Assembly: GCA_040755315.1 (NCBI GenBank)
Contig: JBFMBF010000001.1
Span: forward strand, 29,109-93,108
From: Candidatus Hadarchaeota archaeon
GTDB lineage: Archaea; Hadarchaeota; Hadarchaeia; Hadarchaeales; Hadarchaeaceae
Reading direction: 5' to 3'
DNA: 64,000 bases
In this document: piece after piece, positions 1 through 64,000 of the stretch
How the letters are laid out: each line of letters begins with the position of its first letter
How positions within the stretch are numbered: position 1 is the stretch's first letter
The notes under the pieces: generated by a model
Database searches by the model: none
What the model saw: the letters and a program-made list of their open reading frames with translations, nothing else
Told to the model about the DNA's origin: nothing
Program-made: the position numbers and the translations under genes

Positions 1-1
1 G

Positions 2-207
2 AAGCGCAACCTTTTCGTCCTCACGCCGGACGAGCACCTCGCCAGACTGAGCGAGGGCGGCGTGGCTCCCCTCGTCCAGACATACGTGGACTTGTGGCAG
101 CTCGGGGCCCCCGCCAGCAGGTTTGTGGAGGAGCTTGAGAAAAGATTGGCGCGCGCACCGACCAAGGCTTTTGAAGAGGTGGCGAGAGCCTTCAAGCGCC
201 CGGCGTG
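2..207 (+). CDS. 3' end of an unidentified protein-coding gene; the 5' part lies outside the window
   Basis: The frame is open from the window edge to TGA at 205-207 and overlaps the convergent rlmE 3' end. No recognisable family. Confidence 0.25.
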
Positions 208-800
208 AAGCCTATCCCGACGATGTACGTCTCGGCGCTTCCTTTCCTGGAAGCTGGTGGTTTGGAAACCTTGACGAATTCAAACTTTCTTTTTGTCTCC
301 GTCAAGAACTCGGCGAAGAGCCCACCTTGGAACACCTTCACCAAAAACTTGCCCCCTGGCGCAAGTAGCATTTCAGCCACCTTTAGGGCTTTCCGGGCCA
401 GCTCAACCGATCTGACGTGGTCGACATCCCAGACGCCGCTGATGCCGGGCGAGACATCGGAAAGGACAACATCTGCCTTGCGCGGGAGATTTTTTTTCAG
501 CAGTTCCAGCGTGGAGTCCAAGGTGATATCCGCCGAAATAAACAGGATATTTTTTTGGGGCAGTTTCTCAATTGGCTGGATGTCAACCCCAAGAACAAAC
601 CCACTTTCGCCCACCCTATCTCCGGCAACCTGGAGCCAGCCTCCCGGAGCCGCACCGAGATCGACCACAACGTCGCCGCGTTTGAAAAGGTGATAAGATT
701 TGTCAAGCTCCGCGAGCTTGTAAGCCGCCCTGCTCCTCAACCCCTCGCGCTTGGCGCGCCGGTAGTAAAACTCCCCCTTCCTTTCTTCCCTTCTACCCAT
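192..800 (-). CDS. rlmE: 23S rRNA (uridine-2'-O)-methyltransferase RlmE/FtsJ
   Basis: N-terminal YYRRAKREGLRSRAAYKL plus LGAAPGGW SAM-binding motif; length about 200 aa. Confidence 0.8.
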   Translation of the reverse strand: MGRREERKGEFYYRRAKREGLRSRAAYKLAELDKSYHLFKRGDVVVDLGAAPGGWLQVAGDRVGESGFVLGVDIQPIEKLPQKNILFISADITLDSTLELLKKNLPRKADVVLSDVSPGISGVWDVDHVRSVELARKALKVAEMLLAPGGKFLVKVFQGGLFAEFLTETKRKFEFVKVSKPPASRKGSAETYIVGIGFTPGA

Positions 801-1221
801 ACTCCACCCTCTTTTCTGCCTTCAGGCTCAGTCCCTTGAAAACTCCTATGGCGCCCCTGAGTAGCTCGTGCAAATCTCTGGAGTAAAACAGGTGGCTGTC
901 GCAGTTACAGTCACTGGACCCGAAGCCTCGGATTTGCGGAAAAGTTTTAGCCAACCCCTCGGCCACCGAGCACTCCACGCGTTTGTCAGTATTGGCCGTC
1001 ACGACATCCATGGCCTTGGCGTGGAGGAGGAAGTGGTCTATGTGCCAGTGCAGCTTCTTCTCCTTGGAGAAATGGCGCCCCACCCTTTTTTCGATGCTGC
1101 CCAAGGCAGAGCCAACGTATGCGTAGTAACCAGGTTTGAACGTCACATTTTCATCCGAGATTTTCAGCGAGAACTCGTATGGCACATGGCTGAAGAGGAC
1201 GTAGACGCCCTTCACCGCCAT
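793..1221 (-). CDS. DUF123 / GIY-YIG-superfamily (Uri-like) nuclease domain protein
   Basis: GYYAYVGSA motif near the N-terminus and a conserved HWHIDH segment; typical small archaeal DUF123 size. Confidence 0.5.
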   Translation of the reverse strand: MAVKGVYVLFSHVPYEFSLKISDENVTFKPGYYAYVGSALGSIEKRVGRHFSKEKKLHWHIDHFLLHAKAMDVVTANTDKRVECSVAEGLAKTFPQIRGFGSSDCNCDSHLFYSRDLHELLRGAIGVFKGLSLKAEKRVEYG

Positions 1222-1692
1222 TCAGCTCCTGATTGTTCTTTCTTCGGTCGCGCTTTCCCCGGGAAATTCCTCCACAAAAACAGTTATTTTTTTCACGTTG
1301 GGATACGCTGACAGCGCTCTTGCAACTTCGTCGATGAAGACTCTCGCCAGCTCCTCGACTGTTATGTTTAGCACAGGCACCCAGACGACGTCTTCAGTGG
1401 GAAACTCGTATTCACAGTTTCGCGCGGAGACTCTTATTTTTTTCCCACCCTCCAAACGCTTTAGGGATGGGTTGTCAGCCGGCATGAGAAGACGATGGTC
1501 GTAGCTCTGACATATCTTTTCCAAAAGCTGCCTGAGCTCTATAAAGTCCACCACCAGCCCCCGATTGTCCTCCTCCCCTTCCACAGTCACCCCCACCCGC
1601 CAGTTGTGGCCGTGGAGGTGCTCGCATTTCTTGTGCCCTATCACAAAGTGAGCCGCCGAGAACCCGAGGCCCTCTTTCAGTTCTATCTTCAT
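1222..1692 (-). CDS. queD: 6-carboxy-5,6,7,8-tetrahydropterin synthase (QueD/PTPS family)
   Basis: CEHLHGHNW zinc-binding motif. Start placed at the internal MKIELKEG rather than the upstream ORF extension. Confidence 0.75.
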   Translation of the reverse strand: MKIELKEGLGFSAAHFVIGHKKCEHLHGHNWRVGVTVEGEEDNRGLVVDFIELRQLLEKICQSYDHRLLMPADNPSLKRLEGGKKIRVSARNCEYEFPTEDVVWVPVLNITVEELARVFIDEVARALSAYPNVKKITVFVEEFPGESATEERTIRS

Positions 1693-1811
1693 GAGACCAA
1701 ATAAAATGCGCGTCATGGCTAAAAATGGCATGCTCAGGGATGTAGTGCGGAAGAGACAAGGACTAAATGTCTAGCACCCGACGCTCAGTAAGGTTTTTAA
1801 AGCCCCGACTT

Positions 1812-1819
1812 TTTATATT
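1812..1819 (+). promoter_or_regulatory. Archaeal TATA box (TTTATATT) for the thermosome gene
   Basis: AT-rich TATA-like octamer about 34 nt upstream of the GTG start at 1853, preceded by a purine-rich BRE-like stretch. Confidence 0.4.
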
Positions 1820-1852
1820 GATAGCACAATTCAAATGATGTAAGGTGATCAA

Positions 1853-3508
1853 GTGGCAAGTTTAGGGGGACAACCGATACTGATACTGCCTGAGAACGCT
1901 CAGAGGTACGTTGGGAGAGATGCTCAGCGGATGAACATCATGGCAGCGAGGGTTATTGCTGAGGCTATCCGCACAACTCTTGGCCCACGCGGGATGGACA
2001 AAATGCTCGTCGACTCTCTCGGGGACATCACGATAACAAACGACGGCGTCACTATTTTAGAAGAAATGGACGTGGAGCACCCGGCCGCAAAGATGATGGT
2101 CGAGGTTTCCAAGACACTGGAGGACGAAGTGGGGGACGGCACCACCAGCTCAGTGATTCTTGCCGGAGAACTGCTCAAGAAGGCGGAGGAGCTGCTTGAT
2201 CAGGACATCCACCCAGCCCCGATAACCACCGGATACAGGCTTGCGGCCGAGCGGGCATTCAAAATACTCGGGAAGATGGCAAAACCCGTCACAAAAGACG
2301 ACGACAAGATTTTGAAGCAGATAGCCGTAACGGCCCTGAGCAGCAAAGGCTCCGAAGCGCTAGGTGGAAAGCTGGCCGAGCTCTGCATGAATGCCGTGAA
2401 ACAGATAGTTGAGGTGTCGGATGGTAAAGTGGAGGCAGACATAGACAACATAAAAGTGGAGAAGAAGAGCGGCGGAAGTTCTTCGGACTCCCAGCTGATA
2501 AATGGAGTTATCCTAGATAAGGAGGTCGTGCACTCGGGAATGCCTCGGCGAGTCGAGAAGGCCAAAATTGCTCTGCTCAACTTGGCTTTGGAGGTGAAAG
2601 AAACAGAGACGGACGCCAAGATCAACATCACAGACCCCGAACAGCTCAAGAAATTCCTGGAGGAGGAGCGGAAGATGCTCAAGGAGATGGTTGATCAAAT
2701 AAAGAACGCCAGGGCAAATGTGGTCATCTGCCAGAAAGGCATAGACGACATCGCTCAACACTACCTTGCGAAGGCCGGAGTCCTCGCGGTGAGGCGCGGC
2801 AAAGAGTCTGACATGGAGAAGCTGGCCAAGGCCACAGGCGGGAAGATAGTTACCAACCTTAAAGACCTCACCGCAAAAGACCTAGGCGACGCTGAGCTCG
2901 TGGAGGAGCGCAAGATCGCCGGGGAGGAGATGCTTTTCATTGAGGGATGCAAGAACCCCAAGGCTGTCAGCCTGCTGGTGAGGGGAGGGACAGAGCATGT
3001 TGTTGACGAGGTAGAGCGGGCGGTCCACGACGCAGTTTCTGTGATTTCAGCAGCGATTGAAGACGGCAAGGTTGTCGGAGGTGGAGGGGCCCCAGAGATA
3101 GAAGTGGCGAAGGGGCTGAGAGAATATGCTGACACGGTTGGGGGAAGAGAAGCATTGGCGGTGAATGCGTTTGCTGATGCGATAGAGGCCATCCCCAGAA
3201 CACTTGCAGAAAATGCTGGGCTTGACCCGATAGATATCCTCGTCCGCCTAAGGTCCGAGCACGAGAAGAAGGGCAACGAGCATATCGGGCTTGATGTCAT
3301 AAGCGGCAAGATTCTAAACACCTTGGAGAAAGGAATAGTGGAGCCGCTGAGGGTCAAGACCCAAGCCATAAAGTCTGCGAGCGAAGTCTCCGAGATGATA
3401 CTCAGGATAGATGATGTTGTAGCGGCGACCAAGCTTGAAAAAGGAGAGAAAGAGGGACCCCCCATGCCACCTGGAGGTATGGGTGGAATGGGCGGAATGG
3501 GATTCTGA
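1853..3508 (+). CDS. ths: Thermosome subunit (group II chaperonin)
   Basis: N-terminal GQPILILPE, equatorial ATP-binding motifs ([16 protein letters not shown]), and the characteristic C-terminal [11 protein letters not shown] tail. A GTG start is plausible. Confidence 0.95.
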
Positions 3509-3523
3509 GCGGGGGGATCATCC

Positions 3524-3730
3524 ATTTCTAACAAGTACACACGCTATGAAAAAGCGAGAATAGTCGGTGCTAGGGCCCTTCAAGTGGCTATGGGCGCGCC
3601 CGTTCTGGTCGAGCTTGAAAATGGGATGACCGACCCGATAAACATCGCCCTTTATGAGCTGGATAAAGAAGCCATCCCAATAACCGTAGTTAGGAAGCTA
3701 CCCAGCCAGAAAGGTGTCAGGTTTTTCTAA
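3524..3730 (+). CDS. rpoK: DNA-directed RNA polymerase subunit K (RpoK/Rpb6 homolog)
   Basis: The translation ...[32 protein letters not shown]...PITVVRKLP matches the conserved RpoK core. No in-frame ATG/GTG/TTG lies upstream of the conserved N-terminus. The frame opens immediately after the thermosome TGA. A candidate ATT start at 3524 follows a GGGGGGA Shine-Dalgarno-like run. Confidence 0.6.
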
Positions 3731-3778
3731 GTTTGCCTCGGATTAAAAAGCCGAAAAGAACATTTCTATTTGGTTTCA

Positions 3779-4801
3779 ATGGGCGTGCAGCTAGGCGACA
3801 TAGTGGCCAAGCATGTTTTCAGGCTTGAGCAGATGAGGGGGAAGGTCATCGCGGTGGATGCGATGAACTCCCTCTATCAGTTTTTGTCCATTATTAGGCA
3901 ACGGGACGGGGAGCTGCTTCGTGATTCCAAAGGACGGATAACCTCCCACCTTTCAGGGCTCTTCTACCGCACGGCAAACTTTGTGGAGGCCGGACTCATG
4001 CCAGTCTATGTTTTTGACGGGCAACCTCCTTTCCTGAAGCGCAAGACGGTCGAGGAGCGCAAGGCCGCGAGGGCTGAGGCCTCGGTAGAGTGGAGAAAAG
4101 CCGTGGAGGAGGGGAGGGTGGAGGACGCGAGGAAGTTCGCGCAGAGAGCTGGCAGGGTTGACCAAGAAATGGTGCAGCGATCCAAGACACTACTGGACCA
4201 CATGGGCATCCCTTGGGTCCAGGCCCCCGGCGAGGGCGAGGCCCAAGCAGCGTTGATCGTCCAGCAGGGTGACGCCTGGGCCGCCGCAAGCCAGGACTTC
4301 GACAGCCTCCTGTTTGGCGCTCCGAGGCTCATCAGAAACCTCGCGATAACAGGGAGAAGGAAGCTGCCAGCAAAGGATTACTACGTGGAGGTGTTCCCAG
4401 AGGTGATAGAGCTCGAAGAGGTCTTGCGCGAGCTTGAGCTGATACGGGAGCAACTTGTCGACATCGGGATCCTGATTGGCACAGACTACAACGAAGGCGT
4501 GAAGGGGATCGGTCCAAAGAAGGCGCTGGAGCTGGTGAGGAAGCATGGGTCAGTTTCCAAAATGGGTGATTTGCTTGAGAAGTTCGAGGTGGATCCGGCG
4601 GAAGTCAGGAATATTTTTCTGGAACCCAACGTCACCAAACAGTACAAGATCAGCTGGGGAGAGCCCAACACGGAAGGGATAAGGAGCTTCCTTTGCGGCG
4701 AGCACGACTTCTCGGATGAAAGGGTCCAGAGCGGGATAGACAAGCTGACAAGGGGAAAGGCTGAGCGGGGGCAGGCATCAATCGAGAAGTGGTTTGGCTA
4801 G
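3779..4801 (+). CDS. fen: Flap endonuclease 1
   Basis: MGVQLGD N-terminus, XPG-N/XPG-I catalytic acidic residues, and a C-terminal PIP-like tail (IEKWFG). Confidence 0.9.
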   Translation: MGVQLGDIVAKHVFRLEQMRGKVIAVDAMNSLYQFLSIIRQRDGELLRDSKGRITSHLSGLFYRTANFVEAGLMPVYVFDGQPPFLKRKTVEERKAARAEASVEWRKAVEEGRVEDARKFAQRAGRVDQEMVQRSKTLLDHMGIPWVQAPGEGEAQAALIVQQGDAWAAASQDFDSLLFGAPRLIRNLAITGRRKLPAKDYYVEVFPEVIELEEVLRELELIREQLVDIGILIGTDYNEGVKGIGPKKALELVRKHGSVSKMGDLLEKFEVDPAEVRNIFLEPNVTKQYKISWGEPNTEGIRSFLCGEHDFSDERVQSGIDKLTRGKAERGQASIEKWFG

Positions 4802-5454
4802 TCTTCTTCCCAGCCGTGTTTCCCGACCAGAGGGACGAAGCTGCATCCGCCGTGCTCGGTTATCTTGACTTCATTATCGCCGCGCTTTTCAGCCACTGTC
4901 CATGTTTGGAACATGTAGTCTCGTCCAACTGGGGCGCCAATTTTTCCGTCGACTTTCAGCTGGTCCAGCAGCGGTTTCGGAATCTCCGGAGCGCAGGCAG
5001 TGATGAGTATTCTGTCCCAAGGCGCTTTTTCTAAGTACCCCAACGTCCCATCTCTTACCACGACCTCCACCCAGCCATAGCCGGTTTTCTTCAGGTTGGC
5101 TTTTGCGGACTTTGCCAGCTCCGGAATCCTTTCGATGCTTGCCACAACTCCCTCCCGCCCCACGACTTCGGCAATAAGCGCGGCGTTGTAACCCGAGCCA
5201 GTCCCTATCTCTAGGACTCTCATGTTTTTGGAGAGATCAATGTTCTCCATCATTATTGAAATCATGCTTGGTGCGGATATCGTCTGGTTCTGCCCTATGT
5301 AAAGGGGCTGGTCAGAGTAAGCATATTCCCGGGCGCTTTCAGGAATAAACTCTTCCCTCGGGACCTTTTTGAAGGCAGCGATAATTTCAGGCTTTTTCAA
5401 GTACCCCCACTCGACAAGACGATTTACAAGCTCCTCCCGCTCTTCCTTGAACAT
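4798..5454 (-). CDS. pcm: Protein-L-isoaspartate O-methyltransferase
   Basis: VLEIGTGSGYNAA SAM motif and PIMT family architecture; about 218 aa. Confidence 0.9.
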   Translation of the reverse strand: MFKEEREELVNRLVEWGYLKKPEIIAAFKKVPREEFIPESAREYAYSDQPLYIGQNQTISAPSMISIMMENIDLSKNMRVLEIGTGSGYNAALIAEVVGREGVVASIERIPELAKSAKANLKKTGYGWVEVVVRDGTLGYLEKAPWDRILITACAPEIPKPLLDQLKVDGKIGAPVGRDYMFQTWTVAEKRGDNEVKITEHGGCSFVPLVGKHGWEED

Positions 5455-5507
5455 GCTACCAAAGCAATATCACGCCGCAATCATAAGAAGATTTCAATAT
5501 TAGTTGT

Positions 5508-5684
5508 TCAGCGTTTTTTAGCATGCCTGAGTTCGGGCGGCAGAAGGTGCGGAATCCCATTTTTGATTGGGTAGCTCTGGCCGCAATTGACACACTTCAG
5601 GCTGCTCTTCCCGAGCTTCAGCTCGCCCTTGCAGGAAGGGCAGGCGAGCACCTCGAGCAGTTCTTTACTGATAGCGTCCGTCAT
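5508..5684 (-). CDS. Trm112-like small zinc-ribbon protein (UPF0434/DUF343 family)
   Basis: The 58-aa product MTDAISKELLEVLACPSCKGELKLGKSSLKCVNCGQSYPIKNGIPHLLP shows the Trm112 signature LxxLACPxCKG...C..C...YPI..GIP. It is below the 60-aa cutoff of the ORF track. Confidence 0.6.
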   Translation of the reverse strand: MTDAISKELLEVLACPSCKGELKLGKSSLKCVNCGQSYPIKNGIPHLLPPELRHAKKR

Positions 5685-5688
5685 GGTT

Positions 5689-6135
5689 TCACCTTAGGAG
5701 CAGAAGACCAGAGGCGATGAAAAACAGGGTGGCTTCGGTCGCCAGTATCTTCTTGTTTGTGGTGTAGGTCCAGAAGTCATACGTGAGAATGTTCAGCCCG
5801 CAAAATTTCTTGCTGAAGGGGTAGAGAAGCATCCTCCCCTTTTCATCGATAGCGTCAATGAATATGTGGGTGAACCCCCCCAGAGTGAAGGAGAGGGAGG
5901 CGATGATACCAAACGCCAGGTATAGAGGCACGGATAAAACGGCGAAGAAAAACAGCGTGTGCAGAACTGTGGCGGCGTGGGTTTCGGCCGTGGGCTCTTT
6001 AGGCGGGCGCCCCCTGATAAGAGTTGGGAGGGCATCCAAGCTTGAGATGTTGGCGCCCACAAGCATGGAAAGCAAGTGGAGTTGCGGGATGGCGCCGTAG
6101 ATTATCAGCGGCACCGTCAAGTGTGCGAGTATCAT
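5689..6135 (-). CDS. Membrane-bound metal-dependent hydrolase family protein (DUF457-like)
   Basis: Multi-TM protein with an H-x(3)-D motif (HIFIDAIDEKGRMLLYPFS). Start chosen at the internal MILAHL. Paralogous to 46915..47385. Confidence 0.45.
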   Translation of the reverse strand: MILAHLTVPLIIYGAIPQLHLLSMLVGANISSLDALPTLIRGRPPKEPTAETHAATVLHTLFFFAVLSVPLYLAFGIIASLSFTLGGFTHIFIDAIDEKGRMLLYPFSKKFCGLNILTYDFWTYTTNKKILATEATLFFIASGLLLLR

Positions 6136-6324
6136 TTCTTCAGCTCCTGGCCCATCCTCGCGAGGGTTATTATCAGGTAGGGGATAAAGGGTCCAATCAG
6201 TACCAAAGTGGAGAGACCCAGCTCGCGGATAATCAAGAAGAAAAGGATTAACCCCATGCCTATCCAAGCCGCTATGTAATGGAGGTTTTTTCTACCCCAA
6301 TCCTTGAGATCAACACCTACTGCC
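6132..6324 (-). CDS. Small two-TM membrane protein, hypothetical
   Basis: A 64-aa hydrophobic ORF whose stop overlaps the downstream gene's start in an ATGA arrangement, suggesting translational coupling. No family recognised. Confidence 0.25.
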
Positions 6325-6390
6325 ATCAAGTGGTGATTGCGTGAAAAGCTTATAAACAGTATTCTTTTTGCCACCCCAAGATATTGAGAT

Positions 6391-7413
6391 TTGATGCCGG
6401 AAAAGGAGATTAGGGTGAACCTGAAACGGTTAATCGTTTCAGTTATAGTGGGCGCAGTTCTCATAGTGCTTGCCCTGCTCCTCATCTCAAAGGAGAACCT
6501 CACGGATATGATGAACGCGATTTTAAAAGCAAACTACGCCTTGGTTCTCTCTGCAGTCGGGATTTTTTTCTTCGGCCTCGCTCTATGGTCCTCCCGCTGG
6601 AAGATGATATTGGCATCCGCGGGCCATAAGACAAAGTTTTCCCGCCTATACCCCATACAACTGAGCGGGGTTTTCATAAACAACGTCACCCCGTTCACGT
6701 ACAGCGGCGGGGACCCCATCGCCCGATCTTATCTGTTAAAAAAGACCCACAGTGTCCCATACTCCGCAGGTTTCGCCACGATGATAGGGGAATTCGTCAT
6801 GGATTTCCCCATATTCTTCTCGTTCCTGATTCTCGGACTGGTTCTTGGTTTCGGGACACTCTCGGCGTCAACGTTGTTGGTCCTTTTGGTCGTATGGGCG
6901 TGCGTGCTTTTCTTCTTCATGTCCATGGTACCCCGCGCCTTTTGCAGATTGAACCATCCGAAGATAGCACACTTGATTTACAGGGCCCTTAAAGCCATTA
7001 AAAGGCCGAGGCGCGAGGCCGAAATATGCCGCACATTGAACCGTTTCGTCAATCCACTGCGCATGATAGTTGATAACAGGTTCGCTCTTCCGGTAGCTTT
7101 CATCTCAATCATGATATGGATGACAATAATGATGAGATATCTGCTGATATTTGAGGCGCTTGGCATCCACCCATCCATACCTATGCTGCTCATGACCCTG
7201 ACGCTTCCGGCCATTGTCGGGCTAGTCCCAGTTCTACCCGCAGGGCTGGGGACGGTTGACTTCACCTACTATTCAATCTTCACGCTTTTCAACGTCCCGC
7301 AAAGCTTGGCGCTGAGCGCAATACTGGTGGAGCGGATGATAACTTTTGTCTTGGGAATAATAGTCGGCGCAATTGCTTTGTCATACTTGGGAGTGAAGAT
7401 CTGGAAGAAGTGA
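6391..7413 (+). CDS. Flippase-like / lysylphosphatidylglycerol-synthase-TM-region family membrane protein (UPF0104)
   Basis: About 8 TM helices and a UPF0104-like layout; located next to glycosyltransferases. Confidence 0.55.
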   Translation: MMPEKEIRVNLKRLIVSVIVGAVLIVLALLLISKENLTDMMNAILKANYALVLSAVGIFFFGLALWSSRWKMILASAGHKTKFSRLYPIQLSGVFINNVTPFTYSGGDPIARSYLLKKTHSVPYSAGFATMIGEFVMDFPIFFSFLILGLVLGFGTLSASTLLVLLVVWACVLFFFMSMVPRAFCRLNHPKIAHLIYRALKAIKRPRREAEICRTLNRFVNPLRMIVDNRFALPVAFISIMIWMTIMMRYLLIFEALGIHPSIPMLLMTLTLPAIVGLVPVLPAGLGTVDFTYYSIFTLFNVPQSLALSAILVERMITFVLGIIVGAIALSYLGVKIWKK

Positions 7414-7417
7414 CCCG

Positions 7418-8125
7418 TTATTTCTTGATTTCTCTCAAGTACCCCTTCTTTTTAACCTGTCCCGTCTTGAACAGGCCGAGGTAACCCTGCAGGTACATCT
7501 TCACGGTTGATGCGTGTCCCTTCTGTTTGGTCCTTCTTATTGAGGTAACGGCGAGCATCTTTGGTTCAAATTTTTCTTTCCCGTACTTGTTCATTCTAAT
7601 GGAAAGATCGACGTCGTCCAGCATGTCCAAGTCTTCCCTGAAACCGCCGGCTTTGATGTAAGTTTCTCGGAGATAGGCGCAGCTTGCTCCAGAGAAGTGA
7701 TGTGAGCCAAAGAATGAGAACAGCCTTCGAATCAAGTCTGCGCCTAAAAAGAAGATTATTTTGTCCAAAAAGCTTCCACTTTCCGGGAGCAGCGGGCCGC
7801 CGACGCCGACTACTCCCTTTTTGAAAGCCTTGTCCACGACTTCTAGGTAGTTTGGCGGGACTGTGGTGTCCCCGTCGACAAAAACAACGATTTCTGAATT
7901 GACCTTCCGGACGGCGAGGTTCCTAGCCGCCGTTGCCCCCTTCCCCTCGTCGAAGATTATCTTGTTCGTGTACATTTTGGCCACCTCAACAGTGTTGTCC
8001 TTGCTGTGGCCGTCCACCACCACGAGCTCGTAATCCTTGAAAGTCTGATTTTTGATGCTCTCCAGACACCGACTTATGGTTTTTCCCTCGTTGAAGGTCG
8101 GGACTATCACCGAGATTCTCATCAT
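7418..8125 (-). CDS. Glycosyltransferase family 2 (dolichyl-phosphate sugar synthase-like)
   Basis: ISVIVPTFNEG N-terminus, DGHSKDNT, and a DGD motif; paralogous to the two downstream GT2 genes. Confidence 0.8.
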   Translation of the reverse strand: MMRISVIVPTFNEGKTISRCLESIKNQTFKDYELVVVDGHSKDNTVEVAKMYTNKIIFDEGKGATAARNLAVRKVNSEIVVFVDGDTTVPPNYLEVVDKAFKKGVVGVGGPLLPESGSFLDKIIFFLGADLIRRLFSFFGSHHFSGASCAYLRETYIKAGGFREDLDMLDDVDLSIRMNKYGKEKFEPKMLAVTSIRRTKQKGHASTVKMYLQGYLGLFKTGQVKKKGYLREIKK

Positions 8126-8159
8126 AAAGCCATTAATCTACCATCGTATAGATTTTGTG

Positions 8160-8861
8160 ATGATAAGTGTAATAATCCCAACACTGAATGAGGGCGCATA
8201 TCTAGAAAGGATACTGATCGCAATCAAGGACCAAACCCACCAAAATTTTGAGATAATAGTTTCCGACAGCCACTCGGACGACAACACCCAGGAGATTGCT
8301 AAGAAATACGGCGCAAAATTGGTGCAGTCCGAGAGGTTAGGGCCCGCCGTTGGGAGAAATCGTGGTGCTGAGATTGCAAAGGGGGAAATTCTAGTGTTTT
8401 TGGATGCGGACACGATTCCCTCAAAAAAGGTGCTAGAGACAATGGACAAAATACCGAACGAGAGAAAAGACGTCGTTGGAGGAACATGCGCCTTGTACCC
8501 ATCTAGAGGGAGCTTGTTGGATTGGCTGATTTTAGCTTTAGCCAATGCAGCCCTCAGGTTGATAATGCTTGGTGGCACCCCACAAGATACAGGATGCTGC
8601 AGTTTTTACAGGCGGGAAGTTTTCGAAAAAGTGGGAGGGGTAAGAGAGGATCTTAAGCTCAACGAAGCCCATGATTTGGCGATAAGGACAAAACCGTATG
8701 GAAAATTTATTTACATCAAGGTCCCGGCTTTCACCTCCATGCGCAGGTACAAGAAAGAGGGATACTTAAAAACAATCATGATCTACATCGATGCGGCCCT
8801 GTCCTACTTCCAAAGCAAACAGGTGCCCAAATCAAAGTTTGTGTTCGAGCCCGTAAGGTGA
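8160..8861 (+). CDS. Glycosyltransferase family 2
   Basis: MISVIIPTLNEG, SDSHSDDNT and a DAD motif; roughly 55% identical to the adjacent paralog at 8925..9626. Start taken at the internal ATG. Confidence 0.8.
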   Translation: MISVIIPTLNEGAYLERILIAIKDQTHQNFEIIVSDSHSDDNTQEIAKKYGAKLVQSERLGPAVGRNRGAEIAKGEILVFLDADTIPSKKVLETMDKIPNERKDVVGGTCALYPSRGSLLDWLILALANAALRLIMLGGTPQDTGCCSFYRREVFEKVGGVREDLKLNEAHDLAIRTKPYGKFIYIKVPAFTSMRRYKKEGYLKTIMIYIDAALSYFQSKQVPKSKFVFEPVR

Positions 8862-8924
8862 AAACTCAATGACGGAAGATATTTCGCCAAATATTCTTAA
8901 CCAACATGAAGTACAGGTGGGTCT

Positions 8925-9626
8925 ATGATCAGCGTAATCACCCCTACCCTGAACGAAGGCAAATATCTGGAAAAGTTAATGAAAGCGCTGAAGGCGCAGG
9001 ACAACCAAGATTTTGAAGTAATTGTTTCCGACAGCCACTCGGACGACAACACCGCCGATATCGCGAAGAAGTACGGCGCGCGGGTCGTCCTTTCGGAAAG
9101 GTTGGGTCCAGGCGTCGGCAGAAACGTGGGTGCAAAAGCCGCCAAGGGAGAAATACTTCTTTTCATAGATGCCGACACAACACCTTCTCCACATCTCATC
9201 TCAAAGGTGAAAGCGATGTTGGAAAAGAGAAAAAGCGTGATTGGGGGTACTTGCCAGTTTTACCCATCGCAGGGGAACGTCCTAGACTGGTTCGTCTACG
9301 CTATTACAAACGCTGCGGCGCGGGCGATGATAGCCACCGGGACGCCGCAGGACCCGGGGTACTGCTTCTTTTACAGGCGGGAGGTTTTTGAGAAACTTGG
9401 AGGTCTCAGGACCGACCTGTCTTTCAATGAGACTCACGACCTGGCCATGCGGTCAAAGCAGTACGGAAAGTTCGCATTCCTCAAAGCGCCCGTTTTCACT
9501 TCGTTGAGGCGGTACAGAAAGCTAGGGTATCTAAAAACCATCAAGACTTACTTGGGTTCAACAATTTATTATTTAAGAACCGGCCAGACGCCTGCGGAAA
9601 AGTTCGAGTTCAAGCCGGTCAGGTGA
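8925..9626 (+). CDS. Glycosyltransferase family 2 (tandem paralog)
   Basis: MISVITPTLNEG, SDSHSDDNT and a DAD motif; same length (233 aa) as its upstream paralog. Confidence 0.8.
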   Translation: MISVITPTLNEGKYLEKLMKALKAQDNQDFEVIVSDSHSDDNTADIAKKYGARVVLSERLGPGVGRNVGAKAAKGEILLFIDADTTPSPHLISKVKAMLEKRKSVIGGTCQFYPSQGNVLDWFVYAITNAAARAMIATGTPQDPGYCFFYRREVFEKLGGLRTDLSFNETHDLAMRSKQYGKFAFLKAPVFTSLRRYRKLGYLKTIKTYLGSTIYYLRTGQTPAEKFEFKPVR

Positions 9627-9630
9627 AAAA

Positions 9631-10944
9631 ATGCGAAAAAACATAGGTATCCTAGGCGGGGGCCTTGCTGGCCTGACAGTCGCCAGCCTTTTGAAGCATG
9701 ATTTTGAGGTCCTTGAGAAAAACAGAGATTGCGGAGGACTGTGCAGGAGCTACAAAGAAAAAGGGTTCACTTTCGATTATGGCGGAGGCCACATCATCTT
9801 TTCCCGCGATGAGCCGATTCTGAAGTTCATGCTGGAAAAACTTGGAAAGAACTTCCTGAAGAGGAGAAGGAACACCAGAATTTTTTTTAAGGGGCGGCTA
9901 GTGAAATATCCTTTTGAGAATGGGCTTTCGGAATTGCCGCCAAAAGACAACTACGATTGCCTTTACGAGTTCCTGAAGACATGGCTCAAGCAGAATCGAG
10001 AGGGATTGCCCGAGCCCAGGAACTTTCAGGAGTGGATGTACAACACCTTCGGGAAAGGAATAACTGAAAAATATCTGCTACCCTACAACCGCAAGGTATG
10101 GAACTTTGAGCCAAGGCTGATGGGCGTCGATTGGGTGAAGGGGCGCGTCCCTCAGCCGCCGCCAGAGGACATCGTGAAATCTTCTCTTGGGCTGACCACT
10201 GAAGGTTACACCCATCAGCTGTTCTTCTATTACCCCAAATTAGGCGGGATTCAGGCCCTGATCGACTCGATTGAAAGTCAAGTGAAGAATAGGGTAACAG
10301 TTGGTTTTGACGTCAAGAGGGTGGAGAAGGACGGGAAAAAATGGGCCGTGTCAGACGGAAACGAAGAGAAAATTTTTGATCTTGTCGTCTCGACGGTGCC
10401 AGTAACAGACTTTTCAAAAATCTACAGAAACACTCCGTCAGAAGTAAGGAGGGCCGCAAGGAGCCTGAAGTACAACTCTCTAATCACGGTGCTGCTTGGC
10501 TATGATGTCCCGAAGATCAACAACATAAATTGGCTCTACTTCCCGGGGGAGAGAGACGGCCTTTTCAACAGGGCCAACTTCACATTCAATCACAGCCCAT
10601 GGGTGGTTCCGAAAGGAAAGAGCTCCGCGATAGTCGAGATAACCTGCCCCCCTGGCGGGAGCTTGTGGAGGGCCAGCGACAAGAAGCTGGCGAACCACGC
10701 AGTCAAGAAGCTGGACGAGCATGGGTTAGCTCCGGCTTCAGAAGTCTGTTTATCCAAAGTCATGAGGACCAAATATGCATATGTGATAAACGACCTGAAC
10801 TACTCAAAAAACGTGAACGTTTGCCGGGACTATTTCAAGGATGAAGGCGTTGTCCTGTGCGGTAGGTTCGCTGAGTTCAAGTATTTGAACATGGACGCCA
10901 CCATAAAAAGTGCCATGGAGACGGCCGCGCAGCTCAATAGATGA
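9631..10944 (+). CDS. FAD-dependent UDP-galactopyranose mutase-like enzyme (Glf family / amine-oxidase-like fold)
   Basis: N-terminal GGGLAGL Rossmann motif, NRDCGG and FDYGGGHIIF resembling UGM motifs, and a C-terminal GRFAEFKYLNMD resembling the UGM C-terminal GRLAEYKY motif. Confidence 0.5.
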   Translation: MRKNIGILGGGLAGLTVASLLKHDFEVLEKNRDCGGLCRSYKEKGFTFDYGGGHIIFSRDEPILKFMLEKLGKNFLKRRRNTRIFFKGRLVKYPFENGLSELPPKDNYDCLYEFLKTWLKQNREGLPEPRNFQEWMYNTFGKGITEKYLLPYNRKVWNFEPRLMGVDWVKGRVPQPPPEDIVKSSLGLTTEGYTHQLFFYYPKLGGIQALIDSIESQVKNRVTVGFDVKRVEKDGKKWAVSDGNEEKIFDLVVSTVPVTDFSKIYRNTPSEVRRAARSLKYNSLITVLLGYDVPKINNINWLYFPGERDGLFNRANFTFNHSPWVVPKGKSSAIVEITCPPGGSLWRASDKKLANHAVKKLDEHGLAPASEVCLSKVMRTKYAYVINDLNYSKNVNVCRDYFKDEGVVLCGRFAEFKYLNMDATIKSAMETAAQLNR

Positions 10945-12037
10945 CTTGGAGGCCGTTGTAGAATTCTTCTAGCTTTGTCGTGCACTTTTCTATTGAGTAG
11001 CTTTCCGCCGTCTTTCTGGCGTTTTTCCTCATCCCCTCAGATGGTTCAAATTTCTGCATTAAGGCAGATAGGCTCCCGATGTTTTCGGGCTTGAAAAGGT
11101 AGCCGTTCTCACCGTTTCTGACTACCTCCGGAATAGCGAGGGCGTTCGCGCCTATGACAGGCGTCCCGCAGGCCATGGCCTCTGCGACCACCAGCCCCTG
11201 CGTCTCGCTTTTGGACGCTATCACGAGGGCATCGGCAGCGGAGCAGTACAGCGGCTTGAGCTTCTCGGGGACAAAGCCCTTGAATGAAACTCTCTTTCGG
11301 AGGTGTTTCTTATCCACGAGTTTTTTCAGCTTCCCTGTCGCAGGCCCCCTGCCCACCAGCAGTAGTTTTCCATCCACTTCAGTCATTGCGCGAATGACAA
11401 GGTCCAGATTTTTCTCGTAGCTCACCCGCCCTAGGCACAAAAATATCCTTTCATCTTCCAGCCCGAGCTTTCTCCTTGCGGTTTTTTTGTCAATCGGGTG
11501 CAGCGCCTTGATGTCTATCCCAGTGGGTATGACCTCTATCGGCTTCTTTATACCGTGTTCTCTCAGCAGCCTTTTCAAGGCCGCGCTCGGTGTTATCAAC
11601 TTTTTGTGCCTTTTGTAAAAGGCCCTGCAGAAACGCCAGGAGACCAGCTTGAGCACCGGCTTCCCAACCCTTGACACGTACTGGTAGTATTCAGAGAGCA
11701 GCGTGTGGAAAGTAGAGACCCGCGGTATTTTCTGGAACTTGGCGACCCTCCAGCCGAAGAATCCCATCGTGAACGGAGAGTGGGTGTGGACTAGGTCAAG
11801 TTTCGGTGCCCTGTCTCTTCCTTGCGGCACGGCTATCTTGAACTCAGGGTACCTGCGGAAGGACACGGCGGGATAGGAGTGCACTTCCATACCTTCCATG
11901 TGCCTCACGTTGGTCTTGGGGCAAAAAACATGGACCTCGTGCCCCCTCTTTTCAAGCTCGGCACCGAAACTGAGCAGGGAGGTTACCACCCCGTTTTTCT
12001 GCGGCAGGAACGTGTCAGTGAAGAATCCTATCCTCAT
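10934..12037 (-). CDS. Glycosyltransferase family 4 (GT-B, retaining)
   Basis: MRIGFFTDTFLPQKNGV N-terminus and an EAMACGTPVI C-terminal GT4 motif. Confidence 0.8.
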   Translation of the reverse strand: MRIGFFTDTFLPQKNGVVTSLLSFGAELEKRGHEVHVFCPKTNVRHMEGMEVHSYPAVSFRRYPEFKIAVPQGRDRAPKLDLVHTHSPFTMGFFGWRVAKFQKIPRVSTFHTLLSEYYQYVSRVGKPVLKLVSWRFCRAFYKRHKKLITPSAALKRLLREHGIKKPIEVIPTGIDIKALHPIDKKTARRKLGLEDERIFLCLGRVSYEKNLDLVIRAMTEVDGKLLLVGRGPATGKLKKLVDKKHLRKRVSFKGFVPEKLKPLYCSAADALVIASKSETQGLVVAEAMACGTPVIGANALAIPEVVRNGENGYLFKPENIGSLSALMQKFEPSEGMRKNARKTAESYSIEKCTTKLEEFYNGLQVIY

Positions 12038-12085
12038 GCTCTCCCTTTAAAATATGCCATACCACGTAAATGTATAAGTGATGTG

Positions 12086-13096
12086 ATGATAGGGATGATT
12101 CTTTGTGGCGGGTTGGGAAAGCGTTTCCGCGCGGTCAGCGAGGACATCCCTAAGGCGCTCTTCGAGATAAAGCCCGGCTACACAATCACGGATCGCCAGC
12201 TCTTCCAGTACAGGAGCGCTGGCGTGGACAAAGTGGTCCTGCTTACGGGCCACATGGGAGACAAGATAAAGGCAGCCCTCGGGAGCGAGCGAATGGGAGT
12301 CAGGTTGGAGTATGTTTGGGAGGAACACCCCATGGGGACCCTTAACGCCATCCGCCTCGGCATGGAAGCGGTGGGCGAGGACGCTTTTGTCAGCAACGGG
12401 GACGTGATGGCAGACCTAAACCTGAAAAAAATGTGGGGTGAATGGAAGAAGTCCGGCCTCAAAGCTTCGATATTCGTGGTGCGGATGAGGAGCCCGTACG
12501 GTATCATAGAACTCGGGGGGAGAAAGATCCAGGCCTTCAGGGAGAAGCCGCTCCTGAGGCACTACATGAACGCCGGTTTTTACTGCATTTCAAAAGATGT
12601 GTTGCCGGTTCTTGAGAAGTTCAAGTTGGGGAACATAGAGACTACTGCATTCCCTGAGCTGGCCGCGAGGGGGCAGTTGACTTATCACAAGGAGGGTGGG
12701 CAGCCCTTTTGGGTCTCTGTGGACACCCCAAAGGAGCTGGAGATGGTCAAGCAGGAGTATTCCAACAGGACGGACAAACCCTGGGGCTACGAGAAAGTCC
12801 TGAAGCTGGATAAAAGCGGCATGGAAAAGATGCTCTACATAATGGAGGGGCACAGGACATCGCTCCACTACCACAAGGTAAGGGATGAGACGCTGACGGT
12901 CATGCAGGGCGCTGGCTGGGTAGAGTTTGAGGATGGGAGGCGGCAGGGCATCAAGAAGGGCTCGGTCGTCCACATAAAGCCCAACACAGTCCACAGCTTC
13001 ATAGCCCGCAGCAACCTGCTATTCAAAGAGGTTTCGACCCCACACCCAGAAGATGTGGTGAGGGTGAAGGACTTTTACAGTTTCAGGTTAGGGTGA
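12086..13096 (+). CDS. Sugar-phosphate nucleotidyltransferase fused to a C-terminal cupin (mannose-1-phosphate guanylyltransferase / mannose-6-phosphate isomerase-like)
   Basis: N-terminal MILCGGLGKRF NTP-transferase motif. The C-terminal KPWGYEKVL...SLHYHK...VHSF segment is typical of cupin type-II PMI domains. Start taken at the internal ATG to avoid overlapping the divergent gene. Confidence 0.7.
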   Translation: MIGMILCGGLGKRFRAVSEDIPKALFEIKPGYTITDRQLFQYRSAGVDKVVLLTGHMGDKIKAALGSERMGVRLEYVWEEHPMGTLNAIRLGMEAVGEDAFVSNGDVMADLNLKKMWGEWKKSGLKASIFVVRMRSPYGIIELGGRKIQAFREKPLLRHYMNAGFYCISKDVLPVLEKFKLGNIETTAFPELAARGQLTYHKEGGQPFWVSVDTPKELEMVKQEYSNRTDKPWGYEKVLKLDKSGMEKMLYIMEGHRTSLHYHKVRDETLTVMQGAGWVEFEDGRRQGIKKGSVVHIKPNTVHSFIARSNLLFKEVSTPHPEDVVRVKDFYSFRLG

Positions 13097-13113
13097 GGCT
13101 GGCGGGGCAAAAG

Positions 13114-13779
13114 ATGGCGAGCAAAAGATCGTCAGTCTGGATTTTCGCGGCAGTGGTAACGGTCGTGGCGCTTGTTTCCGTTGTCTTTTGGACAATAGCA
13201 GCTTCCACGCAGGAGGAGACGTGGGAGAGCTTGGGTTATCCCAGCGCGTTTCTTCTGGGGATCATCGGGGCTTCTTCCGTAGTCGTTCCAATCCCGACGA
13301 CCGTAGTTCTCCTTGCAATCGCGGGGTCCAGGATTTTTGACCCAACGCTTCTTGCGGCGGCGTTCGGCTTGGGGTCGGCGGTGGGGCAGCTAACCAGCTA
13401 TGCCGTAGGTTACGCCGGCGGCATGGTAGTCAGCAAGAAACAGAGGCGCCAGTTGGACGCGATGTTGAAAATTTTTGAGAGGTATGGGATGATCGCTGTT
13501 TTCATCTTCGCGCTGACCCCCCTGCCGGACAGCATTCTATTCATCCCGCTAGGTTTGGTCCACTACAGCTTGTGGAAAGTTTTCGTCGCGGCGGCGGCAG
13601 GGAAAGTCGTGATGTCGCTCATAATCACACATGTTGGTGAGGCGGTCGGGCAGGTTACGGAAAACTGGATTTTTGGAGTGGTCACGGCGGCGCTTCTGGG
13701 CCTGGTAGTCTTTGCCATGTTCAGGATCGACTGGGAAAAGCTGGTCCAAAAATATCTGCCTGAAAAGCGCAAGAAGTGA
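13114..13779 (+). CDS. DedA / VTT-domain (SNARE-associated) family membrane protein
   Basis: Multi-TM protein with a YAVGYAGG...PLPDSILFIPLG VTT-domain pattern. Confidence 0.55.
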   Translation: MASKRSSVWIFAAVVTVVALVSVVFWTIAASTQEETWESLGYPSAFLLGIIGASSVVVPIPTTVVLLAIAGSRIFDPTLLAAAFGLGSAVGQLTSYAVGYAGGMVVSKKQRRQLDAMLKIFERYGMIAVFIFALTPLPDSILFIPLGLVHYSLWKVFVAAAAGKVVMSLIITHVGEAVGQVTENWIFGVVTAALLGLVVFAMFRIDWEKLVQKYLPEKRKK

Positions 13780-13794
13780 AAATTATATCCAGAA

Positions 13795-14877
13795 TTACTT
13801 GAACCTTTTCTCAAGCTCGGCCATCATAGCTTTGTATCCAGGAGCGTATTCGAGCTCCTCCGGGACCAGCGTCGCCGGGTGCACGAACCCCTGCTCGCGC
13901 ATGTACTCGGCTTTTTCAGTGGCCTTGTTCCTGTAGTAGTCCCAGTCAGGCGTGTCGAACGCGTCCGTGTATGCCGTGAACTTCCCCTCGTGCATGCTGA
14001 AGAGTATGCCGCTCACGATTGGTATGCAGAAGTTGGAGGTTGCGGACGGTCTCATCTTCACCGGCATCAGCGGCAGGTGGTGGCTCCCCCTCGTGTTGCC
14101 CGCAACATAGTGGACTGTTTTGAAAACGGAGCATGTCTCTTCAGTCGCCGGGAACTTTTTCTGCATCCTCACTATCGCGGCAGGGTCGTCTTTCCCGACA
14201 TAGGTGCCGGCGATGTTGTGTAGCCTGTCCGTGGTGGCGGCGAGAATAGGCTCATTGTCTTTGTTTCTCACGGCGTCTATGACAAATTGTCCTGGATACA
14301 TCAATGAAGCGGCTATAAGAAAATTGTCTTGGGGTATGTTCAGCGCTGCTTTTTTCCCTGTCATAACGTCCATCACGGTCATAACCAAACCGTTTACCAG
14401 CGATGGGTTTACTATCAGCGCCGTGTTTGCAGAGGGCTCACAGAACAGCCGGTAAAAGGGGAAGTTGAAGGCGCCAGGTTCCGTCTTGTCGGCCGTGAAC
14501 AATGCGAACGCTTCATTTGGCCTTTCCTCAAACTCCATCTCTGCGACGCCCGGCCCCATGCCCTTGACATTGCCAGAAAAGGAATCCTTCAAAATATCTT
14601 GCCCCGCGCCGTACAAACCCTGTTTTTTTGCGACTTCTGTGCCGGCCCTGAAGGCGTCCCAGCAGAGCTTGTGTATTTCAGAATTGTTCACGCCTTTCGT
14701 GTGGCTCAACAGAATGTGTATGTCGTCTCCCGTATATCCCACGTAACTGTCGATGAACAATCCTTTTCCATTCTTTTGAACAAAATTTTTCACTGTTTCA
14801 AGCAATTCATCGCTTGGTCTTGTATGCCCCCCGATGCTCCCAACGTCAGCTTTGATGGCTGTCAGAGTTATTCTCAT
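13795..14877 (-). CDS. fbp: Fructose-1,6-bisphosphate aldolase/phosphatase (class V FBPase)
   Basis: MRITLTAIKADVGSIGGHT N-terminus and overall conservation with the archaeal bifunctional FBP aldolase/phosphatase; about 360 aa. Confidence 0.9.
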   Translation of the reverse strand: MRITLTAIKADVGSIGGHTRPSDELLETVKNFVQKNGKGLFIDSYVGYTGDDIHILLSHTKGVNNSEIHKLCWDAFRAGTEVAKKQGLYGAGQDILKDSFSGNVKGMGPGVAEMEFEERPNEAFALFTADKTEPGAFNFPFYRLFCEPSANTALIVNPSLVNGLVMTVMDVMTGKKAALNIPQDNFLIAASLMYPGQFVIDAVRNKDNEPILAATTDRLHNIAGTYVGKDDPAAIVRMQKKFPATEETCSVFKTVHYVAGNTRGSHHLPLMPVKMRPSATSNFCIPIVSGILFSMHEGKFTAYTDAFDTPDWDYYRNKATEKAEYMREQGFVHPATLVPEELEYAPGYKAMMAELEKRFK

Positions 14878-14919
14878 TCATCCACACATCTGATTGATTT
14901 TGGTGGTTTTTAAACTATG

Positions 14920-14927
14920 CGGTTTTG
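14920..14927. repeat. Left 8-bp target-site duplication (CGGTTTTG) of the IS insertion
   Basis: An identical octamer recurs at 15994..16001, immediately outside the inverted repeats. Confidence 0.55.
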
Positions 14928-15993
14928 GGTTCTGCGCTCTTAAAAGGGTAGCACACCAATAACAGAGTGGCTGGGTTTGGGGGTGGTTATGAAAAACCAA
15001 AGGAGATGAGAGTATGAACCCCAAACAAAACCCAAAATGCCCAGCCTGCGGGGCTGGCTCGTGGAAAATAGGTCTTAGCAAGACCAGCCACCAGCGCTAC
15101 AAGTGCCCGAAGTGCGGCAGGAAGTTCGACGAGCGGGACGGGACGCCGTTCCACCGGCTGCGAAAGCCGGAGAAGGCGCTTCTGGTGGCAACCGTGCTGT
15201 ATACGAACTATCCGCTGTCGAGCTACCAGGTAAAGGAAATCGTCGGGCTGTTCGGGATTGACGTCTCGGCCAGGCAGATTGAGCGATGGCCCGAGCGGTT
15301 CGGGCCGTCCGTGAAGCGCATCTTCAGGAAGTACAAAATCCGGTTCTCCAAGGTCTGGCACGTGGACGAGAAGTTCGTGCCCCACGACCGCGTCCCCTCA
15401 CCGAAGCGCAAGCGCGGCGAAAAGAAGTGGCTCTACCAGATTACCGTTCTGGACTCCAAGAACAACGTCGTGGCGAGCTTTCTCGCCGAGGAGCGCAACA
15501 CAGAGGCCGCCAAGAAGGTCCTGAGGCGGGCGAAGGAGACGGCGGGATTCTCACCGGATTTCATCGTGAGCGACGACTGCCCAATCTACGACAAGGGAGT
15601 CAACGTGCTCGGCAGGCGTACGAAGCACGTCACCGCCCACTTCGAGGGCAAGCTCATGCCGCACGGCAAGGGCGTTGTTCTGCTGAGCAACAACCGCATA
15701 GAGCGCTACAACTCAACGCTCGCCCCGAAGGTCCGCTCCATGCGGGGCGTGAAGAGCGCCGAACGCGGCGACATGTTCTTCCAGGTGTACAACTTCATGC
15801 ACAACTTCTCCCGGAAGGGGAGAATGAAAAGAATTCTCGGGCGGCTCGGCCTCAAGCTGGGCTGGGACGGGCTGACGAAGCTGTTCCACCTGGCGAGGGA
15901 CTTCTGAAAAAGCGCAGGGCGCGTCTGCTGATTGGCAAGTCACAAAGGGAACCGTCAGACACACAAATAATACCCTACGTCAGTCGCGGAACC
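14928..15993 (+). mobile_element. IS6-family-like insertion sequence (about 1066 bp) with imperfect terminal inverted repeats
   Basis: Left end GGTTCTGCG... versus the reverse complement of the right end GGTTCCGCG... (8/9 at the tips, plus an internal AGGGTA match). A single transposase ORF sits inside. The element is flanked by an 8-bp direct repeat. Its GC content (about 62%) is higher than the surrounding sequence. Confidence 0.6.
15014..15907 (+). CDS. DDE transposase, IS6-family-like, with an N-terminal zinc ribbon
   Basis: CPACG...CPKCG zinc finger, then WHVDEKFV...KKWLYQITVLDSKNNVVASF resembling the IS6 DDE core (DETYIK...KWxYLYRAID pattern). Confidence 0.6.
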   Translation: MNPKQNPKCPACGAGSWKIGLSKTSHQRYKCPKCGRKFDERDGTPFHRLRKPEKALLVATVLYTNYPLSSYQVKEIVGLFGIDVSARQIERWPERFGPSVKRIFRKYKIRFSKVWHVDEKFVPHDRVPSPKRKRGEKKWLYQITVLDSKNNVVASFLAEERNTEAAKKVLRRAKETAGFSPDFIVSDDCPIYDKGVNVLGRRTKHVTAHFEGKLMPHGKGVVLLSNNRIERYNSTLAPKVRSMRGVKSAERGDMFFQVYNFMHNFSRKGRMKRILGRLGLKLGWDGLTKLFHLARDF

Positions 15994-16001
15994 CGGTTTT
16001 G
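15994..16001. repeat. Right 8-bp target-site duplication (CGGTTTTG) of the IS insertion
   Basis: Identical to 14920..14927. An 8-bp duplication is the size characteristic of IS6-family elements. Confidence 0.55.
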
Positions 16002-16023
16002 TGCCCGTCTGAGACTTGGAAAC

Positions 16024-16593
16024 CTAAGCAGTTTGGGCGTATGCCAGCGCGAAGGACCCGATTAACCCGATAAGGAAGGACACGGTCACGCACATGATCA
16101 GGTTGGAGAATGGAAGGGCCCCGGCGCCCGGCTTGGTTGGACGGCCCCTCAGGCGGGAGAGGACCTGGTAGGAGCGCTGGGTCCCTAGGTGCGCCGCCCA
16201 AATGGTGAGCGGAAGGTTGACGGTCAGAACCAGCACGATGAAGAAGACTGACCAAAGCTCGGCCCCGGGGATGGAAAGGATGTTCCACCTGCCAATCATG
16301 GCTTCCATGGCCAGCAGGATGGAGCTGTCAGCCACTCCCCTCGCGAAGAAGAAGATGGCCGCGCCGGCGCCGAAGAATATCTGGGAGAGCACGAAAGCCG
16401 CGATGACGGTGACGGGGAAGTAGAGCAGGGGCTGCCACCAACTCATGGCGGAAGGCTGGGGGACCCCCACGGCCTGGCCAAGCTCTGCGAACACAGTTGT
16501 GGTTCCGCCGCCCCACTTGCCGAATACCACGCCGAAGACCCAGCTGCCGATTATCAGGAGCCACATGGAGTAGTGAACGTACTGTTCCCGCAT
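16024..16593 (-). CDS. Polytopic membrane protein, hypothetical (possibly SpoIIM/DUF95-like)
   Basis: About 5 predicted TM helices, high GC (about 60%), and GC3-rich codon usage. No confident family call. Confidence 0.35.
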   Translation of the reverse strand: MREQYVHYSMWLLIIGSWVFGVVFGKWGGGTTTVFAELGQAVGVPQPSAMSWWQPLLYFPVTVIAAFVLSQIFFGAGAAIFFFARGVADSSILLAMEAMIGRWNILSIPGAELWSVFFIVLVLTVNLPLTIWAAHLGTQRSYQVLSRLRGRPTKPGAGALPFSNLIMCVTVSFLIGLIGSFALAYAQTA

Positions 16594-16671
16594 TTCACCA
16601 CGCAGAGTCTTCGCGAGGGTTTAATTGATTTTGGGCAAGGTATTTTTCCGGAGAGCGAGAGTCATTTTTGG

Positions 16672-16748
16672 GCCGCCGTGGCTCAGCCTGGTAGAGCGAC
16701 GGTTTCGTAAACCGTAAGTCGAGGGTTCAAACCCCTCCGGCGGCTCCA
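16672..16748 (+). tRNA. tRNA-Thr (anticodon CGU), CCA encoded
   Basis: Manual cloverleaf: acceptor GCCGCCG/CGGCGGC, D-arm GCTC/GAGC, anticodon stem ACGGT/ACCGT with loop TTCGTAA, T-arm GAGGG-TTCAAAC-CCCTC, discriminator T, and CCA. Confidence 0.85.
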
Positions 16749-16790
16749 CCCATGTTCAAAACATTTAAAAGTGTTTAAAACAATTATAAA

Positions 16791-17033
16791 TTGATGAAAA
16801 GCAAGCTAACCCTCATCCCCATCCGACCCGAAACACGCAAAAGGCTCAAGAGCCTCGGGCGCATGGACGAAACATACGACGATGTTATCAACCGTCTGAT
16901 TGAGAATCGCATCCTCGAACTTGTCCTACCTCGCGAGCCTGCAACAAAGAAGGAACTCGAGAGAGCGGCCAAAAGAGCGGACGCGGAACCTTATGTACCC
17001 CTCGAAGATGTCCTCGAGAGACTTGGGCTTTAA
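16791..17033 (+). CDS. VapB-type antitoxin (PF02697-like)
   Basis: LTLIPIRPETRKRLKSLGRMDETYDDVINRLIE matches the archaeal VapB antitoxin pattern (I.I.DEVYERLKKLK....SFSDVIERLLE). It overlaps the downstream toxin gene. Confidence 0.55.
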   Translation: MMKSKLTLIPIRPETRKRLKSLGRMDETYDDVINRLIENRILELVLPREPATKKELERAAKRADAEPYVPLEDVLERLGL

Positions 17034-17289
17034 AATCAGGCTCTCAAAGCAGGTTGAGAAGTACCTAGAGAACCTGAGAAGCGTCTCTCCGAGAGAGGCC
17101 GAGCGTTGTGCCGGAGTCTTGAGAGAACTCGCGAAAGATCCCTTTACTCCTCGACCAGGCGTGGATATCAAAAAACTACACAGGGTGAGGGGCCTTGATT
17201 ACCGTCTCCGTGGGGGCCGCCACAGGTTTTACTTCGCCGTCATGGAGGAGGAACAAACCGTGCACGTGAAGCTCGCGTACTTCAAATGA
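17008..17289 (+). CDS. RelE/ParE-family type II toxin
   Basis: GFKIRLSKQVEKYLENL N-terminus and a C-terminal KKLHRVRGLDYRLRGGRHRFYFAVMEEEQTVHVKLAYFK segment typical of RelE/ParE toxins. The start overlaps the antitoxin 3' end by about 26 nt. Confidence 0.6.
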   Translation: MSSRDLGFKIRLSKQVEKYLENLRSVSPREAERCAGVLRELAKDPFTPRPGVDIKKLHRVRGLDYRLRGGRHRFYFAVMEEEQTVHVKLAYFK

Positions 17290-17450
17290 CATACAAGCTG
17301 TGTGAATGTAGATTTTGAGGAGTTGGAACTCTTCACCCTCTAGAAACGATGAATCTAAACTATTTTCTGCATCTCAACGGCGGCTCCACAAACGAAAGCG
17401 ACCGTTCCGATAATGTTGCATATCTTTATGAGAGTAACACGCACTAATAT

Positions 17451-18773
17451 GTGACGAAAATGATAAGAAGCAAAGCAGTAGTAATAGGACTTTTTGCGGC
17501 ATCGTTGCTGGCCGTTTTGTCGCTTGCTATTTTCAGTGGTGGAGTGTTGAAACAAGGAAGTCCAGGGGGAAAACCCACACCATCTGGGCCGGAATCTGGA
17601 ACAACTGGGACAAATATCCATTTTGGAGTGGTAGGCGCTTTACCCAGTTTTCCAAATGAGCTGAGAGAAGCGGGGGTTGGGATCGTGAGGGTGGGGATAG
17701 ATTGGAGCGTGACAGAACCGACAAATGATTCGTACAACTGGACACAGCTGGACACCATGGTCCAAAGTGCGGAAAACGCCGGCGTTGAACTTCTTGGTTA
17801 TTTTATTTACGCGCCCCAGTGGGCCAAGAGAAATCCAAGTTCTAACCAAGATATCTGTGAAATTAACAACATGAATGATTTCAGGCAATTTGCCAAAGAT
17901 GTCGCGAAAAGATATGATGGCAGCAATCCGGCGCTTGGAGAAATGAAATACATAGAAATTCTCAACGAAGTTACCTTCCCCAATTTCTATGAGCAAAATC
18001 CGATTGATACATATTCAGATTGGTTGATAAACGGTTATGGAGGAGTTAAGGAAGGAAACCCAAACGCGGTTGTTTTAATCGGGGCATTTTTCGACCCTCT
18101 CGATCATGCGGGGGGCGTCTTGGAAAATGAAAGAGTGTTCATAGACAAAATGTTGCAAGATTACAGCCAATATTACGATATAGTCAACTTCCACAGCTAC
18201 TCCAATTACGACAATGGGATTACAGAAACGGCGCAATACGTAAAAGAGCGCATGGCGCAGTTTGGAGTTAACAAACCGATGTGGATCACAGAAACCAATA
18301 CCATGTTTTCTTATGCAGACCCAGATTGGCAAAATAAGAATGCAAGGGATGTGGTAAAAATGTACGCCCGGGCCTTCGGAGAAAATGTTGAAAAAGTGTT
18401 TTGGTTTACTTTTGTGGGGCTTCCATTGCCCGCAGAGGACTCCGTAAACGGCATCGTGCCAAAAAATGTCACTTTAGGTTGGAATGTGAAGGGATCTGCA
18501 GTATACCACCCCAGACAAGCATATTACACTTATAAGTTAATGACTTCCAAATTGCGCGGATTTGTCTCTTCACAAAAAATTTCGGATAAACAGTACAAAT
18601 TCACTTTCACGGACAACAACCCAGTATATGTCTTGTGGGGCAGTGGGGGTTCATTACCATCGGAAATAACAGGGACAGTTAAAGTCACGGATTATCTGGG
18701 CAACGAACAGACCATAGGCGCTTCTAGTGTCGTCTTGAGTGACAATCCTGTTTTCATTACACAGCTCACGTGA
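17451..18773 (+). CDS. Secreted / membrane-anchored glycoside hydrolase (TIM-barrel clan GH-A, GH5/GH39-like)
   Basis: N-terminal TM/signal anchor and an ILNEV motif for the acid/base Glu. The WITETN motif would hold the nucleophile Glu. AT-rich (about 47% GC) compared with its neighbours. Confidence 0.55.
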   Translation: MTKMIRSKAVVIGLFAASLLAVLSLAIFSGGVLKQGSPGGKPTPSGPESGTTGTNIHFGVVGALPSFPNELREAGVGIVRVGIDWSVTEPTNDSYNWTQLDTMVQSAENAGVELLGYFIYAPQWAKRNPSSNQDICEINNMNDFRQFAKDVAKRYDGSNPALGEMKYIEILNEVTFPNFYEQNPIDTYSDWLINGYGGVKEGNPNAVVLIGAFFDPLDHAGGVLENERVFIDKMLQDYSQYYDIVNFHSYSNYDNGITETAQYVKERMAQFGVNKPMWITETNTMFSYADPDWQNKNARDVVKMYARAFGENVEKVFWFTFVGLPLPAEDSVNGIVPKNVTLGWNVKGSAVYHPRQAYYTYKLMTSKLRGFVSSQKISDKQYKFTFTDNNPVYVLWGSGGSLPSEITGTVKVTDYLGNEQTIGASSVVLSDNPVFITQLT

Positions 18774-18836
18774 TGGCGCCCGCCCGAAATTTTCAAATCA
18801 AGCCCTCCAAAGAAAGTTCCAGGTGAAACCGAAAAC

Positions 18837-19667
18837 CTACCCGAAAAAGAATCTGGGAAAAGCCGGTTCACACTCCACTCCCATCTCCCCGCAGACTTCT
18901 TCCACTTTCGACGACACCTGCCCCCACCACTTTGAACCCTTTCCCGTGAGGAACTGCATGCGCCCCGCGAGCCCCGGCCTCTCCTTCTGCAGCAGCGGGG
19001 TCATCCGCTCCAGAACGCCCGCCCTGAGGTTGAGCTTGTCGTAGATCAGGCGGCTCCCGGAACTCTTCGCCGCTTCGACGACTCCCCTGATGCTTTCCTC
19101 GGAGTCGGTTAGTCCCGGGATTATCGGCCCCAGGAAAATCCAGGTGTCGACCCCCCGCGACGAGAGTTCTTCGACCGCCCCGGCCCTGGCTTCCGGCGGC
19201 GACGCCCCCGGCTCGAGTTTTTTCGCGATTCCCCCGTCCATCGTCGTTATGGTGAACCCGACCTCGAAACCCTTTGGCTTGATTAAATCCTTATCCCGAA
19301 GCACCAGGGCCGACTTGGTCTGGATGCAGACGTCGAACCCGTGCGATGAGAGAATTTTGATGCATTTTCTGGTCAGCTCCAACTTCGCCTCTAGGGGCTG
19401 GTAGGGATCGGTCACCGTCGCTACGCCGACCGTCCCCTTTTCCCTCCTTCGGACCTCCTTAGCGAGGACTTCGGCGATGTTCTCCTTCGCCCGGACCACC
19501 TCCCCCCAGCGGTTGAGGAGCCCCCTGTCCCTGATCACCGAAGGCGAGTAGCAGTAGAGGCAGCCGTGCTCACAACCGATGTACGGGTTGAGCGAGTACC
19601 TCAGCCCGGGCAGCCTGCTCAAGGATAGAGCAGATTTGCAGGTTATTGTTGAGTACTCTGCGCTCAT
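18837..19667 (-). CDS. Radical SAM protein, SplB / DNA-repair-photolyase-like family (COG1533)
   Basis: CEHGCLYC is a CxxxCxxC radical SAM cluster motif; about 276 aa, typical for this family. Confidence 0.65.
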   Translation of the reverse strand: MSAEYSTITCKSALSLSRLPGLRYSLNPYIGCEHGCLYCYSPSVIRDRGLLNRWGEVVRAKENIAEVLAKEVRRREKGTVGVATVTDPYQPLEAKLELTRKCIKILSSHGFDVCIQTKSALVLRDKDLIKPKGFEVGFTITTMDGGIAKKLEPGASPPEARAGAVEELSSRGVDTWIFLGPIIPGLTDSEESIRGVVEAAKSSGSRLIYDKLNLRAGVLERMTPLLQKERPGLAGRMQFLTGKGSKWWGQVSSKVEEVCGEMGVECEPAFPRFFFG

Positions 19668-19897
19668 ATGGGCTTCACCAGCGGCCCCGATTGGTTGGGA
19701 AAATTATTGAATACTTTCGGCGCTTTTTGAAGCCGCGAAGAAAAAGCGGTTTTAACGCGGCCAAAAAGGCGATTTAGGAGTGTTTGCAGCGGGTGAAAGT
19801 TCTTAAATATTACTTTCGCCGACCTCTCTCCCCAAAAACCGTTTGAATGCTCTAAGTCAAATCGAGCTAGATGAGTACACGAGGAGACCTCTCCGGC

Positions 19898-21130
19898 ATG
19901 TTTTGGCAAGTTAGCGATTTGCAACCTATCCCTGATTTATTATACGAAAAGGTTCATTTATGGGATTTCCCCCCGTCCCGTGTCTTTGTAAAACTGAACG
20001 AGCCCTGTCGGCGCTGGCTTTTTGATGAACTCCATATGAGGTGTCAAACCAGTCATTTACTCTTCATCTTGAACACAAGGTGCAAGGCTTATGGCATTGG
20101 CCGAAGGTACAATAGAGGACACATTCGTACTTGGAAGAATGGAAGTAAAAGCGATAATGGCAAGATAAAGGATGCCCGTATCCCACTGTGGGTTCTAATC
20201 GAATTTTCAAAGTTGTTATCTGGTTCTGTCAACGATGGCGGCACCATCATGCGCCAAATTGAAAGAGAAGTTGAATACTGCGCCGCTAGCGGCAAGTCGA
20301 TACCGGTTAGGTTCAAATTTCCTCTTTTATTGACGCCGGAACTAGTTTCCGTTATTTTCCATTTATGCGGCGATGGGCATATTGGTACAGAAACTGATAC
20401 TTCCCATTATAGGCAAACAAACAAAACAGCATTCCAAAACTTTGCACGTAAATTACATAACTCATTTGGAGATTTTAGGGAAACGATAGTGGAAGATTCT
20501 AAAATCATTATACCAAGAATCATTACAGATTTTTATCAGCACTATTTTGGCATTAATAAGTGCAGGTGGAACACAGCACGCATACCCAAGCGCATTAAAG
20601 CGCTTGGGAGAGAGTTTCTTGTTGCTGGGTTGGCGGCATTTATTGTCGACGAGGGGCATGTCGGCGACCATCTGGAAATCTACTCATCTAACCCCAATCT
20701 GTTGGCAGACATAAGAGAAATTGCCCAGAAGCTCGGGCACGATTCAACAGATATCCACGCCAAGTACCGATATGGGGTTTTGAATGGATACAGATTTTTA
20801 ATCAAGAAACAAGGCGCGCTGATTTTTTACAAAGATGTCAAAGACCTATCCGAGCGATTTCCAATGTGCGGTTTAGCTCATAAAAGCGCCTGTTTAGAAC
20901 TGGGGGTTAAAATTAAAAAGCGCGGATGGCAGAAGATGCATAATGGTGTTACTAAACACAACATATTGTCATTACTACAAAGCCCGATGACTGTTCAGGA
21001 ATTATCAGAACGGATACTTATCCCAGCCGCATCTGTTCGAGAGCATTTGTCGCAACTCCGGGCGGCAGGGAAAGTCAGACTTTTTGGAAAACATGGCAGG
21101 AGGACATTATGGTTAAGTAAAGTCCAATAG
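19898..21130 (+). CDS. Free-standing double-motif LAGLIDADG endonuclease-like protein with a C-terminal winged-helix domain
   Basis: Two LAGLIDADG-type motifs (VIFHLCGDGHIG and LVAGLAAFIVDEGHVG) and a C-terminal wHTH (MTVQELSERIL...LSQLRAAGKV). AT-rich (about 43% GC). The start could also be the ATG at 19871. Confidence 0.5.
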   Translation: MFWQVSDLQPIPDLLYEKVHLWDFPPSRVFVKLNEPCRRWLFDELHMRCQTSHLLFILNTRCKAYGIGRRYNRGHIRTWKNGSKSDNGKIKDARIPLWVLIEFSKLLSGSVNDGGTIMRQIEREVEYCAASGKSIPVRFKFPLLLTPELVSVIFHLCGDGHIGTETDTSHYRQTNKTAFQNFARKLHNSFGDFRETIVEDSKIIIPRIITDFYQHYFGINKCRWNTARIPKRIKALGREFLVAGLAAFIVDEGHVGDHLEIYSSNPNLLADIREIAQKLGHDSTDIHAKYRYGVLNGYRFLIKKQGALIFYKDVKDLSERFPMCGLAHKSACLELGVKIKKRGWQKMHNGVTKHNILSLLQSPMTVQELSERILIPAASVREHLSQLRAAGKVRLFGKHGRRTLWLSKVQ

Positions 21131-22435
21131 CTTCCTTTGGGTTAGTTTGTCTTTCAAAATTCTGCTCACGCTTATCCATTTTTTGATTGGGACGCTTAAA
21201 GCGTTTGATAAGTATTCCAACGCTTTTTGGAAGGATGTAAATTTTACAGGTTCCTTCGCCAACAATGCCCTGACCGATTCACGCGTTAACCAGACCCCCA
21301 CGGGCAGAATGTATCCCGGCCTGATCTCCCTGAGCACCAGCGCCGACGCTTGCCTCTTTTCCTCTTCAAGCTTCTCGGCCACCGCCAGCCTGGAGGAGAA
21401 ATAGCAGCCCCCAACTTCCGGGTAAGTGGTCCTCCCTTGGTAAGGCTCCCAGTCTGCAAGCATCGCTGGTGCCGTAGCCCACCTGTCAGGGTTCCATGTC
21501 GTCCCAGGGAACCAAGCTTCAATCCACTCAAAGCTCCATTTTTCAGGCGCGAGGATGGCCACAAACCTGTTGTCAAGCTGCTCAAAGTAGTAAACGCGGT
21601 ACTCGTCAATTGTGTCGAACTGCTTTATTCTGTCCACCAGCTCCTGCGAGATTATCGAGTCGACGGCGGTAATGCTCCAGCGGGTCGGGACCAGCCTTCG
21701 CCTGTCCCCCGTGCCGAACATCCCGAGGCTGAAGGAACGCTGGATTTGGGTCACAAGCACGCCGTCGTGGTAAAGGTCCAGCACGGCGTCTGCAGCCTTC
21801 AGGTCCCTGTCGTAATACGCATTCTCTATCTTGGGGTTGGTGTTCACGTCAGATGAGCTGAAAGACTTCATAGGGGCCGATGGGCCAAATGGCTGAATCT
21901 CGCTTCCCAAGGTGATTGTTTTTGAAGGCAGCCTGTCAAGATTGACCTCGGCGTCAACCGGCTGCTTCCCCATCGCCAGCTCCTGCATAGAGTCTATGAG
22001 TCTGCCGCCCTCGCGGGCATCGTGGACGCTGGCTTTTGCCATTCCTCTTATCAGTGAGAACCGGTAGTCTACGATCTCCTTAATGTCCTTCCCGACCCAC
22101 AGTTCCGGCGTGTCAAGTATGGTCGTGTCCCCCTTGAAAGGCGGGACCATCGGCCCAATGTAGACCTTAGGATAGCCGATTCTCCCCACAAAGACGCCTG
22201 GCGGGGTGGAGCCCTCGATTCTTGTGGAAGTTATTTTCAGCGACGACCTGGCCAGAGACTGCGCCCGCGCCACCACAGGGCAGCTGAGCTTCCCGCAGAG
22301 CATCCTACCCCCCTTGCAGAGCAGACACATGGAGCCGGATCGGCCCGGGTTCAGCTTGAAATCATTTGGCGTAAAATTTCCCAGGTATTCACGCGATATT
22401 ACGTCCTGCAGCCACCGGGTCTGGTATATGGGCAT
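21113..22435 (-). CDS. Nre-family putative DNA repair protein (DUF650/DUF651-like)
   Basis: N-terminal Cys cluster CLLCKGGRMLCGKLSCPV; about 440 aa, matching archaeal Nre proteins. The assignment is tentative. Confidence 0.4.
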   Translation of the reverse strand: MPIYQTRWLQDVISREYLGNFTPNDFKLNPGRSGSMCLLCKGGRMLCGKLSCPVVARAQSLARSSLKITSTRIEGSTPPGVFVGRIGYPKVYIGPMVPPFKGDTTILDTPELWVGKDIKEIVDYRFSLIRGMAKASVHDAREGGRLIDSMQELAMGKQPVDAEVNLDRLPSKTITLGSEIQPFGPSAPMKSFSSSDVNTNPKIENAYYDRDLKAADAVLDLYHDGVLVTQIQRSFSLGMFGTGDRRRLVPTRWSITAVDSIISQELVDRIKQFDTIDEYRVYYFEQLDNRFVAILAPEKWSFEWIEAWFPGTTWNPDRWATAPAMLADWEPYQGRTTYPEVGGCYFSSRLAVAEKLEEEKRQASALVLREIRPGYILPVGVWLTRESVRALLAKEPVKFTSFQKALEYLSNALSVPIKKWISVSRILKDKLTQRKLLDFT

Positions 22436-22489
22436 GTTTTCAGGCCCAATTTATCTTTGAGCGGTTGCCCTAAAAATGCTGGGAGAATG

Positions 22490-23650
22490 TTAAAGGTGGG
22501 CTCTTAAAAATTTAACCAGGCGACGGCGGAGCTGAAATGCTTCAACTCTCAATGCCCCGAGCCGCAAACCTGAGATTATTACTCCTGTGGCTGAGACGAC
22601 AGCCAATATTTCCATGGCCTTGGGTCCGGTAAATGTCGGGGGCGCGTCCTGTAGGTATCCCCTGACGTCGCGTCCGTAGACGCTGGGAGTGAAGTTGTCG
22701 TAACTAAGCAGCAGGTTCGGCGCCCAGTCAGCACTGAAAACATAAGCAATCCAGCTCTCGCCCCTTGCCTCCAAAGCTGCCAGGGAATATTCATCTGTCT
22801 CCGCCCATAGCGTGATGACATTTTCCACCTTGGGGCTCCAATCGTAGTAGGATGTTCTCTTGTAAGACACATTATTGTCCGAGATCGGGTACTTGGCGGC
22901 CCAGTAGAGGTCCCTCGCGTAGTGCAGCCCGCTCACCAGAATCATCTTGTAAGGGTCGTTTTTCCTTATCCTGCCGATGATGTTTTCCTCGGCGAAAGCC
23001 TTCCATCTAAGCCACCCCACTTCACAGTTGTCGTTTTTCGGCCACTTTACTTCGTTGAATATCTCGTAGGCCACAACCGTGTTTTCGTACCTGTAACGCA
23101 GGCTCGCCTCCTCCCAAAAGCTGAACAGCCACTCATTCTTGTAAAGAAAAATGTTCTCAGTCTGTTCGCCGGTGGGCTCCGTGTGGTAAGTCTCCTCAGG
23201 AGGGTAACCAACTGAGTGGAAGTCAAGTACAATCATAAGGCCATTCTTCCTCGCCTCCACGACCGCCCTGTCAACATCACCCCACGGGGGAACATTTTCC
23301 CAGAGGTAGTAAATTACTGGGTAGACTGGAACCCGGATGGTGTTTGCACCCCAGGCCTTGATCTCAGCCATGTATTTTGAGAAATCCACTCCCTTGTTGT
23401 CAAGCATGATGGGCGGCATTATCCCCACTCCTTCGAACTTGATTTTCGTGTCACTTAGGTAGAAACCGTTGTCCCTTGCCACGACGTAGGGCTGCACCTC
23501 CCCAGAGGTAGCTATCGTGAATGGCATTCTTTGCCAGGCGAACCTGATCGCGAAGTACGACGCTGAGAAAAGCAGGAGTATCAAGAAGAACACAAAGAGG
23601 CCGCTCCAAATGCAAACAGATGTACGCCGCTTCATCGTCTCATCACCCAA
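22490..23650 (-). CDS. Membrane-anchored glycoside hydrolase family 5-like (cellulase-like)
   Basis: N-terminal TM anchor, GANTIRVPV, and an EIFNEV acid/base motif with a later conserved Glu. Confidence 0.55.
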   Translation of the reverse strand: MGDETMKRRTSVCIWSGLFVFFLILLLFSASYFAIRFAWQRMPFTIATSGEVQPYVVARDNGFYLSDTKIKFEGVGIMPPIMLDNKGVDFSKYMAEIKAWGANTIRVPVYPVIYYLWENVPPWGDVDRAVVEARKNGLMIVLDFHSVGYPPEETYHTEPTGEQTENIFLYKNEWLFSFWEEASLRYRYENTVVAYEIFNEVKWPKNDNCEVGWLRWKAFAEENIIGRIRKNDPYKMILVSGLHYARDLYWAAKYPISDNNVSYKRTSYYDWSPKVENVITLWAETDEYSLAALEARGESWIAYVFSADWAPNLLLSYDNFTPSVYGRDVRGYLQDAPPTFTGPKAMEILAVVSATGVIISGLRLGALRVEAFQLRRRLVKFLRAHL

Positions 23651-23757
23651 AAGTGGTTATTGCAAACTTCAGCTTCATAGTGGCACCCGCGTCATAAAGT
23701 AATGCAACCCCAGTCTATAAATCCTTTAGACCTGTAAGTCAATGAAGTTCTGAGGGG

Positions 23758-24753
23758 ATGTCTTTGGAGTACAATCTTGAGGAAGATAGGGTGTGCCAGT
23801 TCCTGGAGCAGCAAAGCGCCAAGAAGGCAGCGATTCAGCTACCGGGTGGCATAAGACTCCGCCAAATCGAGGTGGCGAAGGTTTTTGAGAAGAAGGGAGT
23901 CCAGCCGGTGTTCATGGCTGGCAGCTGCTTCGGGGCATGCGATTTGGCGGACAGGCAGGCAAAGCAGCTTGGATGTGATGTGCTGGTTCATTATGGCCAC
24001 GCGGACATGGGGCTGTCAACTTGCCTCCCGACGCTTTACGTCGAGGCCAGGGCTCCGTCCGACCCGTCAAAAGCCGTCGAGAAGGCCATCTCCGGCTTCA
24101 GGTTCAAGCGGGTCGGGCTCATCACCACAATCCAGCATGTCGGTCATTTGGAAAAGGTTACAGAACTCCTTCGCTCGCGCGGGCTGGAGCCAGTGGTGGG
24201 CGGTCCGGGGCCGCGGGCCAGATACCCCGGGCAGCTTCTCGGTTGTGACTTTGGCTGTGCCACCTCAATCTCCAGCAAAGTGGACGGTTTCATTTACATT
24301 GGTACCGGCAACTTTCATCCGTTAGGCGCGGCTCTCGCCACGGGAAAGGAGGTCCTTGCGGTCAATCCAACTGACGGAGCCAGGCCTATCTCGCCGGATT
24401 TGGGCGGGTTCATCAGGGGAAGAAAGGCGGCGATAACCGCAGCCAGCGCGGCCGAGAGAGTGGGTGTAGTGGCAAGTTCAAAGCCGGGGCAGGCCCGCTT
24501 GGGACTTGCGGAGGATATCGTGGAAACATTGAGAAAGGCGGGGCGCGAAGCCAGCCTTCTTGTGGTGGACGATGTTGTCCCCGAAAGTCTGGCGGACTTC
24601 GGGCTGGACGCGGCCGTCTGCACGGCGTGCCCGCGGATAGCAACGGACGACGTGGAGAGGTTTGAGTTTCCCGTCATCACGCCGTTCGAGGCCAAGGTTA
24701 TGCTTGGGTTGGAAAAATTGGAACCATACAGGCTGGACGAGTTCAGCAGGTAG
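23758..24753 (+). CDS. dph2: Diphthamide biosynthesis enzyme Dph2 (2-(3-amino-3-carboxypropyl)histidine synthase)
   Basis: Three-domain Dph2 layout with conserved Cys residues (SCFGACD, GCDFGCAT, CTACPR); about 331 aa. Confidence 0.8.
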   Translation: MSLEYNLEEDRVCQFLEQQSAKKAAIQLPGGIRLRQIEVAKVFEKKGVQPVFMAGSCFGACDLADRQAKQLGCDVLVHYGHADMGLSTCLPTLYVEARAPSDPSKAVEKAISGFRFKRVGLITTIQHVGHLEKVTELLRSRGLEPVVGGPGPRARYPGQLLGCDFGCATSISSKVDGFIYIGTGNFHPLGAALATGKEVLAVNPTDGARPISPDLGGFIRGRKAAITAASAAERVGVVASSKPGQARLGLAEDIVETLRKAGREASLLVVDDVVPESLADFGLDAAVCTACPRIATDDVERFEFPVITPFEAKVMLGLEKLEPYRLDEFSR

Positions 24754-24790
24754 TTTTAAACCTTGAGTGGATAGTTAAGGTGGGATTTAA

Positions 24791-25369
24791 ATGACGGAGA
24801 TAAAGACGGGGGATTTTGTCCTTCCAGGTGACTTTCTGTCCACCGCGGAGGAGTTCGTCCCTGGTGAAGGCGCATACGACGAGGGCGGCAAAATCTACGC
24901 CGCCAGCACAGGCGTTGTTCTGGTTGACTCAAGAAACAAGAAGATTTCAGTTTTCTCAAGGCCAAAGGGTCCGCCGGCACTCAGGCCTGGGGACGCGATA
25001 ATTGGCCGCGTGGACGATGTGAGGGAGCAGTCGGTAAACGTAGAGATAGGTGCCATGAGGGGAAGAGAAGACAGGGAGCTCCCAGCGCCTAAGATGGGGT
25101 CAATCCACATCTCTCAGGCGAACACGAGTTACGTGAGGGATTTGAGCCATCTCTTCAAAGTCGGAGACATAGTCAGGGCGAAAGTGGTCGGCACCCAAAG
25201 GGAGCAGGCGCAGCTGACAACGGCAGCAAAGGAGTTTGGGGTTCTGGTAGCCAGCTGCTCGCGATGCAAGACGACTCTGGATCGGGACGGGACGAAGCTC
25301 CGGTGCCCGAACTGTGGCAATGTTGAGAACAGGAAGACCGCCAGTGACTACAGGCAGGGAGCCCTCTGA
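24791..25369 (+). CDS. csl4: Exosome complex RNA-binding protein Csl4
   Basis: N-terminal beta domain, S1 domain, and a C-terminal zinc ribbon (CSRCKT...CPNCG). Confidence 0.8.
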   Translation: MTEIKTGDFVLPGDFLSTAEEFVPGEGAYDEGGKIYAASTGVVLVDSRNKKISVFSRPKGPPALRPGDAIIGRVDDVREQSVNVEIGAMRGREDRELPAPKMGSIHISQANTSYVRDLSHLFKVGDIVRAKVVGTQREQAQLTTAAKEFGVLVASCSRCKTTLDRDGTKLRCPNCGNVENRKTASDYRQGAL

Positions 25370-25410
25370 TAGGAAAAATCAGGAAAAAGATAAAACTCCA
25401 CGTTGACAGT

Positions 25411-25614
25411 TCAGCCCAGGTGATCAGGGCGATGGAGGCTCTCGAGAGATCGGGATTGGAGGTCGAGGCCGAGTTCTGGCCAAGCTCTCTGCAGGTCACC
25501 GTGGCCGGAAGCAAGGAAGAGATAAGGGAGGTCGAGTCAAAGTTGCGCAGCGTTTTTAAGCAGGGTTTAAATAAGCGGAGGGGGAAATCCCTGAGGGATG
25601 AGGATGCAGCTTGA
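25411..25614 (+). CDS. Small hypothetical protein between csl4 and rpoL
   Basis: Open frame from 25372; the only canonical start is GTG near 25411. The translation (VIRAMEALERSGLEVEAEF...) is alpha/beta-like. No family recognised. Confidence 0.2.
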   Translation, partial: SAQVIRAMEALERSGLEVEAEFWPSSLQVTVAGSKEEIREVESKLRSVFKQGLNKRRGKSLRDEDAA

Positions 25615-25882
25615 GCTAGTTGAAAAAGGGGACAAAAGCAGAAAAATCAAGATAGTTGGAGAGGACCACACTTTCTGCAACCTTCTCCGGCACGAGTTGC
25701 ATCAGGACAGGAATGTCGAGGCGGCGGCGTACGCAATTGAGCACCCCCTGACCGAGCACCCGAAGTTCTTTGTAAAGTCGGAAAAATCCCCGGAAAAAGC
25801 CATGTTGGACGCGGCCGAGAGGGTATCGGAACAGCTTGACGAGCTTCGTGGGCAGTTCCAGAAAGCGATAAAGGGAAAGTAG
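25598..25882 (+). CDS. rpoL: DNA-directed RNA polymerase subunit L (Rpb11 homolog)
   Basis: IVGEDHTFCNLLRHELHQD...AAYAIEHPL is the RpoL signature; about 94 aa. Located after csl4 as in many archaea. Confidence 0.8.
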   Translation: MRMQLELVEKGDKSRKIKIVGEDHTFCNLLRHELHQDRNVEAAAYAIEHPLTEHPKFFVKSEKSPEKAMLDAAERVSEQLDELRGQFQKAIKGK

Positions 25883-25903
25883 GGAAACTCTTTTGGGTCT
25901 GGC

Positions 25904-26506
25904 TTGAAAGACGTGAAGTTCTGGCAGGTAAAGCCGGAGATAAGGATTCTGGGCGTGGACGACGGGCCACTGGACGCCCCCGGAAAAGAGGTTCCGCTTG
26001 TGGGAGTGGTCTTCAGGGGAGGGAAGTGGATAGACGGCGTCCTTAAGACAACTGTAACAAAGGACGGAACTGACGCAACTGAAAAGCTGGTGGAAATGGT
26101 GGGGGGGAGCCGCCACTTGGAGCAGTTGAGGGTGGTGATGGTGGACGGAGTAACGTTCGCCGGCTTCAATGTCATCGATGTCAGAGAGGTTTTCAGGAGG
26201 CTCAGCATACCGGTCATAGTTGTTTCAAGGGAGATGCCGAACTTGGGAGACATCCTGAAGGCGGTCAGGCATCTACCGGAATGGAGGAAGAGGTGGTTGG
26301 CACTGAAAAAAGCCGGGAAAATACACCGGCTGGAAATCAGGCGGAGAAAGGGGGCTGTTTACATCCAGGCAGTAGGGCTGAAGCTTGAGGACGCCGCGCG
26401 GATAGTGCAGTTGAGCTCCACTAGGAGTCTGGTACCGGAGCCACTTAGAGCGGCGCACATGATAGCAACGGCGATGGTGAAGGGGGAGAGCCATGGCAGG
26501 GTCTAA
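25904..26506 (+). CDS. UPF0215 / DUF99 family protein
   Basis: Begins with the VKPEIRILGVDDGP motif characteristic of DUF99; about 200 aa. Confidence 0.5.
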   Translation: MKDVKFWQVKPEIRILGVDDGPLDAPGKEVPLVGVVFRGGKWIDGVLKTTVTKDGTDATEKLVEMVGGSRHLEQLRVVMVDGVTFAGFNVIDVREVFRRLSIPVIVVSREMPNLGDILKAVRHLPEWRKRWLALKKAGKIHRLEIRRRKGAVYIQAVGLKLEDAARIVQLSSTRSLVPEPLRAAHMIATAMVKGESHGRV

Positions 26507-27131
26507 GTCAAACGGGAGGCTCTCCGGGGCAAGGAAGGCAGTGGAGCGCCGGTTGTTCCAAGGAGTAGGAAGGTGGGTGCTCGAGTTCCTGCTCACCCTC
26601 GGCATACTATACTTCGTCTTCGCTGGGGCGTTGATTCTAATTTTCAGAACCGACTCCTACTGGATGGCCGTGACATCGGGCAGCATGGTACACGAGGGGC
26701 AGGACTGGGAGTCTTATTTTGAGGATGTCAACGTCCGCAAGTCTTTCCTCGTCAACCAGGGCCTCACACAGGTTGCGGAGAATACTCCAACATTTGATGC
26801 TTCGAAATTCCCGATTCAGGGAGGGTTTGAGAGAGGGGACCTTCTTTTTATTCAGGGCGTGGGCTCGGTTTCTGATATCTCCGTTGGTGATGTTCTGATA
26901 GTCGATCGCAGCCCATACACCATCCCTCTGACACACAGGGTTCTAGCCGTTTGGGAGGATAGTGGGGCAGTGAGGTTTACCACAAAAGGGGACCACAACA
27001 CTTATCTCGTGAATGACTCTAACACCCCTTGGCCAGACGATTTGATCATCTATCCAGAAAGGATAACAGGCAAGGTGGTTTTTGTCATCCCGAAGCTTGG
27101 GAACATAGCTCTGTGGTTCCAGAACAGGTGA
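26493..27131 (+). CDS. Archaeal signal peptidase I (Sec11/S26B type)
   Basis: N-terminal TM then the TSGSM box containing the catalytic Ser. Confidence 0.7.
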   Translation: MAGSKSNGRLSGARKAVERRLFQGVGRWVLEFLLTLGILYFVFAGALILIFRTDSYWMAVTSGSMVHEGQDWESYFEDVNVRKSFLVNQGLTQVAENTPTFDASKFPIQGGFERGDLLFIQGVGSVSDISVGDVLIVDRSPYTIPLTHRVLAVWEDSGAVRFTTKGDHNTYLVNDSNTPWPDDLIIYPERITGKVVFVIPKLGNIALWFQNR

Positions 27132-27135
27132 GGAG

Positions 27136-27528
27136 ATGAAGAAGAAGCCGGAGCTTTCGGTGGATGTCGTCATCAAGGCACGGGAAGGGGTGGTGTTGAT
27201 CAAGCGGAGGAAGAACCCCTTCAGGGGAGGATGGGCGCTCCCGGGTGGTTTCGTGAAGTACAAGGAGAGGGTAGAGGACGCCGCCGTCAGGGAGGTTAAG
27301 GAGGAGACGGGCCTGGAGGTCGGGATTGAAAGGCTGGTCGGGGTCTACTCCGCCCCGGACAGGGATCCCCGCGGGCACACGGTCACAGTGTGTTTTTTGG
27401 CGAGGCCGGTGGGAGGCAGGCTGAAGGCCGGGTCGGACGCGGCCGGCGCCAGGTTTTTCAAGAAAATACCGTGGAGAAAGGTGGCGTTCGACCACGCGAA
27501 GATTTTAAAGGACGCGGGTTTCAGGTGA
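27136..27528 (+). CDS. NUDIX hydrolase
   Basis: Nudix box GGWALPGGFVKYKERVEDAAVREVKEETGL. Confidence 0.75.
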   Translation: MKKKPELSVDVVIKAREGVVLIKRRKNPFRGGWALPGGFVKYKERVEDAAVREVKEETGLEVGIERLVGVYSAPDRDPRGHTVTVCFLARPVGGRLKAGSDAAGARFFKKIPWRKVAFDHAKILKDAGFR

Positions 27529-27532
27529 AGCT

Positions 27533-27859
27533 ATGCAGTTTTGCAAGAAGTGCGGGTCGCTGATGTTGCCTAAGAAGATTGATGGGGACGTTTTTCTCAC
27601 GTGCACTTCATGCGGCCACTCCGTGAAGGCTGAGGGGTCCGAGGAGTACAAGATGGTGAAAAAAAGCGAGGATAAGGAGGAGGTCACGGTCGTGGAAGAA
27701 AAATCTGGGCCAGCTTTACCTACAACACGAGCACATTGTCCTAAATGTGGCCACGGTACTGCATACTGGTGGATGCGGCAGACGCGTGCAGGGGATGAAC
27801 CAGCAACACGGTTTTACCGCTGTGTAAAATGTGCCCACACTTGGAGAGAATACACATAG
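27533..27859 (+). CDS. tfs: Transcription factor S (TFIIS-like; RpoM-like C-terminal zinc ribbon)
   Basis: N-terminal zinc ribbon CKKCGS...CTSCGH and a C-terminal zinc ribbon CPKCGH...RAGDEPATRFYRCVKCAHTW with an acidic DE loop. Codon usage shifts to AT-rich from about 27700 onward. Confidence 0.85.
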   Translation: MQFCKKCGSLMLPKKIDGDVFLTCTSCGHSVKAEGSEEYKMVKKSEDKEEVTVVEEKSGPALPTTRAHCPKCGHGTAYWWMRQTRAGDEPATRFYRCVKCAHTWREYT

Positions 27860-28028
27860 TAACTGATTATTTCGGTGCTTCTGTAGATGAGATAGACTCA
27901 AAACACAAAAAAGTGTGCCAAATCTCAAATTAGGCGGCGCTTAAAAGTGCTTGGGAGAAAGCCGAATACTTTCTGCAACCTCTACAAAAGTAGTTTAAGA
28001 TTTAGCAATTACCATAAACAGACACATC

Positions 28029-28823
28029 ATGAAAATGAAATGGTCGGAAGAAGAAATAGAAACGCTAAAAAAAGGATATTCAAAAATGGGGAGCCCATAC
28101 CTAACAACTGTTTTGAACAGAACTCAATGTGCAATAAATGTAAAGGCCAAAAGGTTAGGGTTGAAAGGATTTTCTGGGCACTGCCGCCGTTACAGCATGG
28201 ATGAAAATTATTTTGAACTAATAGACCACCCCAGACGCGCTTATTTACTTGGTTTACTGATGGCAGATGGTTATGTGTTTGGGAATAAAACGGCAAGTTA
28301 TGGGGTAGAACTGGGGTTGAAAATTTCTGATAGAGAACTTGTTAACATGTTAAAGACTGAACTTAAGGCGGAACACCCAATAAGAATACGCCCTCGAGGA
28401 AATACTGCGGATATTAGACTGATAGTGTTTTCAAAAAAATTGGCAGAATCATTAGTTGGGTGGGGAGTGAAGCAGAGGAAATCGCTAAGAGAGCGTTATC
28501 CACCTATTTTAGATGATGAAGAGCTCCACAGATTCTTTATTTTAGGATATTCTGATGGCGATGGCAGCATCAGCATCGACCAACAAGGCAAGTATAGATA
28601 CCTGAAGTGGCAACTTGTTGGGAACGGGAGATTTACCCAAACGGTTGCGTGTATTGTCCAAAAATTTTGTGGAGCAAGGGGCACCGTTTTCAAAAGCAAA
28701 AAAGTGCATGGAGATTTTACCGAGTTGCGATTTTGGGGGAAAGAAGCTGAAAAAGCCCTTCGATGGTTATACGGCAATGACACAACGAAAATTGGATTAA
28801 AACGCAAGAGGAAAGCTGGTTGA
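28029..28823 (+). CDS. LAGLIDADG homing endonuclease (double-motif, free-standing)
   Basis: Two LAGLIDADG motifs (YLLGLLMADGYV and FFILGYSDGDGSI). AT-rich. Located immediately 3' of tfs and followed by a duplicated tfs 3' end. Confidence 0.75.
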   Translation: MKMKWSEEEIETLKKGYSKMGSPYLTTVLNRTQCAINVKAKRLGLKGFSGHCRRYSMDENYFELIDHPRRAYLLGLLMADGYVFGNKTASYGVELGLKISDRELVNMLKTELKAEHPIRIRPRGNTADIRLIVFSKKLAESLVGWGVKQRKSLRERYPPILDDEELHRFFILGYSDGDGSISIDQQGKYRYLKWQLVGNGRFTQTVACIVQKFCGARGTVFKSKKVHGDFTELRFWGKEAEKALRWLYGNDTTKIGLKRKRKAG

Positions 28824-28833
28824 AGTGGATTAA

Positions 28834-28916
28834 TGCAAAAAACATGTAGCTCCACATCCACCGACACGCTTTTACCGTTGCACGAAATGCAAGAAGGTAT
28901 GGAGGGAGTACGCGTA
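28834..28916 (+). pseudogene. Displaced native 3'-end remnant of tfs
   Basis: Translates to CKKHVAPHPPTRFYRCTKCKKVWREYA*, aligning with the intact TFS C-terminus (...DEPATRFYRCVKCAHTWREYT*). Codon usage is GC3-rich like native genes. Upstream homology is decayed and contains a stop. Confidence 0.6.
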
Positions 28917-28925
28917 GGTGGTTGA

Positions 28926-29270
28926 ATGGAGGAGGTCAGACCTGTCGTGAAGCCCGCAGTCCCCAGAAGGGTCTCCGAGGTGGTCCCGGGGGAGGAAAGG
29001 GTGAAGGTGGCTGGGAATGTCGTGGACAAGCAGGAGTCAGAGTTCACCATTGACGATGGGTCGGGGAGGCTGCTCGTGGTTGCGGAGGATCCGTCGCTGG
29101 CCGTCGCTGTCGATGTCGGCGCCAAGGTCATTGTTTTTGGAGTGCCGATGGGGCTAGAGGGGTCGGCCGAGCTCCACGCCGAGATAGTGCAGAGGGTGGA
29201 CAGGCTGAACCTTGAGCTTTACGTAGGGGCATTGCAGGAGATGGAAAAGCTGAGGCAGGAGGTCGGCTGA
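28926..29270 (+). CDS. OB-fold nucleic-acid-binding domain protein, hypothetical
   Basis: VKVAGNVVDKQESEFTIDDGSGRLLVV resembles the tRNA_anti-codon/OB-fold pattern; immediately upstream of the PCNA gene. Confidence 0.35.
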   Translation: MEEVRPVVKPAVPRRVSEVVPGEERVKVAGNVVDKQESEFTIDDGSGRLLVVAEDPSLAVAVDVGAKVIVFGVPMGLEGSAELHAEIVQRVDRLNLELYVGALQEMEKLRQEVG

Positions 29271-30025
29271 TGGTCAGGGTGAAGATGGAGGACTCGAAGG
29301 TCTGGAAGTCATGCGTGAAGGCCATGGTCAACATAATCGAGGAGGCCTCTTTCAAGTTCACCCCCGAGAAGGTCAAGATGATGGCGATGGATCCGTCTCA
29401 TGTCGCCCTTGTGGACTTTGAGCTTCCGGCATCCGCTTTCAGCGAGTATGAGGTGGAGGAGCCGGCCACCATCGGGGTCAACCTTATGGAGATGGACAAG
29501 GTTCTCTCCAGGGCGAAGCCGGACGATGAGCTTGCAATGGAGCTGGACGACAAGCAGAGCAGGCTGAACTTCACTTTCAAGGGGGCTTCAACCAGGAAGC
29601 TGAACATGGCGCTGATAGACGTGAGGGAAGCGGAACTGAAGGAGCCGAAAATTCAGTTCACGGCCACGGCCGAGGTGCTGGCCGGAGTCCTCCAGGATGG
29701 GCTGAAGGATGCTGAGCTGGTTGGGGACAAGGTGAGGTTTGACGTGAAGGACAAGGAGCTTTCCATGGTGGCGGAGGGGGACAAGGGGACATCCGAGCTG
29801 AAGCTTGGGGACAAGGACGAGGGGCTGGTGAAGCTCAAGGCGGACAGGCCTGCCGGGGCGACGTTCGGCATAAGGTATCTGGCGGACATGGTTGGCGGTG
29901 CGGGATCAGGGGACCAAGTCAGCATAAGCTTGGGCTCCGACCTGCCGATCCAGCTGGACCTCCCGATAGCCGGGGGGAAGGGGAGACTGCGCTTCCTGCT
30001 GGCGCCGAGGATAGAGGCTGAGTGA
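29270..30025 (+). CDS. pcn: DNA polymerase sliding clamp PCNA
   Basis: Two-domain PCNA fold with conserved segments (IDVREAELKEP linker region, LAPRIE C-terminus); about 250 aa. Confidence 0.9.
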   Translation: MVRVKMEDSKVWKSCVKAMVNIIEEASFKFTPEKVKMMAMDPSHVALVDFELPASAFSEYEVEEPATIGVNLMEMDKVLSRAKPDDELAMELDDKQSRLNFTFKGASTRKLNMALIDVREAELKEPKIQFTATAEVLAGVLQDGLKDAELVGDKVRFDVKDKELSMVAEGDKGTSELKLGDKDEGLVKLKADRPAGATFGIRYLADMVGGAGSGDQVSISLGSDLPIQLDLPIAGGKGRLRFLLAPRIEAE

Positions 30026-30076
30026 GTCGCTGGCATCAGGGTTAAATGGTTTTTCAGATAGATATGGAGGGAGAAG

Positions 30077-31294
30077 TTGTCGGAATCTTTGAAGCCTAAG
30101 GATAAATTGTTTGACGAGAGTTACGTGCTTGAGTACATTCAGGGACTTGAGCGGAGGCTCAGGGATCTGGAGCAGGAAAAAAGGCACATCGAGGGGGAGT
30201 ACCTTAAGGTGGACAGGTCGCTCGCCAGCCTTCGAGCCGAGTTTGACCGCCTCAAGGCCCCGCCCATGGTGGCTGCGACAGTCCTGGATCTGCTCGAGGA
30301 CGGCAGGGCTGTGGTCAGGAGCAGCACAGGCCCACACTTCGTCGTCACGGTTTCCAACTTTGTGAAGTCGGACGACATAAAGCCTGGCTGCAGGGTCGCC
30401 CTCAACCAGAGGACCCTGAGCATAATGGAAATCCTGCCATCAAAGAGGGATCCGTTTGTCCTCGGGATGGAGATAGAGGAAGCGCCCGCAGTGTCTTACG
30501 GGGACATCGGGGGGCTGGAGGAGCAGATCAGGGAGGTTAAGGAGACGGTGGAGCTTCCGCTTCTCAAGCCAGAACTCTTCAAGAACGTCGGGATAGACCC
30601 CCCGAAGGGAGTCCTCCTCTACGGGGCTTCCGGCACCGGCAAGACTCTGGTGGCCCGGGCGGTGGCCCACGAGACAAAGGCCGCCTTCATCAGGGTCATA
30701 GGCTCGGAGCTCGTCCAGAAGTACATCGGGGAGGGGGCCAGGCTGGTAAGGGAGATGTTCGACCTTGCCCGCGAAAAGGCGCCGTCCATAGTCTTCATCG
30801 ACGAGCTGGACGCCATCGGCGCGAGGAGGCTCGACAGCTCCACTAGCGGAGACCGCGAGGTCCACAGGACCCTCATGCAGCTGCTGGCCGAGATAGACGG
30901 CTTCGACCCGAGGGGGGACGTCAGGATCATAGGGGCAACCAACAGACCGGACATCCTTGACCAGGCGCTTATGCGTCCGGGCAGGTTCGACAGGCTGATT
31001 TACTTCCCGCTGCCTGACGAGAAGGCGAGGCTCACTATTTTCAAAATCCATACAAAGAGCATGAATCTGGAGAAAGGTATAGACCTCGCGGCGTTTTCCC
31101 ATTCAACAGACAAGGCGACGGGGGCTGACATAAAGGCCATCTGCACAGAGGCGGGGATGTTCGCCATCCGCGACGAGAGGGGCTGTGTTGAGCAGGGAGA
31201 CTTTGACCGGGCGATAGCGAAGGTTCTCCCGCCGAACAAGTTTGTGGAAGTGCAGGACTTCGTGCCCAAGCCTGAAAAGATGTATGGCTACTGA
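30077..31294 (+). CDS. pan: Proteasome-activating nucleotidase (PAN, AAA+ ATPase)
   Basis: N-terminal coiled coil, OB domain, Walker A GASGTGKT, Walker B IVFIDELD, and second region of homology. Probable TTG start following a GGAGGGA SD-like run. Confidence 0.9.
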
Positions 31295-32157
31295 CGCGGT
31301 TTCCCTTTAATTTTGAAGCGATTCAGGAGCAGGAGTATAGATGACCAGACTACGGCCACCCACAAGAGCAGGATAAAGATGCTCCACCCCGGAGAAGTTA
31401 AGAAAGTAAGCGACACGAAAGAGTTCAGCAATGTCTGTGTCAAAATCAAAAAGAAGTTGTGCGTGGCGTGAAATGATATCGGGCAAATCAGGTTTTGTCT
31501 TGTCTTGAAGTAGATGTAACCAAAAAAGAAACCAGCTGGCAATATCCCCAGAAATGCGTTGATCAACTGGACTTGGACGATGCTCCAAGTCGCTCCGGGC
31601 AACAGCTGCCAAACTTTAATGATGGTGACAAAAGAAAAATGAGCCATCGCGAAGAGCAGAGATGCAACAATAAGAGATTTTAAGTACCCATATCTTAATT
31701 TGAAGATCCTCTGAATGTAACCTCGGAATGCGGCTTCCTCGACCGCAGCGAGAACCAGCAGCACTTCAAAAGTGATTAGCAGGGTGGCAATCATCACAAC
31801 TGCCGGGGTTTCAGTAGCCGGAAGTGAAAGCACCGACACCAGTCCGGCCCACCTGAAAAGGCCGAACAGCGCCATCAGCGATAGTGAACTCACGGCGCCC
31901 AAAATTACTCCAAGAAGAGCCAGGCGGGGCCAACCCTTCACTCGTTTGAAACCCAAGTCCTTCAGAGTGAACCCCTGAAACCCGTTAAAAATCACTAAAC
32001 AAGCGAACATGAACGGGTAGTAAAAAAGCGTCAATACGACGGCGGTCAAAGCGGAAGGCTGTTCCAAATCAACGCCATACCAAGCCAGCAGGTGCAGAGT
32101 GGAATAATAAATCAGAAAAAGCAGGATGGGAAGCAAAACAGAAGGGCGCTTTTTCAC
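31288..32157 (-). CDS. CPBP (CAAX protease / Abi) family intramembrane metalloprotease
   Basis: EEAAFRGY (EExxxR motif) and FAMAHF (FxxxH motif) within a polytopic membrane protein. Confidence 0.7.
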
Positions 32158-33557
32158 GCTATCAGCCGGTCGGCATTTTTTCGTTTTTTTCTTGTTTTGA
32201 GTTTTGTTAGAAGCAACTTTGTGACTGCCCTCGGGTCGGCTCTTCCCCTGGTCAACCCCATGACCTTGCCGGCAAGGAAGTTCAGCGCCTCCTTCTTACC
32301 CTCTCGGTAGTCCTTGACCGCCTTCGGGTTCTCCTTGATTGCTTTAGATACAGCCGTTGCCAGCTCCGATTTTTTCAGCGGAATCAACCCCAGCTTCGCC
32401 AGCAGCTCCTCTGGTTCAGCTGGACGCTCGGCCAGCTCCCGCAGGACCATCTCCCCCTGCTCTGGGGTCACTCTCTTGGCTTTCACAAGCTTGAGCAGGC
32501 CAGACAGCTGCAGCGGCGTGAACTTGACATCCGCCGCCCGCAGGTTCATGTAGTTAAGCACCTTCTTCAGCTTGGTTCTGAACCAGGTGGCGGCCAGCTT
32601 TGGGTCAACCTCTTTGGCCACCTCCTCGTAAAGGTCCGCAAGCTCCCGTTCGCTGGCTATGACCTCCGCCGCGGGCTTCTGGATTTTGTACTGCTCCACG
32701 AGGCGCTGCTCCCTGAGGTGCGGCGCCTCAGCCATTTTCCCCCTGACTCCATCAACCCTAACTTCGTCAAGAATCAGCGGGAAGATGTCCGGGTCGGGAA
32801 TGTAGCGGTAGTCCTCCTCCATCTCCTTTGTCCTCATCGGCACAGTTGTCATCTGGCTCTCGAGGTAGGCCCTGGTCTCGCGCGTGACGGCCTCCCCGCG
32901 CTTGAGCTTGCCCCGCTGCCTCATTATCTCAAACTTCAGGGCCTTGTAGGCGCCCTTCACGGAGTTGATGTTTTTGACCTCCACCCTTCCCCCGCCCTCG
33001 AGTGAAATGTTGACATCGGCGCGCATGGCCCCGCCCGCCTCCGGCCTTACCTTCCCCGTGTACTCAAGCACCCGCGTGAGCAGGCGCAGGAACTTCCGGG
33101 CCTCCTCGGGAGACTTCATGTCAGGCTCGGTCACGATTTCCACGAGCGGCACCCCGGACCTGTTGTAGTCCACCGTCCCGGCCACAGGGTCGTACTGCCC
33201 GGGGTCCTCCTCCATGTGGACCTCCCTTATTCTCACGCCCTCGAGCGCCCCTTCCTTGGCGATGGGCAGGCTGGTGCGCTGGTAGCCGGAAGGCAGGTCG
33301 GGATAGTCGTAGTGCTTTCTCTGGACAAATATTGTTTTGCCAGTGATTATCCGGCACCCAAGCATTAATGCAATTTCAATTGCCGCATCGACCGACCGTT
33401 CATTAGGCGGCAATGGCTTGGCTCCTGGCATCCCCGTGCAGATGTGGCAGACGTTCGTGTTTGGCGGGACATCCTGGTAGTTGGTGGGGCAGTTGCAGTA
33501 CATCTTTTGCCCGGTCGTCAGCTGCTGGTGGACCTCCAGCCCGATTTTTATCTTCAT
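32154..33557 (-). CDS. gatB: Asp-tRNA(Asn)/Glu-tRNA(Gln) amidotransferase subunit B
   Basis: MKIKIGLEVHQQL N-terminus, conserved GatB core, and a GatB_Yqey C-terminal domain; about 467 aa. Confidence 0.9.
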   Translation of the reverse strand: MKIKIGLEVHQQLTTGQKMYCNCPTNYQDVPPNTNVCHICTGMPGAKPLPPNERSVDAAIEIALMLGCRIITGKTIFVQRKHYDYPDLPSGYQRTSLPIAKEGALEGVRIREVHMEEDPGQYDPVAGTVDYNRSGVPLVEIVTEPDMKSPEEARKFLRLLTRVLEYTGKVRPEAGGAMRADVNISLEGGGRVEVKNINSVKGAYKALKFEIMRQRGKLKRGEAVTRETRAYLESQMTTVPMRTKEMEEDYRYIPDPDIFPLILDEVRVDGVRGKMAEAPHLREQRLVEQYKIQKPAAEVIASERELADLYEEVAKEVDPKLAATWFRTKLKKVLNYMNLRAADVKFTPLQLSGLLKLVKAKRVTPEQGEMVLRELAERPAEPEELLAKLGLIPLKKSELATAVSKAIKENPKAVKDYREGKKEALNFLAGKVMGLTRGRADPRAVTKLLLTKLKTRKKRKNADRLIA

Positions 33558-34921
33558 GATGCAGCCTCCAGCGCCTTCATCACGCGGAACACCTCAGACT
33601 CCCCGAGAACCTTTCCTTGAACTTGCAGACCCACTGGGATTCCACCAACATCCCCCGCCTTGACCACACCTCCGCATATTCCAGCGAGGTTGGTTGGGAT
33701 GGTAAGGTAATCATATCCGTACATGTCTATTGGGGTGAGCTTCGTCCCGAACTTGTGAGGAAGCTTCGGTACCGTCGGCCCGACAATGACGTCCACCTTC
33801 CCCAATGCCGCCATCAGTTCCTGCTGGATTAATGTCCTGACCTGGAGAGCCCGCTGGTAGAACTTCCCGCGGTATTCCTTCTGGCTGATGTAGCGCCCGC
33901 GCAGGATTCTCCTCAGAACCTCCTCTCCACAGACCTCCTCTATCTTCTTCCCGTACTTCCTCCCGTCAAACTTCCTGGTCCCCGAGAAGAACTCCACAGA
34001 GACTATCAAGTAATATGCTGGGAGGCCGTGCTCGAGGTTGGGCAGCTCAACATCCACAATTTCCGCGCCAAGGTCCCGCAGCTTTTCAACAGCCTTATCG
34101 ATGACTCCCATGACCGCCGGCTCCGTGAGTTCGGTGAACTTGCGGCTCACGCCAACCCTCATCCCCTTGACCCCGCCGTCGAGCTGGCCCATGTAGCTTA
34201 CTTTGTCAACGTCCAGCATCACGCACTCGTTTGAGGTCTTGCCAGCAATCGTTTCGAGAAGCAGAGCCGCGCCAGCGACGTCGGGAGCCATCGGCCCTAT
34301 CTGGTCCAAGCTCATCCCCAGGTCGATCAGCCCCTGCCTTGGGACAAGCCCGTACGTCGGCTTCACCCCGACTATCCCGCAGTGGCTCGCTGGGTTCCTG
34401 ATGGAGCCACCGGTGTCTGTCCCGATGCACAGGTCGGCCAGCCCCCCAGCCACCGCCGCCCCCCCGCCGCTGCTGGAGCCGCCGGGGATGTGGCCTGGGG
34501 CGGCAGGGTTGTCTGTCGGGCCGAAGGCGCTCGTCTCCCCGCTTGAGCCGCACGCAAACTCGTCCATGTTGTTCATCCCGATGACAATTCCACCCTCAGC
34601 TCGTACACGCTTCACAACTTCTGCGTCGTATATCGAGACGTAATTTTCAAGGGTGTGGGAAGCGCAGGTGGCCCGGAGGCCCGTGACGTTGATGTTTGAC
34701 TTGATTCCAATCGCAAGGCCGGCAAGCCTCCCGACTTTCTCGCCGCTTTTGAGCTTCCTGTCAATCGTTTCGGCTTCTGCTGGGGCATTCTGGTTCAGCT
34801 CAATGAAGGCGTTTATCTCCTTGTTCAGCTTTTCAATCCTTTCGAGCGTCTGCCACATGTTTTCCACGGCCGAGAGCTCCCCACGCCTTATTCTCTCGAG
34901 CTTCTCTAGCGTCCCGCCCAT
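33554..34921 (-). CDS. gatA: Glutamyl-tRNA(Gln) amidotransferase subunit A (amidase signature family)
   Basis: GGSSSGGGAAVAGG amidase signature and a Ser-cisSer-Lys triad context; about 455 aa. Confidence 0.9.
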   Translation of the reverse strand: MGGTLEKLERIRRGELSAVENMWQTLERIEKLNKEINAFIELNQNAPAEAETIDRKLKSGEKVGRLAGLAIGIKSNINVTGLRATCASHTLENYVSIYDAEVVKRVRAEGGIVIGMNNMDEFACGSSGETSAFGPTDNPAAPGHIPGGSSSGGGAAVAGGLADLCIGTDTGGSIRNPASHCGIVGVKPTYGLVPRQGLIDLGMSLDQIGPMAPDVAGAALLLETIAGKTSNECVMLDVDKVSYMGQLDGGVKGMRVGVSRKFTELTEPAVMGVIDKAVEKLRDLGAEIVDVELPNLEHGLPAYYLIVSVEFFSGTRKFDGRKYGKKIEEVCGEEVLRRILRGRYISQKEYRGKFYQRALQVRTLIQQELMAALGKVDVIVGPTVPKLPHKFGTKLTPIDMYGYDYLTIPTNLAGICGGVVKAGDVGGIPVGLQVQGKVLGESEVFRVMKALEAAS

Positions 34922-35160
34922 TTTGCTACCTCCACCTTCAGGTTGCCGGCCTCGTCGGAGCCGGGCATCACTGAAATGAACCTCTTCCTGAACCTCGCCA
35001 GCTCGTCGGGCGGCGTGGGCGTCCCATCTGGCCTGACGATGTTGTGCTCCTCTTGGCTGTAGTACATCTCCTTGGTTTCGGGAAGACTCTTGGCAGCCTC
35101 GACAAACGACTCTACAATCTCCTCCGCGCTTTTTTCAATCTCCTTCAATTTTTCGGCCAT
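34906..35160 (-). CDS. gatC: Amidotransferase subunit C
   Basis: Small (84 aa) acidic helical protein immediately upstream of and overlapping gatA, in canonical gatCAB order. Confidence 0.55.
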   Translation of the reverse strand: MAEKLKEIEKSAEEIVESFVEAAKSLPETKEMYYSQEEHNIVRPDGTPTPPDELARFRKRFISVMPGSDEAGNLKVEVAKWAGR

Positions 35161-35233
35161 TTTAACCCCACTTGATATGTTTGTGCCATATGAAAAACTT
35201 TAGTTATGGGGCGCTATTGTATTATTGAGTTGG

Positions 35234-36262
35234 ATGAAAAAGGTCGCAAAGTTCTGGAAGGAAATGCCCGGCGGAAAGGTCGGCTGCTCCCTCTGCCCGT
35301 GGAGGTGCACGATAGCAGACGGGAAGGTTGGTGTCTGCAGGGCCAGGAAAAACGAGGGCGGGAAGCTTTACTCCCTTGTTTATGGTTCTCTTGTCTCGAT
35401 GGCAGTTGACCCGATCGAGAAGAAGCCGTTCTACCACTTTTACCCGGGCAGCACTTCATTCTCTATCTCTGCGCCGGGATGCAACTTCTCATGCGGGCAC
35501 TGCCAGAACTGGTCTATTTCCCAGGCCAGCGTGGAGAGCGTGCCGTTTGAAGATGTCCCGCCGGAGAAGGTGATCGAGCTGGCCAAGCGCTACGGGTGCA
35601 AAGGGATTTCCCACACGTACACGGAGCCGACAATATGGTCCGAGTACGCGATTGACGTGGGGAAGCTTGCCCACCGCTCGGGGCTTTACAACTCATTTGT
35701 GACAAACGGCTACATCACTATTGAAGCATTGGAGGAGCTCGGCCCATACCTTGACGCCTCGAATGTCGATGTCAAAGCTTTCACGGACCGCTTCTATAAA
35801 GAGGTCTGCCATGTGGCCGGCATCCGCCCGGTCCTAGCGACATGCGAGTGGCTGGTCGAGAACGACAAGCATCTAGAGGTGACATATCTAGTGATTCCGG
35901 GTGAGAACGACTCCAGTGAGGAGATCTACAAGTTCTGCAAGTGGGCGGCGGAGAAGCTTGGTCCCAATGTTCCCATCCATTTCAGCCGCTTCTACCCCCA
36001 CTACAGGATGGCCGACCGCGAGCCCACGCCGGTCAGGACACTCGAGGGCGCCCTTGACATAGCGAAGAAGGCGGGGCTGCTCTATGTTTACATAGGGAAC
36101 GTCCCCGGGCACGAGTTTGACAACACATACTGCCCGAAGTGCGGGGAGATGCTTGTAGAAAGGCAGGGTTTCGACATCCTTCAGTACAAGTTGAAAGACC
36201 ACAAGTGTCACAAGTGCGGGGCGGAGATAAACATCCGCGGGGAATACAGCCCAGTCAGGTAA
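35234..36262 (+). CDS. AmmeMemoRadiSam-system radical SAM enzyme (PFL-activase-like)
   Basis: CxxCxxxC-type cluster (CNFSCGHCQNW), an N-terminal CSLCPWRC...C cluster, and PIEKKPFYHFYPGS typical of TIGR04337. A C-terminal CPKCG...CHKCG zinc ribbon is also present. Confidence 0.6.
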   Translation: MKKVAKFWKEMPGGKVGCSLCPWRCTIADGKVGVCRARKNEGGKLYSLVYGSLVSMAVDPIEKKPFYHFYPGSTSFSISAPGCNFSCGHCQNWSISQASVESVPFEDVPPEKVIELAKRYGCKGISHTYTEPTIWSEYAIDVGKLAHRSGLYNSFVTNGYITIEALEELGPYLDASNVDVKAFTDRFYKEVCHVAGIRPVLATCEWLVENDKHLEVTYLVIPGENDSSEEIYKFCKWAAEKLGPNVPIHFSRFYPHYRMADREPTPVRTLEGALDIAKKAGLLYVYIGNVPGHEFDNTYCPKCGEMLVERQGFDILQYKLKDHKCHKCGAEINIRGEYSPVR

Positions 36263-37607
36263 TGCTGTTTATGGCCTTTTCCAGTTCTTCCATGCCTATT
36301 TTCACAAGCTGCCCGGCTCGCTCCTCTGTCTTTGCCTCGGCGAAGCACCTGAACAAGGGCTCAGTGCCCGAGGGCCTCAGCAGCAGCCAGCCGTCGTCGA
36401 AGTCCACCCTCAAGCCGTCTATCCTGTTAAGCTTGTACTTTGAGAACCTCTCGGACAGGACTTCCAGGACCTTTTGCTTTAGCTCGTTTGGGCACTTGGC
36501 TCTCTGCTTCACCTGGTAGTAGTTTGGCAGGGTGGAGTTTAGCTCCGAGACGGTGCCTCCGCTCTCGTCGACAGCAGCCATGAACTGGATTGCAGTCATT
36601 ATTCCCTCCCGGCAGTAGGTCCAGTCGAAGAACAGCACCCCTCCGTTCTCCTCGCCGCCGAGGTCGCCGCCGTGTTTCTTGAACTCTCCGACTATCTCCG
36701 GCTCCCCCACGCGGGTCCTTGTCACGGTGCCGCCGAGCCTCGCGGCCATGTCGTCTATCACGGAGCTGGTCGCGACTGTTGTTATTATCCTTGGAGATTT
36801 TCTCCCCATGAGGTGGTGCATGGCAGCAAACGCGAACACCCTGTCCCCGCTCAGTATTTTTCCTGTCTCGTCCACCACCAAAGTCCTGTCTGCGTCGCCA
36901 TCGTGGGCAATCCCGGCATCAGCCTTGCAGGCGACCACTGTCTTGGCAAGCTCTCCCAGGTTTTCGGGCACGGGCTCCAGCTTTCGGCCGGGGAAGGTGC
37001 CGTCCAGCTGGGAGTTCATGGAGATCACCTGGCAGCCGAGTTCCCTGAGCAGTTGTGGCGTGACCAAAGTCCCGACCGCGTTGGCGCAGTCCACCACCAC
37101 CCTGAGCTTCCGCTTGAACTTGGGCACTTTCTTCAGGGTTGATTGTATGTAAGGGGCGATGGCGTCAGCAACAGCAGTTTTTCCTATCTCCTGCCACCCG
37201 ACGGTCTTCCCAACCTCCAGCGCACGTTCTATTTCCTTCTCGCGCTCCCGCTCGAAGCCGGCTCCGTCTGACCCCCAAAACTTCATCCCGTTGTACTCCG
37301 CAGGGTTGTGGGAGGCGGTGATGATCACTCCGGCATCGCATGAGAAGTGGGGGATGGCGAACGATAGGACAGGCGTCGGGGTCAGGCCGAGCCTCAGAAC
37401 ATCGCACCCGCCCGCGAGGAGCCCAGCCGTGACGGCGTTTTCGATCATGACGCTTGATGTCCGGTTGTCGTGCCCCACGGCGACCTTTTTTTTCCCGCCC
37501 AGGTGGTTGGCCAGAGCCAGCGCCAGCTTGAAAGCCATCTCAGGAGTCAGCTCCTTGTTGGCCAGCCCGCGGACGCCGAATGTTCCGAAAAGCTTTGCCA
37601 AGATCAC
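36255..37607 (-). CDS. Phosphoglucosamine mutase / phosphomannomutase (alpha-D-phosphohexomutase family)
   Basis: KLFGTFGVRG N-terminal motif and GIIITASHNPAEYNGMKF active-site Ser loop. Start set to a GTG near 37607; the ATG-based ORF to 37757 would overlap the divergent gene. Confidence 0.8.
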   Translation of the reverse strand: MILAKLFGTFGVRGLANKELTPEMAFKLALALANHLGGKKKVAVGHDNRTSSVMIENAVTAGLLAGGCDVLRLGLTPTPVLSFAIPHFSCDAGVIITASHNPAEYNGMKFWGSDGAGFEREREKEIERALEVGKTVGWQEIGKTAVADAIAPYIQSTLKKVPKFKRKLRVVVDCANAVGTLVTPQLLRELGCQVISMNSQLDGTFPGRKLEPVPENLGELAKTVVACKADAGIAHDGDADRTLVVDETGKILSGDRVFAFAAMHHLMGRKSPRIITTVATSSVIDDMAARLGGTVTRTRVGEPEIVGEFKKHGGDLGGEENGGVLFFDWTYCREGIMTAIQFMAAVDESGGTVSELNSTLPNYYQVKQRAKCPNELKQKVLEVLSERFSKYKLNRIDGLRVDFDDGWLLLRPSGTEPLFRCFAEAKTEERAGQLVKIGMEELEKAINSIT

Positions 37608-37699
37608 CAAGAGTAATAATCTGTCAGCTATTAAATCGTGCCTGTTTTTTTGCAAAGTTAGCTTTATTTCGGCGTCGAGAATTCTAAGTAAGGGGTATA

Positions 37700-38410
37700 A
37701 TGGCGAGCAAAAGTAAGATACGCGAGATTTACGAGGCGGATATTTACACACATCCAAAATTTTCTGAGGGAGTGCGGCTCAAAAAGCGAAAGGCCAAGGA
37801 GTCGAGAAACAGAAAAGCACTGGCCCAGATCAATGAACACGTTAAACTCAGAAGCGATTACAGAGTTTTGGATATCGGCTGTGGTCGTGGAGATTTTTTG
37901 TCACTTTTACCGGTCAAGAACAAGTATGGTGTAGAAATCAACCCAAAGGAGGTAAAAAGAGCAAGAGCAATAGGAATAGATGCGCGGGCGTTGGACGTAG
38001 AAAATGATCGGTTGCCGTACCCAGACAATTACATGGATTTGATTTTGTGCATGGAAGTGTTGGAGCATTTGTTTAACCCATCTTTGCTAATGTCCGAAAT
38101 GAAAAGGGTGTTAAAAAAAGGCGGTCACATTTACGCCACGGTTCCAAACGATCTTTACTGGCTGGGGAGCAGGATGAGAGTGTTTTTTGGGAAGCCGTTC
38201 ATAAAGTATGCTAAGGGTGCTTTACATCTCCACATAAAATTTTTTAACAAAGAAGTGTTGTCCAATCTTTTTGAAGAGGCAGGATTCAAAATAGTTTATG
38301 CCGGAGGGTTCCACTCAAAATCATTTCCCGCTTCTTTGGAAAAGTTCTTTGCCGCCCGTTTTACAAACTTGTTTGTTTCCACATACTCCATCGTTGCCAA
38401 AAAACCATGA
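37700..38410 (+). CDS. Class I SAM-dependent methyltransferase (Methyltransf_11-like)
   Basis: VLDIGCGRGDF motif I, acidic motif II, and LKKGGHIY motif. AT-rich compared with neighbours. Confidence 0.65.
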   Translation: MASKSKIREIYEADIYTHPKFSEGVRLKKRKAKESRNRKALAQINEHVKLRSDYRVLDIGCGRGDFLSLLPVKNKYGVEINPKEVKRARAIGIDARALDVENDRLPYPDNYMDLILCMEVLEHLFNPSLLMSEMKRVLKKGGHIYATVPNDLYWLGSRMRVFFGKPFIKYAKGALHLHIKFFNKEVLSNLFEEAGFKIVYAGGFHSKSFPASLEKFFAARFTNLFVSTYSIVAKKP

Positions 38411-38474
38411 CAATTTTTTCAATTGTTTGACCCGGATTAAGTGAGTATTAAATCTGATACAGGCAGTTTATCGT

Positions 38475-38552
38475 GGGCCCGTGGCCTAGTATGGATAAGG
38501 CGGCAGCCTTCTAAGCTGCAAATCGTGGGTTCAAATCCCACCGGGCCCGCCA
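38475..38552 (+). tRNA. tRNA-Arg (anticodon UCU), CCA encoded
   Basis: Manual cloverleaf: acceptor GGGCCCG/CGGGCCC, D-arm GCCT/AGGC, anticodon stem GCAGC/GCTGC with loop CTTCTAA, T-arm GTGGG-TTCAAAT-CCCAC, discriminator G, and CCA. Confidence 0.85.
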
Positions 38553-38621
38553 TTAAAAATCTTGCACGTTTTTCCGGCTTACCTGCTATTTTAAAATACA
38601 GCGGATATTGTAGGGGGACGA

Positions 38622-39506
38622 ATGGCCAGAATAAGCATAATTGGCAGCGGCGTCGTCGGGACGATAGTCGGCAAGGGATTCAGGAGCTTGGGCAACGACG
38701 TGGTTTTTTACGACATCAGCGAGAAAAAAGCGAGGCAGCTGAGGAACCAGGGTCTTGACGCCACAACCGACATCGCCTTGGCGGCCAGGAAGACGGACGT
38801 TTCTTTCATATCGGTGCCGACTCCTTCAAAGGCCGGCAAAATAAACCTGGACTGCATAAAGTCCGCGGTGGAGAGCCTCGGCAGGTGCATCGGCGAGAAG
38901 AAAAGGTATCACCTGGTGGTAGTCAAAAGCACGGTGGTTCCGACCACGACGGAAAAGGTCGTCATCCCGCTGCTCCAGAAAAGCTCTGGCAAAAGGGTCG
39001 GGAGAGAAATGGGCGTCTGCATGAACCCCGAGTTCCTGACGGAAATCCAGAAGTCATGGACAAAAGAAAAGGATTTCACGCGGGACTTCTTCAGCGAGGA
39101 GAGAATCGTCATCGGAAGTTTCGACAAGAAGTCCGGCGACGCGCTTCAGAAGCTTTACAGGCCCCTCAAGGCCCCGGTCTTCCGGACAAACCTCAGCACG
39201 GCCGAGACCGTCAAGTACGCGAGCAACTGCGCCTTGGCGTCCAGAATTTCCTACTGGAACGAGATTTTCTTCATATGCCAGAAAATAGGCGTCGACTCTA
39301 ATTTCGTGGCCCAGGTCGTGGGCATGGACAGCAGGATAGGGAGGTATGGAACTATCCACGGGAAGGCATTCGGAGGCAAGTGTCTGCCCAAAGACCTCGA
39401 TGCATTCATAGCTTTTTCCAGAAGCGTTAGCCACGAGCCGAAGCTCCTCAAGGCCGTCGCCGACATAAACAAAAGGATCGGAAAGGAGCGCGGGGTGAGA
39501 GAGTGA
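38622..39506 (+). CDS. UDP-glucose/GDP-mannose dehydrogenase family protein, N-terminal and central domains only
   Basis: N-terminal IIGSGVVG Rossmann motif and a catalytic-Cys motif GGKCLPKD. It ends at 294 aa, lacking the usual C-terminal UDP-binding domain. The stop overlaps the start of the next gene. Confidence 0.6.
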   Translation: MARISIIGSGVVGTIVGKGFRSLGNDVVFYDISEKKARQLRNQGLDATTDIALAARKTDVSFISVPTPSKAGKINLDCIKSAVESLGRCIGEKKRYHLVVVKSTVVPTTTEKVVIPLLQKSSGKRVGREMGVCMNPEFLTEIQKSWTKEKDFTRDFFSEERIVIGSFDKKSGDALQKLYRPLKAPVFRTNLSTAETVKYASNCALASRISYWNEIFFICQKIGVDSNFVAQVVGMDSRIGRYGTIHGKAFGGKCLPKDLDAFIAFSRSVSHEPKLLKAVADINKRIGKERGVRE

Positions 39507-40354
39507 AGGTGGTCATCCCTGCGGCGGGGCTCGGGACCAGGCTCCTCCCAGCCACTAAAGAGCAGCCGAAGGAGATGCTTCCCCTCTTTGCGAAGGCCAG
39601 CGATGGCCAGCCCTACCTAAAGCCTCTCCTCCAGCTGGTTTTTGAGCAGCTTTATGACCTTGGCCTCCGCGAGTTCTGCTTTGTCATCGGGAGGGAAAAG
39701 AGAGCAATCGAGGATCACTTCACGCCTGAGCCAGACTACATCAAAATGCTGGAGAAGCTTGGGAAAGACGATGTGGCAAATGAGCTCGCTGGTTTTTACA
39801 GGAAGGTCGAGAAGTCAAAGCTGGTATGGGTAAACCAGCCAGAGCCCCGGGGTTTCGGCGACGCGGTGCTCAGGGCAGCGCCGTTCGTCGGCGATGACTT
39901 GGTGTTCGTGCATGCGGGAGACACTTACATAATCTCCGGCGAAGCCAAGCATCTCAAGGAGCTGATATGTACCCACAAAAAGATGGACGCCGACATGACC
40001 TGCCTCATCCGCGAGGTGGAGAACCCGAGGCAGTTCGGTGTCGTGGAGGTGGAAAAAGTCGCGGGCAAACTCTTCAAGCTGAAAAAGGTCGTGGAAAAAC
40101 CGGAAAAGCCAAAGACAAACCTTGCCATCATGCCAATCTACATCTTCCGCCCAGCGATCTTCAAGGCCCTGGGGGAGGTTCCGCCGGGGAAGGGCAACGA
40201 GATACAGCTTTCGGACGGCATCCAGAGCTTGATAGACTCCGGCCTGGCCTGCTATGCCATCAAGCTGACGTCCAGGGACATCTGGCTGGACATCGGGACG
40301 ATTGAGACATACTGGAATGCTCTGAAAACATCGTTTGAGCGGGCGGTTGGTTGA
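39503..40354 (+). CDS. UTP--glucose-1-phosphate uridylyltransferase-like sugar nucleotidyltransferase
   Basis: VIPAAGLGTRLLPATKEQPKEMLP GalU-type signature. Confidence 0.7.
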   Translation: MKVVIPAAGLGTRLLPATKEQPKEMLPLFAKASDGQPYLKPLLQLVFEQLYDLGLREFCFVIGREKRAIEDHFTPEPDYIKMLEKLGKDDVANELAGFYRKVEKSKLVWVNQPEPRGFGDAVLRAAPFVGDDLVFVHAGDTYIISGEAKHLKELICTHKKMDADMTCLIREVENPRQFGVVEVEKVAGKLFKLKKVVEKPEKPKTNLAIMPIYIFRPAIFKALGEVPPGKGNEIQLSDGIQSLIDSGLACYAIKLTSRDIWLDIGTIETYWNALKTSFERAVG

Positions 40355-40355
40355 C

Positions 40356-41303
40356 ATGGCTAGAAAAAAGACGGCCGTTGTGACGGGCGGCTCTGGATTC
40401 ATAGGGTCGTGGGTTTGCGAGCGGCTCCTGCAAGATGGGTTCGGCGTCATCTGCGTGGACAACATCAGCTCGGGGAACAGGAGGAACATCGCCCACCTGC
40501 GAGATAATGAAAACTTTGAGTTCATGGAGCAGGACGTGAGGGAGCCGATGAACATCCGCGCACGGGTTGACACAGTTTTCCATCTCTCCTCGCGGGCGTC
40601 TCCGGTTGATTTTGTGGAGCATGCTGTTGAAATCTTGATGACGAACTCAACTGGGACTAGGAACTCGCTGGAGCTGGCCAGGAAAAACAAGGCCCGCTTT
40701 CTGCTGGCGTCGTCCTCCGAGGTCTACGGGAACCCTCTCGAGCATCCACAGAGGGAGACATACTGGGGGAACGTCAACCCCAACGGCGTCAGGTCCTCAT
40801 ATGACGAGTCAAAAAGGTTCTCCGAGGCCCTCACTTCAGCATACGTCAGAAACCACGGGCTGGACGCAAGGATTGCGCGGATTTTCAACACATACGGCCC
40901 AAGGATGAGGAAGGACGACGGAAGGGTGATCCCAAACTTCACATCCCAGGCGCTGAGCGGAAGGCCAATCACGGTTTATGGGGACGGCTCACATAGCCGG
41001 GCGTTCTGTTATGTGGAGGACTTGGTGGACGGGCTGGTGAGGCTGGCATTCAAAGGAGGCCTGAAGGGGGAAGTGGTCAATGTTGGAAACCCGAGGGAGG
41101 TGAAGGTTCTCGAGGTCGCGAAGCTGGTGAAAAAAATAACGGGCACCAAATCCGAGATTGTTTTCAAGCCCCTGCCAAAAGACGACCCCGTCCGACGGAG
41201 GCCCGACATCTCCAAGGCGAGGAGGCTTCTGAAGTGGGAACCCAAAGTGCCGCTGGAAGCTGGGTTGCAGAAAACCATAGAATACTTCAAAAAATTTAGT
41301 TGA
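40356..41303 (+). CDS. UDP-glucuronate decarboxylase-like (UXS) extended SDR epimerase/dehydratase
   Basis: TGGSGFIGS Rossmann motif, a YDESKR catalytic YxxxK, and overall UXS-like layout; about 315 aa. Confidence 0.65.
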   Translation: MARKKTAVVTGGSGFIGSWVCERLLQDGFGVICVDNISSGNRRNIAHLRDNENFEFMEQDVREPMNIRARVDTVFHLSSRASPVDFVEHAVEILMTNSTGTRNSLELARKNKARFLLASSSEVYGNPLEHPQRETYWGNVNPNGVRSSYDESKRFSEALTSAYVRNHGLDARIARIFNTYGPRMRKDDGRVIPNFTSQALSGRPITVYGDGSHSRAFCYVEDLVDGLVRLAFKGGLKGEVVNVGNPREVKVLEVAKLVKKITGTKSEIVFKPLPKDDPVRRRPDISKARRLLKWEPKVPLEAGLQKTIEYFKKFS

Positions 41304-41318
41304 ACCAAGCGCCGTCCG

Positions 41319-42266
41319 TCATTTTTCCACTTTTTCCCAGTATTCAAGGGTGTCGGCGAGGGTTTTTTCTATGGGGACTTTCGGCTCCCAGCCGCACTCC
41401 CTCCTTATCTTGGCGTTGTCCCCCACCACGATGGGCTCGTCAGTCGGGCGCAGTTTTTTCGGGTCAACCTCCACGTTCACTTGCAGGCCGGAGATTTCGA
41501 GCAGCTTGTCCAGAATGTCCCCTATCCTGAGCGGCTTTGAGGAGCAGATGTTGTAGACATCGCCGAACTTTCCCTTTTCCAGCAGGACCCAGAAGGCGTC
41601 CAGCGTGTCCTGAATGTCCATAAGGTCGCGCACCACGTCCAGGTTGCCCACGTGTATGACTGGCGCCGCCTCCCCGCGCTTTATCCCAACAATCTGGCGG
41701 CAGAAGTCTGAGCAGGCGTCACCCACCTTTCTCGGGCCGGTGGCGCCGAAAATCCTCACGCGTACTGTCTTCATCCCGTAGTTTTTGAAGTACTGGTAGG
41801 CGAGGAGGTTCTGGGCCACCTTGCTCACGCCGTACGGGCTGACTGGAAGGAGCGGGTGGTCCTCCCTGATGGGCGGCTCATCCTTTTTTATGAGCCCATA
41901 CTCAGCGCTCGAGCCGGCCACGAGTATCTTTGGGTCGAGCCCCAGCTGCCTCACGGACTCGAAGAGGTAGACAGTCCCCATCACGTTCGTGTCCATCGTC
42001 TCGACCGGGTCTATCCAGGAGACATCCGGGCGGCTCTGGGCGGCGAGGTGGAAGATGATGTCAGGGGAGCTTTCCTTAACGGCGTTTCTCACCTCAGGCA
42101 GGCTACGCATGTTGCATTTTATCAGCTTTATTTTATCCCGCGCATGCTCGATGCCACCCATGCCGGCGTCCCTGACGGTCCCGAACACCTCCATTTTTTT
42201 CGCCGTGAGAAAGTCGGGGAGATAGCTCCCGATGAAGCCGTTTATTCCAGTAACCAATGCTCTCAT
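41319..42266 (-). CDS. NAD-dependent epimerase/dehydratase (GDP-mannose 4,6-dehydratase / Rmd-like)
   Basis: VTGINGFIGS and a YGVSK catalytic YxxxK; extended SDR fold. Confidence 0.65.
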   Translation of the reverse strand: MRALVTGINGFIGSYLPDFLTAKKMEVFGTVRDAGMGGIEHARDKIKLIKCNMRSLPEVRNAVKESSPDIIFHLAAQSRPDVSWIDPVETMDTNVMGTVYLFESVRQLGLDPKILVAGSSAEYGLIKKDEPPIREDHPLLPVSPYGVSKVAQNLLAYQYFKNYGMKTVRVRIFGATGPRKVGDACSDFCRQIVGIKRGEAAPVIHVGNLDVVRDLMDIQDTLDAFWVLLEKGKFGDVYNICSSKPLRIGDILDKLLEISGLQVNVEVDPKKLRPTDEPIVVGDNAKIRRECGWEPKVPIEKTLADTLEYWEKVEK

Positions 42267-42358
42267 TTAAGTCCCTCGATATTTGGTCTATCCGCGGATA
42301 TTAAACTCTGACTAAGCACATGTTTGGCAACCTTGAGACTTGCATCGTCATCAATCGG

Positions 42359-42372
42359 TGAACGTTCGCAAT
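42359..42372. promoter_or_regulatory. Operator-like palindrome, copy 1 (imperfect: GTGAACGTTCGCAAT)
   Basis: Shares the AACGTTCGCAA half-site with copies 2 and 3; about 95 bp upstream of the epimerase start at 42266. Confidence 0.4.
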
Positions 42373-42408
42373 CGCGCCAACTTCTCCAGAAATTGTTTTT
42401 GTGAGCAG

Positions 42409-42422
42409 TGCGAACGTTCGCA
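42409..42422. promoter_or_regulatory. Operator-like perfect 14-bp palindrome, copy 2 (TGCGAACGTTCGCA)
   Basis: Perfect dyad; its centre lies 52 bp from copy 1, about five helical turns. Confidence 0.45.
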
Positions 42423-42423
42423 A

Positions 42424-42663
42424 TCATTCAACGCCGCACTTGGCGCCGCGGATGAGGTTTACCCTTGCCCCACGGTTGCGGCAGAAGTGGGCCACTTCCA
42501 AGGCGACGCCCAGCTTCTCGGCCTCGACCACGCTGTATTGGATTCGCCTCGCCAAACCCATCGATTCCAGACGACCAAGCAAGCAGTACAGGCTGCGCGG
42601 CGCCTTGCCCTTGAAATCATATATCACGTAGTTGCGAACGTTCGCAATCTTCGTTTTGCTCAT
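42424..42663 (-). CDS. Small putative DNA-binding / regulatory protein, hypothetical
   Basis: An 80-aa ORF (MSKTKIANVRNYVIYDFKGKAPRSLY...) with native-like GC3-rich codons. A TTATAA TATA-like element lies about 30 nt upstream on its strand. The 16-bp palindrome lies within its first codons. No family assignment. Confidence 0.3.
   Translation of the reverse strand: MSKTKIANVRNYVIYDFKGKAPRSLYCLLGRLESMGLARRIQYSVVEAEKLGVALEVAHFCRNRGARVNLIRGAKCGVE
42632..42647. promoter_or_regulatory. Operator-like perfect 16-bp palindrome, copy 3 (TTGCGAACGTTCGCAA)
   Basis: Perfect dyad about 150 bp upstream of the GHMP kinase start, within the first codons of the small minus-strand ORF. Confidence 0.45.
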
Positions 42664-42798
42664 TTTTTCCCGCCGAAGCTTTGCGTGAACGATCCTTATA
42701 AGCAAGAAAAATGTCCCCAGCCGACGCGTACCTGGCTAAAACTTGCGCCATTCACCAAACGCCTAAATATGTCGCTGCGAACTCGTTATTGGATAGTC

Positions 42799-43779
42799 AT
42801 GATAATAACAAGAACTCCTGCCAGGATAACTTTTGGCGGGGGCGGCACAGACCTGCCGTCTTATTACTCAAAGCGCGGGGGGCTCGTGATCGGCGCGGCG
42901 ATAGACAAGTACATCTACATCGACCTCCACGACATCTTCATCAACAAGGTCATCGCCCACTACTCAAAGTCCGAGATGGTGAACCACGTGAACCAGCTGA
43001 AGCACCCGATAATCAGGGAGGCCCTGAAGCTGACGGGAGTTACAAAGAAAATAGAGGTGGGAAGCATGGCGGACATACCCGCGAGGGCAGGCCTGGGCTC
43101 TTCCGGAAGCTTCACAGTCGGCCTGCTGAGGGCGCTTCACTTCCACAACAGGGAGTATGTCCCGCCGCAGGAGCTTGCTGAGGAAGCCTGCAAGATAGAG
43201 ATAGACATTCTGAAGGAGCCGATTGGGAAGCAGGACCAGTACATCGCGGCTTTCGGAGGCATAATTTCCCTGATTTTCGAGAAGGACGGCAAGGTGATAG
43301 TGGAACCGCTGAGGATGAACAAAAAGACAATAGAGGACCTGGAGAGGAACCTGCTCCTGTTTTTCACTGGGTTTTCAAGGACTTCCCACGTCGCCCTGAA
43401 GAGGCAGGACAGGCTCACCAAGGAAAAGGACGAGGCGATGCTGAAAAGTCTGGATGAGATAAAAGAGATTGGTTACAAGTCTAGGGACGCCCTGAAAGCC
43501 GGTGACACCAGGCGTTTCGGGGAGCTTATGAACCTTCATTGGCAGAGCAAGAAGAAAAGGTCCGGCAAGATCAGCAACCCAAAAATAGACCGGTGGTACA
43601 AAATCGCGCTGAAAAACGGCGCCATCGGCGGGAAGCTGGTCGGCGGAGGGGGAGGCGGCTTCCTAATGTTTTACGCGAAGGATAGAAGATGGCTTAGGGA
43701 GACCATGGCCAGAGAAGGCCTGGAAGAGGTAAAGTTCAGGTTTGATTTCGAGGGTTCAAAAGTCATAGTTGGAATGTGA
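42799..43779 (+). CDS. hddA: GHMP-family sugar kinase, D-glycero-D-manno-heptose 7-phosphate kinase (HddA)-like
   Basis: MIITRTPARITFGGGGTDLPSYY N-terminus matches HddA-type kinases, and PARAGLGSSGS is the GHMP ATP-binding motif. Start at the internal ATG; the upstream ORF extension covers the regulatory region. Confidence 0.6.
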   Translation: MIITRTPARITFGGGGTDLPSYYSKRGGLVIGAAIDKYIYIDLHDIFINKVIAHYSKSEMVNHVNQLKHPIIREALKLTGVTKKIEVGSMADIPARAGLGSSGSFTVGLLRALHFHNREYVPPQELAEEACKIEIDILKEPIGKQDQYIAAFGGIISLIFEKDGKVIVEPLRMNKKTIEDLERNLLLFFTGFSRTSHVALKRQDRLTKEKDEAMLKSLDEIKEIGYKSRDALKAGDTRRFGELMNLHWQSKKKRSGKISNPKIDRWYKIALKNGAIGGKLVGGGGGGFLMFYAKDRRWLRETMAREGLEEVKFRFDFEGSKVIVGM

Positions 43780-43788
43780 GAAGGGAAG

Positions 43789-45084
43789 ATGAGCTTGAAA
43801 ATAGCTGTTTTCGGTTTGTGGCATCTGGGGTGTGTCAGCGCAGCAGGCCTGGCGGAGATGGGTCACGATGTCGTGGGCACCGACTTCGACAGGAAGGTTG
43901 TTGAAGGCCTGTCAAAAGGGCGCCCGCCAATCTACGAGCCAAGGCTGGAGGAGCTGATAAAGAAAAATGCCAAAAGAAAAAAACTGTCTTTTGTTTTTGA
44001 CAAAAAAACCGCCCTGAAGGGCGCGGAGTTCATATTCATAACATTCGACACGAAAGTTGACGAGAAAGACAGGGCTGACCTCGGGGAGACAAAGCGCGCC
44101 GCGGCGGAGATTGCCAAGCACGTCAGAGATGGTTCCGTCATCGTCGTCAGCAGTCAAGTGCCCGTGGGAACGTGCGCCGAAATAAAAAATGTCGTTTCCA
44201 GAGGCGCGGAGGTGGACATTTGTCACGTTCCGGAGAACCTGAGGCTCGGCACCGCTTTGGATTCATTCTTGAAGCCGGACAGGGTGGTCATAGGCGCGAA
44301 TGAAGTTTCCACCATGAGGAAAGTCAAGAAGCTTTTCCAGCCGCTCGGGTGCGAATTGATCACGATGGGGGTGGAAAGCGCCGAGATGGCAAAGCACGCG
44401 CTGAACGCTTACATGGCGGCCTGCATCAGCTTCATAAACGAGATTTCAGACCTGTGCGAGCTCAGCGGGGCCTCGGCCTCGGACGTTGTCAAGGCTCTGA
44501 AGACAGACAGGAGGGTCAGCCCCCACGCCCCCATAAATCCCGGCCTGGGCTTTTCGGGGGGGACGTTGGCCAGGGACGTCCAGGTTCTGAGGTCTTACGG
44601 CGACAAGGTGGGATATGACACGAGAATGCTGGACGCCGTCTTCAACATCAACCAAGCCAGGAAGCAGCTTGTCCTGAAAAAACTTGAGAAATCTTTTGGC
44701 AGCGTCAGGCGGCTTCAAGTCGGGATACTCGGCCTGACTTACAAGCCCGGCACAGACACCCTCAGGCGGTCTCTTTCGCTGGAGGTGGCGAAGGGGCTGG
44801 CTGCTCGCGGCGCCAGGGTGAGGGCGTATGACCCGAAGATTTCAAAGCCGATCCCGGGACTGCCAAGGCTCGAAGTTTGCAATGACGTGGAAGATGTGGC
44901 CAGAGGGAGCGATGTGCTGGTGCTGCTCACAGAGTGGCCAGAGTTCAGGGCCCTGCCGCTGAAGAGGATAAAATCACTGATGAAAAAGCCGGTTTTTTTC
45001 GACGCGAAGAACTTCCTCTCTCCACAGGAGTTTAAGAAACTGGGCTTCAGATACATTGGAGTGGGTGGTGGATTTGAAGCTTAA
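43789..45084 (+). CDS. Nucleotide-sugar dehydrogenase (UDP-glucose 6-dehydrogenase / UDP-ManNAc dehydrogenase family), full length
   Basis: N-terminal VFGLWHLG Rossmann motif, central dimerisation domain, and the C-terminal UDP-binding domain; about 431 aa. Confidence 0.8.
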   Translation: MSLKIAVFGLWHLGCVSAAGLAEMGHDVVGTDFDRKVVEGLSKGRPPIYEPRLEELIKKNAKRKKLSFVFDKKTALKGAEFIFITFDTKVDEKDRADLGETKRAAAEIAKHVRDGSVIVVSSQVPVGTCAEIKNVVSRGAEVDICHVPENLRLGTALDSFLKPDRVVIGANEVSTMRKVKKLFQPLGCELITMGVESAEMAKHALNAYMAACISFINEISDLCELSGASASDVVKALKTDRRVSPHAPINPGLGFSGGTLARDVQVLRSYGDKVGYDTRMLDAVFNINQARKQLVLKKLEKSFGSVRRLQVGILGLTYKPGTDTLRRSLSLEVAKGLAARGARVRAYDPKISKPIPGLPRLEVCNDVEDVARGSDVLVLLTEWPEFRALPLKRIKSLMKKPVFFDAKNFLSPQEFKKLGFRYIGVGGGFEA

Positions 45085-45928
45085 AGGAAAGGTCGCAATC
45101 GTCACCGGCGCCAGCATGGGGATAGGCCTGGCAATAGCTGAGGCTTTCGCAAAAGAGGGCTGCAACCTGACAATAGTGTCGAGGAACTTGGGCGACGTGA
45201 GCAAGGCGGCGGCGGGGCTGAAGAAACACGGCGTAGATGTCCTTCCTTTGAAGTGCGACGTGTCGAGGCCTGAGGAAGTTGAAGAAATGGTCAAAAAAAC
45301 TGTGAAAAAATTCAGGAAGATAGACATCCTGGTCAACAACGCGGGGATTTACGGGCCTCTCGGGCCGCTGGTCGGCAACGATTTTGGGGAGTGGGAGAAG
45401 ACCATAAAGATAAACCTGCTCGGCACCGTGATTTGCACGAAGTCTGTTCTTCCCCACATGATCAAGGCCGGGAAAGGCAAGATAATCAACCTCTCGGGCG
45501 CAGGCACTGGAGGCCCCGCGACCCCTACGATAAGCGCTTATGTAACCTCAAAGGAAGCGGTTGCCAGGTTCACGGAAGTTGTCGCGGAAGAGGTGAAGAA
45601 CCACAACATCCATGTCAACTCAATCGCTCCCGGCGCCGTCAACACGAGGCTGCTCGACCAGGTCTTTGCCGCCAGGGACAGGATGGACAAAAAATTCGTT
45701 GAGAAATCCATAAAGCAGAGGAAGACTGGGGGGACTCCGCCTGAGAGGGCCGCGCGGCTCGCCCTGTTTTTGGCGTCAGAGGAGTCGGACGGGATAACCG
45801 GGAAGCTGATCAGCGCGGTGTGGGACGATTACGGAGGCTTCGCCGCCAGGCTCGATGAGATAAATGACACTTCCATCTACACACTGAGAAGGATAGACGG
45901 CGTGCTTTACAAGGAGGTCGAAAAATGA
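45056..45928 (+). CDS. Short-chain dehydrogenase/reductase (SDR) family oxidoreductase
   Basis: KVAIVTGASMGIG motif, NNAG, and a YxxxK-like catalytic region. The start may be a downstream GTG/TTG (45065-45074), since the ATG at 45056 overlaps the upstream gene by 29 nt. Confidence 0.7.
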   Translation: MEWVVDLKLKGKVAIVTGASMGIGLAIAEAFAKEGCNLTIVSRNLGDVSKAAAGLKKHGVDVLPLKCDVSRPEEVEEMVKKTVKKFRKIDILVNNAGIYGPLGPLVGNDFGEWEKTIKINLLGTVICTKSVLPHMIKAGKGKIINLSGAGTGGPATPTISAYVTSKEAVARFTEVVAEEVKNHNIHVNSIAPGAVNTRLLDQVFAARDRMDKKFVEKSIKQRKTGGTPPERAARLALFLASEESDGITGKLISAVWDDYGGFAARLDEINDTSIYTLRRIDGVLYKEVEK

Positions 45929-46908
45929 GGGTCGGGATAATCGGGGCGGGCCTCATCGGGAACAAGCGGGCAAACAACCTCGGGGCCGCGAAGCTTCTCT
46001 GGGTCGCAGATGTCGTTGCCGAGCGGGCGAAGAAGCTTGCGGAAAGGCATGGCTGCAGTTTTACCTCCGACTGGCGGGAGGTCGTGGAAGACGACTCGGT
46101 CGACATTGTCATTGTCTCGACAACAAACAACGCCCTCGCCCCCGTTGCAATCGAGGCGATAAAAAAAGGCAAGCACACGCTGATTGAAAAGCCCTGCGCC
46201 AGGAACCCTAGGGAGCTGCTGGGCGTCATCAACGCTGCTAGGCGGCACAGGGGCGTGAAGGTCAAGGCGGGGTTCAACCACCGCTTCCACCCGGCGCTGG
46301 CCAAGGCCAAGCAAATCTTTGATTCCGGGGAAATCGGGCCTCTCATGTACATCCGGGCCAGGTACGGCCACGGTGGCAGGAAGGGTTATGACAGGGAGTG
46401 GCGGGCCAATCCAAAAATCTCGGGCGGCGGGGAGATGTTGGATCAGGGAATCCACATCATCGACCTGGCGAGGTGGTTTGCCGGGGATTTCGACCAGGCC
46501 ATCGGGCACTGCGGCACCATGTTCTGGGACATGGATGTGGAGGATAACGGCTTCGCGCTGCTGAAGAACAAGAAGGGCCAGATAGCGTCTTTGCACGCCA
46601 GCTGGACCGAGTGGAAGAACCTTTTTTCGTTCGAGGTGTTCTGCAAGCGGGGGAAGCTTGAGGTCAACGGGCTCGGCGGCAGCTATGGCGAGGAAACTCT
46701 GACTTGCTATAAGATGAAGCCCGAGCTTGGCATCCCGGACAAGTTTGTTTACGGCTGGCCGGGAGACGACGTATCGTGGAAGCTCGAGTTCGAGAACTTC
46801 TTGGACGCCATCAAGAACAACAAGGCGCCCCTGGGCACCCTGCAGGATGCCTATGCCGCCATGAAAATAATTTTTGATGTTTACAGCTGGAGCAGGAAGC
46901 ACGGCTGA
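45925..46908 (+). CDS. Gfo/Idh/MocA family oxidoreductase (UDP-sugar 3-dehydrogenase WbpB-like)
   Basis: MRVGIIGAGLIG N-terminal Rossmann motif and a conserved EKP motif; about 327 aa. Confidence 0.75.
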   Translation: MRVGIIGAGLIGNKRANNLGAAKLLWVADVVAERAKKLAERHGCSFTSDWREVVEDDSVDIVIVSTTNNALAPVAIEAIKKGKHTLIEKPCARNPRELLGVINAARRHRGVKVKAGFNHRFHPALAKAKQIFDSGEIGPLMYIRARYGHGGRKGYDREWRANPKISGGGEMLDQGIHIIDLARWFAGDFDQAIGHCGTMFWDMDVEDNGFALLKNKKGQIASLHASWTEWKNLFSFEVFCKRGKLEVNGLGGSYGEETLTCYKMKPELGIPDKFVYGWPGDDVSWKLEFENFLDAIKNNKAPLGTLQDAYAAMKIIFDVYSWSRKHG

Positions 46909-46914
46909 AGGCGG

Positions 46915-47385
46915 CTATTTCCGGCGCATTTTCAGGGCCATGAAGATTCCGGCCGAGATTACAACCGCGACGACTGCGGGGGCCCAGCTGTCCGCCTGGA
47001 TGAGACCTAGCTGGAAGCCCCAAGCCCAGCTGAAGGGGAATAGGAGGACCATCCCCCCTCCGGCGTGCAGAAGCAGAGAGTCCAGCGCAAAGTGGACGGC
47101 GACGCCGGCCGTGAGTAGCAGGAAGCTTCGCCTTCTGTTTGAGAACATCAGGGAAATCAGCCCGGCAGAGAGGAGGCCACCGGTTATGGTGTGGAAGGGC
47201 AAGAGGGCGCCGGAGGCGTCGACGCCCGCAAAGCCAAGCAGGTACCCGATGTAAACTATGTCTGGGAGGACGCCACCGAGCATCAGCAGGGCAATGTCTT
47301 TTTGTAGCAGTTTGGGGTTCTTGAGCTGGAAGAGCTTGCCGCCGATCCACGGGACCAGGACATGGGCGATCCAATCTGGCATCAT
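46915..47385 (-). CDS. Membrane-bound metal-dependent hydrolase family protein (DUF457-like), paralog of 5689..6135
   Basis: HFALDSLLLHAGGGMVLLFPFS aligns with HIFIDAIDEKGRMLLYPFS of the paralog; polytopic. Confidence 0.45.
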   Translation of the reverse strand: MMPDWIAHVLVPWIGGKLFQLKNPKLLQKDIALLMLGGVLPDIVYIGYLLGFAGVDASGALLPFHTITGGLLSAGLISLMFSNRRRSFLLLTAGVAVHFALDSLLLHAGGGMVLLFPFSWAWGFQLGLIQADSWAPAVVAVVISAGIFMALKMRRK

Positions 47386-47834
47386 CTCCTCTCCACGAAC
47401 ATGAACTTCTTCGCCGCGAACTTCCAGCTCCTGAAAAAGACGAAGACAAGGATGGCGGCGCCGGCCAGCGAGCGGGCTAACTCGAGGTAGTAGCTCGCGC
47501 GGTCGTAAACCACAACGCTGCTGGAGGCCAAGCGGTAGTTTTCGCCAAGGGTGCCCAGAACCTCCACTAAATCCCCGGCCTTTGCCGATAGCGGCGCCAC
47601 CGTGAAGTTCAGCTCTCCGGACGACACCACAACACCGTTTTCCGCCACGCTTGCGACCGTCCCGAAGACGAAGACTTCTCTCCCCACGTAACTCTGGTAG
47701 CCCGAGGCGATTTCATCAGAAGTGGGATATGGCCGGTGGCGCTTGTACTCAAGGCCGCTGTAAATTGATAGCGCGGCGATGGCGAGCAAGAGCAGGGCTG
47801 CAACTGCCCAAGTTTTGCCCTTCATTAATAGCAC
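47382..47834 (-). CDS. Hypothetical membrane protein (N- and C-terminal TM helices flanking a beta-rich domain)
   Basis: Hydropathy pattern only. The stop overlaps the downstream DUF457 start in an ATGA arrangement. Confidence 0.3.
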   Translation of the reverse strand: MLLMKGKTWAVAALLLLAIAALSIYSGLEYKRHRPYPTSDEIASGYQSYVGREVFVFGTVASVAENGVVVSSGELNFTVAPLSAKAGDLVEVLGTLGENYRLASSSVVVYDRASYYLELARSLAGAAILVFVFFRSWKFAAKKFMFVERR

Positions 47835-48763
47835 TCTATCAACATCTTGAGGCCCTTCTCGAACGGAACCTTGGCCTCGAACCCGAGGAGCTTCCTCGCC
47901 TTTGCTGTGTCCGCCTGGTGCCTGTAGACGTAGCCGGTGATGGGGTTCGGCGCGTACTTGGGCTTGATGTTTTTGCCCAAGTAGCTGCTCAAAAGGGCGG
48001 TGGCGTCGTTGACTGATATCGTCCTGCCGGTCCCGACGTTGAAGACCTCTCCCGCCACTCCTTTTCTGGTCGCGGCCAGGAAGTTTGCTTGGGCGACATC
48101 TCCCACGTAGACGAAGTCCCTCGTCTGCTTACCGTCGCCGTAGATCAATGGTCTCTCCCCCTTCTTCATCCCCCAGACGAACTGCGTGATAAGGTTGGCG
48201 TACTTCCCCTTTGGCCCCTCCCCCGGCCCGTAGACGCTGAAGTACCTCAGCCCGACGGTTTCGAGGCCGCGCTCGGCCGTGAATGTTTTTGCGAGGTGTT
48301 CCGCCGCGAACTTGGTCATGGAATAAAAGTTCCCGCATTTCTGGATGAAAACGTCCTCTTTGAATGGAGTTGGCAGGGAGCCGTAGATGGTCGAGGTGGA
48401 GGCGTGCACCACCCTCTTCACGCCGTTTTCATGGGCCCAGCGGAGGAGGTTGGCGAACCCCATCACGTTGACAGATATTCCGAGGCCGGGGTCGGGGACG
48501 AACATCTGGGATGAAGAGACGGCGGCCTGGTGGAAGACGTAGTCCACCCCGCGGGTCGCCTTTTTCACAATTTTTTCGTCCCGGACGTCGCCCTTGATCA
48601 GTTCTATTTCTTTGGCGACGTCGTCAAGGTTGTCTGATTTCCCGAGGAAGAAGTTGTCGAGGACGCGGACTTCCCACCCTTTTTTGAGGGCGCCCTTCAC
48701 GATGTTGGACCCTATGAAGCCGGCCCCGCCCGTGACCAGAACTTTCAGACAATCACCTTTCAA
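47825..48763 (-). CDS. NAD-dependent sugar epimerase (UDP-glucose/UDP-GlcNAc 4-epimerase, WbpP-like)
   Basis: VTGGAGFIGSN and a YSMTK catalytic YxxxK; about 312 aa. Confidence 0.8.
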   Translation of the reverse strand: MKGDCLKVLVTGGAGFIGSNIVKGALKKGWEVRVLDNFFLGKSDNLDDVAKEIELIKGDVRDEKIVKKATRGVDYVFHQAAVSSSQMFVPDPGLGISVNVMGFANLLRWAHENGVKRVVHASTSTIYGSLPTPFKEDVFIQKCGNFYSMTKFAAEHLAKTFTAERGLETVGLRYFSVYGPGEGPKGKYANLITQFVWGMKKGERPLIYGDGKQTRDFVYVGDVAQANFLAATRKGVAGEVFNVGTGRTISVNDATALLSSYLGKNIKPKYAPNPITGYVYRHQADTAKARKLLGFEAKVPFEKGLKMLIECY

Positions 48764-48915
48764 AGATACGACTCCCGTTATTAAAGACTAGATTATCAAA
48801 TACTCCGTCAGTCCTCCGCTTCCAGTGGGTGATTTTTCCGGCTCGGCTCTTGACCCGGCCAAATGAGAAAACTGGCAGCATAACTTTTCAAGGTGAGAGG
48901 CTGAAGTGCAGAATC

Positions 48916-49719
48916 TTGAGACCATTAGCTGTTGCTTTAGTCCTTTTGTTTGTATCAAATTATCTCGTTCCGCTTTCCTCGGCTCTTGAAGAAAATTCAA
49001 GTGCAACGTTTTCATTTACCATCCCGCAAGATGAAAACGCTCAGCCTGAAAATTTCGCGCAGGGTTCGGACGCAACTTCTCCGGACAACGGCGAGAACTC
49101 GGACCACCCGGAACCGGAGAATCTGGTCTGGTACTACGCCGAGAACCTGTGGGCCCCGGCAGACGTGCACAGCCCGTTCGCAGACAGGGTTTTCTTCATA
49201 AACGCGCCCTATGACCCGACTGAGGGCCTTCCCGAGAATATGCTGGGATTGCCAGATGGTGCATACTGCGACCTCAACGGCGGCCAAACCACCGTGGGCT
49301 TCCCGAACGAGTCCAGGAACGCTTTTCTAGATTACGGAGTGCCCATCCCTCCCGGCACTGACCTGATCATCTTCGACCGCGGGTACTTCGACTTCCCGGC
49401 GCTCGTGACTTTCGGTTTCGGTGTCCCGTTGGACGCGGACAACGATGGGATGGCGGACAATCCGTCCGGCGTTGCCAGCTACATTGGTGGTGCGGTTTCT
49501 CCACTGCAGTACGGCTCAGTTGAACCCCTGAACCTGGCGTTCTTTGATATAGGTGACTACGGTCAATTGAATCCAATACCAAATGACCTGTTCGTATCTG
49601 TCGACGATGCGGGCGACTACGACATAGACTCGTTCGAGATAGGGTTTTCAGTTTTAGATACAGCGCCGCCCACTTCCATGGTTCTGCCGTTCGACGGCAA
49701 GGCCTTCGTGGGGATCTAG
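48916..49719 (+). CDS. Secreted protein; stand-alone diverged duplicate of the N-terminal domain of the giant protein at 50587..58242
   Basis: About 90% aa identity to residues 1 to about 265 of the giant protein, including the signal peptide (MRPLAVALVLLFVS...SSA). It diverges after ...MVLPFDG and stops seven codons later. About 30 nt of upstream leader are also duplicated. Probable TTG start. Confidence 0.55.
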   Translation: MRPLAVALVLLFVSNYLVPLSSALEENSSATFSFTIPQDENAQPENFAQGSDATSPDNGENSDHPEPENLVWYYAENLWAPADVHSPFADRVFFINAPYDPTEGLPENMLGLPDGAYCDLNGGQTTVGFPNESRNAFLDYGVPIPPGTDLIIFDRGYFDFPALVTFGFGVPLDADNDGMADNPSGVASYIGGAVSPLQYGSVEPLNLAFFDIGDYGQLNPIPNDLFVSVDDAGDYDIDSFEIGFSVLDTAPPTSMVLPFDGKAFVGI

Positions 49720-49852
49720 CACACTTTGGCCACGTTCAAATCCGGTAGATGATTGGACAGATCATATGCTGAAAAGTATCCGACACAGGGGGTTTCGTTG
49801 AGTCGGCTGGTACAAATCTCAGATTCGTAGCAAAAACAGCGGCGGGCGAAAT

Positions 49853-50485
49853 TTATCCCACCCGATTAACACCGGAGATTGTTAGTCCGGAAGGCGGGGT
49901 GGAAAATCCATCTCCATAACTGCTTGCTGTTAGTTCTAACACATCTCCTCTGTTCCACAGCATTGCGGCGGGTTTATGACCGGTTCCGTAACTGTTGGTT
50001 TCTTCGTTGTCATTGTCCACCCACAAATAAAGATACGCGTTTTCCCCATGCTCAAGTTTTCCAACTACAGTAACTGGTACGTGCAAACTCCAGCGAACAA
50101 ATGCGTTTTGGGCCGCAGAAGCCGCCCAGTAGCCATTCTCCTCCACATACCCTCGTGCGTAATTCTCCTGCCCCTTCACATCAGCGACAAATGTGCCCCA
50201 TCCGCGCGTGGTGTTGCTTATTTTTACGATTAGACCATGGTCTTTGTCTCCAACATATCTAAGAGATTTTACAGTTGTATAAAATCGTATTACCATATTT
50301 TCATTGCTAAATATTTCGCTAGAAGTTGTGTCACTGTCAAATACCTCTGCATTGAATTCCCCCACAACAGGATCTACTGTAGGAATAAATGGCGATTGTG
50401 TGACAATCAAAATCACAGTTGTCGTGATAGCAATAACTGTAACAATGCTTACAATTTTCCATTTTTTAGAACGAATGGCTTTCAT
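49853..50485 (-). CDS. Hypothetical membrane-anchored protein (N-terminal TM plus an extracytoplasmic domain of about 180 aa)
   Basis: AT-rich (about 40% GC). Start at the internal MKAIRSKKWKIVSIV; the longer ORF to 50686 is the antisense of the duplicated leader. No family recognised. Confidence 0.4.
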   Translation of the reverse strand: MKAIRSKKWKIVSIVTVIAITTTVILIVTQSPFIPTVDPVVGEFNAEVFDSDTTSSEIFSNENMVIRFYTTVKSLRYVGDKDHGLIVKISNTTRGWGTFVADVKGQENYARGYVEENGYWAASAAQNAFVRWSLHVPVTVVGKLEHGENAYLYLWVDNDNEETNSYGTGHKPAAMLWNRGDVLELTASSYGDGFSTPPSGLTISGVNRVG

Positions 50486-50586
50486 CTGTTGAACACCTTT
50501 TGAGCAAACCTCAGTTAATAATTCACGCCAAGTCTTAAATAATAAGTGGCCGAAGTTTCCAAGGTGAGAGGCTGAAATGCGGAATC

Positions 50587-53500
50587 TTGAGGCCGTTAGC
50601 TGTAGCTCTGGTCCTTTTGTTCGTGTCAACTTATCTCGCCCCGCTTTCCTCGGCTCTTGAAGAAAATTCAAGTGCAACGTTCTCATTTACCATCCCGCAA
50701 GATGAAAACACTCAGGCCGAAAACTCCTCGCAGGGTCCGGACGCAACCTCTCCGGACAACGGCGAGAACTTGGACAACTCGGAACCGGAGAACCTCGTCT
50801 GGTACTACGCCGAAAACCTGTGGGCCCCGGCAGAGGTGCACAGCCCGTTCGCCAACAGGGTTTTCTTCATAAACGCGCCCTATGACCCGACCGAAGGCCT
50901 GCCGGAGAACATGTTGGGGTTGCCGGATGGAGTATACTGCGACCTCAACGGCGGCCAGGCGACCGTGGGATTCCCAAACGAGGCCAGGAACGCTTTTCTA
51001 GACTACGGGGTGCCCATCCCTCCCGGCACTGACCTGATCATCTTTGACCGTGGAAGCCTTGACCTGCCGAACCTCGTGACTTTTGGTTTCGGTGCCCCTG
51101 TGGACGCGGACAACGACGGGATGGCGGATAATCCATCTGGCGTTGCCAGCTATATTGGAGGAGCAGTTTCTCCGCTGCCGTATGGCTCCATCGAACTCCT
51201 GAACCTGGCGTTTTTTGACATCGGCGATTACGGTCAATTGAACCCAATACCAAACAACTTGTTTGTGTCTGTAGACGATGCAGGCGACTACGACGTGGAC
51301 TCGTTTGAGATAGGGTTTTCGGTTCTAGATACAGCGCCGCCCACTTCCATGGTTCTGCCGTTCGATGGCGAGGAATACTGGAAGGAGCTTGAGCCGGGAC
51401 AGAGTTTTTCCGTCAGCGCGGTGGCGGCCGACAACGTTGGAGTGAGAAATGTCCAGCTCTGGTATAGGTATTCGCTCGACAACTGGACGGACAACGTGGC
51501 ATGGAAGAAGCGCGGCTGGCAGCTGTATGGGGCGGACGTGAGCGGCGCCGATGGATGGAGCTGGAACTTCACACCCGAGAAGTACGGGTACTACGAGTTC
51601 GTCAGCGTGGCGACTGATTCGAGTGGGAACCGGGAGGACAAGGAAAACGTGTTTAGAGATAACTTGGCGGAGGCGAGATGCAGAGTGGCGAAGGATCTGG
51701 TGAGAGTGGCGGTGATCTTCGCGGAACCAAACGATGTTGATAATTTGGGCCAGCGGAATTGGGTTGATCCACAAACTGGACAAACAGAAAACTTACCAAC
51801 TCGTGAATTTTTCCGAAGGACTTTTGGAATACTGAAGAGTTATTGCGATGAGGTTTCATCTGGGGCGTTGGCAGTTAGGTTAGAAGACGAAGATATACAC
51901 GATGCAAATGGTATTTGGTATACGCTTGGCATGCCGCAAAACAACTATCTTTATTTTTACAGACCAGCGGGCAGCTGGACATATTCAAATCAATTTCTCA
52001 TAGATGCGATAAACGCGGCGGATGTTGATATCGTGTATGGAGACTATAAAGCAGTTATTGTCGTTGGAGCACTTGGTACTTTTCCAGGGCTCTTTGCTTA
52101 CTATGGCGGGGCAGATTATAAACTGGAAGAAGTCAAGACTAACACAGATGAAATAGCGTACAACCCAATATTTTTTGACGAGTTAGATGTAGATCCAAAT
52201 GACCTTACGCTAGCTCACGAAGTTGGGCATGCGCTTGGAAAAATACTTGCTAATGAAAAGCTTCCAGAGCTTTACAATACAACTGGATCATGGGGAGATG
52301 TAGATGGCTGGGATCCAATGGGGAATGAGCGTTGGCCGGTCCACTATTCTTCTTGGAGTAAGGAGCGCCTGAAGTGGCTCAACTATCAAAAAGGCGACCT
52401 TACTTCACCTCTAGGCGGCGTTCTCGCTGGCCATATAGATGCACTACCAACTCTTGCTTATGGTGACAACGTATATTTCCTCAAGGTCGATCGGCAGGAC
52501 CAGTGGTGGTGGGGCTGGGGAAACGAGGTCTGGTACGCGTTGGAGTTTAGAACAAACGATCCAAGTGTTAGTAAGGGAGACACAGATGTGCGGGGCACCG
52601 GTTTGGTCATTTACCAAGTAGACTATAGTTGGGAACTGTGGGGGCTAAAATCATATACACGCGTAAATGTTGTAGAAAACGATCAAGACCCGGCCAGCCC
52701 AACTTGGCTTTTACCTTGGGAAATTTACCACTCGGGAATAGGTAATGGAGCGATATTTGCTGCGGGAGAAATTTTTTACCACACGGACGAGGCGTTTCCT
52801 TGGGGCAAAGTTCCCAGCATGAATTTTGTGGTGCAGTATCCATACCCGAAAAGCAGCGCCACAGCCGTGATGTTCCAGATTCCATACGAACTCCGCGGAG
52901 CACTGGCGTCGGCTTCTGTGCAACCGTCGCCGGACTTGGATTTGCATGCTTACGCTGCAGATGGCAGACATGTGGGGGTTAATTATGAAACCGGCGAATA
53001 TGAGATTGAAATAACTGGGGCAACTTCGTCAGGCGACCTATTCCAGGGGAGCGAATGGATTTCAGTTCCTTCAGGCATCGATGCTTTTTTTGTCGTTAGC
53101 AGCCGCGATGTGAAGGAGGCTATACAAGCAGGCGTTGAGCTTGAGAACGAAGCCGGCCTCTATGCCATCAGAGTGGCCCATACAGATGAAAACAGAAATC
53201 TGTATTTCTCACATGCAATTGGACGAGAAATAATGCCTGGTGAAGAAATTGCCCACACGACCACCGCAAGAGTTAAAATAGAAAATATTGCCACCAAGCC
53301 TTTCTCACCGAACCGCGATGGCATAAAAGACACGGCCACTGTTTCATATTTACTTATCGACAACTTCTGGCAAAAGGCCAAGGTTTTAATTGACATTTAC
53401 AATGACGACAACAAGCTGGTTAAAAGGTTGTTTTCGGATTGGGAGAACGCTGGCCGCGATGGTCTGCTTTATTTGTATACATGGGACGGCCGAGATGAAG

Positions 53501-56500
53501 ATGGAGCCATTGCCCCAGACGGAGTTTACACTGTTCGAGTAGACGCGGCGGATGCAATGGGAAACCGTGACGAGGCAAGTGCACAAGTGATTGTTGACAC
53601 CACTTATCCGGTGTCGCTCGTCGAGTCCCCACGGCTCTGGCAAAATACAGAAAACTTTACGGTAACCGCGACAACATCGCATGATTTGAGCGGGATTGAA
53701 AACGTGGAGTTATGGTACAGGTACAGCCCTGACAATCTCTCGTGGTCTGACTGGCAACTTTACGGCTTCAACAACGAGGAACCATATTCCTGGAATTTCA
53801 TGGCAGAAAACGACGGATTTTATGACTTTTACAGCAGGGCAACCGATTGGGCAGGCAATGCCGAGCCACGCCCGAGGAAAGGGAATTGGTCGATGTATGG
53901 GGCCAATCCAGGTCAGACGTTTTACTCCAACTCGTCCGTGCCCCTGCGTCCCGCTTTAGCTTGGAGCAGAAATTTCGAGTCTGAGATATGTGCCCCCGTG
54001 ATTGCCGACAACATGGTTTACGTCGTCAAAGAGGACGGCATAGCTTCCCTCCAAGCTTCGACCGGCAGCACGGTATGGGAGCACTCAGGGTTGGGGTACG
54101 GCGGACCGGAAGTAACATACGGCCCGGCGGTAGTCGGCGGAAACGCGTACGCGTTCTTCGGAGTTGATGGCGAAGGATATCTGTACAGCCTGGACGCAAA
54201 CACGGGGGAAATTCTATGGCGCGCGGCCCCGCCTTACGGCGCCGACTACACGATGAAGGTGCTGGTGGCGGACGGCGTCGTCTACCGGGTTTTCGTGGAC
54301 GACTACGGCAACCCCGCGCAGGTCGTCGCCCTCAACGCCCAGAATGGCAGCTACATTTGGGATACCGGCGACATGGGTGGCAACTTGTACGCCGTGGAGG
54401 ACGGACGCGTTTATCTTAGCCGCGGGGCAAGCGGCGCTGACTGGGTGGATGCCGCCACTGGGGAGTTCGGGGGGCATTACGTGTACCTCGTCGACGGGGA
54501 GATTGTTTCATGCCCATACGACGGCTCAACCCGTCTCGATTTTCTTTATGAAGAAGAGATCGAGGTCGAATACGGCAGGCGTTACGAGTTCTATTTCTGG
54601 TGCCCGAAACATGGCCATGTTGTTGTCCGTGAAGGGCAGGAGATGGAAAAAACGTTTGCCGGGCAGCGCTTCCCTGTCGAGCCGAGGGCCCTGGCGGTGG
54701 CCGATGGCATCGCATACATCTACGGAGAGGACGGAAGCCTGCGTGCCGTTGACACCGCAACGATGCAGACACGCTGGAGCGCCGAGCTTCTCCAGACACC
54801 CAGGCTGCCGGGGTACACCCGCGTCCGGCACGATGGGGCGCTGGCCGTGGGGGACGGCAGGGCTTACCTCGACTTGCGGGAGGTGTATTCTGCATACGAA
54901 GGGGGGCGCTGGATAACCACTTCGTACCACACCATTTACACGGTGGATTCTTCCACCGGAGAACTCCTCTGGGGTTATGATTTCGGGTGGTGGCCGCTGG
55001 ACGGAGGCTGGAGTTTGCACCACCCATACTTGTCTTTAGCCGCTGTGGACGGGAAACTCGTAGTCGGCTCGCCAGACGGGTTGTTCATCCTGAACGGCGG
55101 CAATGACTCAATTGTCTGGAAGAACGAAGATGTGGGCTTTGGAAAGGTCGCTCTGGCGGGAGGAGGGATTTACTACGCGGCCGGAAATAGCCTGTTTTAT
55201 TTCGAGCCGTCAAAGGTCCAAGTCGGCGTGGACACCGCTCCGCCAGATTCGCTCGTTACCCCGATTGAACCCCACTGGCGAACGCTTGGGCCGCTTGAAG
55301 TTAGCGCCACAGCGTCCGACGCGCTGAGTGGAGCCGAAAACGTAGAGCTCTGGTACCGGCACTCGACCGACAACGTGACATGGAGCGGCTGGAAGCCGTA
55401 CGGAAACATGTCGGCCGGAGAAGCGCTGCACAAGGTGAAACTCAGGATAGAGTTCCCGGAAAAAGTCAAGTGGGTGAACGGCGGGGTCATGGTCGGCAAT
55501 CACGTCTTCCAGCAGACTTACGAGGAGAACTCAGTCTTCGAGCTGGAGACCCCCGCGGCGTTCAGAAGAGGCGACACCGTTCAGTGGTACATAGATATGT
55601 GTGTGGAGGGGGCAGGCGGAGAGGTGGAATACTGGACGGGTTACCAAACCCTCGCAATCGAGGACAAGGATGTTTTAATCAATATGGTCATTCATGATTT
55701 GACGGACGAGCGGGCTTTCTCGTTCATGATTTCCGAATACCTGACGCCCCAGACGTTCCAAATCACGTTCACCCCTCCTGCGGGAGACGGCTTGTATGAT
55801 TTTTACTCCATCGCCATTGACCGGGCCGGAAACCGCGAGCAACCCCCCGAAACGGCCGATACAAGAGCTGGCGTCGATACGACTCCTCCCGAATCCCACG
55901 CTAACCCAATAACACCATACTGGCGCAACGCAAACGCTGTGCCGTTTGAGGTGACCGCAACGGCGTTCGATGGGTTAAGTGGCGTAAAGCGGGTGGAGCT
56001 GTGGTACCGATATTCTCCCGACAACCGGAGTTGGGGCAACTGGGCGATGTTCGGCACAGATAATGGGTCGCCCTGGCAATGGCAATTTGATGCGCCCGAA
56101 GGCGACGGATTTTACGAGTTCTGCAGCGTTGCCACAGATGAGCTTGGGAATGCTGAGTTCCTTGTGCCAGTGTTCGTGGACGAATTCGCCGGCACTTTGG
56201 ATTCAACGACTTGGGCGGTCGGGAAGGTGAAAGTCAAGAACGACAGCGCGGCAGTGTCGGGCGGGCACCTGCAACTGGCCTCAAGGGCGGCCACGGCGGG
56301 CACCTATGGCGCGATTTACGCGGTTTCTAATTCTCCATTCGACTTCAGCCGGGGCTTGATATTTGACGTTTCAATGTCTGTGCCAACGGACAACGCGCCA
56401 GCCGACTTCAGGAGCGAGTTTTACCTGGCGCCAGACTACACGACAACGGCAAACCCGCACGACCAGCCGAACTGGATCCGGGTCTCCGCGAGCGTTGACC

Positions 56501-58242
56501 GGGACGGGGTGCGCTGGATGCTCCAGCGACGTCGCGGCGGTGGCGGAGTCGGCACACTCGGCGAGAACGAAGAAATCCTCGACAACGTGGAACCCGCCGA
56601 AGAGTCCCACATGTACACCTCCGGCCCCACCACCAAGCTAAGCGGCACATGGAAGATTTTCATTGACAGCGAAAGCATCACGGTCTGGCTGGACAGCGAG
56701 CTGGTGGAGCCCGCCAGGTCGCACGAGCTGAACTTCACAAGCGCCTACCTTTACCTGGTCGAACGCACGAAGGTCGCGCCCGTCTACACGGTAAGCTTTG
56801 ACCACGTTATTGTGCAGGAGTTTTCGGCAGACGCCAGCGTCGGCATCGACACCGTCCCGCCCAAATCGTCCGTTGACCGTATTTCACCCTACTGGCAGGC
56901 CTCGGCGCCGTTCACGATAACAGCCACGGCTTCCGACGGGATGGCCGCGCCCCCCAGGGAAGATTTTGAGGGCAAAACAATTTCGAGCCTTAGAGGGCAG
57001 GGCTGGAAAATCTACCTAGAGCCCGGCTCTTCCCCTGCTCCATCGTCGGAAGTGGTCGATGGAGTGCTCAGGATGACCAACACCTCTGGGAACTGGTACG
57101 GCCTGTATTACCCGGCTGAGTGGACCGACTACACGCTGTCCTTCAGGGCGAGATACTCAGCATACGCAGCTGTAACGCTGTTCCACATGGGAGACCCGGT
57201 CGAGGCGACATCGTTAGAGTTGATTCCGAGCTATGCTTTCAGGTTCGGGGAGACCTACTCCCTGCTCGGCTGGTACGGCCCGGGCTACGGCGGCTGGTGG
57301 CAGAGCGGCCCCGGGGTGGCGCCGGACATCTGGCATGATTTCGAGATAAGGGTCGACGGGACAAGCTTTGAGGTAAGTGTCGACGGGGCGCAGGGGCTCG
57401 CCTTTACCAGCGACAGGTGGTTGAGCGGGGGAATCGGGTTCATCGTGGCGGGGGGAACGCTGGAGATTGACGATGTGGTTGTGGCCGGAGTTGATTACGT
57501 GCCCACCAGCGGCGTCTCGGACGTGAAACTGTACTACAGAAGCTCGTTCGACGGACTGAACTGGGGTGGGTGGAAGCTGTTTGGAGAAGACGGCACGGCG
57601 CCGTACGAGTGGTCGTTCGACATCCCAGCTGGCTACGGATTCTATGAGTTCTACTCTGTCGCCACCGATGTCGCGGGAAACGTCGAGGCGCCTCCGGGTT
57701 GGGCCGACGCCAGCTGCGCCACCCTGATACAGGCGACAGTCGACATAGACCCCGACACCCTGAACCTGAAGAGCAAGGGCAAGTGGATAACGGCCTACAT
57801 TGAGCTGCCGGATAGCCTTGATGTGGCAAACATTGATGTGAGCACTGTGGCCATCGAGGGCGACACCTTCCTTGAAGGGGCATTGTTCGCCGAGTCCCGG
57901 CCAACGAAAATCGGCGACCATGATAGCGACGGAATCCCGGACTTGATGGTCAAGTTCAACAGGTCGGCCGTTCAGGGGCTGGTGAGTGTTGGCGACAACG
58001 TTGAGCTGGTTGTGGTTGGGAAGTGGAACGAGATTCCATTCCGCGGGAGCGACAGCATCCGGGTAATCGACCCCGGCCAGAGCTGCGATGAAAGTCATGA
58101 GGACAAGCCAAACGCTCCGCCAAGCCATTCAGTAAGTCATCCGGGACAAGGCCAAGGCGATCAAGGACATGGTAACTCCGGCGGGAATCAAGGACAGGGC
58201 AACAGAAACAGTGAAAAAACCGGGAAGGGTAAGAGGAATTGA
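50587..58242 (+). CDS. Giant secreted multidomain surface protein (2551 aa)
   Basis: The signal peptide is followed by an N-terminal domain with no recognised family, then an HExxH (LAHEVGHALG) zincin-like, M6/InhA-like peptidase region. An FlgD-Ig-like domain follows (FSPNRDGIKDTATVSY...WDGRDEDG). There are at least five copies of a roughly 110-aa module (DTxPPxS...VELWYRYSPDNxSW..W..YG...P..W.F....GDGFYEFYSVATD..GN.E.PP). A PQQ-type beta-propeller segment (LYSLDANTGEILW, VVALNAQNGSYIWD) and two concanavalin/LamG-like (DUF1080-like) jelly-roll regions follow. The tail is Gly/Gln/His-rich with no C-terminal TM anchor. Confidence 0.8.
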   Translation: MRPLAVALVLLFVSTYLAPLSSALEENSSATFSFTIPQDENTQAENSSQGPDATSPDNGENLDNSEPENLVWYYAENLWAPAEVHSPFANRVFFINAPYDPTEGLPENMLGLPDGVYCDLNGGQATVGFPNEARNAFLDYGVPIPPGTDLIIFDRGSLDLPNLVTFGFGAPVDADNDGMADNPSGVASYIGGAVSPLPYGSIELLNLAFFDIGDYGQLNPIPNNLFVSVDDAGDYDVDSFEIGFSVLDTAPPTSMVLPFDGEEYWKELEPGQSFSVSAVAADNVGVRNVQLWYRYSLDNWTDNVAWKKRGWQLYGADVSGADGWSWNFTPEKYGYYEFVSVATDSSGNREDKENVFRDNLAEARCRVAKDLVRVAVIFAEPNDVDNLGQRNWVDPQTGQTENLPTREFFRRTFGILKSYCDEVSSGALAVRLEDEDIHDANGIWYTLGMPQNNYLYFYRPAGSWTYSNQFLIDAINAADVDIVYGDYKAVIVVGALGTFPGLFAYYGGADYKLEEVKTNTDEIAYNPIFFDELDVDPNDLTLAHEVGHALGKILANEKLPELYNTTGSWGDVDGWDPMGNERWPVHYSSWSKERLKWLNYQKGDLTSPLGGVLAGHIDALPTLAYGDNVYFLKVDRQDQWWWGWGNEVWYALEFRTNDPSVSKGDTDVRGTGLVIYQVDYSWELWGLKSYTRVNVVENDQDPASPTWLLPWEIYHSGIGNGAIFAAGEIFYHTDEAFPWGKVPSMNFVVQYPYPKSSATAVMFQIPYELRGALASASVQPSPDLDLHAYAADGRHVGVNYETGEYEIEITGATSSGDLFQGSEWISVPSGIDAFFVVSSRDVKEAIQAGVELENEAGLYAIRVAHTDENRNLYFSHAIGREIMPGEEIAHTTTARVKIENIATKPFSPNRDGIKDTATVSYLLIDNFWQKAKVLIDIYNDDNKLVKRLFSDWENAGRDGLLYLYTWDGRDEDGAIAPDGVYTVRVDAADAMGNRDEASAQVIVDTTYPVSLVESPRLWQNTENFTVTATTSHDLSGIENVELWYRYSPDNLSWSDWQLYGFNNEEPYSWNFMAENDGFYDFYSRATDWAGNAEPRPRKGNWSMYGANPGQTFYSNSSVPLRPALAWSRNFESEICAPVIADNMVYVVKEDGIASLQASTGSTVWEHSGLGYGGPEVTYGPAVVGGNAYAFFGVDGEGYLYSLDANTGEILWRAAPPYGADYTMKVLVADGVVYRVFVDDYGNPAQVVALNAQNGSYIWDTGDMGGNLYAVEDGRVYLSRGASGADWVDAATGEFGGHYVYLVDGEIVSCPYDGSTRLDFLYEEEIEVEYGRRYEFYFWCPKHGHVVVREGQEMEKTFAGQRFPVEPRALAVADGIAYIYGEDGSLRAVDTATMQTRWSAELLQTPRLPGYTRVRHDGALAVGDGRAYLDLREVYSAYEGGRWITTSYHTIYTVDSSTGELLWGYDFGWWPLDGGWSLHHPYLSLAAVDGKLVVGSPDGLFILNGGNDSIVWKNEDVGFGKVALAGGGIYYAAGNSLFYFEPSKVQVGVDTAPPDSLVTPIEPHWRTLGPLEVSATASDALSGAENVELWYRHSTDNVTWSGWKPYGNMSAGEALHKVKLRIEFPEKVKWVNGGVMVGNHVFQQTYEENSVFELETPAAFRRGDTVQWYIDMCVEGAGGEVEYWTGYQTLAIEDKDVLINMVIHDLTDERAFSFMISEYLTPQTFQITFTPPAGDGLYDFYSIAIDRAGNREQPPETADTRAGVDTTPPESHANPITPYWRNANAVPFEVTATAFDGLSGVKRVELWYRYSPDNRSWGNWAMFGTDNGSPWQWQFDAPEGDGFYEFCSVATDELGNAEFLVPVFVDEFAGTLDSTTWAVGKVKVKNDSAAVSGGHLQLASRAATAGTYGAIYAVSNSPFDFSRGLIFDVSMSVPTDNAPADFRSEFYLAPDYTTTANPHDQPNWIRVSASVDRDGVRWMLQRRRGGGGVGTLGENEEILDNVEPAEESHMYTSGPTTKLSGTWKIFIDSESITVWLDSELVEPARSHELNFTSAYLYLVERTKVAPVYTVSFDHVIVQEFSADASVGIDTVPPKSSVDRISPYWQASAPFTITATASDGMAAPPREDFEGKTISSLRGQGWKIYLEPGSSPAPSSEVVDGVLRMTNTSGNWYGLYYPAEWTDYTLSFRARYSAYAAVTLFHMGDPVEATSLELIPSYAFRFGETYSLLGWYGPGYGGWWQSGPGVAPDIWHDFEIRVDGTSFEVSVDGAQGLAFTSDRWLSGGIGFIVAGGTLEIDDVVVAGVDYVPTSGVSDVKLYYRSSFDGLNWGGWKLFGEDGTAPYEWSFDIPAGYGFYEFYSVATDVAGNVEAPPGWADASCATLIQATVDIDPDTLNLKSKGKWITAYIELPDSLDVANIDVSTVAIEGDTFLEGALFAESRPTKIGDHDSDGIPDLMVKFNRSAVQGLVSVGDNVELVVVGKWNEIPFRGSDSIRVIDPGQSCDESHEDKPNAPPSHSVSHPGQGQGDQGHGNSGGNQGQGNRNSEKTGKGKRN

Positions 58243-58947
58243 ATGCAGGCCGTAATTCTTGCCGGAGGTATAGGTACTCGGCTCAAGCCGCTGACTGAAA
58301 AAGTACCTAAAACCATGATTCCCGTCTACGGCAGGCCTTTCCTCGAGTACCAGCTCAGCCTTCTCAAAAGGAGTGGGATTTCCAACGTCGTGCTCTGCAT
58401 CGGCTACTTGGGCAGCAAGATCAAGAAGCACTTCGGCAACGGCGAAAAGTTCGGGCTGAAAATCAGCTACAGCGAGGAGGGGAACAAGCTTCTGGGGACG
58501 GCCGGGGCGCTGAAGAAGGCCGAGAGATTGCTTGAAGACGAGTTTTTCGTCACCTACGGGGACGCCTACCTCATGCTGGACTACAGGGGCGTCATGCAAC
58601 GCTTCAAAAAGAGCAAAAAGCTCGGGCTGATGGTCGTCTACAAGAATTTTGACAAGTACGACCGGAGCAACGTCGTGGTTGGAGGAGGCCTGGTGAAGGT
58701 CTACAGCAAGAAGAGAAAGGCCCCTGGGATGGTTTACATAGATTTCGGGGTCTCCGCCTTCAGGAAGGAGGCGCTGGCCTTGGTGCCGAAGAATAAGGTG
58801 GTGGACCTGGAGGACTTGAACCAGAAGCTCATTGAAAAGGGGGAGCTGCTTGCGTTTGAGACCGACCAGAGGTTCTACGAGGTCGGCGGGCCAGAGAGTT
58901 TGAAAGAGTTCGAAGCGCTGATGTCGTCAGGAAAAATCAAAATTTGA
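58243..58947 (+). CDS. hddC: Sugar-phosphate nucleotidyltransferase, D-glycero-D-manno-heptose 1-phosphate guanylyltransferase (HddC)-like
   Basis: MQAVILAGGIGTRLKPLT NTP-transferase signature; short (234 aa) like HddC. The start immediately follows the giant gene's stop. Confidence 0.6.
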   Translation: MQAVILAGGIGTRLKPLTEKVPKTMIPVYGRPFLEYQLSLLKRSGISNVVLCIGYLGSKIKKHFGNGEKFGLKISYSEEGNKLLGTAGALKKAERLLEDEFFVTYGDAYLMLDYRGVMQRFKKSKKLGLMVVYKNFDKYDRSNVVVGGGLVKVYSKKRKAPGMVYIDFGVSAFRKEALALVPKNKVVDLEDLNQKLIEKGELLAFETDQRFYEVGGPESLKEFEALMSSGKIKI

Positions 58948-59126
58948 AGGCAGGCACCCCACCATCGCGGTTGACAAATGGTGCCCCAATTTTCCGGAAG
59001 CGCCAATGTGTGCAGCGGTATTTTTACTGGTTTTCAATTTTTGCATTGATTCAACTGAACTTATAATTGTTTATATGTTTGGTTAACTGGGCAAAAAATG
59101 TTTTTCAGCACAACACACACAATTTT

Positions 59127-59151
59127 GAGCCGGAATCCCGTCCGGTCCGCT
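59127..59151. repeat. Direct repeat copy 1 (TGAGCCGGAATCCCGTCCGGTCCGC)
   Basis: 23/25 identical to a second copy at 59957..59981. The repeats flank an AT-rich two-gene cassette. Each contains the short dyad GCCGG...CCGG(C/T). Confidence 0.5.
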
Positions 59152-59229
59152 TTTGCACGGGTTATCCACTGGAAAACGAACGCCAACCTGCAGAAAGCTT
59201 AATACTCTTTTCAGCTTTTGTTAATATTG

Positions 59230-59724
59230 ATGTACTACGAAAAAGTTTTGCGAGAGTTGAACGCAAGGGGGATCCTGTATATCGTGGCCGGAGGAATAGC
59301 CGTGAATCTACACGGCGTGCCTCGGGCAACGTCCGATTTGGATATACTTTTGTACTTGGAAAGTTCCAACGTTGGTAAACTTGTGGACATCATGAAAAAA
59401 CTTGGGTACAAGCCACGGGCGCCGGTCAGTTTCACCGATATAACTCTCGAAAACCTAGAAAAGTGGGTCAAAGAAAAACACATGAAGGCGTTCAGTTTTA
59501 TAAATCCCAAAGTACCGTACGAAGAAGTGGACATCATCTTAGACCATCCATTGGACTTCGAACGAGTTTACAAAAGAATAGAGTTCATAACAGCCAAAAA
59601 CGTGTCCATCCCGCTCATTTCACTGGATGATTTAATCAAACTGAAAAAACACTCTAAACGTTTACAGGATTTGTCCGATGTAGAGGCTTTAAGAAAGGTG
59701 AAAAAAATGAAAAAGGTGGCTTGA
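59230..59724 (+). CDS. Nucleotidyltransferase-fold protein (minimal NTase, AbiEii/DUF1814-like), hypothetical
   Basis: ILYIVAGGIAVNLHGVPRATSDLDILL resembles the GG...R.T.DLD motif of minimal nucleotidyltransferases. AT-rich. Confidence 0.4.
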   Translation: MYYEKVLRELNARGILYIVAGGIAVNLHGVPRATSDLDILLYLESSNVGKLVDIMKKLGYKPRAPVSFTDITLENLEKWVKEKHMKAFSFINPKVPYEEVDIILDHPLDFERVYKRIEFITAKNVSIPLISLDDLIKLKKHSKRLQDLSDVEALRKVKKMKKVA

Positions 59725-59725
59725 C

Positions 59726-59899
59726 ATGGAAAGAAAAGGTTTCAGGTACAACACTACCAAAGAAACAATAACAAATTACGCTGGGTTATCAGCCAGACAG
59801 AAACTGGAATGGTTGGAAGAAGCCAACAGATTTTTTTACAACTCCATGTCTCAAAGTAAAAGAAAAATAATGGAAAAATTCAGGTCTGGAAAGATTTGA
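59726..59899 (+). CDS. Small hypothetical protein (57 aa) immediately downstream of the NTase gene
   Basis: MERKGFRYNTTKETITNYAGLSARQKLEWLEEANRFFYNSMSQSKRKIMEKFRSGKI. Adjacent to the NTase stop; below the ORF-track size cutoff. No family recognised. Confidence 0.2.
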   Translation: MERKGFRYNTTKETITNYAGLSARQKLEWLEEANRFFYNSMSQSKRKIMEKFRSGKI

Positions 59900-59956
59900 A
59901 CGGGTTGATAAAAAAGAAAAAATTGGATCCGCCTTCGGCACAACCCGCCCATTCAT

Positions 59957-59981
59957 GAGCCGGAATCCCGCCCGGCCCGCG
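59957..59981. repeat. Direct repeat copy 2 (TGAGCCGGAATCCCGCCCGGCCCGC)
   Basis: Lies 8 nt beyond the transaldolase stop codon, so it could double as that gene's 3' hairpin. Confidence 0.5.
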
Positions 59982-59988
59982 GTTTGGA

Positions 59989-60663
59989 TTACTTCTTTTC
60001 CGCTTTCTTGAACTCCACCCAGCACTTGTCGAACTCAGCAATGGTCTCCTCTGTCTTCGGGTGGTACACCATCTGCATCAGTATCTTGTAGGGGATTGTG
60101 ATAACGTGCGCCCCGGCCACGGCCGCCTCCGCCACGTTCTCCGGCGCCCTTATGCTGCCAACGATGATCTTTGTGTCAAGGCCGCCCTGGTCGATTATGC
60201 TCCTGGACTCCCTGATTATCCTCACCGGGTCTATCCCCGCGTCCTTTGTCCTGCCGAAGAAGATGCTGGCATAAGTCGCCCCGGCCTTGGCCGCCAGCAA
60301 GACCTGGTTGGTGTTGACTAGGACCGTCATGTTGGTCTTGATGTTTTCCTCGCTGAGCTTGCTGACGATTTTCATGCCCAGCCCATCCGGGTACATCGGG
60401 ACCTTGATCACGATGTTCTTCGGGTTCCAGCTTGAGTACTCCCTGGCCTCGTCAAGCAGATCCTTCAAGGAGCAGTTTGTCCCCGTCAGCTCCACGCTGA
60501 GCGGCCCGTCCACAAGATCGAGTATCTCGCGGGCCCTGTTCTTGAAGTTGACGCCCTTCTCCGCCAAGAATATCTTTTGGTTGGTAGTAACTCCGGTAAA
60601 GATTCCCCATGGCAACAGCTCCTTGATTTCTTTAACGCTGGCGGTGTCAAGGAATAATTCCAC
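59989..60663 (-). CDS. tal: Transaldolase / fructose-6-phosphate aldolase (short TalC/Fsa-type)
   Basis: MELFLDTAS N-terminus and a conserved Schiff-base Lys context (IVIKVP); about 224 aa. GTG start overlapping the gmhB stop. Confidence 0.8.
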   Translation of the reverse strand: MELFLDTASVKEIKELLPWGIFTGVTTNQKIFLAEKGVNFKNRAREILDLVDGPLSVELTGTNCSLKDLLDEAREYSSWNPKNIVIKVPMYPDGLGMKIVSKLSEENIKTNMTVLVNTNQVLLAAKAGATYASIFFGRTKDAGIDPVRIIRESRSIIDQGGLDTKIIVGSIRAPENVAEAAVAGAHVITIPYKILMQMVYHPKTEETIAEFDKCWVEFKKAEKK

Positions 60664-61250
60664 TACCTCACCTCTTTCCCGATGATTTTGGCCGCCTCGA
60701 GCAGGTTCGGGACGACAAAATCTGGCTTCGCACGCTTCTCATCCATTAACCTTAGCAAATCGCTCTTTAAATAACCTATCAGGAAAGTTCTGCACCCGGC
60801 AGCTTTCCCGGCCTGGATGTCGGTCACGCTGTCGCCGATCATGTAGCTTTTTTTGAGGTCTATCCACAGGTCCTTCGCCGCCATCAGCAGCAGCCCCGGC
60901 TTCGGCTTCCGGCACCTGCACCTGGCCCTGTATTTTTTGAGCCTGGCCTGAGGGTGGTGGAAGCAGTAGTACTCGGCGTCTATGCGGGCGCCGCCTTTTT
61001 TGAGCCCCCGCAGCATCTTCTGCCGGATTTTTTCAAAAAGCGCCATCGTGGTCTTGCCCTTGGCTATCGCTGGCTGGTTCGAGGCGATGACGACCTTCAG
61101 CCCCATTCGGTTGAAAATCCTGATGGCCTTCGCGACGTTCGGGAGCAGCCTGAACTGCCGCGGGTTCAGCGGGGAGTCCGCCACGCCAAGCTCCGGGAAG
61201 TAGACTATCTCGTTTATAACGCCGTCCCTGTCAAGGAATACTGCCCTCAC
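60663..61250 (-). CDS. gmhB: HAD-IIIA phosphatase, D-glycero-D-manno-heptose 1,7-bisphosphate phosphatase (GmhB)-like
   Basis: VFLDRDGVIN motif I and GDSVTD motif; about 195 aa. Confidence 0.7.
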   Translation of the reverse strand: MRAVFLDRDGVINEIVYFPELGVADSPLNPRQFRLLPNVAKAIRIFNRMGLKVVIASNQPAIAKGKTTMALFEKIRQKMLRGLKKGGARIDAEYYCFHHPQARLKKYRARCRCRKPKPGLLLMAAKDLWIDLKKSYMIGDSVTDIQAGKAAGCRTFLIGYLKSDLLRLMDEKRAKPDFVVPNLLEAAKIIGKEVR

Positions 61251-61260
61251 GGATGCCCCT

Positions 61261-61863
61261 TCAGGATTTTGTTATCAGCTCACGCAGTCTCGCAGCGAGG
61301 AGGTGGGAAAGCACTGAGTGGAAGCCCTCCACCTGCGGCGTTGAGTTGGCCGGCACCACCACGCAGACATCCGCCACCTTCTTCAGCATGCCGCCGTCGA
61401 AGCCCGAGAAGCCGATGACCTTCCCGCCGTTGTCCTTGACGAACCTGACGGCCTTCAGGAGGTTCTGTGACCACGGCCCGGCCTTGTCGGCGCCAGCCCC
61501 CCCATGGACGCTGAATGCGACGAAGATGTCCCCCCGGTTCATCAGGTTCCTCAGCTGTTCAACGTACACATTTTCCCATCCGAGGTCGTTTGTGATTGCC
61601 GTGGTGAGAGGGATGTTTTCATTGAGGGAAATGGTCCTGAACCTCTTCTTGCCGTGGACCGAGGTGAACTTTGACAGGTCGGCCGCGAGGTGCATTGCCG
61701 TTGCAGCCGACCCCCCGTTGCCGGCCGTGAATACCTGTTTCCCCTCTTTCCAGGCCTTGAACAAGAGCCCGACAGCCCTAGAAATGTTTTCCTGGGAAAT
61801 GCTGCCCGCTATCCCAGCGACACCATGCAGATAATTGTCCACGAACGCCTTGTTTTGCACCAT
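61261..61863 (-). CDS. gmhA: Sedoheptulose-7-phosphate isomerase (SIS domain; GmhA)
   Basis: SIS-domain pattern VFTAGNGGSAATAMHLAADL and HGGAG, matching phosphoheptose isomerase; about 200 aa. Confidence 0.8.
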   Translation of the reverse strand: MVQNKAFVDNYLHGVAGIAGSISQENISRAVGLLFKAWKEGKQVFTAGNGGSAATAMHLAADLSKFTSVHGKKRFRTISLNENIPLTTAITNDLGWENVYVEQLRNLMNRGDIFVAFSVHGGAGADKAGPWSQNLLKAVRFVKDNGGKVIGFSGFDGGMLKKVADVCVVVPANSTPQVEGFHSVLSHLLAARLRELITKS

Positions 61864-61948
61864 TCACCCAAGCTCTGTCTACTGGACAATAAAAATCTTC
61901 TTGGGCAAGGCTAAAATAAGCGCCATAGACTAGTCTTTTGGTGTTCAA

Positions 61949-62896
61949 ATGCGGGAAGCTTTGTTCCAGATGTACAGAAAAATATTCAGTAGAAGCATCA
62001 TATTGCTTTCGAAGCTGGGAATCAAGCCCACAGGCCATGGCATTTGCGGATTTTATCCAGCAAAATTGTTTGACAGCTTCGTTCGCTCCAGCGTTTCTCC
62101 AGAGTCCGTAGAAGTTCTGGGGCACAAGATGTTTCTTGATCCTAAGGATTCCCTTTTCCTGTCGATTAACAAGGTTTACGAGCCTTTAACAACTGAGCTT
62201 GTAAAACAAGAGGTAAAAAAAGGGGACGTGGTTCTAGATGTCGGTGCCCACATAGGGTATTTCACATTGATTTTTGCCAGGCTTGTTGGAAGCACTGGGA
62301 AGGTATTTGCGTTTGAACCTGAGCCAAACAACTTTGTGTTGCTTGAAAAAAATGTGCGGGCGAACGGCTACGGCAACGTGGCGCTGGTCCAAAAGGCGGT
62401 GTCAAACAAAACCGAGAAAATCAAATTGTATTTGTCCGGTGATTTCACGGTGGATCACGCCATTTACAACTCGGGTGGCAAAAAGTTTGTTAGTGTAGAC
62501 TCGACGCGGCCGGATGATTTTATAAAGAATCACGGCTGGCGGGTTGATTTTGTAAAAATGGACATCCAAGGTGCGGAGGGGCTGGCGATAGAGGGGATGA
62601 AATCCATCATCCAAGAAAACAAAAATATAAAGATGGTTATCGAGGTCTGGCCAGTTGGGCATAAAAAGGTCGGCACAAATCCCAGAGATTTTTTAGAGTT
62701 TCTTTTGAAAGAGGGATTCAAACTTTACGAAATCAACGAAGGTCAGAAAAAAATAGAGCCGGTCAGAATAGACGAATTCCTAAAAGTGTACACTCCTGAA
62801 AAGGAAAATTTCACAAATGTATTCTGCACCAGGGAAGCGTGGTCTCCCGGGGCGTTACTCAAAAAGGCCGATGTTCTCGGACATCCAGCCGTCTAA
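61949..62896 (+). CDS. FkbM-family SAM-dependent methyltransferase
   Basis: VLDVGAHIGYFTL and FAFEPEPNNF are typical FkbM-domain motifs. AT-rich. Confidence 0.7.
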   Translation: MREALFQMYRKIFSRSIILLSKLGIKPTGHGICGFYPAKLFDSFVRSSVSPESVEVLGHKMFLDPKDSLFLSINKVYEPLTTELVKQEVKKGDVVLDVGAHIGYFTLIFARLVGSTGKVFAFEPEPNNFVLLEKNVRANGYGNVALVQKAVSNKTEKIKLYLSGDFTVDHAIYNSGGKKFVSVDSTRPDDFIKNHGWRVDFVKMDIQGAEGLAIEGMKSIIQENKNIKMVIEVWPVGHKKVGTNPRDFLEFLLKEGFKLYEINEGQKKIEPVRIDEFLKVYTPEKENFTNVFCTREAWSPGALLKKADVLGHPAV

Positions 62897-63892
62897 TTTC
62901 GCCACGCCCTCTTCAGGGCTTACGGCAGGCTTCCAGCCGAGAATTTTCTGAGCCTTTGTCGTGTCTGAGATGTAAACTTTCTGGTCAGCCGGCCGCCAAT
63001 CTGCGAACGAAATTTTTGGTTTCTGCCCAGTAACGCGTTCCAGGAGGTCGACCAGCTCCAGAAGCGACAGGGTGTTTTTCACCCCGCCCCCCATGTTGAA
63101 AACTTCATGCTTCGGTCCGCTGCGCAAAAATTTGTCAAAAGCCCTCACCAAATCCTCGACGTAAAGCACGTCCCTGACCTGTTTCCCGTCCCCGTAGATT
63201 TTTATCTTTTTTTTCAGCTTCGTCGCCAGCGTGAGCCAGGCAATCCAGCCGTGCTCCTCCACGCCGAACTGTCGCGCGCCGTAGATACAGCTCATCCGGA
63301 ACACCCCGGTTTTCAGCCCGTAGGTGTGGGAATAATCCTGCATGTAAATGTCCCCCACAAGCTTCGAGCAGCCATATGGCGTGTGCCAGGTCCTGTCGAC
63401 CGGGAAGTCCTCCGGTATGCCGTTTTTGTACTTCTTGTCTGCGAAGATGTACCTTCTCCTACCTTCGGCCACAGGGACCTTGTTCACGTTGTCCCCGTAA
63501 ACCTTGTTGGTCGAGCAGTACACCACGGAAGAATCGTTCTGGCGCGCCGCTTCCAGCACGTTGAAAGTGCCCAGAGCGTTGACATCGAAATCCAGCTGAG
63601 GGTCGTTGATCGAAGTTCTGACGGCAACTTGGGCGGCGGTGTGGATTATCGCGTTCGAACCCTTCGCCGCAGTTTTCAGGTCTTCGGGCTTTCTCACGTC
63701 GCCTTTGATCAGCTTCACATTTTTGAGCTTTTTCAGGTAGTCCCAGTTGAACGTTGGCGCGCCGACTTCCTCGCCGAGCATCTTCCACCTTGAAAGGTTG
63801 TCCAATATCACTACTTCATCAGATTTTTTTGAGTAGTATTCCGCGGCGTGCGAGCCGATAAATCCCGCCCCACCAGTGATCAGCACCTTCAT
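62855..63892 (-). CDS. NAD-dependent sugar epimerase (CDP-paratose 2-epimerase-like extended SDR)
   Basis: MKVLITGGAGFIGSH and a YGCSK catalytic YxxxK. Start taken at the internal MKVL. Confidence 0.75.
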   Translation of the reverse strand: MKVLITGGAGFIGSHAAEYYSKKSDEVVILDNLSRWKMLGEEVGAPTFNWDYLKKLKNVKLIKGDVRKPEDLKTAAKGSNAIIHTAAQVAVRTSINDPQLDFDVNALGTFNVLEAARQNDSSVVYCSTNKVYGDNVNKVPVAEGRRRYIFADKKYKNGIPEDFPVDRTWHTPYGCSKLVGDIYMQDYSHTYGLKTGVFRMSCIYGARQFGVEEHGWIAWLTLATKLKKKIKIYGDGKQVRDVLYVEDLVRAFDKFLRSGPKHEVFNMGGGVKNTLSLLELVDLLERVTGQKPKISFADWRPADQKVYISDTTKAQKILGWKPAVSPEEGVAKLDGWMSENIGLFE

Positions 63893-64000
63893 TGAACCAT
63901 CCTCCATCTCCTTCTGAATTGCTAAAAGCAATGTTATTTAGCTTTCGCCTGCCTAGGAAGGAAGAGAGGTTAAAACGGAGAGTAGCGCGGGTGCCGAGAT

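What the first reader, a model, noticed from the sequence alone, without database searches (positions are those of the whole stretch)
50587..58242. 2551-aa secreted multidomain protein embedded in a glycan-biosynthesis locus
A single uninterrupted ORF encodes the domain series listed in the feature entry for 50587..58242. I could not place the N-terminal domain or the roughly 110-aa WYRYS...GDGFYEFYSVATD...GN module in any named family. The gene is surrounded by nucleotide-sugar enzymes and glycosyltransferases. That placement fits a heavily glycosylated surface or secreted protein, possibly adhesive or degradative. Archaeal giant proteins of this composition are poorly characterised.
Basis: seen in the sequence. 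Interest (0 to 1): 0.7.

Follow-up and report, generated by a model that had tools for sequence, protein, structure and literature searches.

The report
Giant secreted archaeal modular metalloprotease
The 2551-residue open reading frame is real and encodes a secreted protein of an uncultured Hadarchaeota archaeon, built around a divergent zinc protease of the immune-inhibitor-A (M6) type and decorated with Ig-like and lectin-like domains; it is an unusual mosaic of mostly known domain types, not a new kind of system.

Summary
The ORF 50587..58242 (+, TTG start, 2551 aa) is confirmed. It has one N-terminal signal-peptide-like segment and no C-terminal anchor. The source is a Candidatus Hadarchaeota MAG.

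The 'WYRYS' module is not unplaceable. It is a divergent bacterial Ig-like domain (Pfam Big_7, NCBIfam OmpL47-type) in five copies. Two copies are split by nested domains.

The core (aa 362-895) is a divergent M6/InhA-like metzincin: HEVGH at 544-548, Glu561, Met578. A conserved 'PDLDLHAY' beta domain follows it.

The N-terminal domain (aa 69-247) has no Pfam or NCBIfam family. Its confident model has a CBM32/galactose-binding-like fold. Its few relatives are mostly small bacterial PEP-CTERM proteins.

Other parts are FlgD_ig, a PQQ/BamB-like propeller, two ConA-like domains and a widespread unnamed C-terminal domain.

The same domain set recurs in other giant metagenomic ORFs, one of at least 4711 aa. 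One of them is colinear with this protein over long stretches, which argues against an assembly chimera.

Flanking genes are nucleotide-sugar enzymes; glycosyltransferases lie more than 38 kb away. This context is absent in most relatives, and N-glycosylation sequons are not enriched.

Most likely function: an extracellular, glycan-targeted protease. Modest interest.

The parts
50587..50655 (+). Signal-peptide-like N-terminus (aa 1-23, MRPLAVALVLLFVSTYLAPLSSA)
   Evidence: It is the only segment with Kyte-Doolittle mean above 1.6. It is conserved in the upstream paralogue and in fragment P0029. Cleavage after SSA is inferred.
50656..50790 (+). Acidic, low-complexity linker rich in N, S, E, D and Q (aa 24-68)
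   Evidence: Read directly from the translation.
50791..51327 (+). N-terminal domain (aa 69-247): unnamed family with a CBM32 / galactose-binding-like beta-sandwich fold and a conserved DxDxDG-type acidic loop
51328..51642 (+). Big_7-type Ig-like module 1 (aa 248-352). This is the subtype with the LDNWTDNVAWKKRGW insertion that precedes the protease in relatives.
   Evidence: Module HMM 118 bits. The same subtype lies directly upstream of the protease in P0003-P0006, P0020, P0021 and P0025.
51670..52911 (+). Divergent M6/InhA-like metzincin catalytic region plus following beta-rich region (aa 362-775). Key residues: HEVGH 544-548, Gly551, a 7-residue insertion, Glu561 in LPELY, Met578.
52912..53271 (+). 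Conserved 'PDLDLHAY...HVGxNYxTGEYEIxIPGAxxSGD' beta domain (aa 776-895), PPC-like
   Evidence: It is the most conserved block of A1. The homologous stretch in P0001 carries a weak PF04151 PPC hit. It is widespread in archaeal and CPR genomes.
53272..53595 (+). FlgD_ig-type Ig-like domain (aa 896-1003)
   Evidence: Pfam PF13860: 37.4 bits against a cutoff of 27.
53596..53874 (+). Big_7 / OmpL47-type module 2 (aa 1004-1096)
   Evidence: Module HMM 143 bits. NF047446: 42.7 bits against a cutoff of 40.
53878..55221 (+). PQQ_2 / BamB-like beta-propeller (aa 1098-1545) with an internal insert of about 80 aa carrying CPYDG...CPKHGH
   Evidence: Pfam PF13360: 61.1 bits against a cutoff of 27.6. The insert has no family hit.
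55228..55878 (+). Big_7 module 3 (aa 1548-1764), split at HMM position about 64 by an unassigned insert of about 110 aa (aa 1613-1723, window 55423-55755)
   Evidence: The module HMM matches in two pieces, positions 1-64 and 63-95. P0005 carries a GH16-like insert at the same loop.
55876..56166 (+). Big_7 module 4 (aa 1764-1860)
   Evidence: Module HMM 150 bits. Pfam Big_7: 24.8 bits against a cutoff of 24.1 for this module alone.
56176..56841 (+). Unassigned domain of about 220 aa (aa 1864-2085), probably a concanavalin-like beta-sandwich. It is shared with P0001 (two copies), L060, L061 and L069.
   Evidence: No Pfam or PDB sequence hit. hhalign to the GH16-annotated insert of P0005 gives probability 66%, E 5.8e-5, over the first 70 residues only. 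It recurs in other giants.
56848..57711 (+). Big_7 module 5 (aa 2088-2375), split by a nested 3keto-disac_hyd/DUF1080 concanavalin-like domain (aa 2123-2304, window 56953-57498)
   Evidence: The module HMM matches in two pieces. Pfam PF06439: 29.7 bits against a cutoff of 26.8.
57739..58086 (+). Unnamed C-terminal beta domain (aa 2385-2500; IDPDTLNLKSKGKWITAYIELP...GDHDSDGIPDLMVKF)
   Evidence: No Pfam or PDB hit. At least 601 relatives exist, including another protein of the same MAG. It is C-terminal in P0001, P0004, L059 and L069, and in a neighbouring Amidase_3 protein in L003.
58087..58242 (+). Low-complexity tail rich in G, Q, N and H (aa 2501-2551) plus the stop codon. There is no hydrophobic anchor.
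   Evidence: P0001 has a longer version of the same tail.
48916..49719 (+). Upstream truncated paralogue (267 aa, NCBI MEW6221775.1): signal peptide, linker, N-terminal domain and the first 15 residues of module 1, then a stop
   Evidence: A gapless duplication of about 810 nt at about 90% identity, offset 1671 nt. dN/dS 0.10, dS 0.49. Identified through.
58243..58947 (+). Sugar-phosphate nucleotidyltransferase gene whose ATG directly abuts the giant's TGA (probably co-transcribed)
   Evidence: Sequence ...aat tga atg cag.... Pfam NTP_transferase.

Best explanation
The gene encodes a Sec-exported modular zinc metallopeptidase of about 279 kDa with an acidic pI (4.4). Its catalytic unit (aa 362-895) is a divergent member of the immune-inhibitor-A (MEROPS M6) branch of the metzincins. 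The proposed chemistry is as follows. His544 and His548 of HEVGH, with Glu561, bind zinc. Glu561 stands in for the usual Asp and is displaced by a 7-residue insertion. Glu545 acts as the general base, and Met578 forms the Met-turn. The rest of the protein consists of non-catalytic beta-rich modules. These are five Big_7 Ig-like spacers, one FlgD_ig domain, a BamB/PQQ-like propeller and three lectin-like beta-sandwiches (a CBM32-like N-terminal domain and two concanavalin-like domains). A widespread unnamed C-terminal domain, shared with other secreted enzymes of these archaea, completes the chain. I infer that the lectin-like domains and the propeller hold the protease on glycan-bearing polymers such as glycoproteins, cell envelopes or EPS-embedded protein. 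On that view the enzyme serves extracellular proteolysis, for peptide scavenging or cell-surface remodelling. Shown: the ORF, the domain identities, conservation of the catalytic motif, the fold of the N-terminal domain, and the recurrence of the architecture. Inferred: secretion, catalytic activity, glycan binding, and the physiological role.
Confidence: 0.6

Rival explanations
1. The protein is a non-catalytic surface adhesin or envelope protein. On this view the Ig-like modules, propeller and lectin-like domains are the functional parts, and the protease-like domain is a degenerate binding module.
For: Most of the chain (about 80%) is Ig-like, propeller or lectin-like. The best PDB sequence relatives of the module are adhesin domains: SiiE BIg and the GspB Siglec domain. 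The zinc motif is non-canonical, with a 7-residue insertion and Asp replaced by Glu.
Against: H544, E545, H548 and M578 are invariant across the family, and the D/E position is retained in 10 of 11 members. A decayed domain would not be expected to keep these. There is no cell-anchoring signal such as a TM segment, PGF-CTERM or PEP-CTERM.
Confidence: 0.2
2. The protein is a heavily N-glycosylated surface (S-layer-like) protein, and the flanking nucleotide-sugar genes make its glycan.
For: The gene sits among nucleotide-sugar enzymes. Its stop codon abuts the start of a sugar-phosphate nucleotidyltransferase. The relative P0001 is followed by PGM/PMM.
Against: Sequons are not enriched: 19 against 15.2 +/- 3.6. 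There is no glycosyltransferase, flippase or oligosaccharyltransferase nearby, and the nearest GTs are more than 38 kb away. The relatives in L002-L004, L059, L060 and L069 lie in unrelated contexts. No anchor was found.
Confidence: 0.1
3. The long ORF is an assembly chimera that joins homologous genes from two related populations.
For: A 1.9-kb block (aa 362-1003, window 51670-53595) has GC3 of 0.43-0.47. The rest of the gene has 0.61-0.78 and host genes have 0.63-0.80. The independently assembled 2059-bp contig that matches the 5' end at 100% stops at aa 333, just before this switch.
Against: The reading frame and all domain boundaries are intact across both switches. The pairing of the module-1 subtype with the protease is conserved in at least 8 relatives. 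The run protease, PPC-like, FlgD_ig, Big_7 is one colinear HSP with L069, and the C-terminal half is colinear with L069 and P0001. Repeats within the gene are only 60-70% identical in DNA, too low to mislead an assembler. Other low-GC patches occur elsewhere on the contig. Natural recombination or domain swapping explains the composition equally well.
Confidence: 0.07

Closest known systems
Immune inhibitor A / MEROPS family M6 (Pfam PF05547, TIGR03296; structure 4yu5 of B. anthracis InhA2); also Vibrio PrtV-type M6 proteases
   Different: The giant scores far below the family cutoffs. Its motif carries a 7-residue insertion and Glu instead of Asp. A 'PDLDLHAY' beta domain follows the catalytic region. 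The family is found in archaea and CPR bacteria rather than Firmicutes or Vibrio. The protein is 3-4 times longer than InhA.
Glycoprotein-targeting bacterial metallopeptidases that carry CBM32 modules (e.g. C. perfringens ZmpB M60 with CBM32, 7jfs; Akkermansia OgpA, 6z2o)
   Different: The peptidase families differ (M60, M11-like). There is no sequence relationship to the N-terminal domain. Glycan binding is untested here.
Giant bacterial Ig-repeat adhesins (SiiE, Big_7/Big_13-rich proteins, OmpL47-type domain proteins)
   Same: The WYRYS module belongs to the same Ig-like superfamily. The relative P0002 has at least 33 tandem copies.
   Different: Here there are only five copies, interspersed with enzymatic and lectin-like domains, and two of them host nested domains.
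Small bacterial PEP-CTERM (exosortase-sorted) proteins carrying the same N-terminal domain (e.g. NER98879.1 of Symploca sp.)
   Same: They share a homologous globular domain (E down to 8e-20, 32-47% identity) behind a signal peptide.
   Different: Those proteins are about 215 aa and end in a PEP-CTERM anchor. The archaeal protein has no such anchor and fuses the domain to a 2300-aa chain. The archaeal stand-alone paralogue (48916-49719) also lacks PEP-CTERM.

Membership tests
MEROPS M6 / Pfam Peptidase_M6 (PF05547) / TIGR03296 | HExxH zinc-binding and catalytic motif | tested here: met
   HEVGH at aa 544-548. H, E and H are invariant in alignment A1.
MEROPS M6 / Pfam Peptidase_M6 (PF05547) / TIGR03296 | Extended motif HExxHxxGxxD, with Asp as third zinc ligand (motif as described for Asp-ligand zincins in PMC3890501) | tested here: not met
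   Gly551 is present, but 7 residues (KILANEK) are inserted and the aligned residue is Glu561 (LPELY). Four of 11 relatives keep the canonical GLPDLY. Inserts and Asp-to-Glu changes have precedent in another zincin family (PMC3890501).
MEROPS M6 / Pfam Peptidase_M6 (PF05547) / TIGR03296 | Conserved Met-turn methionine downstream of the motif | tested here: met
   Met578 (WDPMG) is invariant in A1.
MEROPS M6 / Pfam Peptidase_M6 (PF05547) / TIGR03296 | Score above the curated family threshold | tested here: not met
   There is no PF05547 hit for the giant's segment. TIGR03296 gives 36.8 bits against a cutoff of 110.8, though E is 3.8e-9. Two of 11 relatives reach PF05547 at E < 0.01.
MEROPS M6 / Pfam Peptidase_M6 (PF05547) / TIGR03296 | InhA-like catalytic fold | tested here: inconclusive
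MEROPS M6 / Pfam Peptidase_M6 (PF05547) / TIGR03296 | Metal-dependent endopeptidase activity | not testable with these tools
   This needs a biochemical assay.
Pfam Big_7 (PF17957) / NCBIfam OmpL47-type domain (NF047446), for the WYRYS module | Score above the curated threshold | tested here: met
   Big_7: 50.4 bits against 24.1 for the whole protein, 24.8 for module 4 alone, and 13 of 25 modules at E < 0.01. NF047446: 42.7 bits against 40.
Pfam Big_7 (PF17957) / NCBIfam OmpL47-type domain (NF047446), for the WYRYS module | Ig-like beta-sandwich fold | tested here: inconclusive
   Only sequence-profile matches to solved Ig-like domains are available: SiiE E 9e-4, GspB Siglec domain E 0.015. 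No structure was predicted for the module.
CBM32 / F5/8 type C (galactose-binding domain-like), for the N-terminal domain | Beta-sandwich fold of the galactose-binding-like superfamily | tested here: met
CBM32 / F5/8 type C (galactose-binding domain-like), for the N-terminal domain | Sequence membership (Pfam F5_F8_type_C or related) | tested here: not met
   No Pfam or NCBIfam hit for the globular domain in any of 21 family members.
CBM32 / F5/8 type C (galactose-binding domain-like), for the N-terminal domain | Carbohydrate binding | not testable with these tools
   This needs glycan arrays or ITC.
PEP-CTERM / exosortase substrates | C-terminal PEP motif followed by a TM helix and a basic tail | tested here: not met
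   The motif is present in 6-7 of 21 relatives of the N-terminal domain but absent from the giant and from its upstream paralogue.
Archaeal C-terminally anchored surface proteins (PGF-CTERM / C-terminal TM) | Hydrophobic C-terminal segment | tested here: not met
   No 19-residue window beyond aa 24 exceeds a Kyte-Doolittle mean of 1.6. The tail is rich in G, Q, N and H.
PQQ_2 / BamB-like beta-propeller (PF13360) | Score above the gathering threshold | tested here: met
   61.1 bits against 27.6, two stretches, aa 1124-1292 and beyond.
3keto-disac_hyd / DUF1080 (PF06439) | Score above the gathering threshold | tested here: met
   29.7 bits against 26.8, aa 2126-2297, covering model positions 5-184 of 187.

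The most novel reading that the evidence does not exclude
The giant is one representative of an undescribed class of modular extracellular proteases, spread across archaea and CPR bacteria. In this reading, interchangeable protease heads are mounted on a common scaffold of Big_7, ConA-like and C-terminal domains, and lectin-like domains aim them at the glycosylated cell envelopes of other microbes. The protein would then be an antagonistic or necromass-harvesting weapon of Hadarchaeota. The selectively maintained stand-alone copy of the CBM32-like head (48916-49719) would act as a soluble co-receptor, competitor or immunity factor.
Probability: 0.12. Interest if true: 0.6.

Novelty: new variant of a known kind. 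Interest (0 to 1): 0.33.

Why it matters
Hadarchaeota are uncultured subsurface archaea. Their known genomic picture centres on CO/H2 metabolism (my own knowledge, not checked here). A large secreted protease with lectin-like targeting domains would indicate that they also attack extracellular polymers.

The analysis also brings out four sequence families that are recognisable but unnamed:
- a CBM32-fold domain shared with bacterial PEP-CTERM proteins;
- a divergent M6-like protease clade with an interrupted zinc motif, present in many archaeal and CPR genomes;
- a ConA-like domain;
- a C-terminal domain with at least 601 relatives.

All four could be turned into family models.

The nested insertion of whole domains into the same loop of an Ig-like module, seen here and in P0005, is a tidy example of domain grafting.

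None of this overturns current understanding. Large mosaic secreted proteins built from such parts are common in metagenomes.

Tried and rejected
- **Self-BLASTP for repeats** returned nothing useful. I replaced it with a motif search and an HMM.
- **Whole-protein phmmer against PDB sequences** gave no hit.
- **Single-protein scans of genome contigs and metagenome contigs** found no close relative. The alignment-based scans worked.
- **Exact look-ups** of the giant, its upstream paralogue and the downstream gene in the contig index found nothing. The source record's own gene calls and any independent full-length assembly therefore could not be inspected.
- **PDB profile searches** for the ConA-like domain and the C-terminal domain gave nothing significant.
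- **hhalign of the ConA-like domain** against the nested 3keto-disac_hyd insert showed no relationship. Against the GH16-like insert of P0005 it gave only a weak N-terminal match.
- **AF2 of the protease region** with an 11-sequence alignment gave a poor model.
- **Bacterial promoter and terminator scans** were at chance level and are not appropriate for an archaeon.
- **Literature searches** found no description of this protein family in Hadarchaeota.
- **Rejected: sequon enrichment** as evidence of heavy glycosylation.
- **Rejected: conserved linkage to glycan genes**.
- **Rejected: my first reading of a Cys-rich start** for the minus-strand ORF between the duplicates. That reading was in the wrong frame; one search shows the real product.
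Full report
**Observation**

The window carries an uninterrupted ORF at 50587..58242 on the + strand, with a TTG start and 2551 codons. An in-frame stop lies at 50536, and no alternative start codon lies between it and 50587. NCBI's pipeline chose the equivalent TTG for a 91%-identical paralogue 1.7 kb upstream.

The first 23 residues (MRPLAVALVLLFVSTYLAPLSSA) form the only hydrophobic segment of the whole protein. The mature chain would be about 279 kDa with pI 4.4.

Six neighbouring proteins match exactly proteins of an NCBI Candidatus Hadarchaeota MAG on a 100,902-bp contig. The archaeal assignment therefore holds.

**The repeated 'WYRYS' module**

A motif search finds five copies. An HMM built from them recovers all five at 94-150 bits. 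It also shows that two of them are split:
- Module 3 is interrupted after HMM position 64 by about 110 unassigned residues.
- Module 5 is interrupted near positions 30-57 by a complete 3keto-disac_hyd/DUF1080 domain (PF06439, 29.7 bits against a cutoff of 26.8).

The relative P0005 carries a GH16-annotated insert at the same loop as module 3.

The module is not unplaceable. The protein scores 50.4 bits on Pfam Big_7 (cutoff 24.1) and 42.7 bits on NCBIfam's OmpL47-type domain (cutoff 40). Of 25 modules from this protein and its relatives, 13 hit Big_7 individually. A profile of the modules finds the Ig-like domains of the adhesins SiiE and GspB in the PDB. The module is therefore a divergent subfamily of a well-known bacterial Ig-like domain.

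**The core**

NCBIfam's M6 metalloprotease domain model matches aa 522-604 at E 3.8e-9, well below its full-length cutoff. Searching with aa 362-895 alone retrieved relatives that JGI names 'M6 family metalloprotease-like', two of which carry Pfam Peptidase_M6.

In an 11-sequence alignment:
- The HExxH histidines and glutamate (H544, E545, H548) and a downstream methionine (M578) are invariant.
- Four members show the canonical AHExGHxLGLPDLY motif.
- Seven members, including this one, have 7-8 extra residues between the Gly and the LPD.
- This protein has Glu561 in place of the Asp.

MEROPS places M6 among the Met-zincins. Inserts in the motif and Asp-to-Glu replacement have precedent in another zincin family (PMC3890501).

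The catalytic region is followed by a very conserved beta domain (PDLDLHAY...HVGxNYxTGEYEIxIPGA). The homologous stretch in P0001 has a weak PPC hit.

An alignment-based scan shows that this protease and domain pair is not rare. It found 54 loci in GTDB genomes and 168 in JGI metagenomes. The genomes include Hadarchaeota, Micrarchaeota, Iainarchaeota, Methanomassiliicoccales, Anaerolineae and many Patescibacteria.

**The N-terminal domain (aa 69-247)**

It has no Pfam or NCBIfam family. An exhaustive HMMER search of 1.84 billion representatives found only 27 relatives. Most are proteins of about 215 residues, consisting of a signal peptide, this domain and a PEP-CTERM anchor. Two are embedded in other giant proteins.

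Its fold suggests glycan binding, which is an inference.

**Other parts**

- FlgD_ig (37.4 bits).
- A PQQ_2/BamB-like propeller (61.1 bits) with an unassigned insert.
- A 220-residue domain with no family and only a weak hhalign link to a GH16-like domain.
- A C-terminal domain with no Pfam or PDB match but at least 601 relatives. One relative is in the same MAG. The domain also occurs at the C-terminus of other secreted enzymes, for example an Amidase_3 protein in L003.
- A tail rich in G, Q, N and H, with no anchor.

**Is the ORF an artefact?**

GC3 drops to 0.43-0.47 for aa 362-1003 (window 51670-53595). Elsewhere in the gene it is 0.61-0.78, and in host genes 0.63-0.80. A chimera therefore had to be considered.

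Evidence against a chimera:
- The module-1 subtype is found directly upstream of the protease in at least eight relatives.
- A 2346-2362-aa ORF in an unrelated JGI metagenome (L069) is colinear with the giant through protease, PPC-like, FlgD_ig and Big_7 in a single 705-residue HSP. It is colinear again through Big_7, ConA-like, Big_7, C-terminal domain and tail at 59-62% identity.
- P0001 shares the same C-terminal half.
- DNA repeats inside the gene are only 60-70% identical.
- Short contigs, apparently mis-binned into a Zixiibacteriota MAG, reproduce the arrangement 'short paralogue, spacer, giant 5' end' at 100% identity up to aa 333.

A natural mosaic produced by domain shuffling or recombination is the better reading. 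Only read mapping can settle it.

Even larger relatives exist: L060 at least 4711 aa with 12 modules, and L061 at least 3322 aa. None of the 137 fetched loci carries the N-terminal domain.

**Context**

The immediate neighbours are nucleotide-sugar enzymes. The giant's TGA abuts the ATG of a nucleotidyltransferase. Three points weaken any functional link:
- The window's glycosyltransferases lie more than 38 kb upstream.
- Sequons are not enriched: 19 against 15.2 +/- 3.6.
- The relatives inspected sit next to ribosomal, aminoacyl-tRNA synthetase, molybdopterin and other genes. Only P0001 is followed by a sugar gene.

The glycan link is therefore weak and probably incidental.

**An unexpected extra**

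Window 48893-49706 is a gapless copy, about 90% identical, of 50563-51375. It encodes a 267-residue protein (MEW6221775.1). This protein is the signal peptide, linker and N-terminal domain, truncated 15 residues into module 1. dN/dS between the copies is 0.10 and dS is 0.49, so both copies are maintained by selection. The domain thus also works as a stand-alone secreted protein, as it does in the bacterial relatives.

**Verdict**

This is a real gene. It is best explained as a secreted modular M6-like metalloprotease with lectin-like targeting domains. It is a new architectural variant built mostly of known domain types plus a few unnamed but recognisable ones. Interest is modest.

Noticed in passing
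window 48893-49706 vs 50563-51375 (ORF 48916-49719): A gapless segmental duplication of about 810 nt at about 90% identity covers the RBS-like region, start codon, signal peptide, linker, N-terminal domain and first 15 residues of module 1. The upstream copy is a 267-aa stand-alone protein (MEW6221775.1). dN/dS is 0.10 and dS is 0.49, so both copies are under purifying selection.
   Followed up: yes
window 49853-50485 (- strand), between the two duplicate copies: This ORF has no Pfam hit. Its likely start is MKAIRSKKWKIVSIVTVIAITTTVILIV, an N-terminal TM or signal anchor, giving about 210 aa. The longer ORF call (to 50686) would overlap the giant's start.
   Followed up: partly
window 51670-53595 (giant aa 362-1003): The protease, PPC-like and FlgD_ig block has GC3 of 0.43-0.47. 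The rest of the gene has 0.61-0.78 and neighbouring host genes have 0.63-0.80. This is compositional evidence for a mosaic origin, either lateral or recombinational acquisition of the cassette.
   Followed up: partly
window 58240-58245: The giant's TGA stop is immediately followed by the ATG of a sugar-phosphate nucleotidyltransferase, with no intergenic base. This suggests co-transcription.
   Followed up: partly
window 50577-50660: An out-of-frame ATG lies 5 nt after the GAGAGG Shine-Dalgarno-like element and opens a 27-codon ORF that overlaps the giant's start. The paralogue has GTG at the same place and the same stop. Its significance is unknown.
   Followed up: no
L001 (P0001, 3015 aa), about aa 530-545: The closest relative of the giant's C-terminal half carries a different HExxH head (AVIHEYGHFVM) on the same scaffold of Big_7, ConA-like and C-terminal domains with a GQGN-rich tail. 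It also lacks the M6-like catalytic region, retaining only the short PDLDLH stretch. This suggests interchangeable catalytic heads.
   Followed up: partly
window 57739-58086; P0067; L003 13888-15846: The unnamed C-terminal domain has at least 601 relatives in the protein collection, none with a Pfam family. One is a 207-aa protein of the same MAG. Another is an Amidase_3 protein next to P0004. A few co-occur with dockerin (PF00404), PKD or LamG domains.
   Followed up: partly
NCBI MEW5994899.1, MEW5994901.1 and MEW5995889.1 (P0055, P0028, P0029): Short contigs (2059 bp and 1058 bp) binned into a Candidatus Zixiibacteriota MAG encode fragments identical or near-identical to this Hadarchaeota locus. 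They are probably mis-binned.
   Followed up: partly
window 38475-39506 and 43789-45084: tRNA-Arg(TCT) at 38475-38552 is directly followed by a UDP-glucose/GDP-mannose dehydrogenase-like ORF of 294 aa that lacks the C-terminal UDP-binding domain. A complete 431-aa paralogue lies 4 kb downstream. The nucleotide-sugar cluster begins at this tRNA.
   Followed up: no
window 15014-15907 and 16672-16748: An IS240-type DDE transposase ORF lies close to tRNA-Thr(CGT).
   Followed up: no
window 17451-18773 and 22490-23650: Two GH5 cellulase-like ORFs occur in the same window. They hint at other extracellular polymer-degrading capacity in this genome.
   Followed up: no
L059 and L069 (same 48-kb contig, Ga0315282_10001276): One metagenomic contig carries three paralogous members of the protease family (about 2350, 1079 and 839 aa). 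The family therefore expands within genomes.
   Followed up: partly
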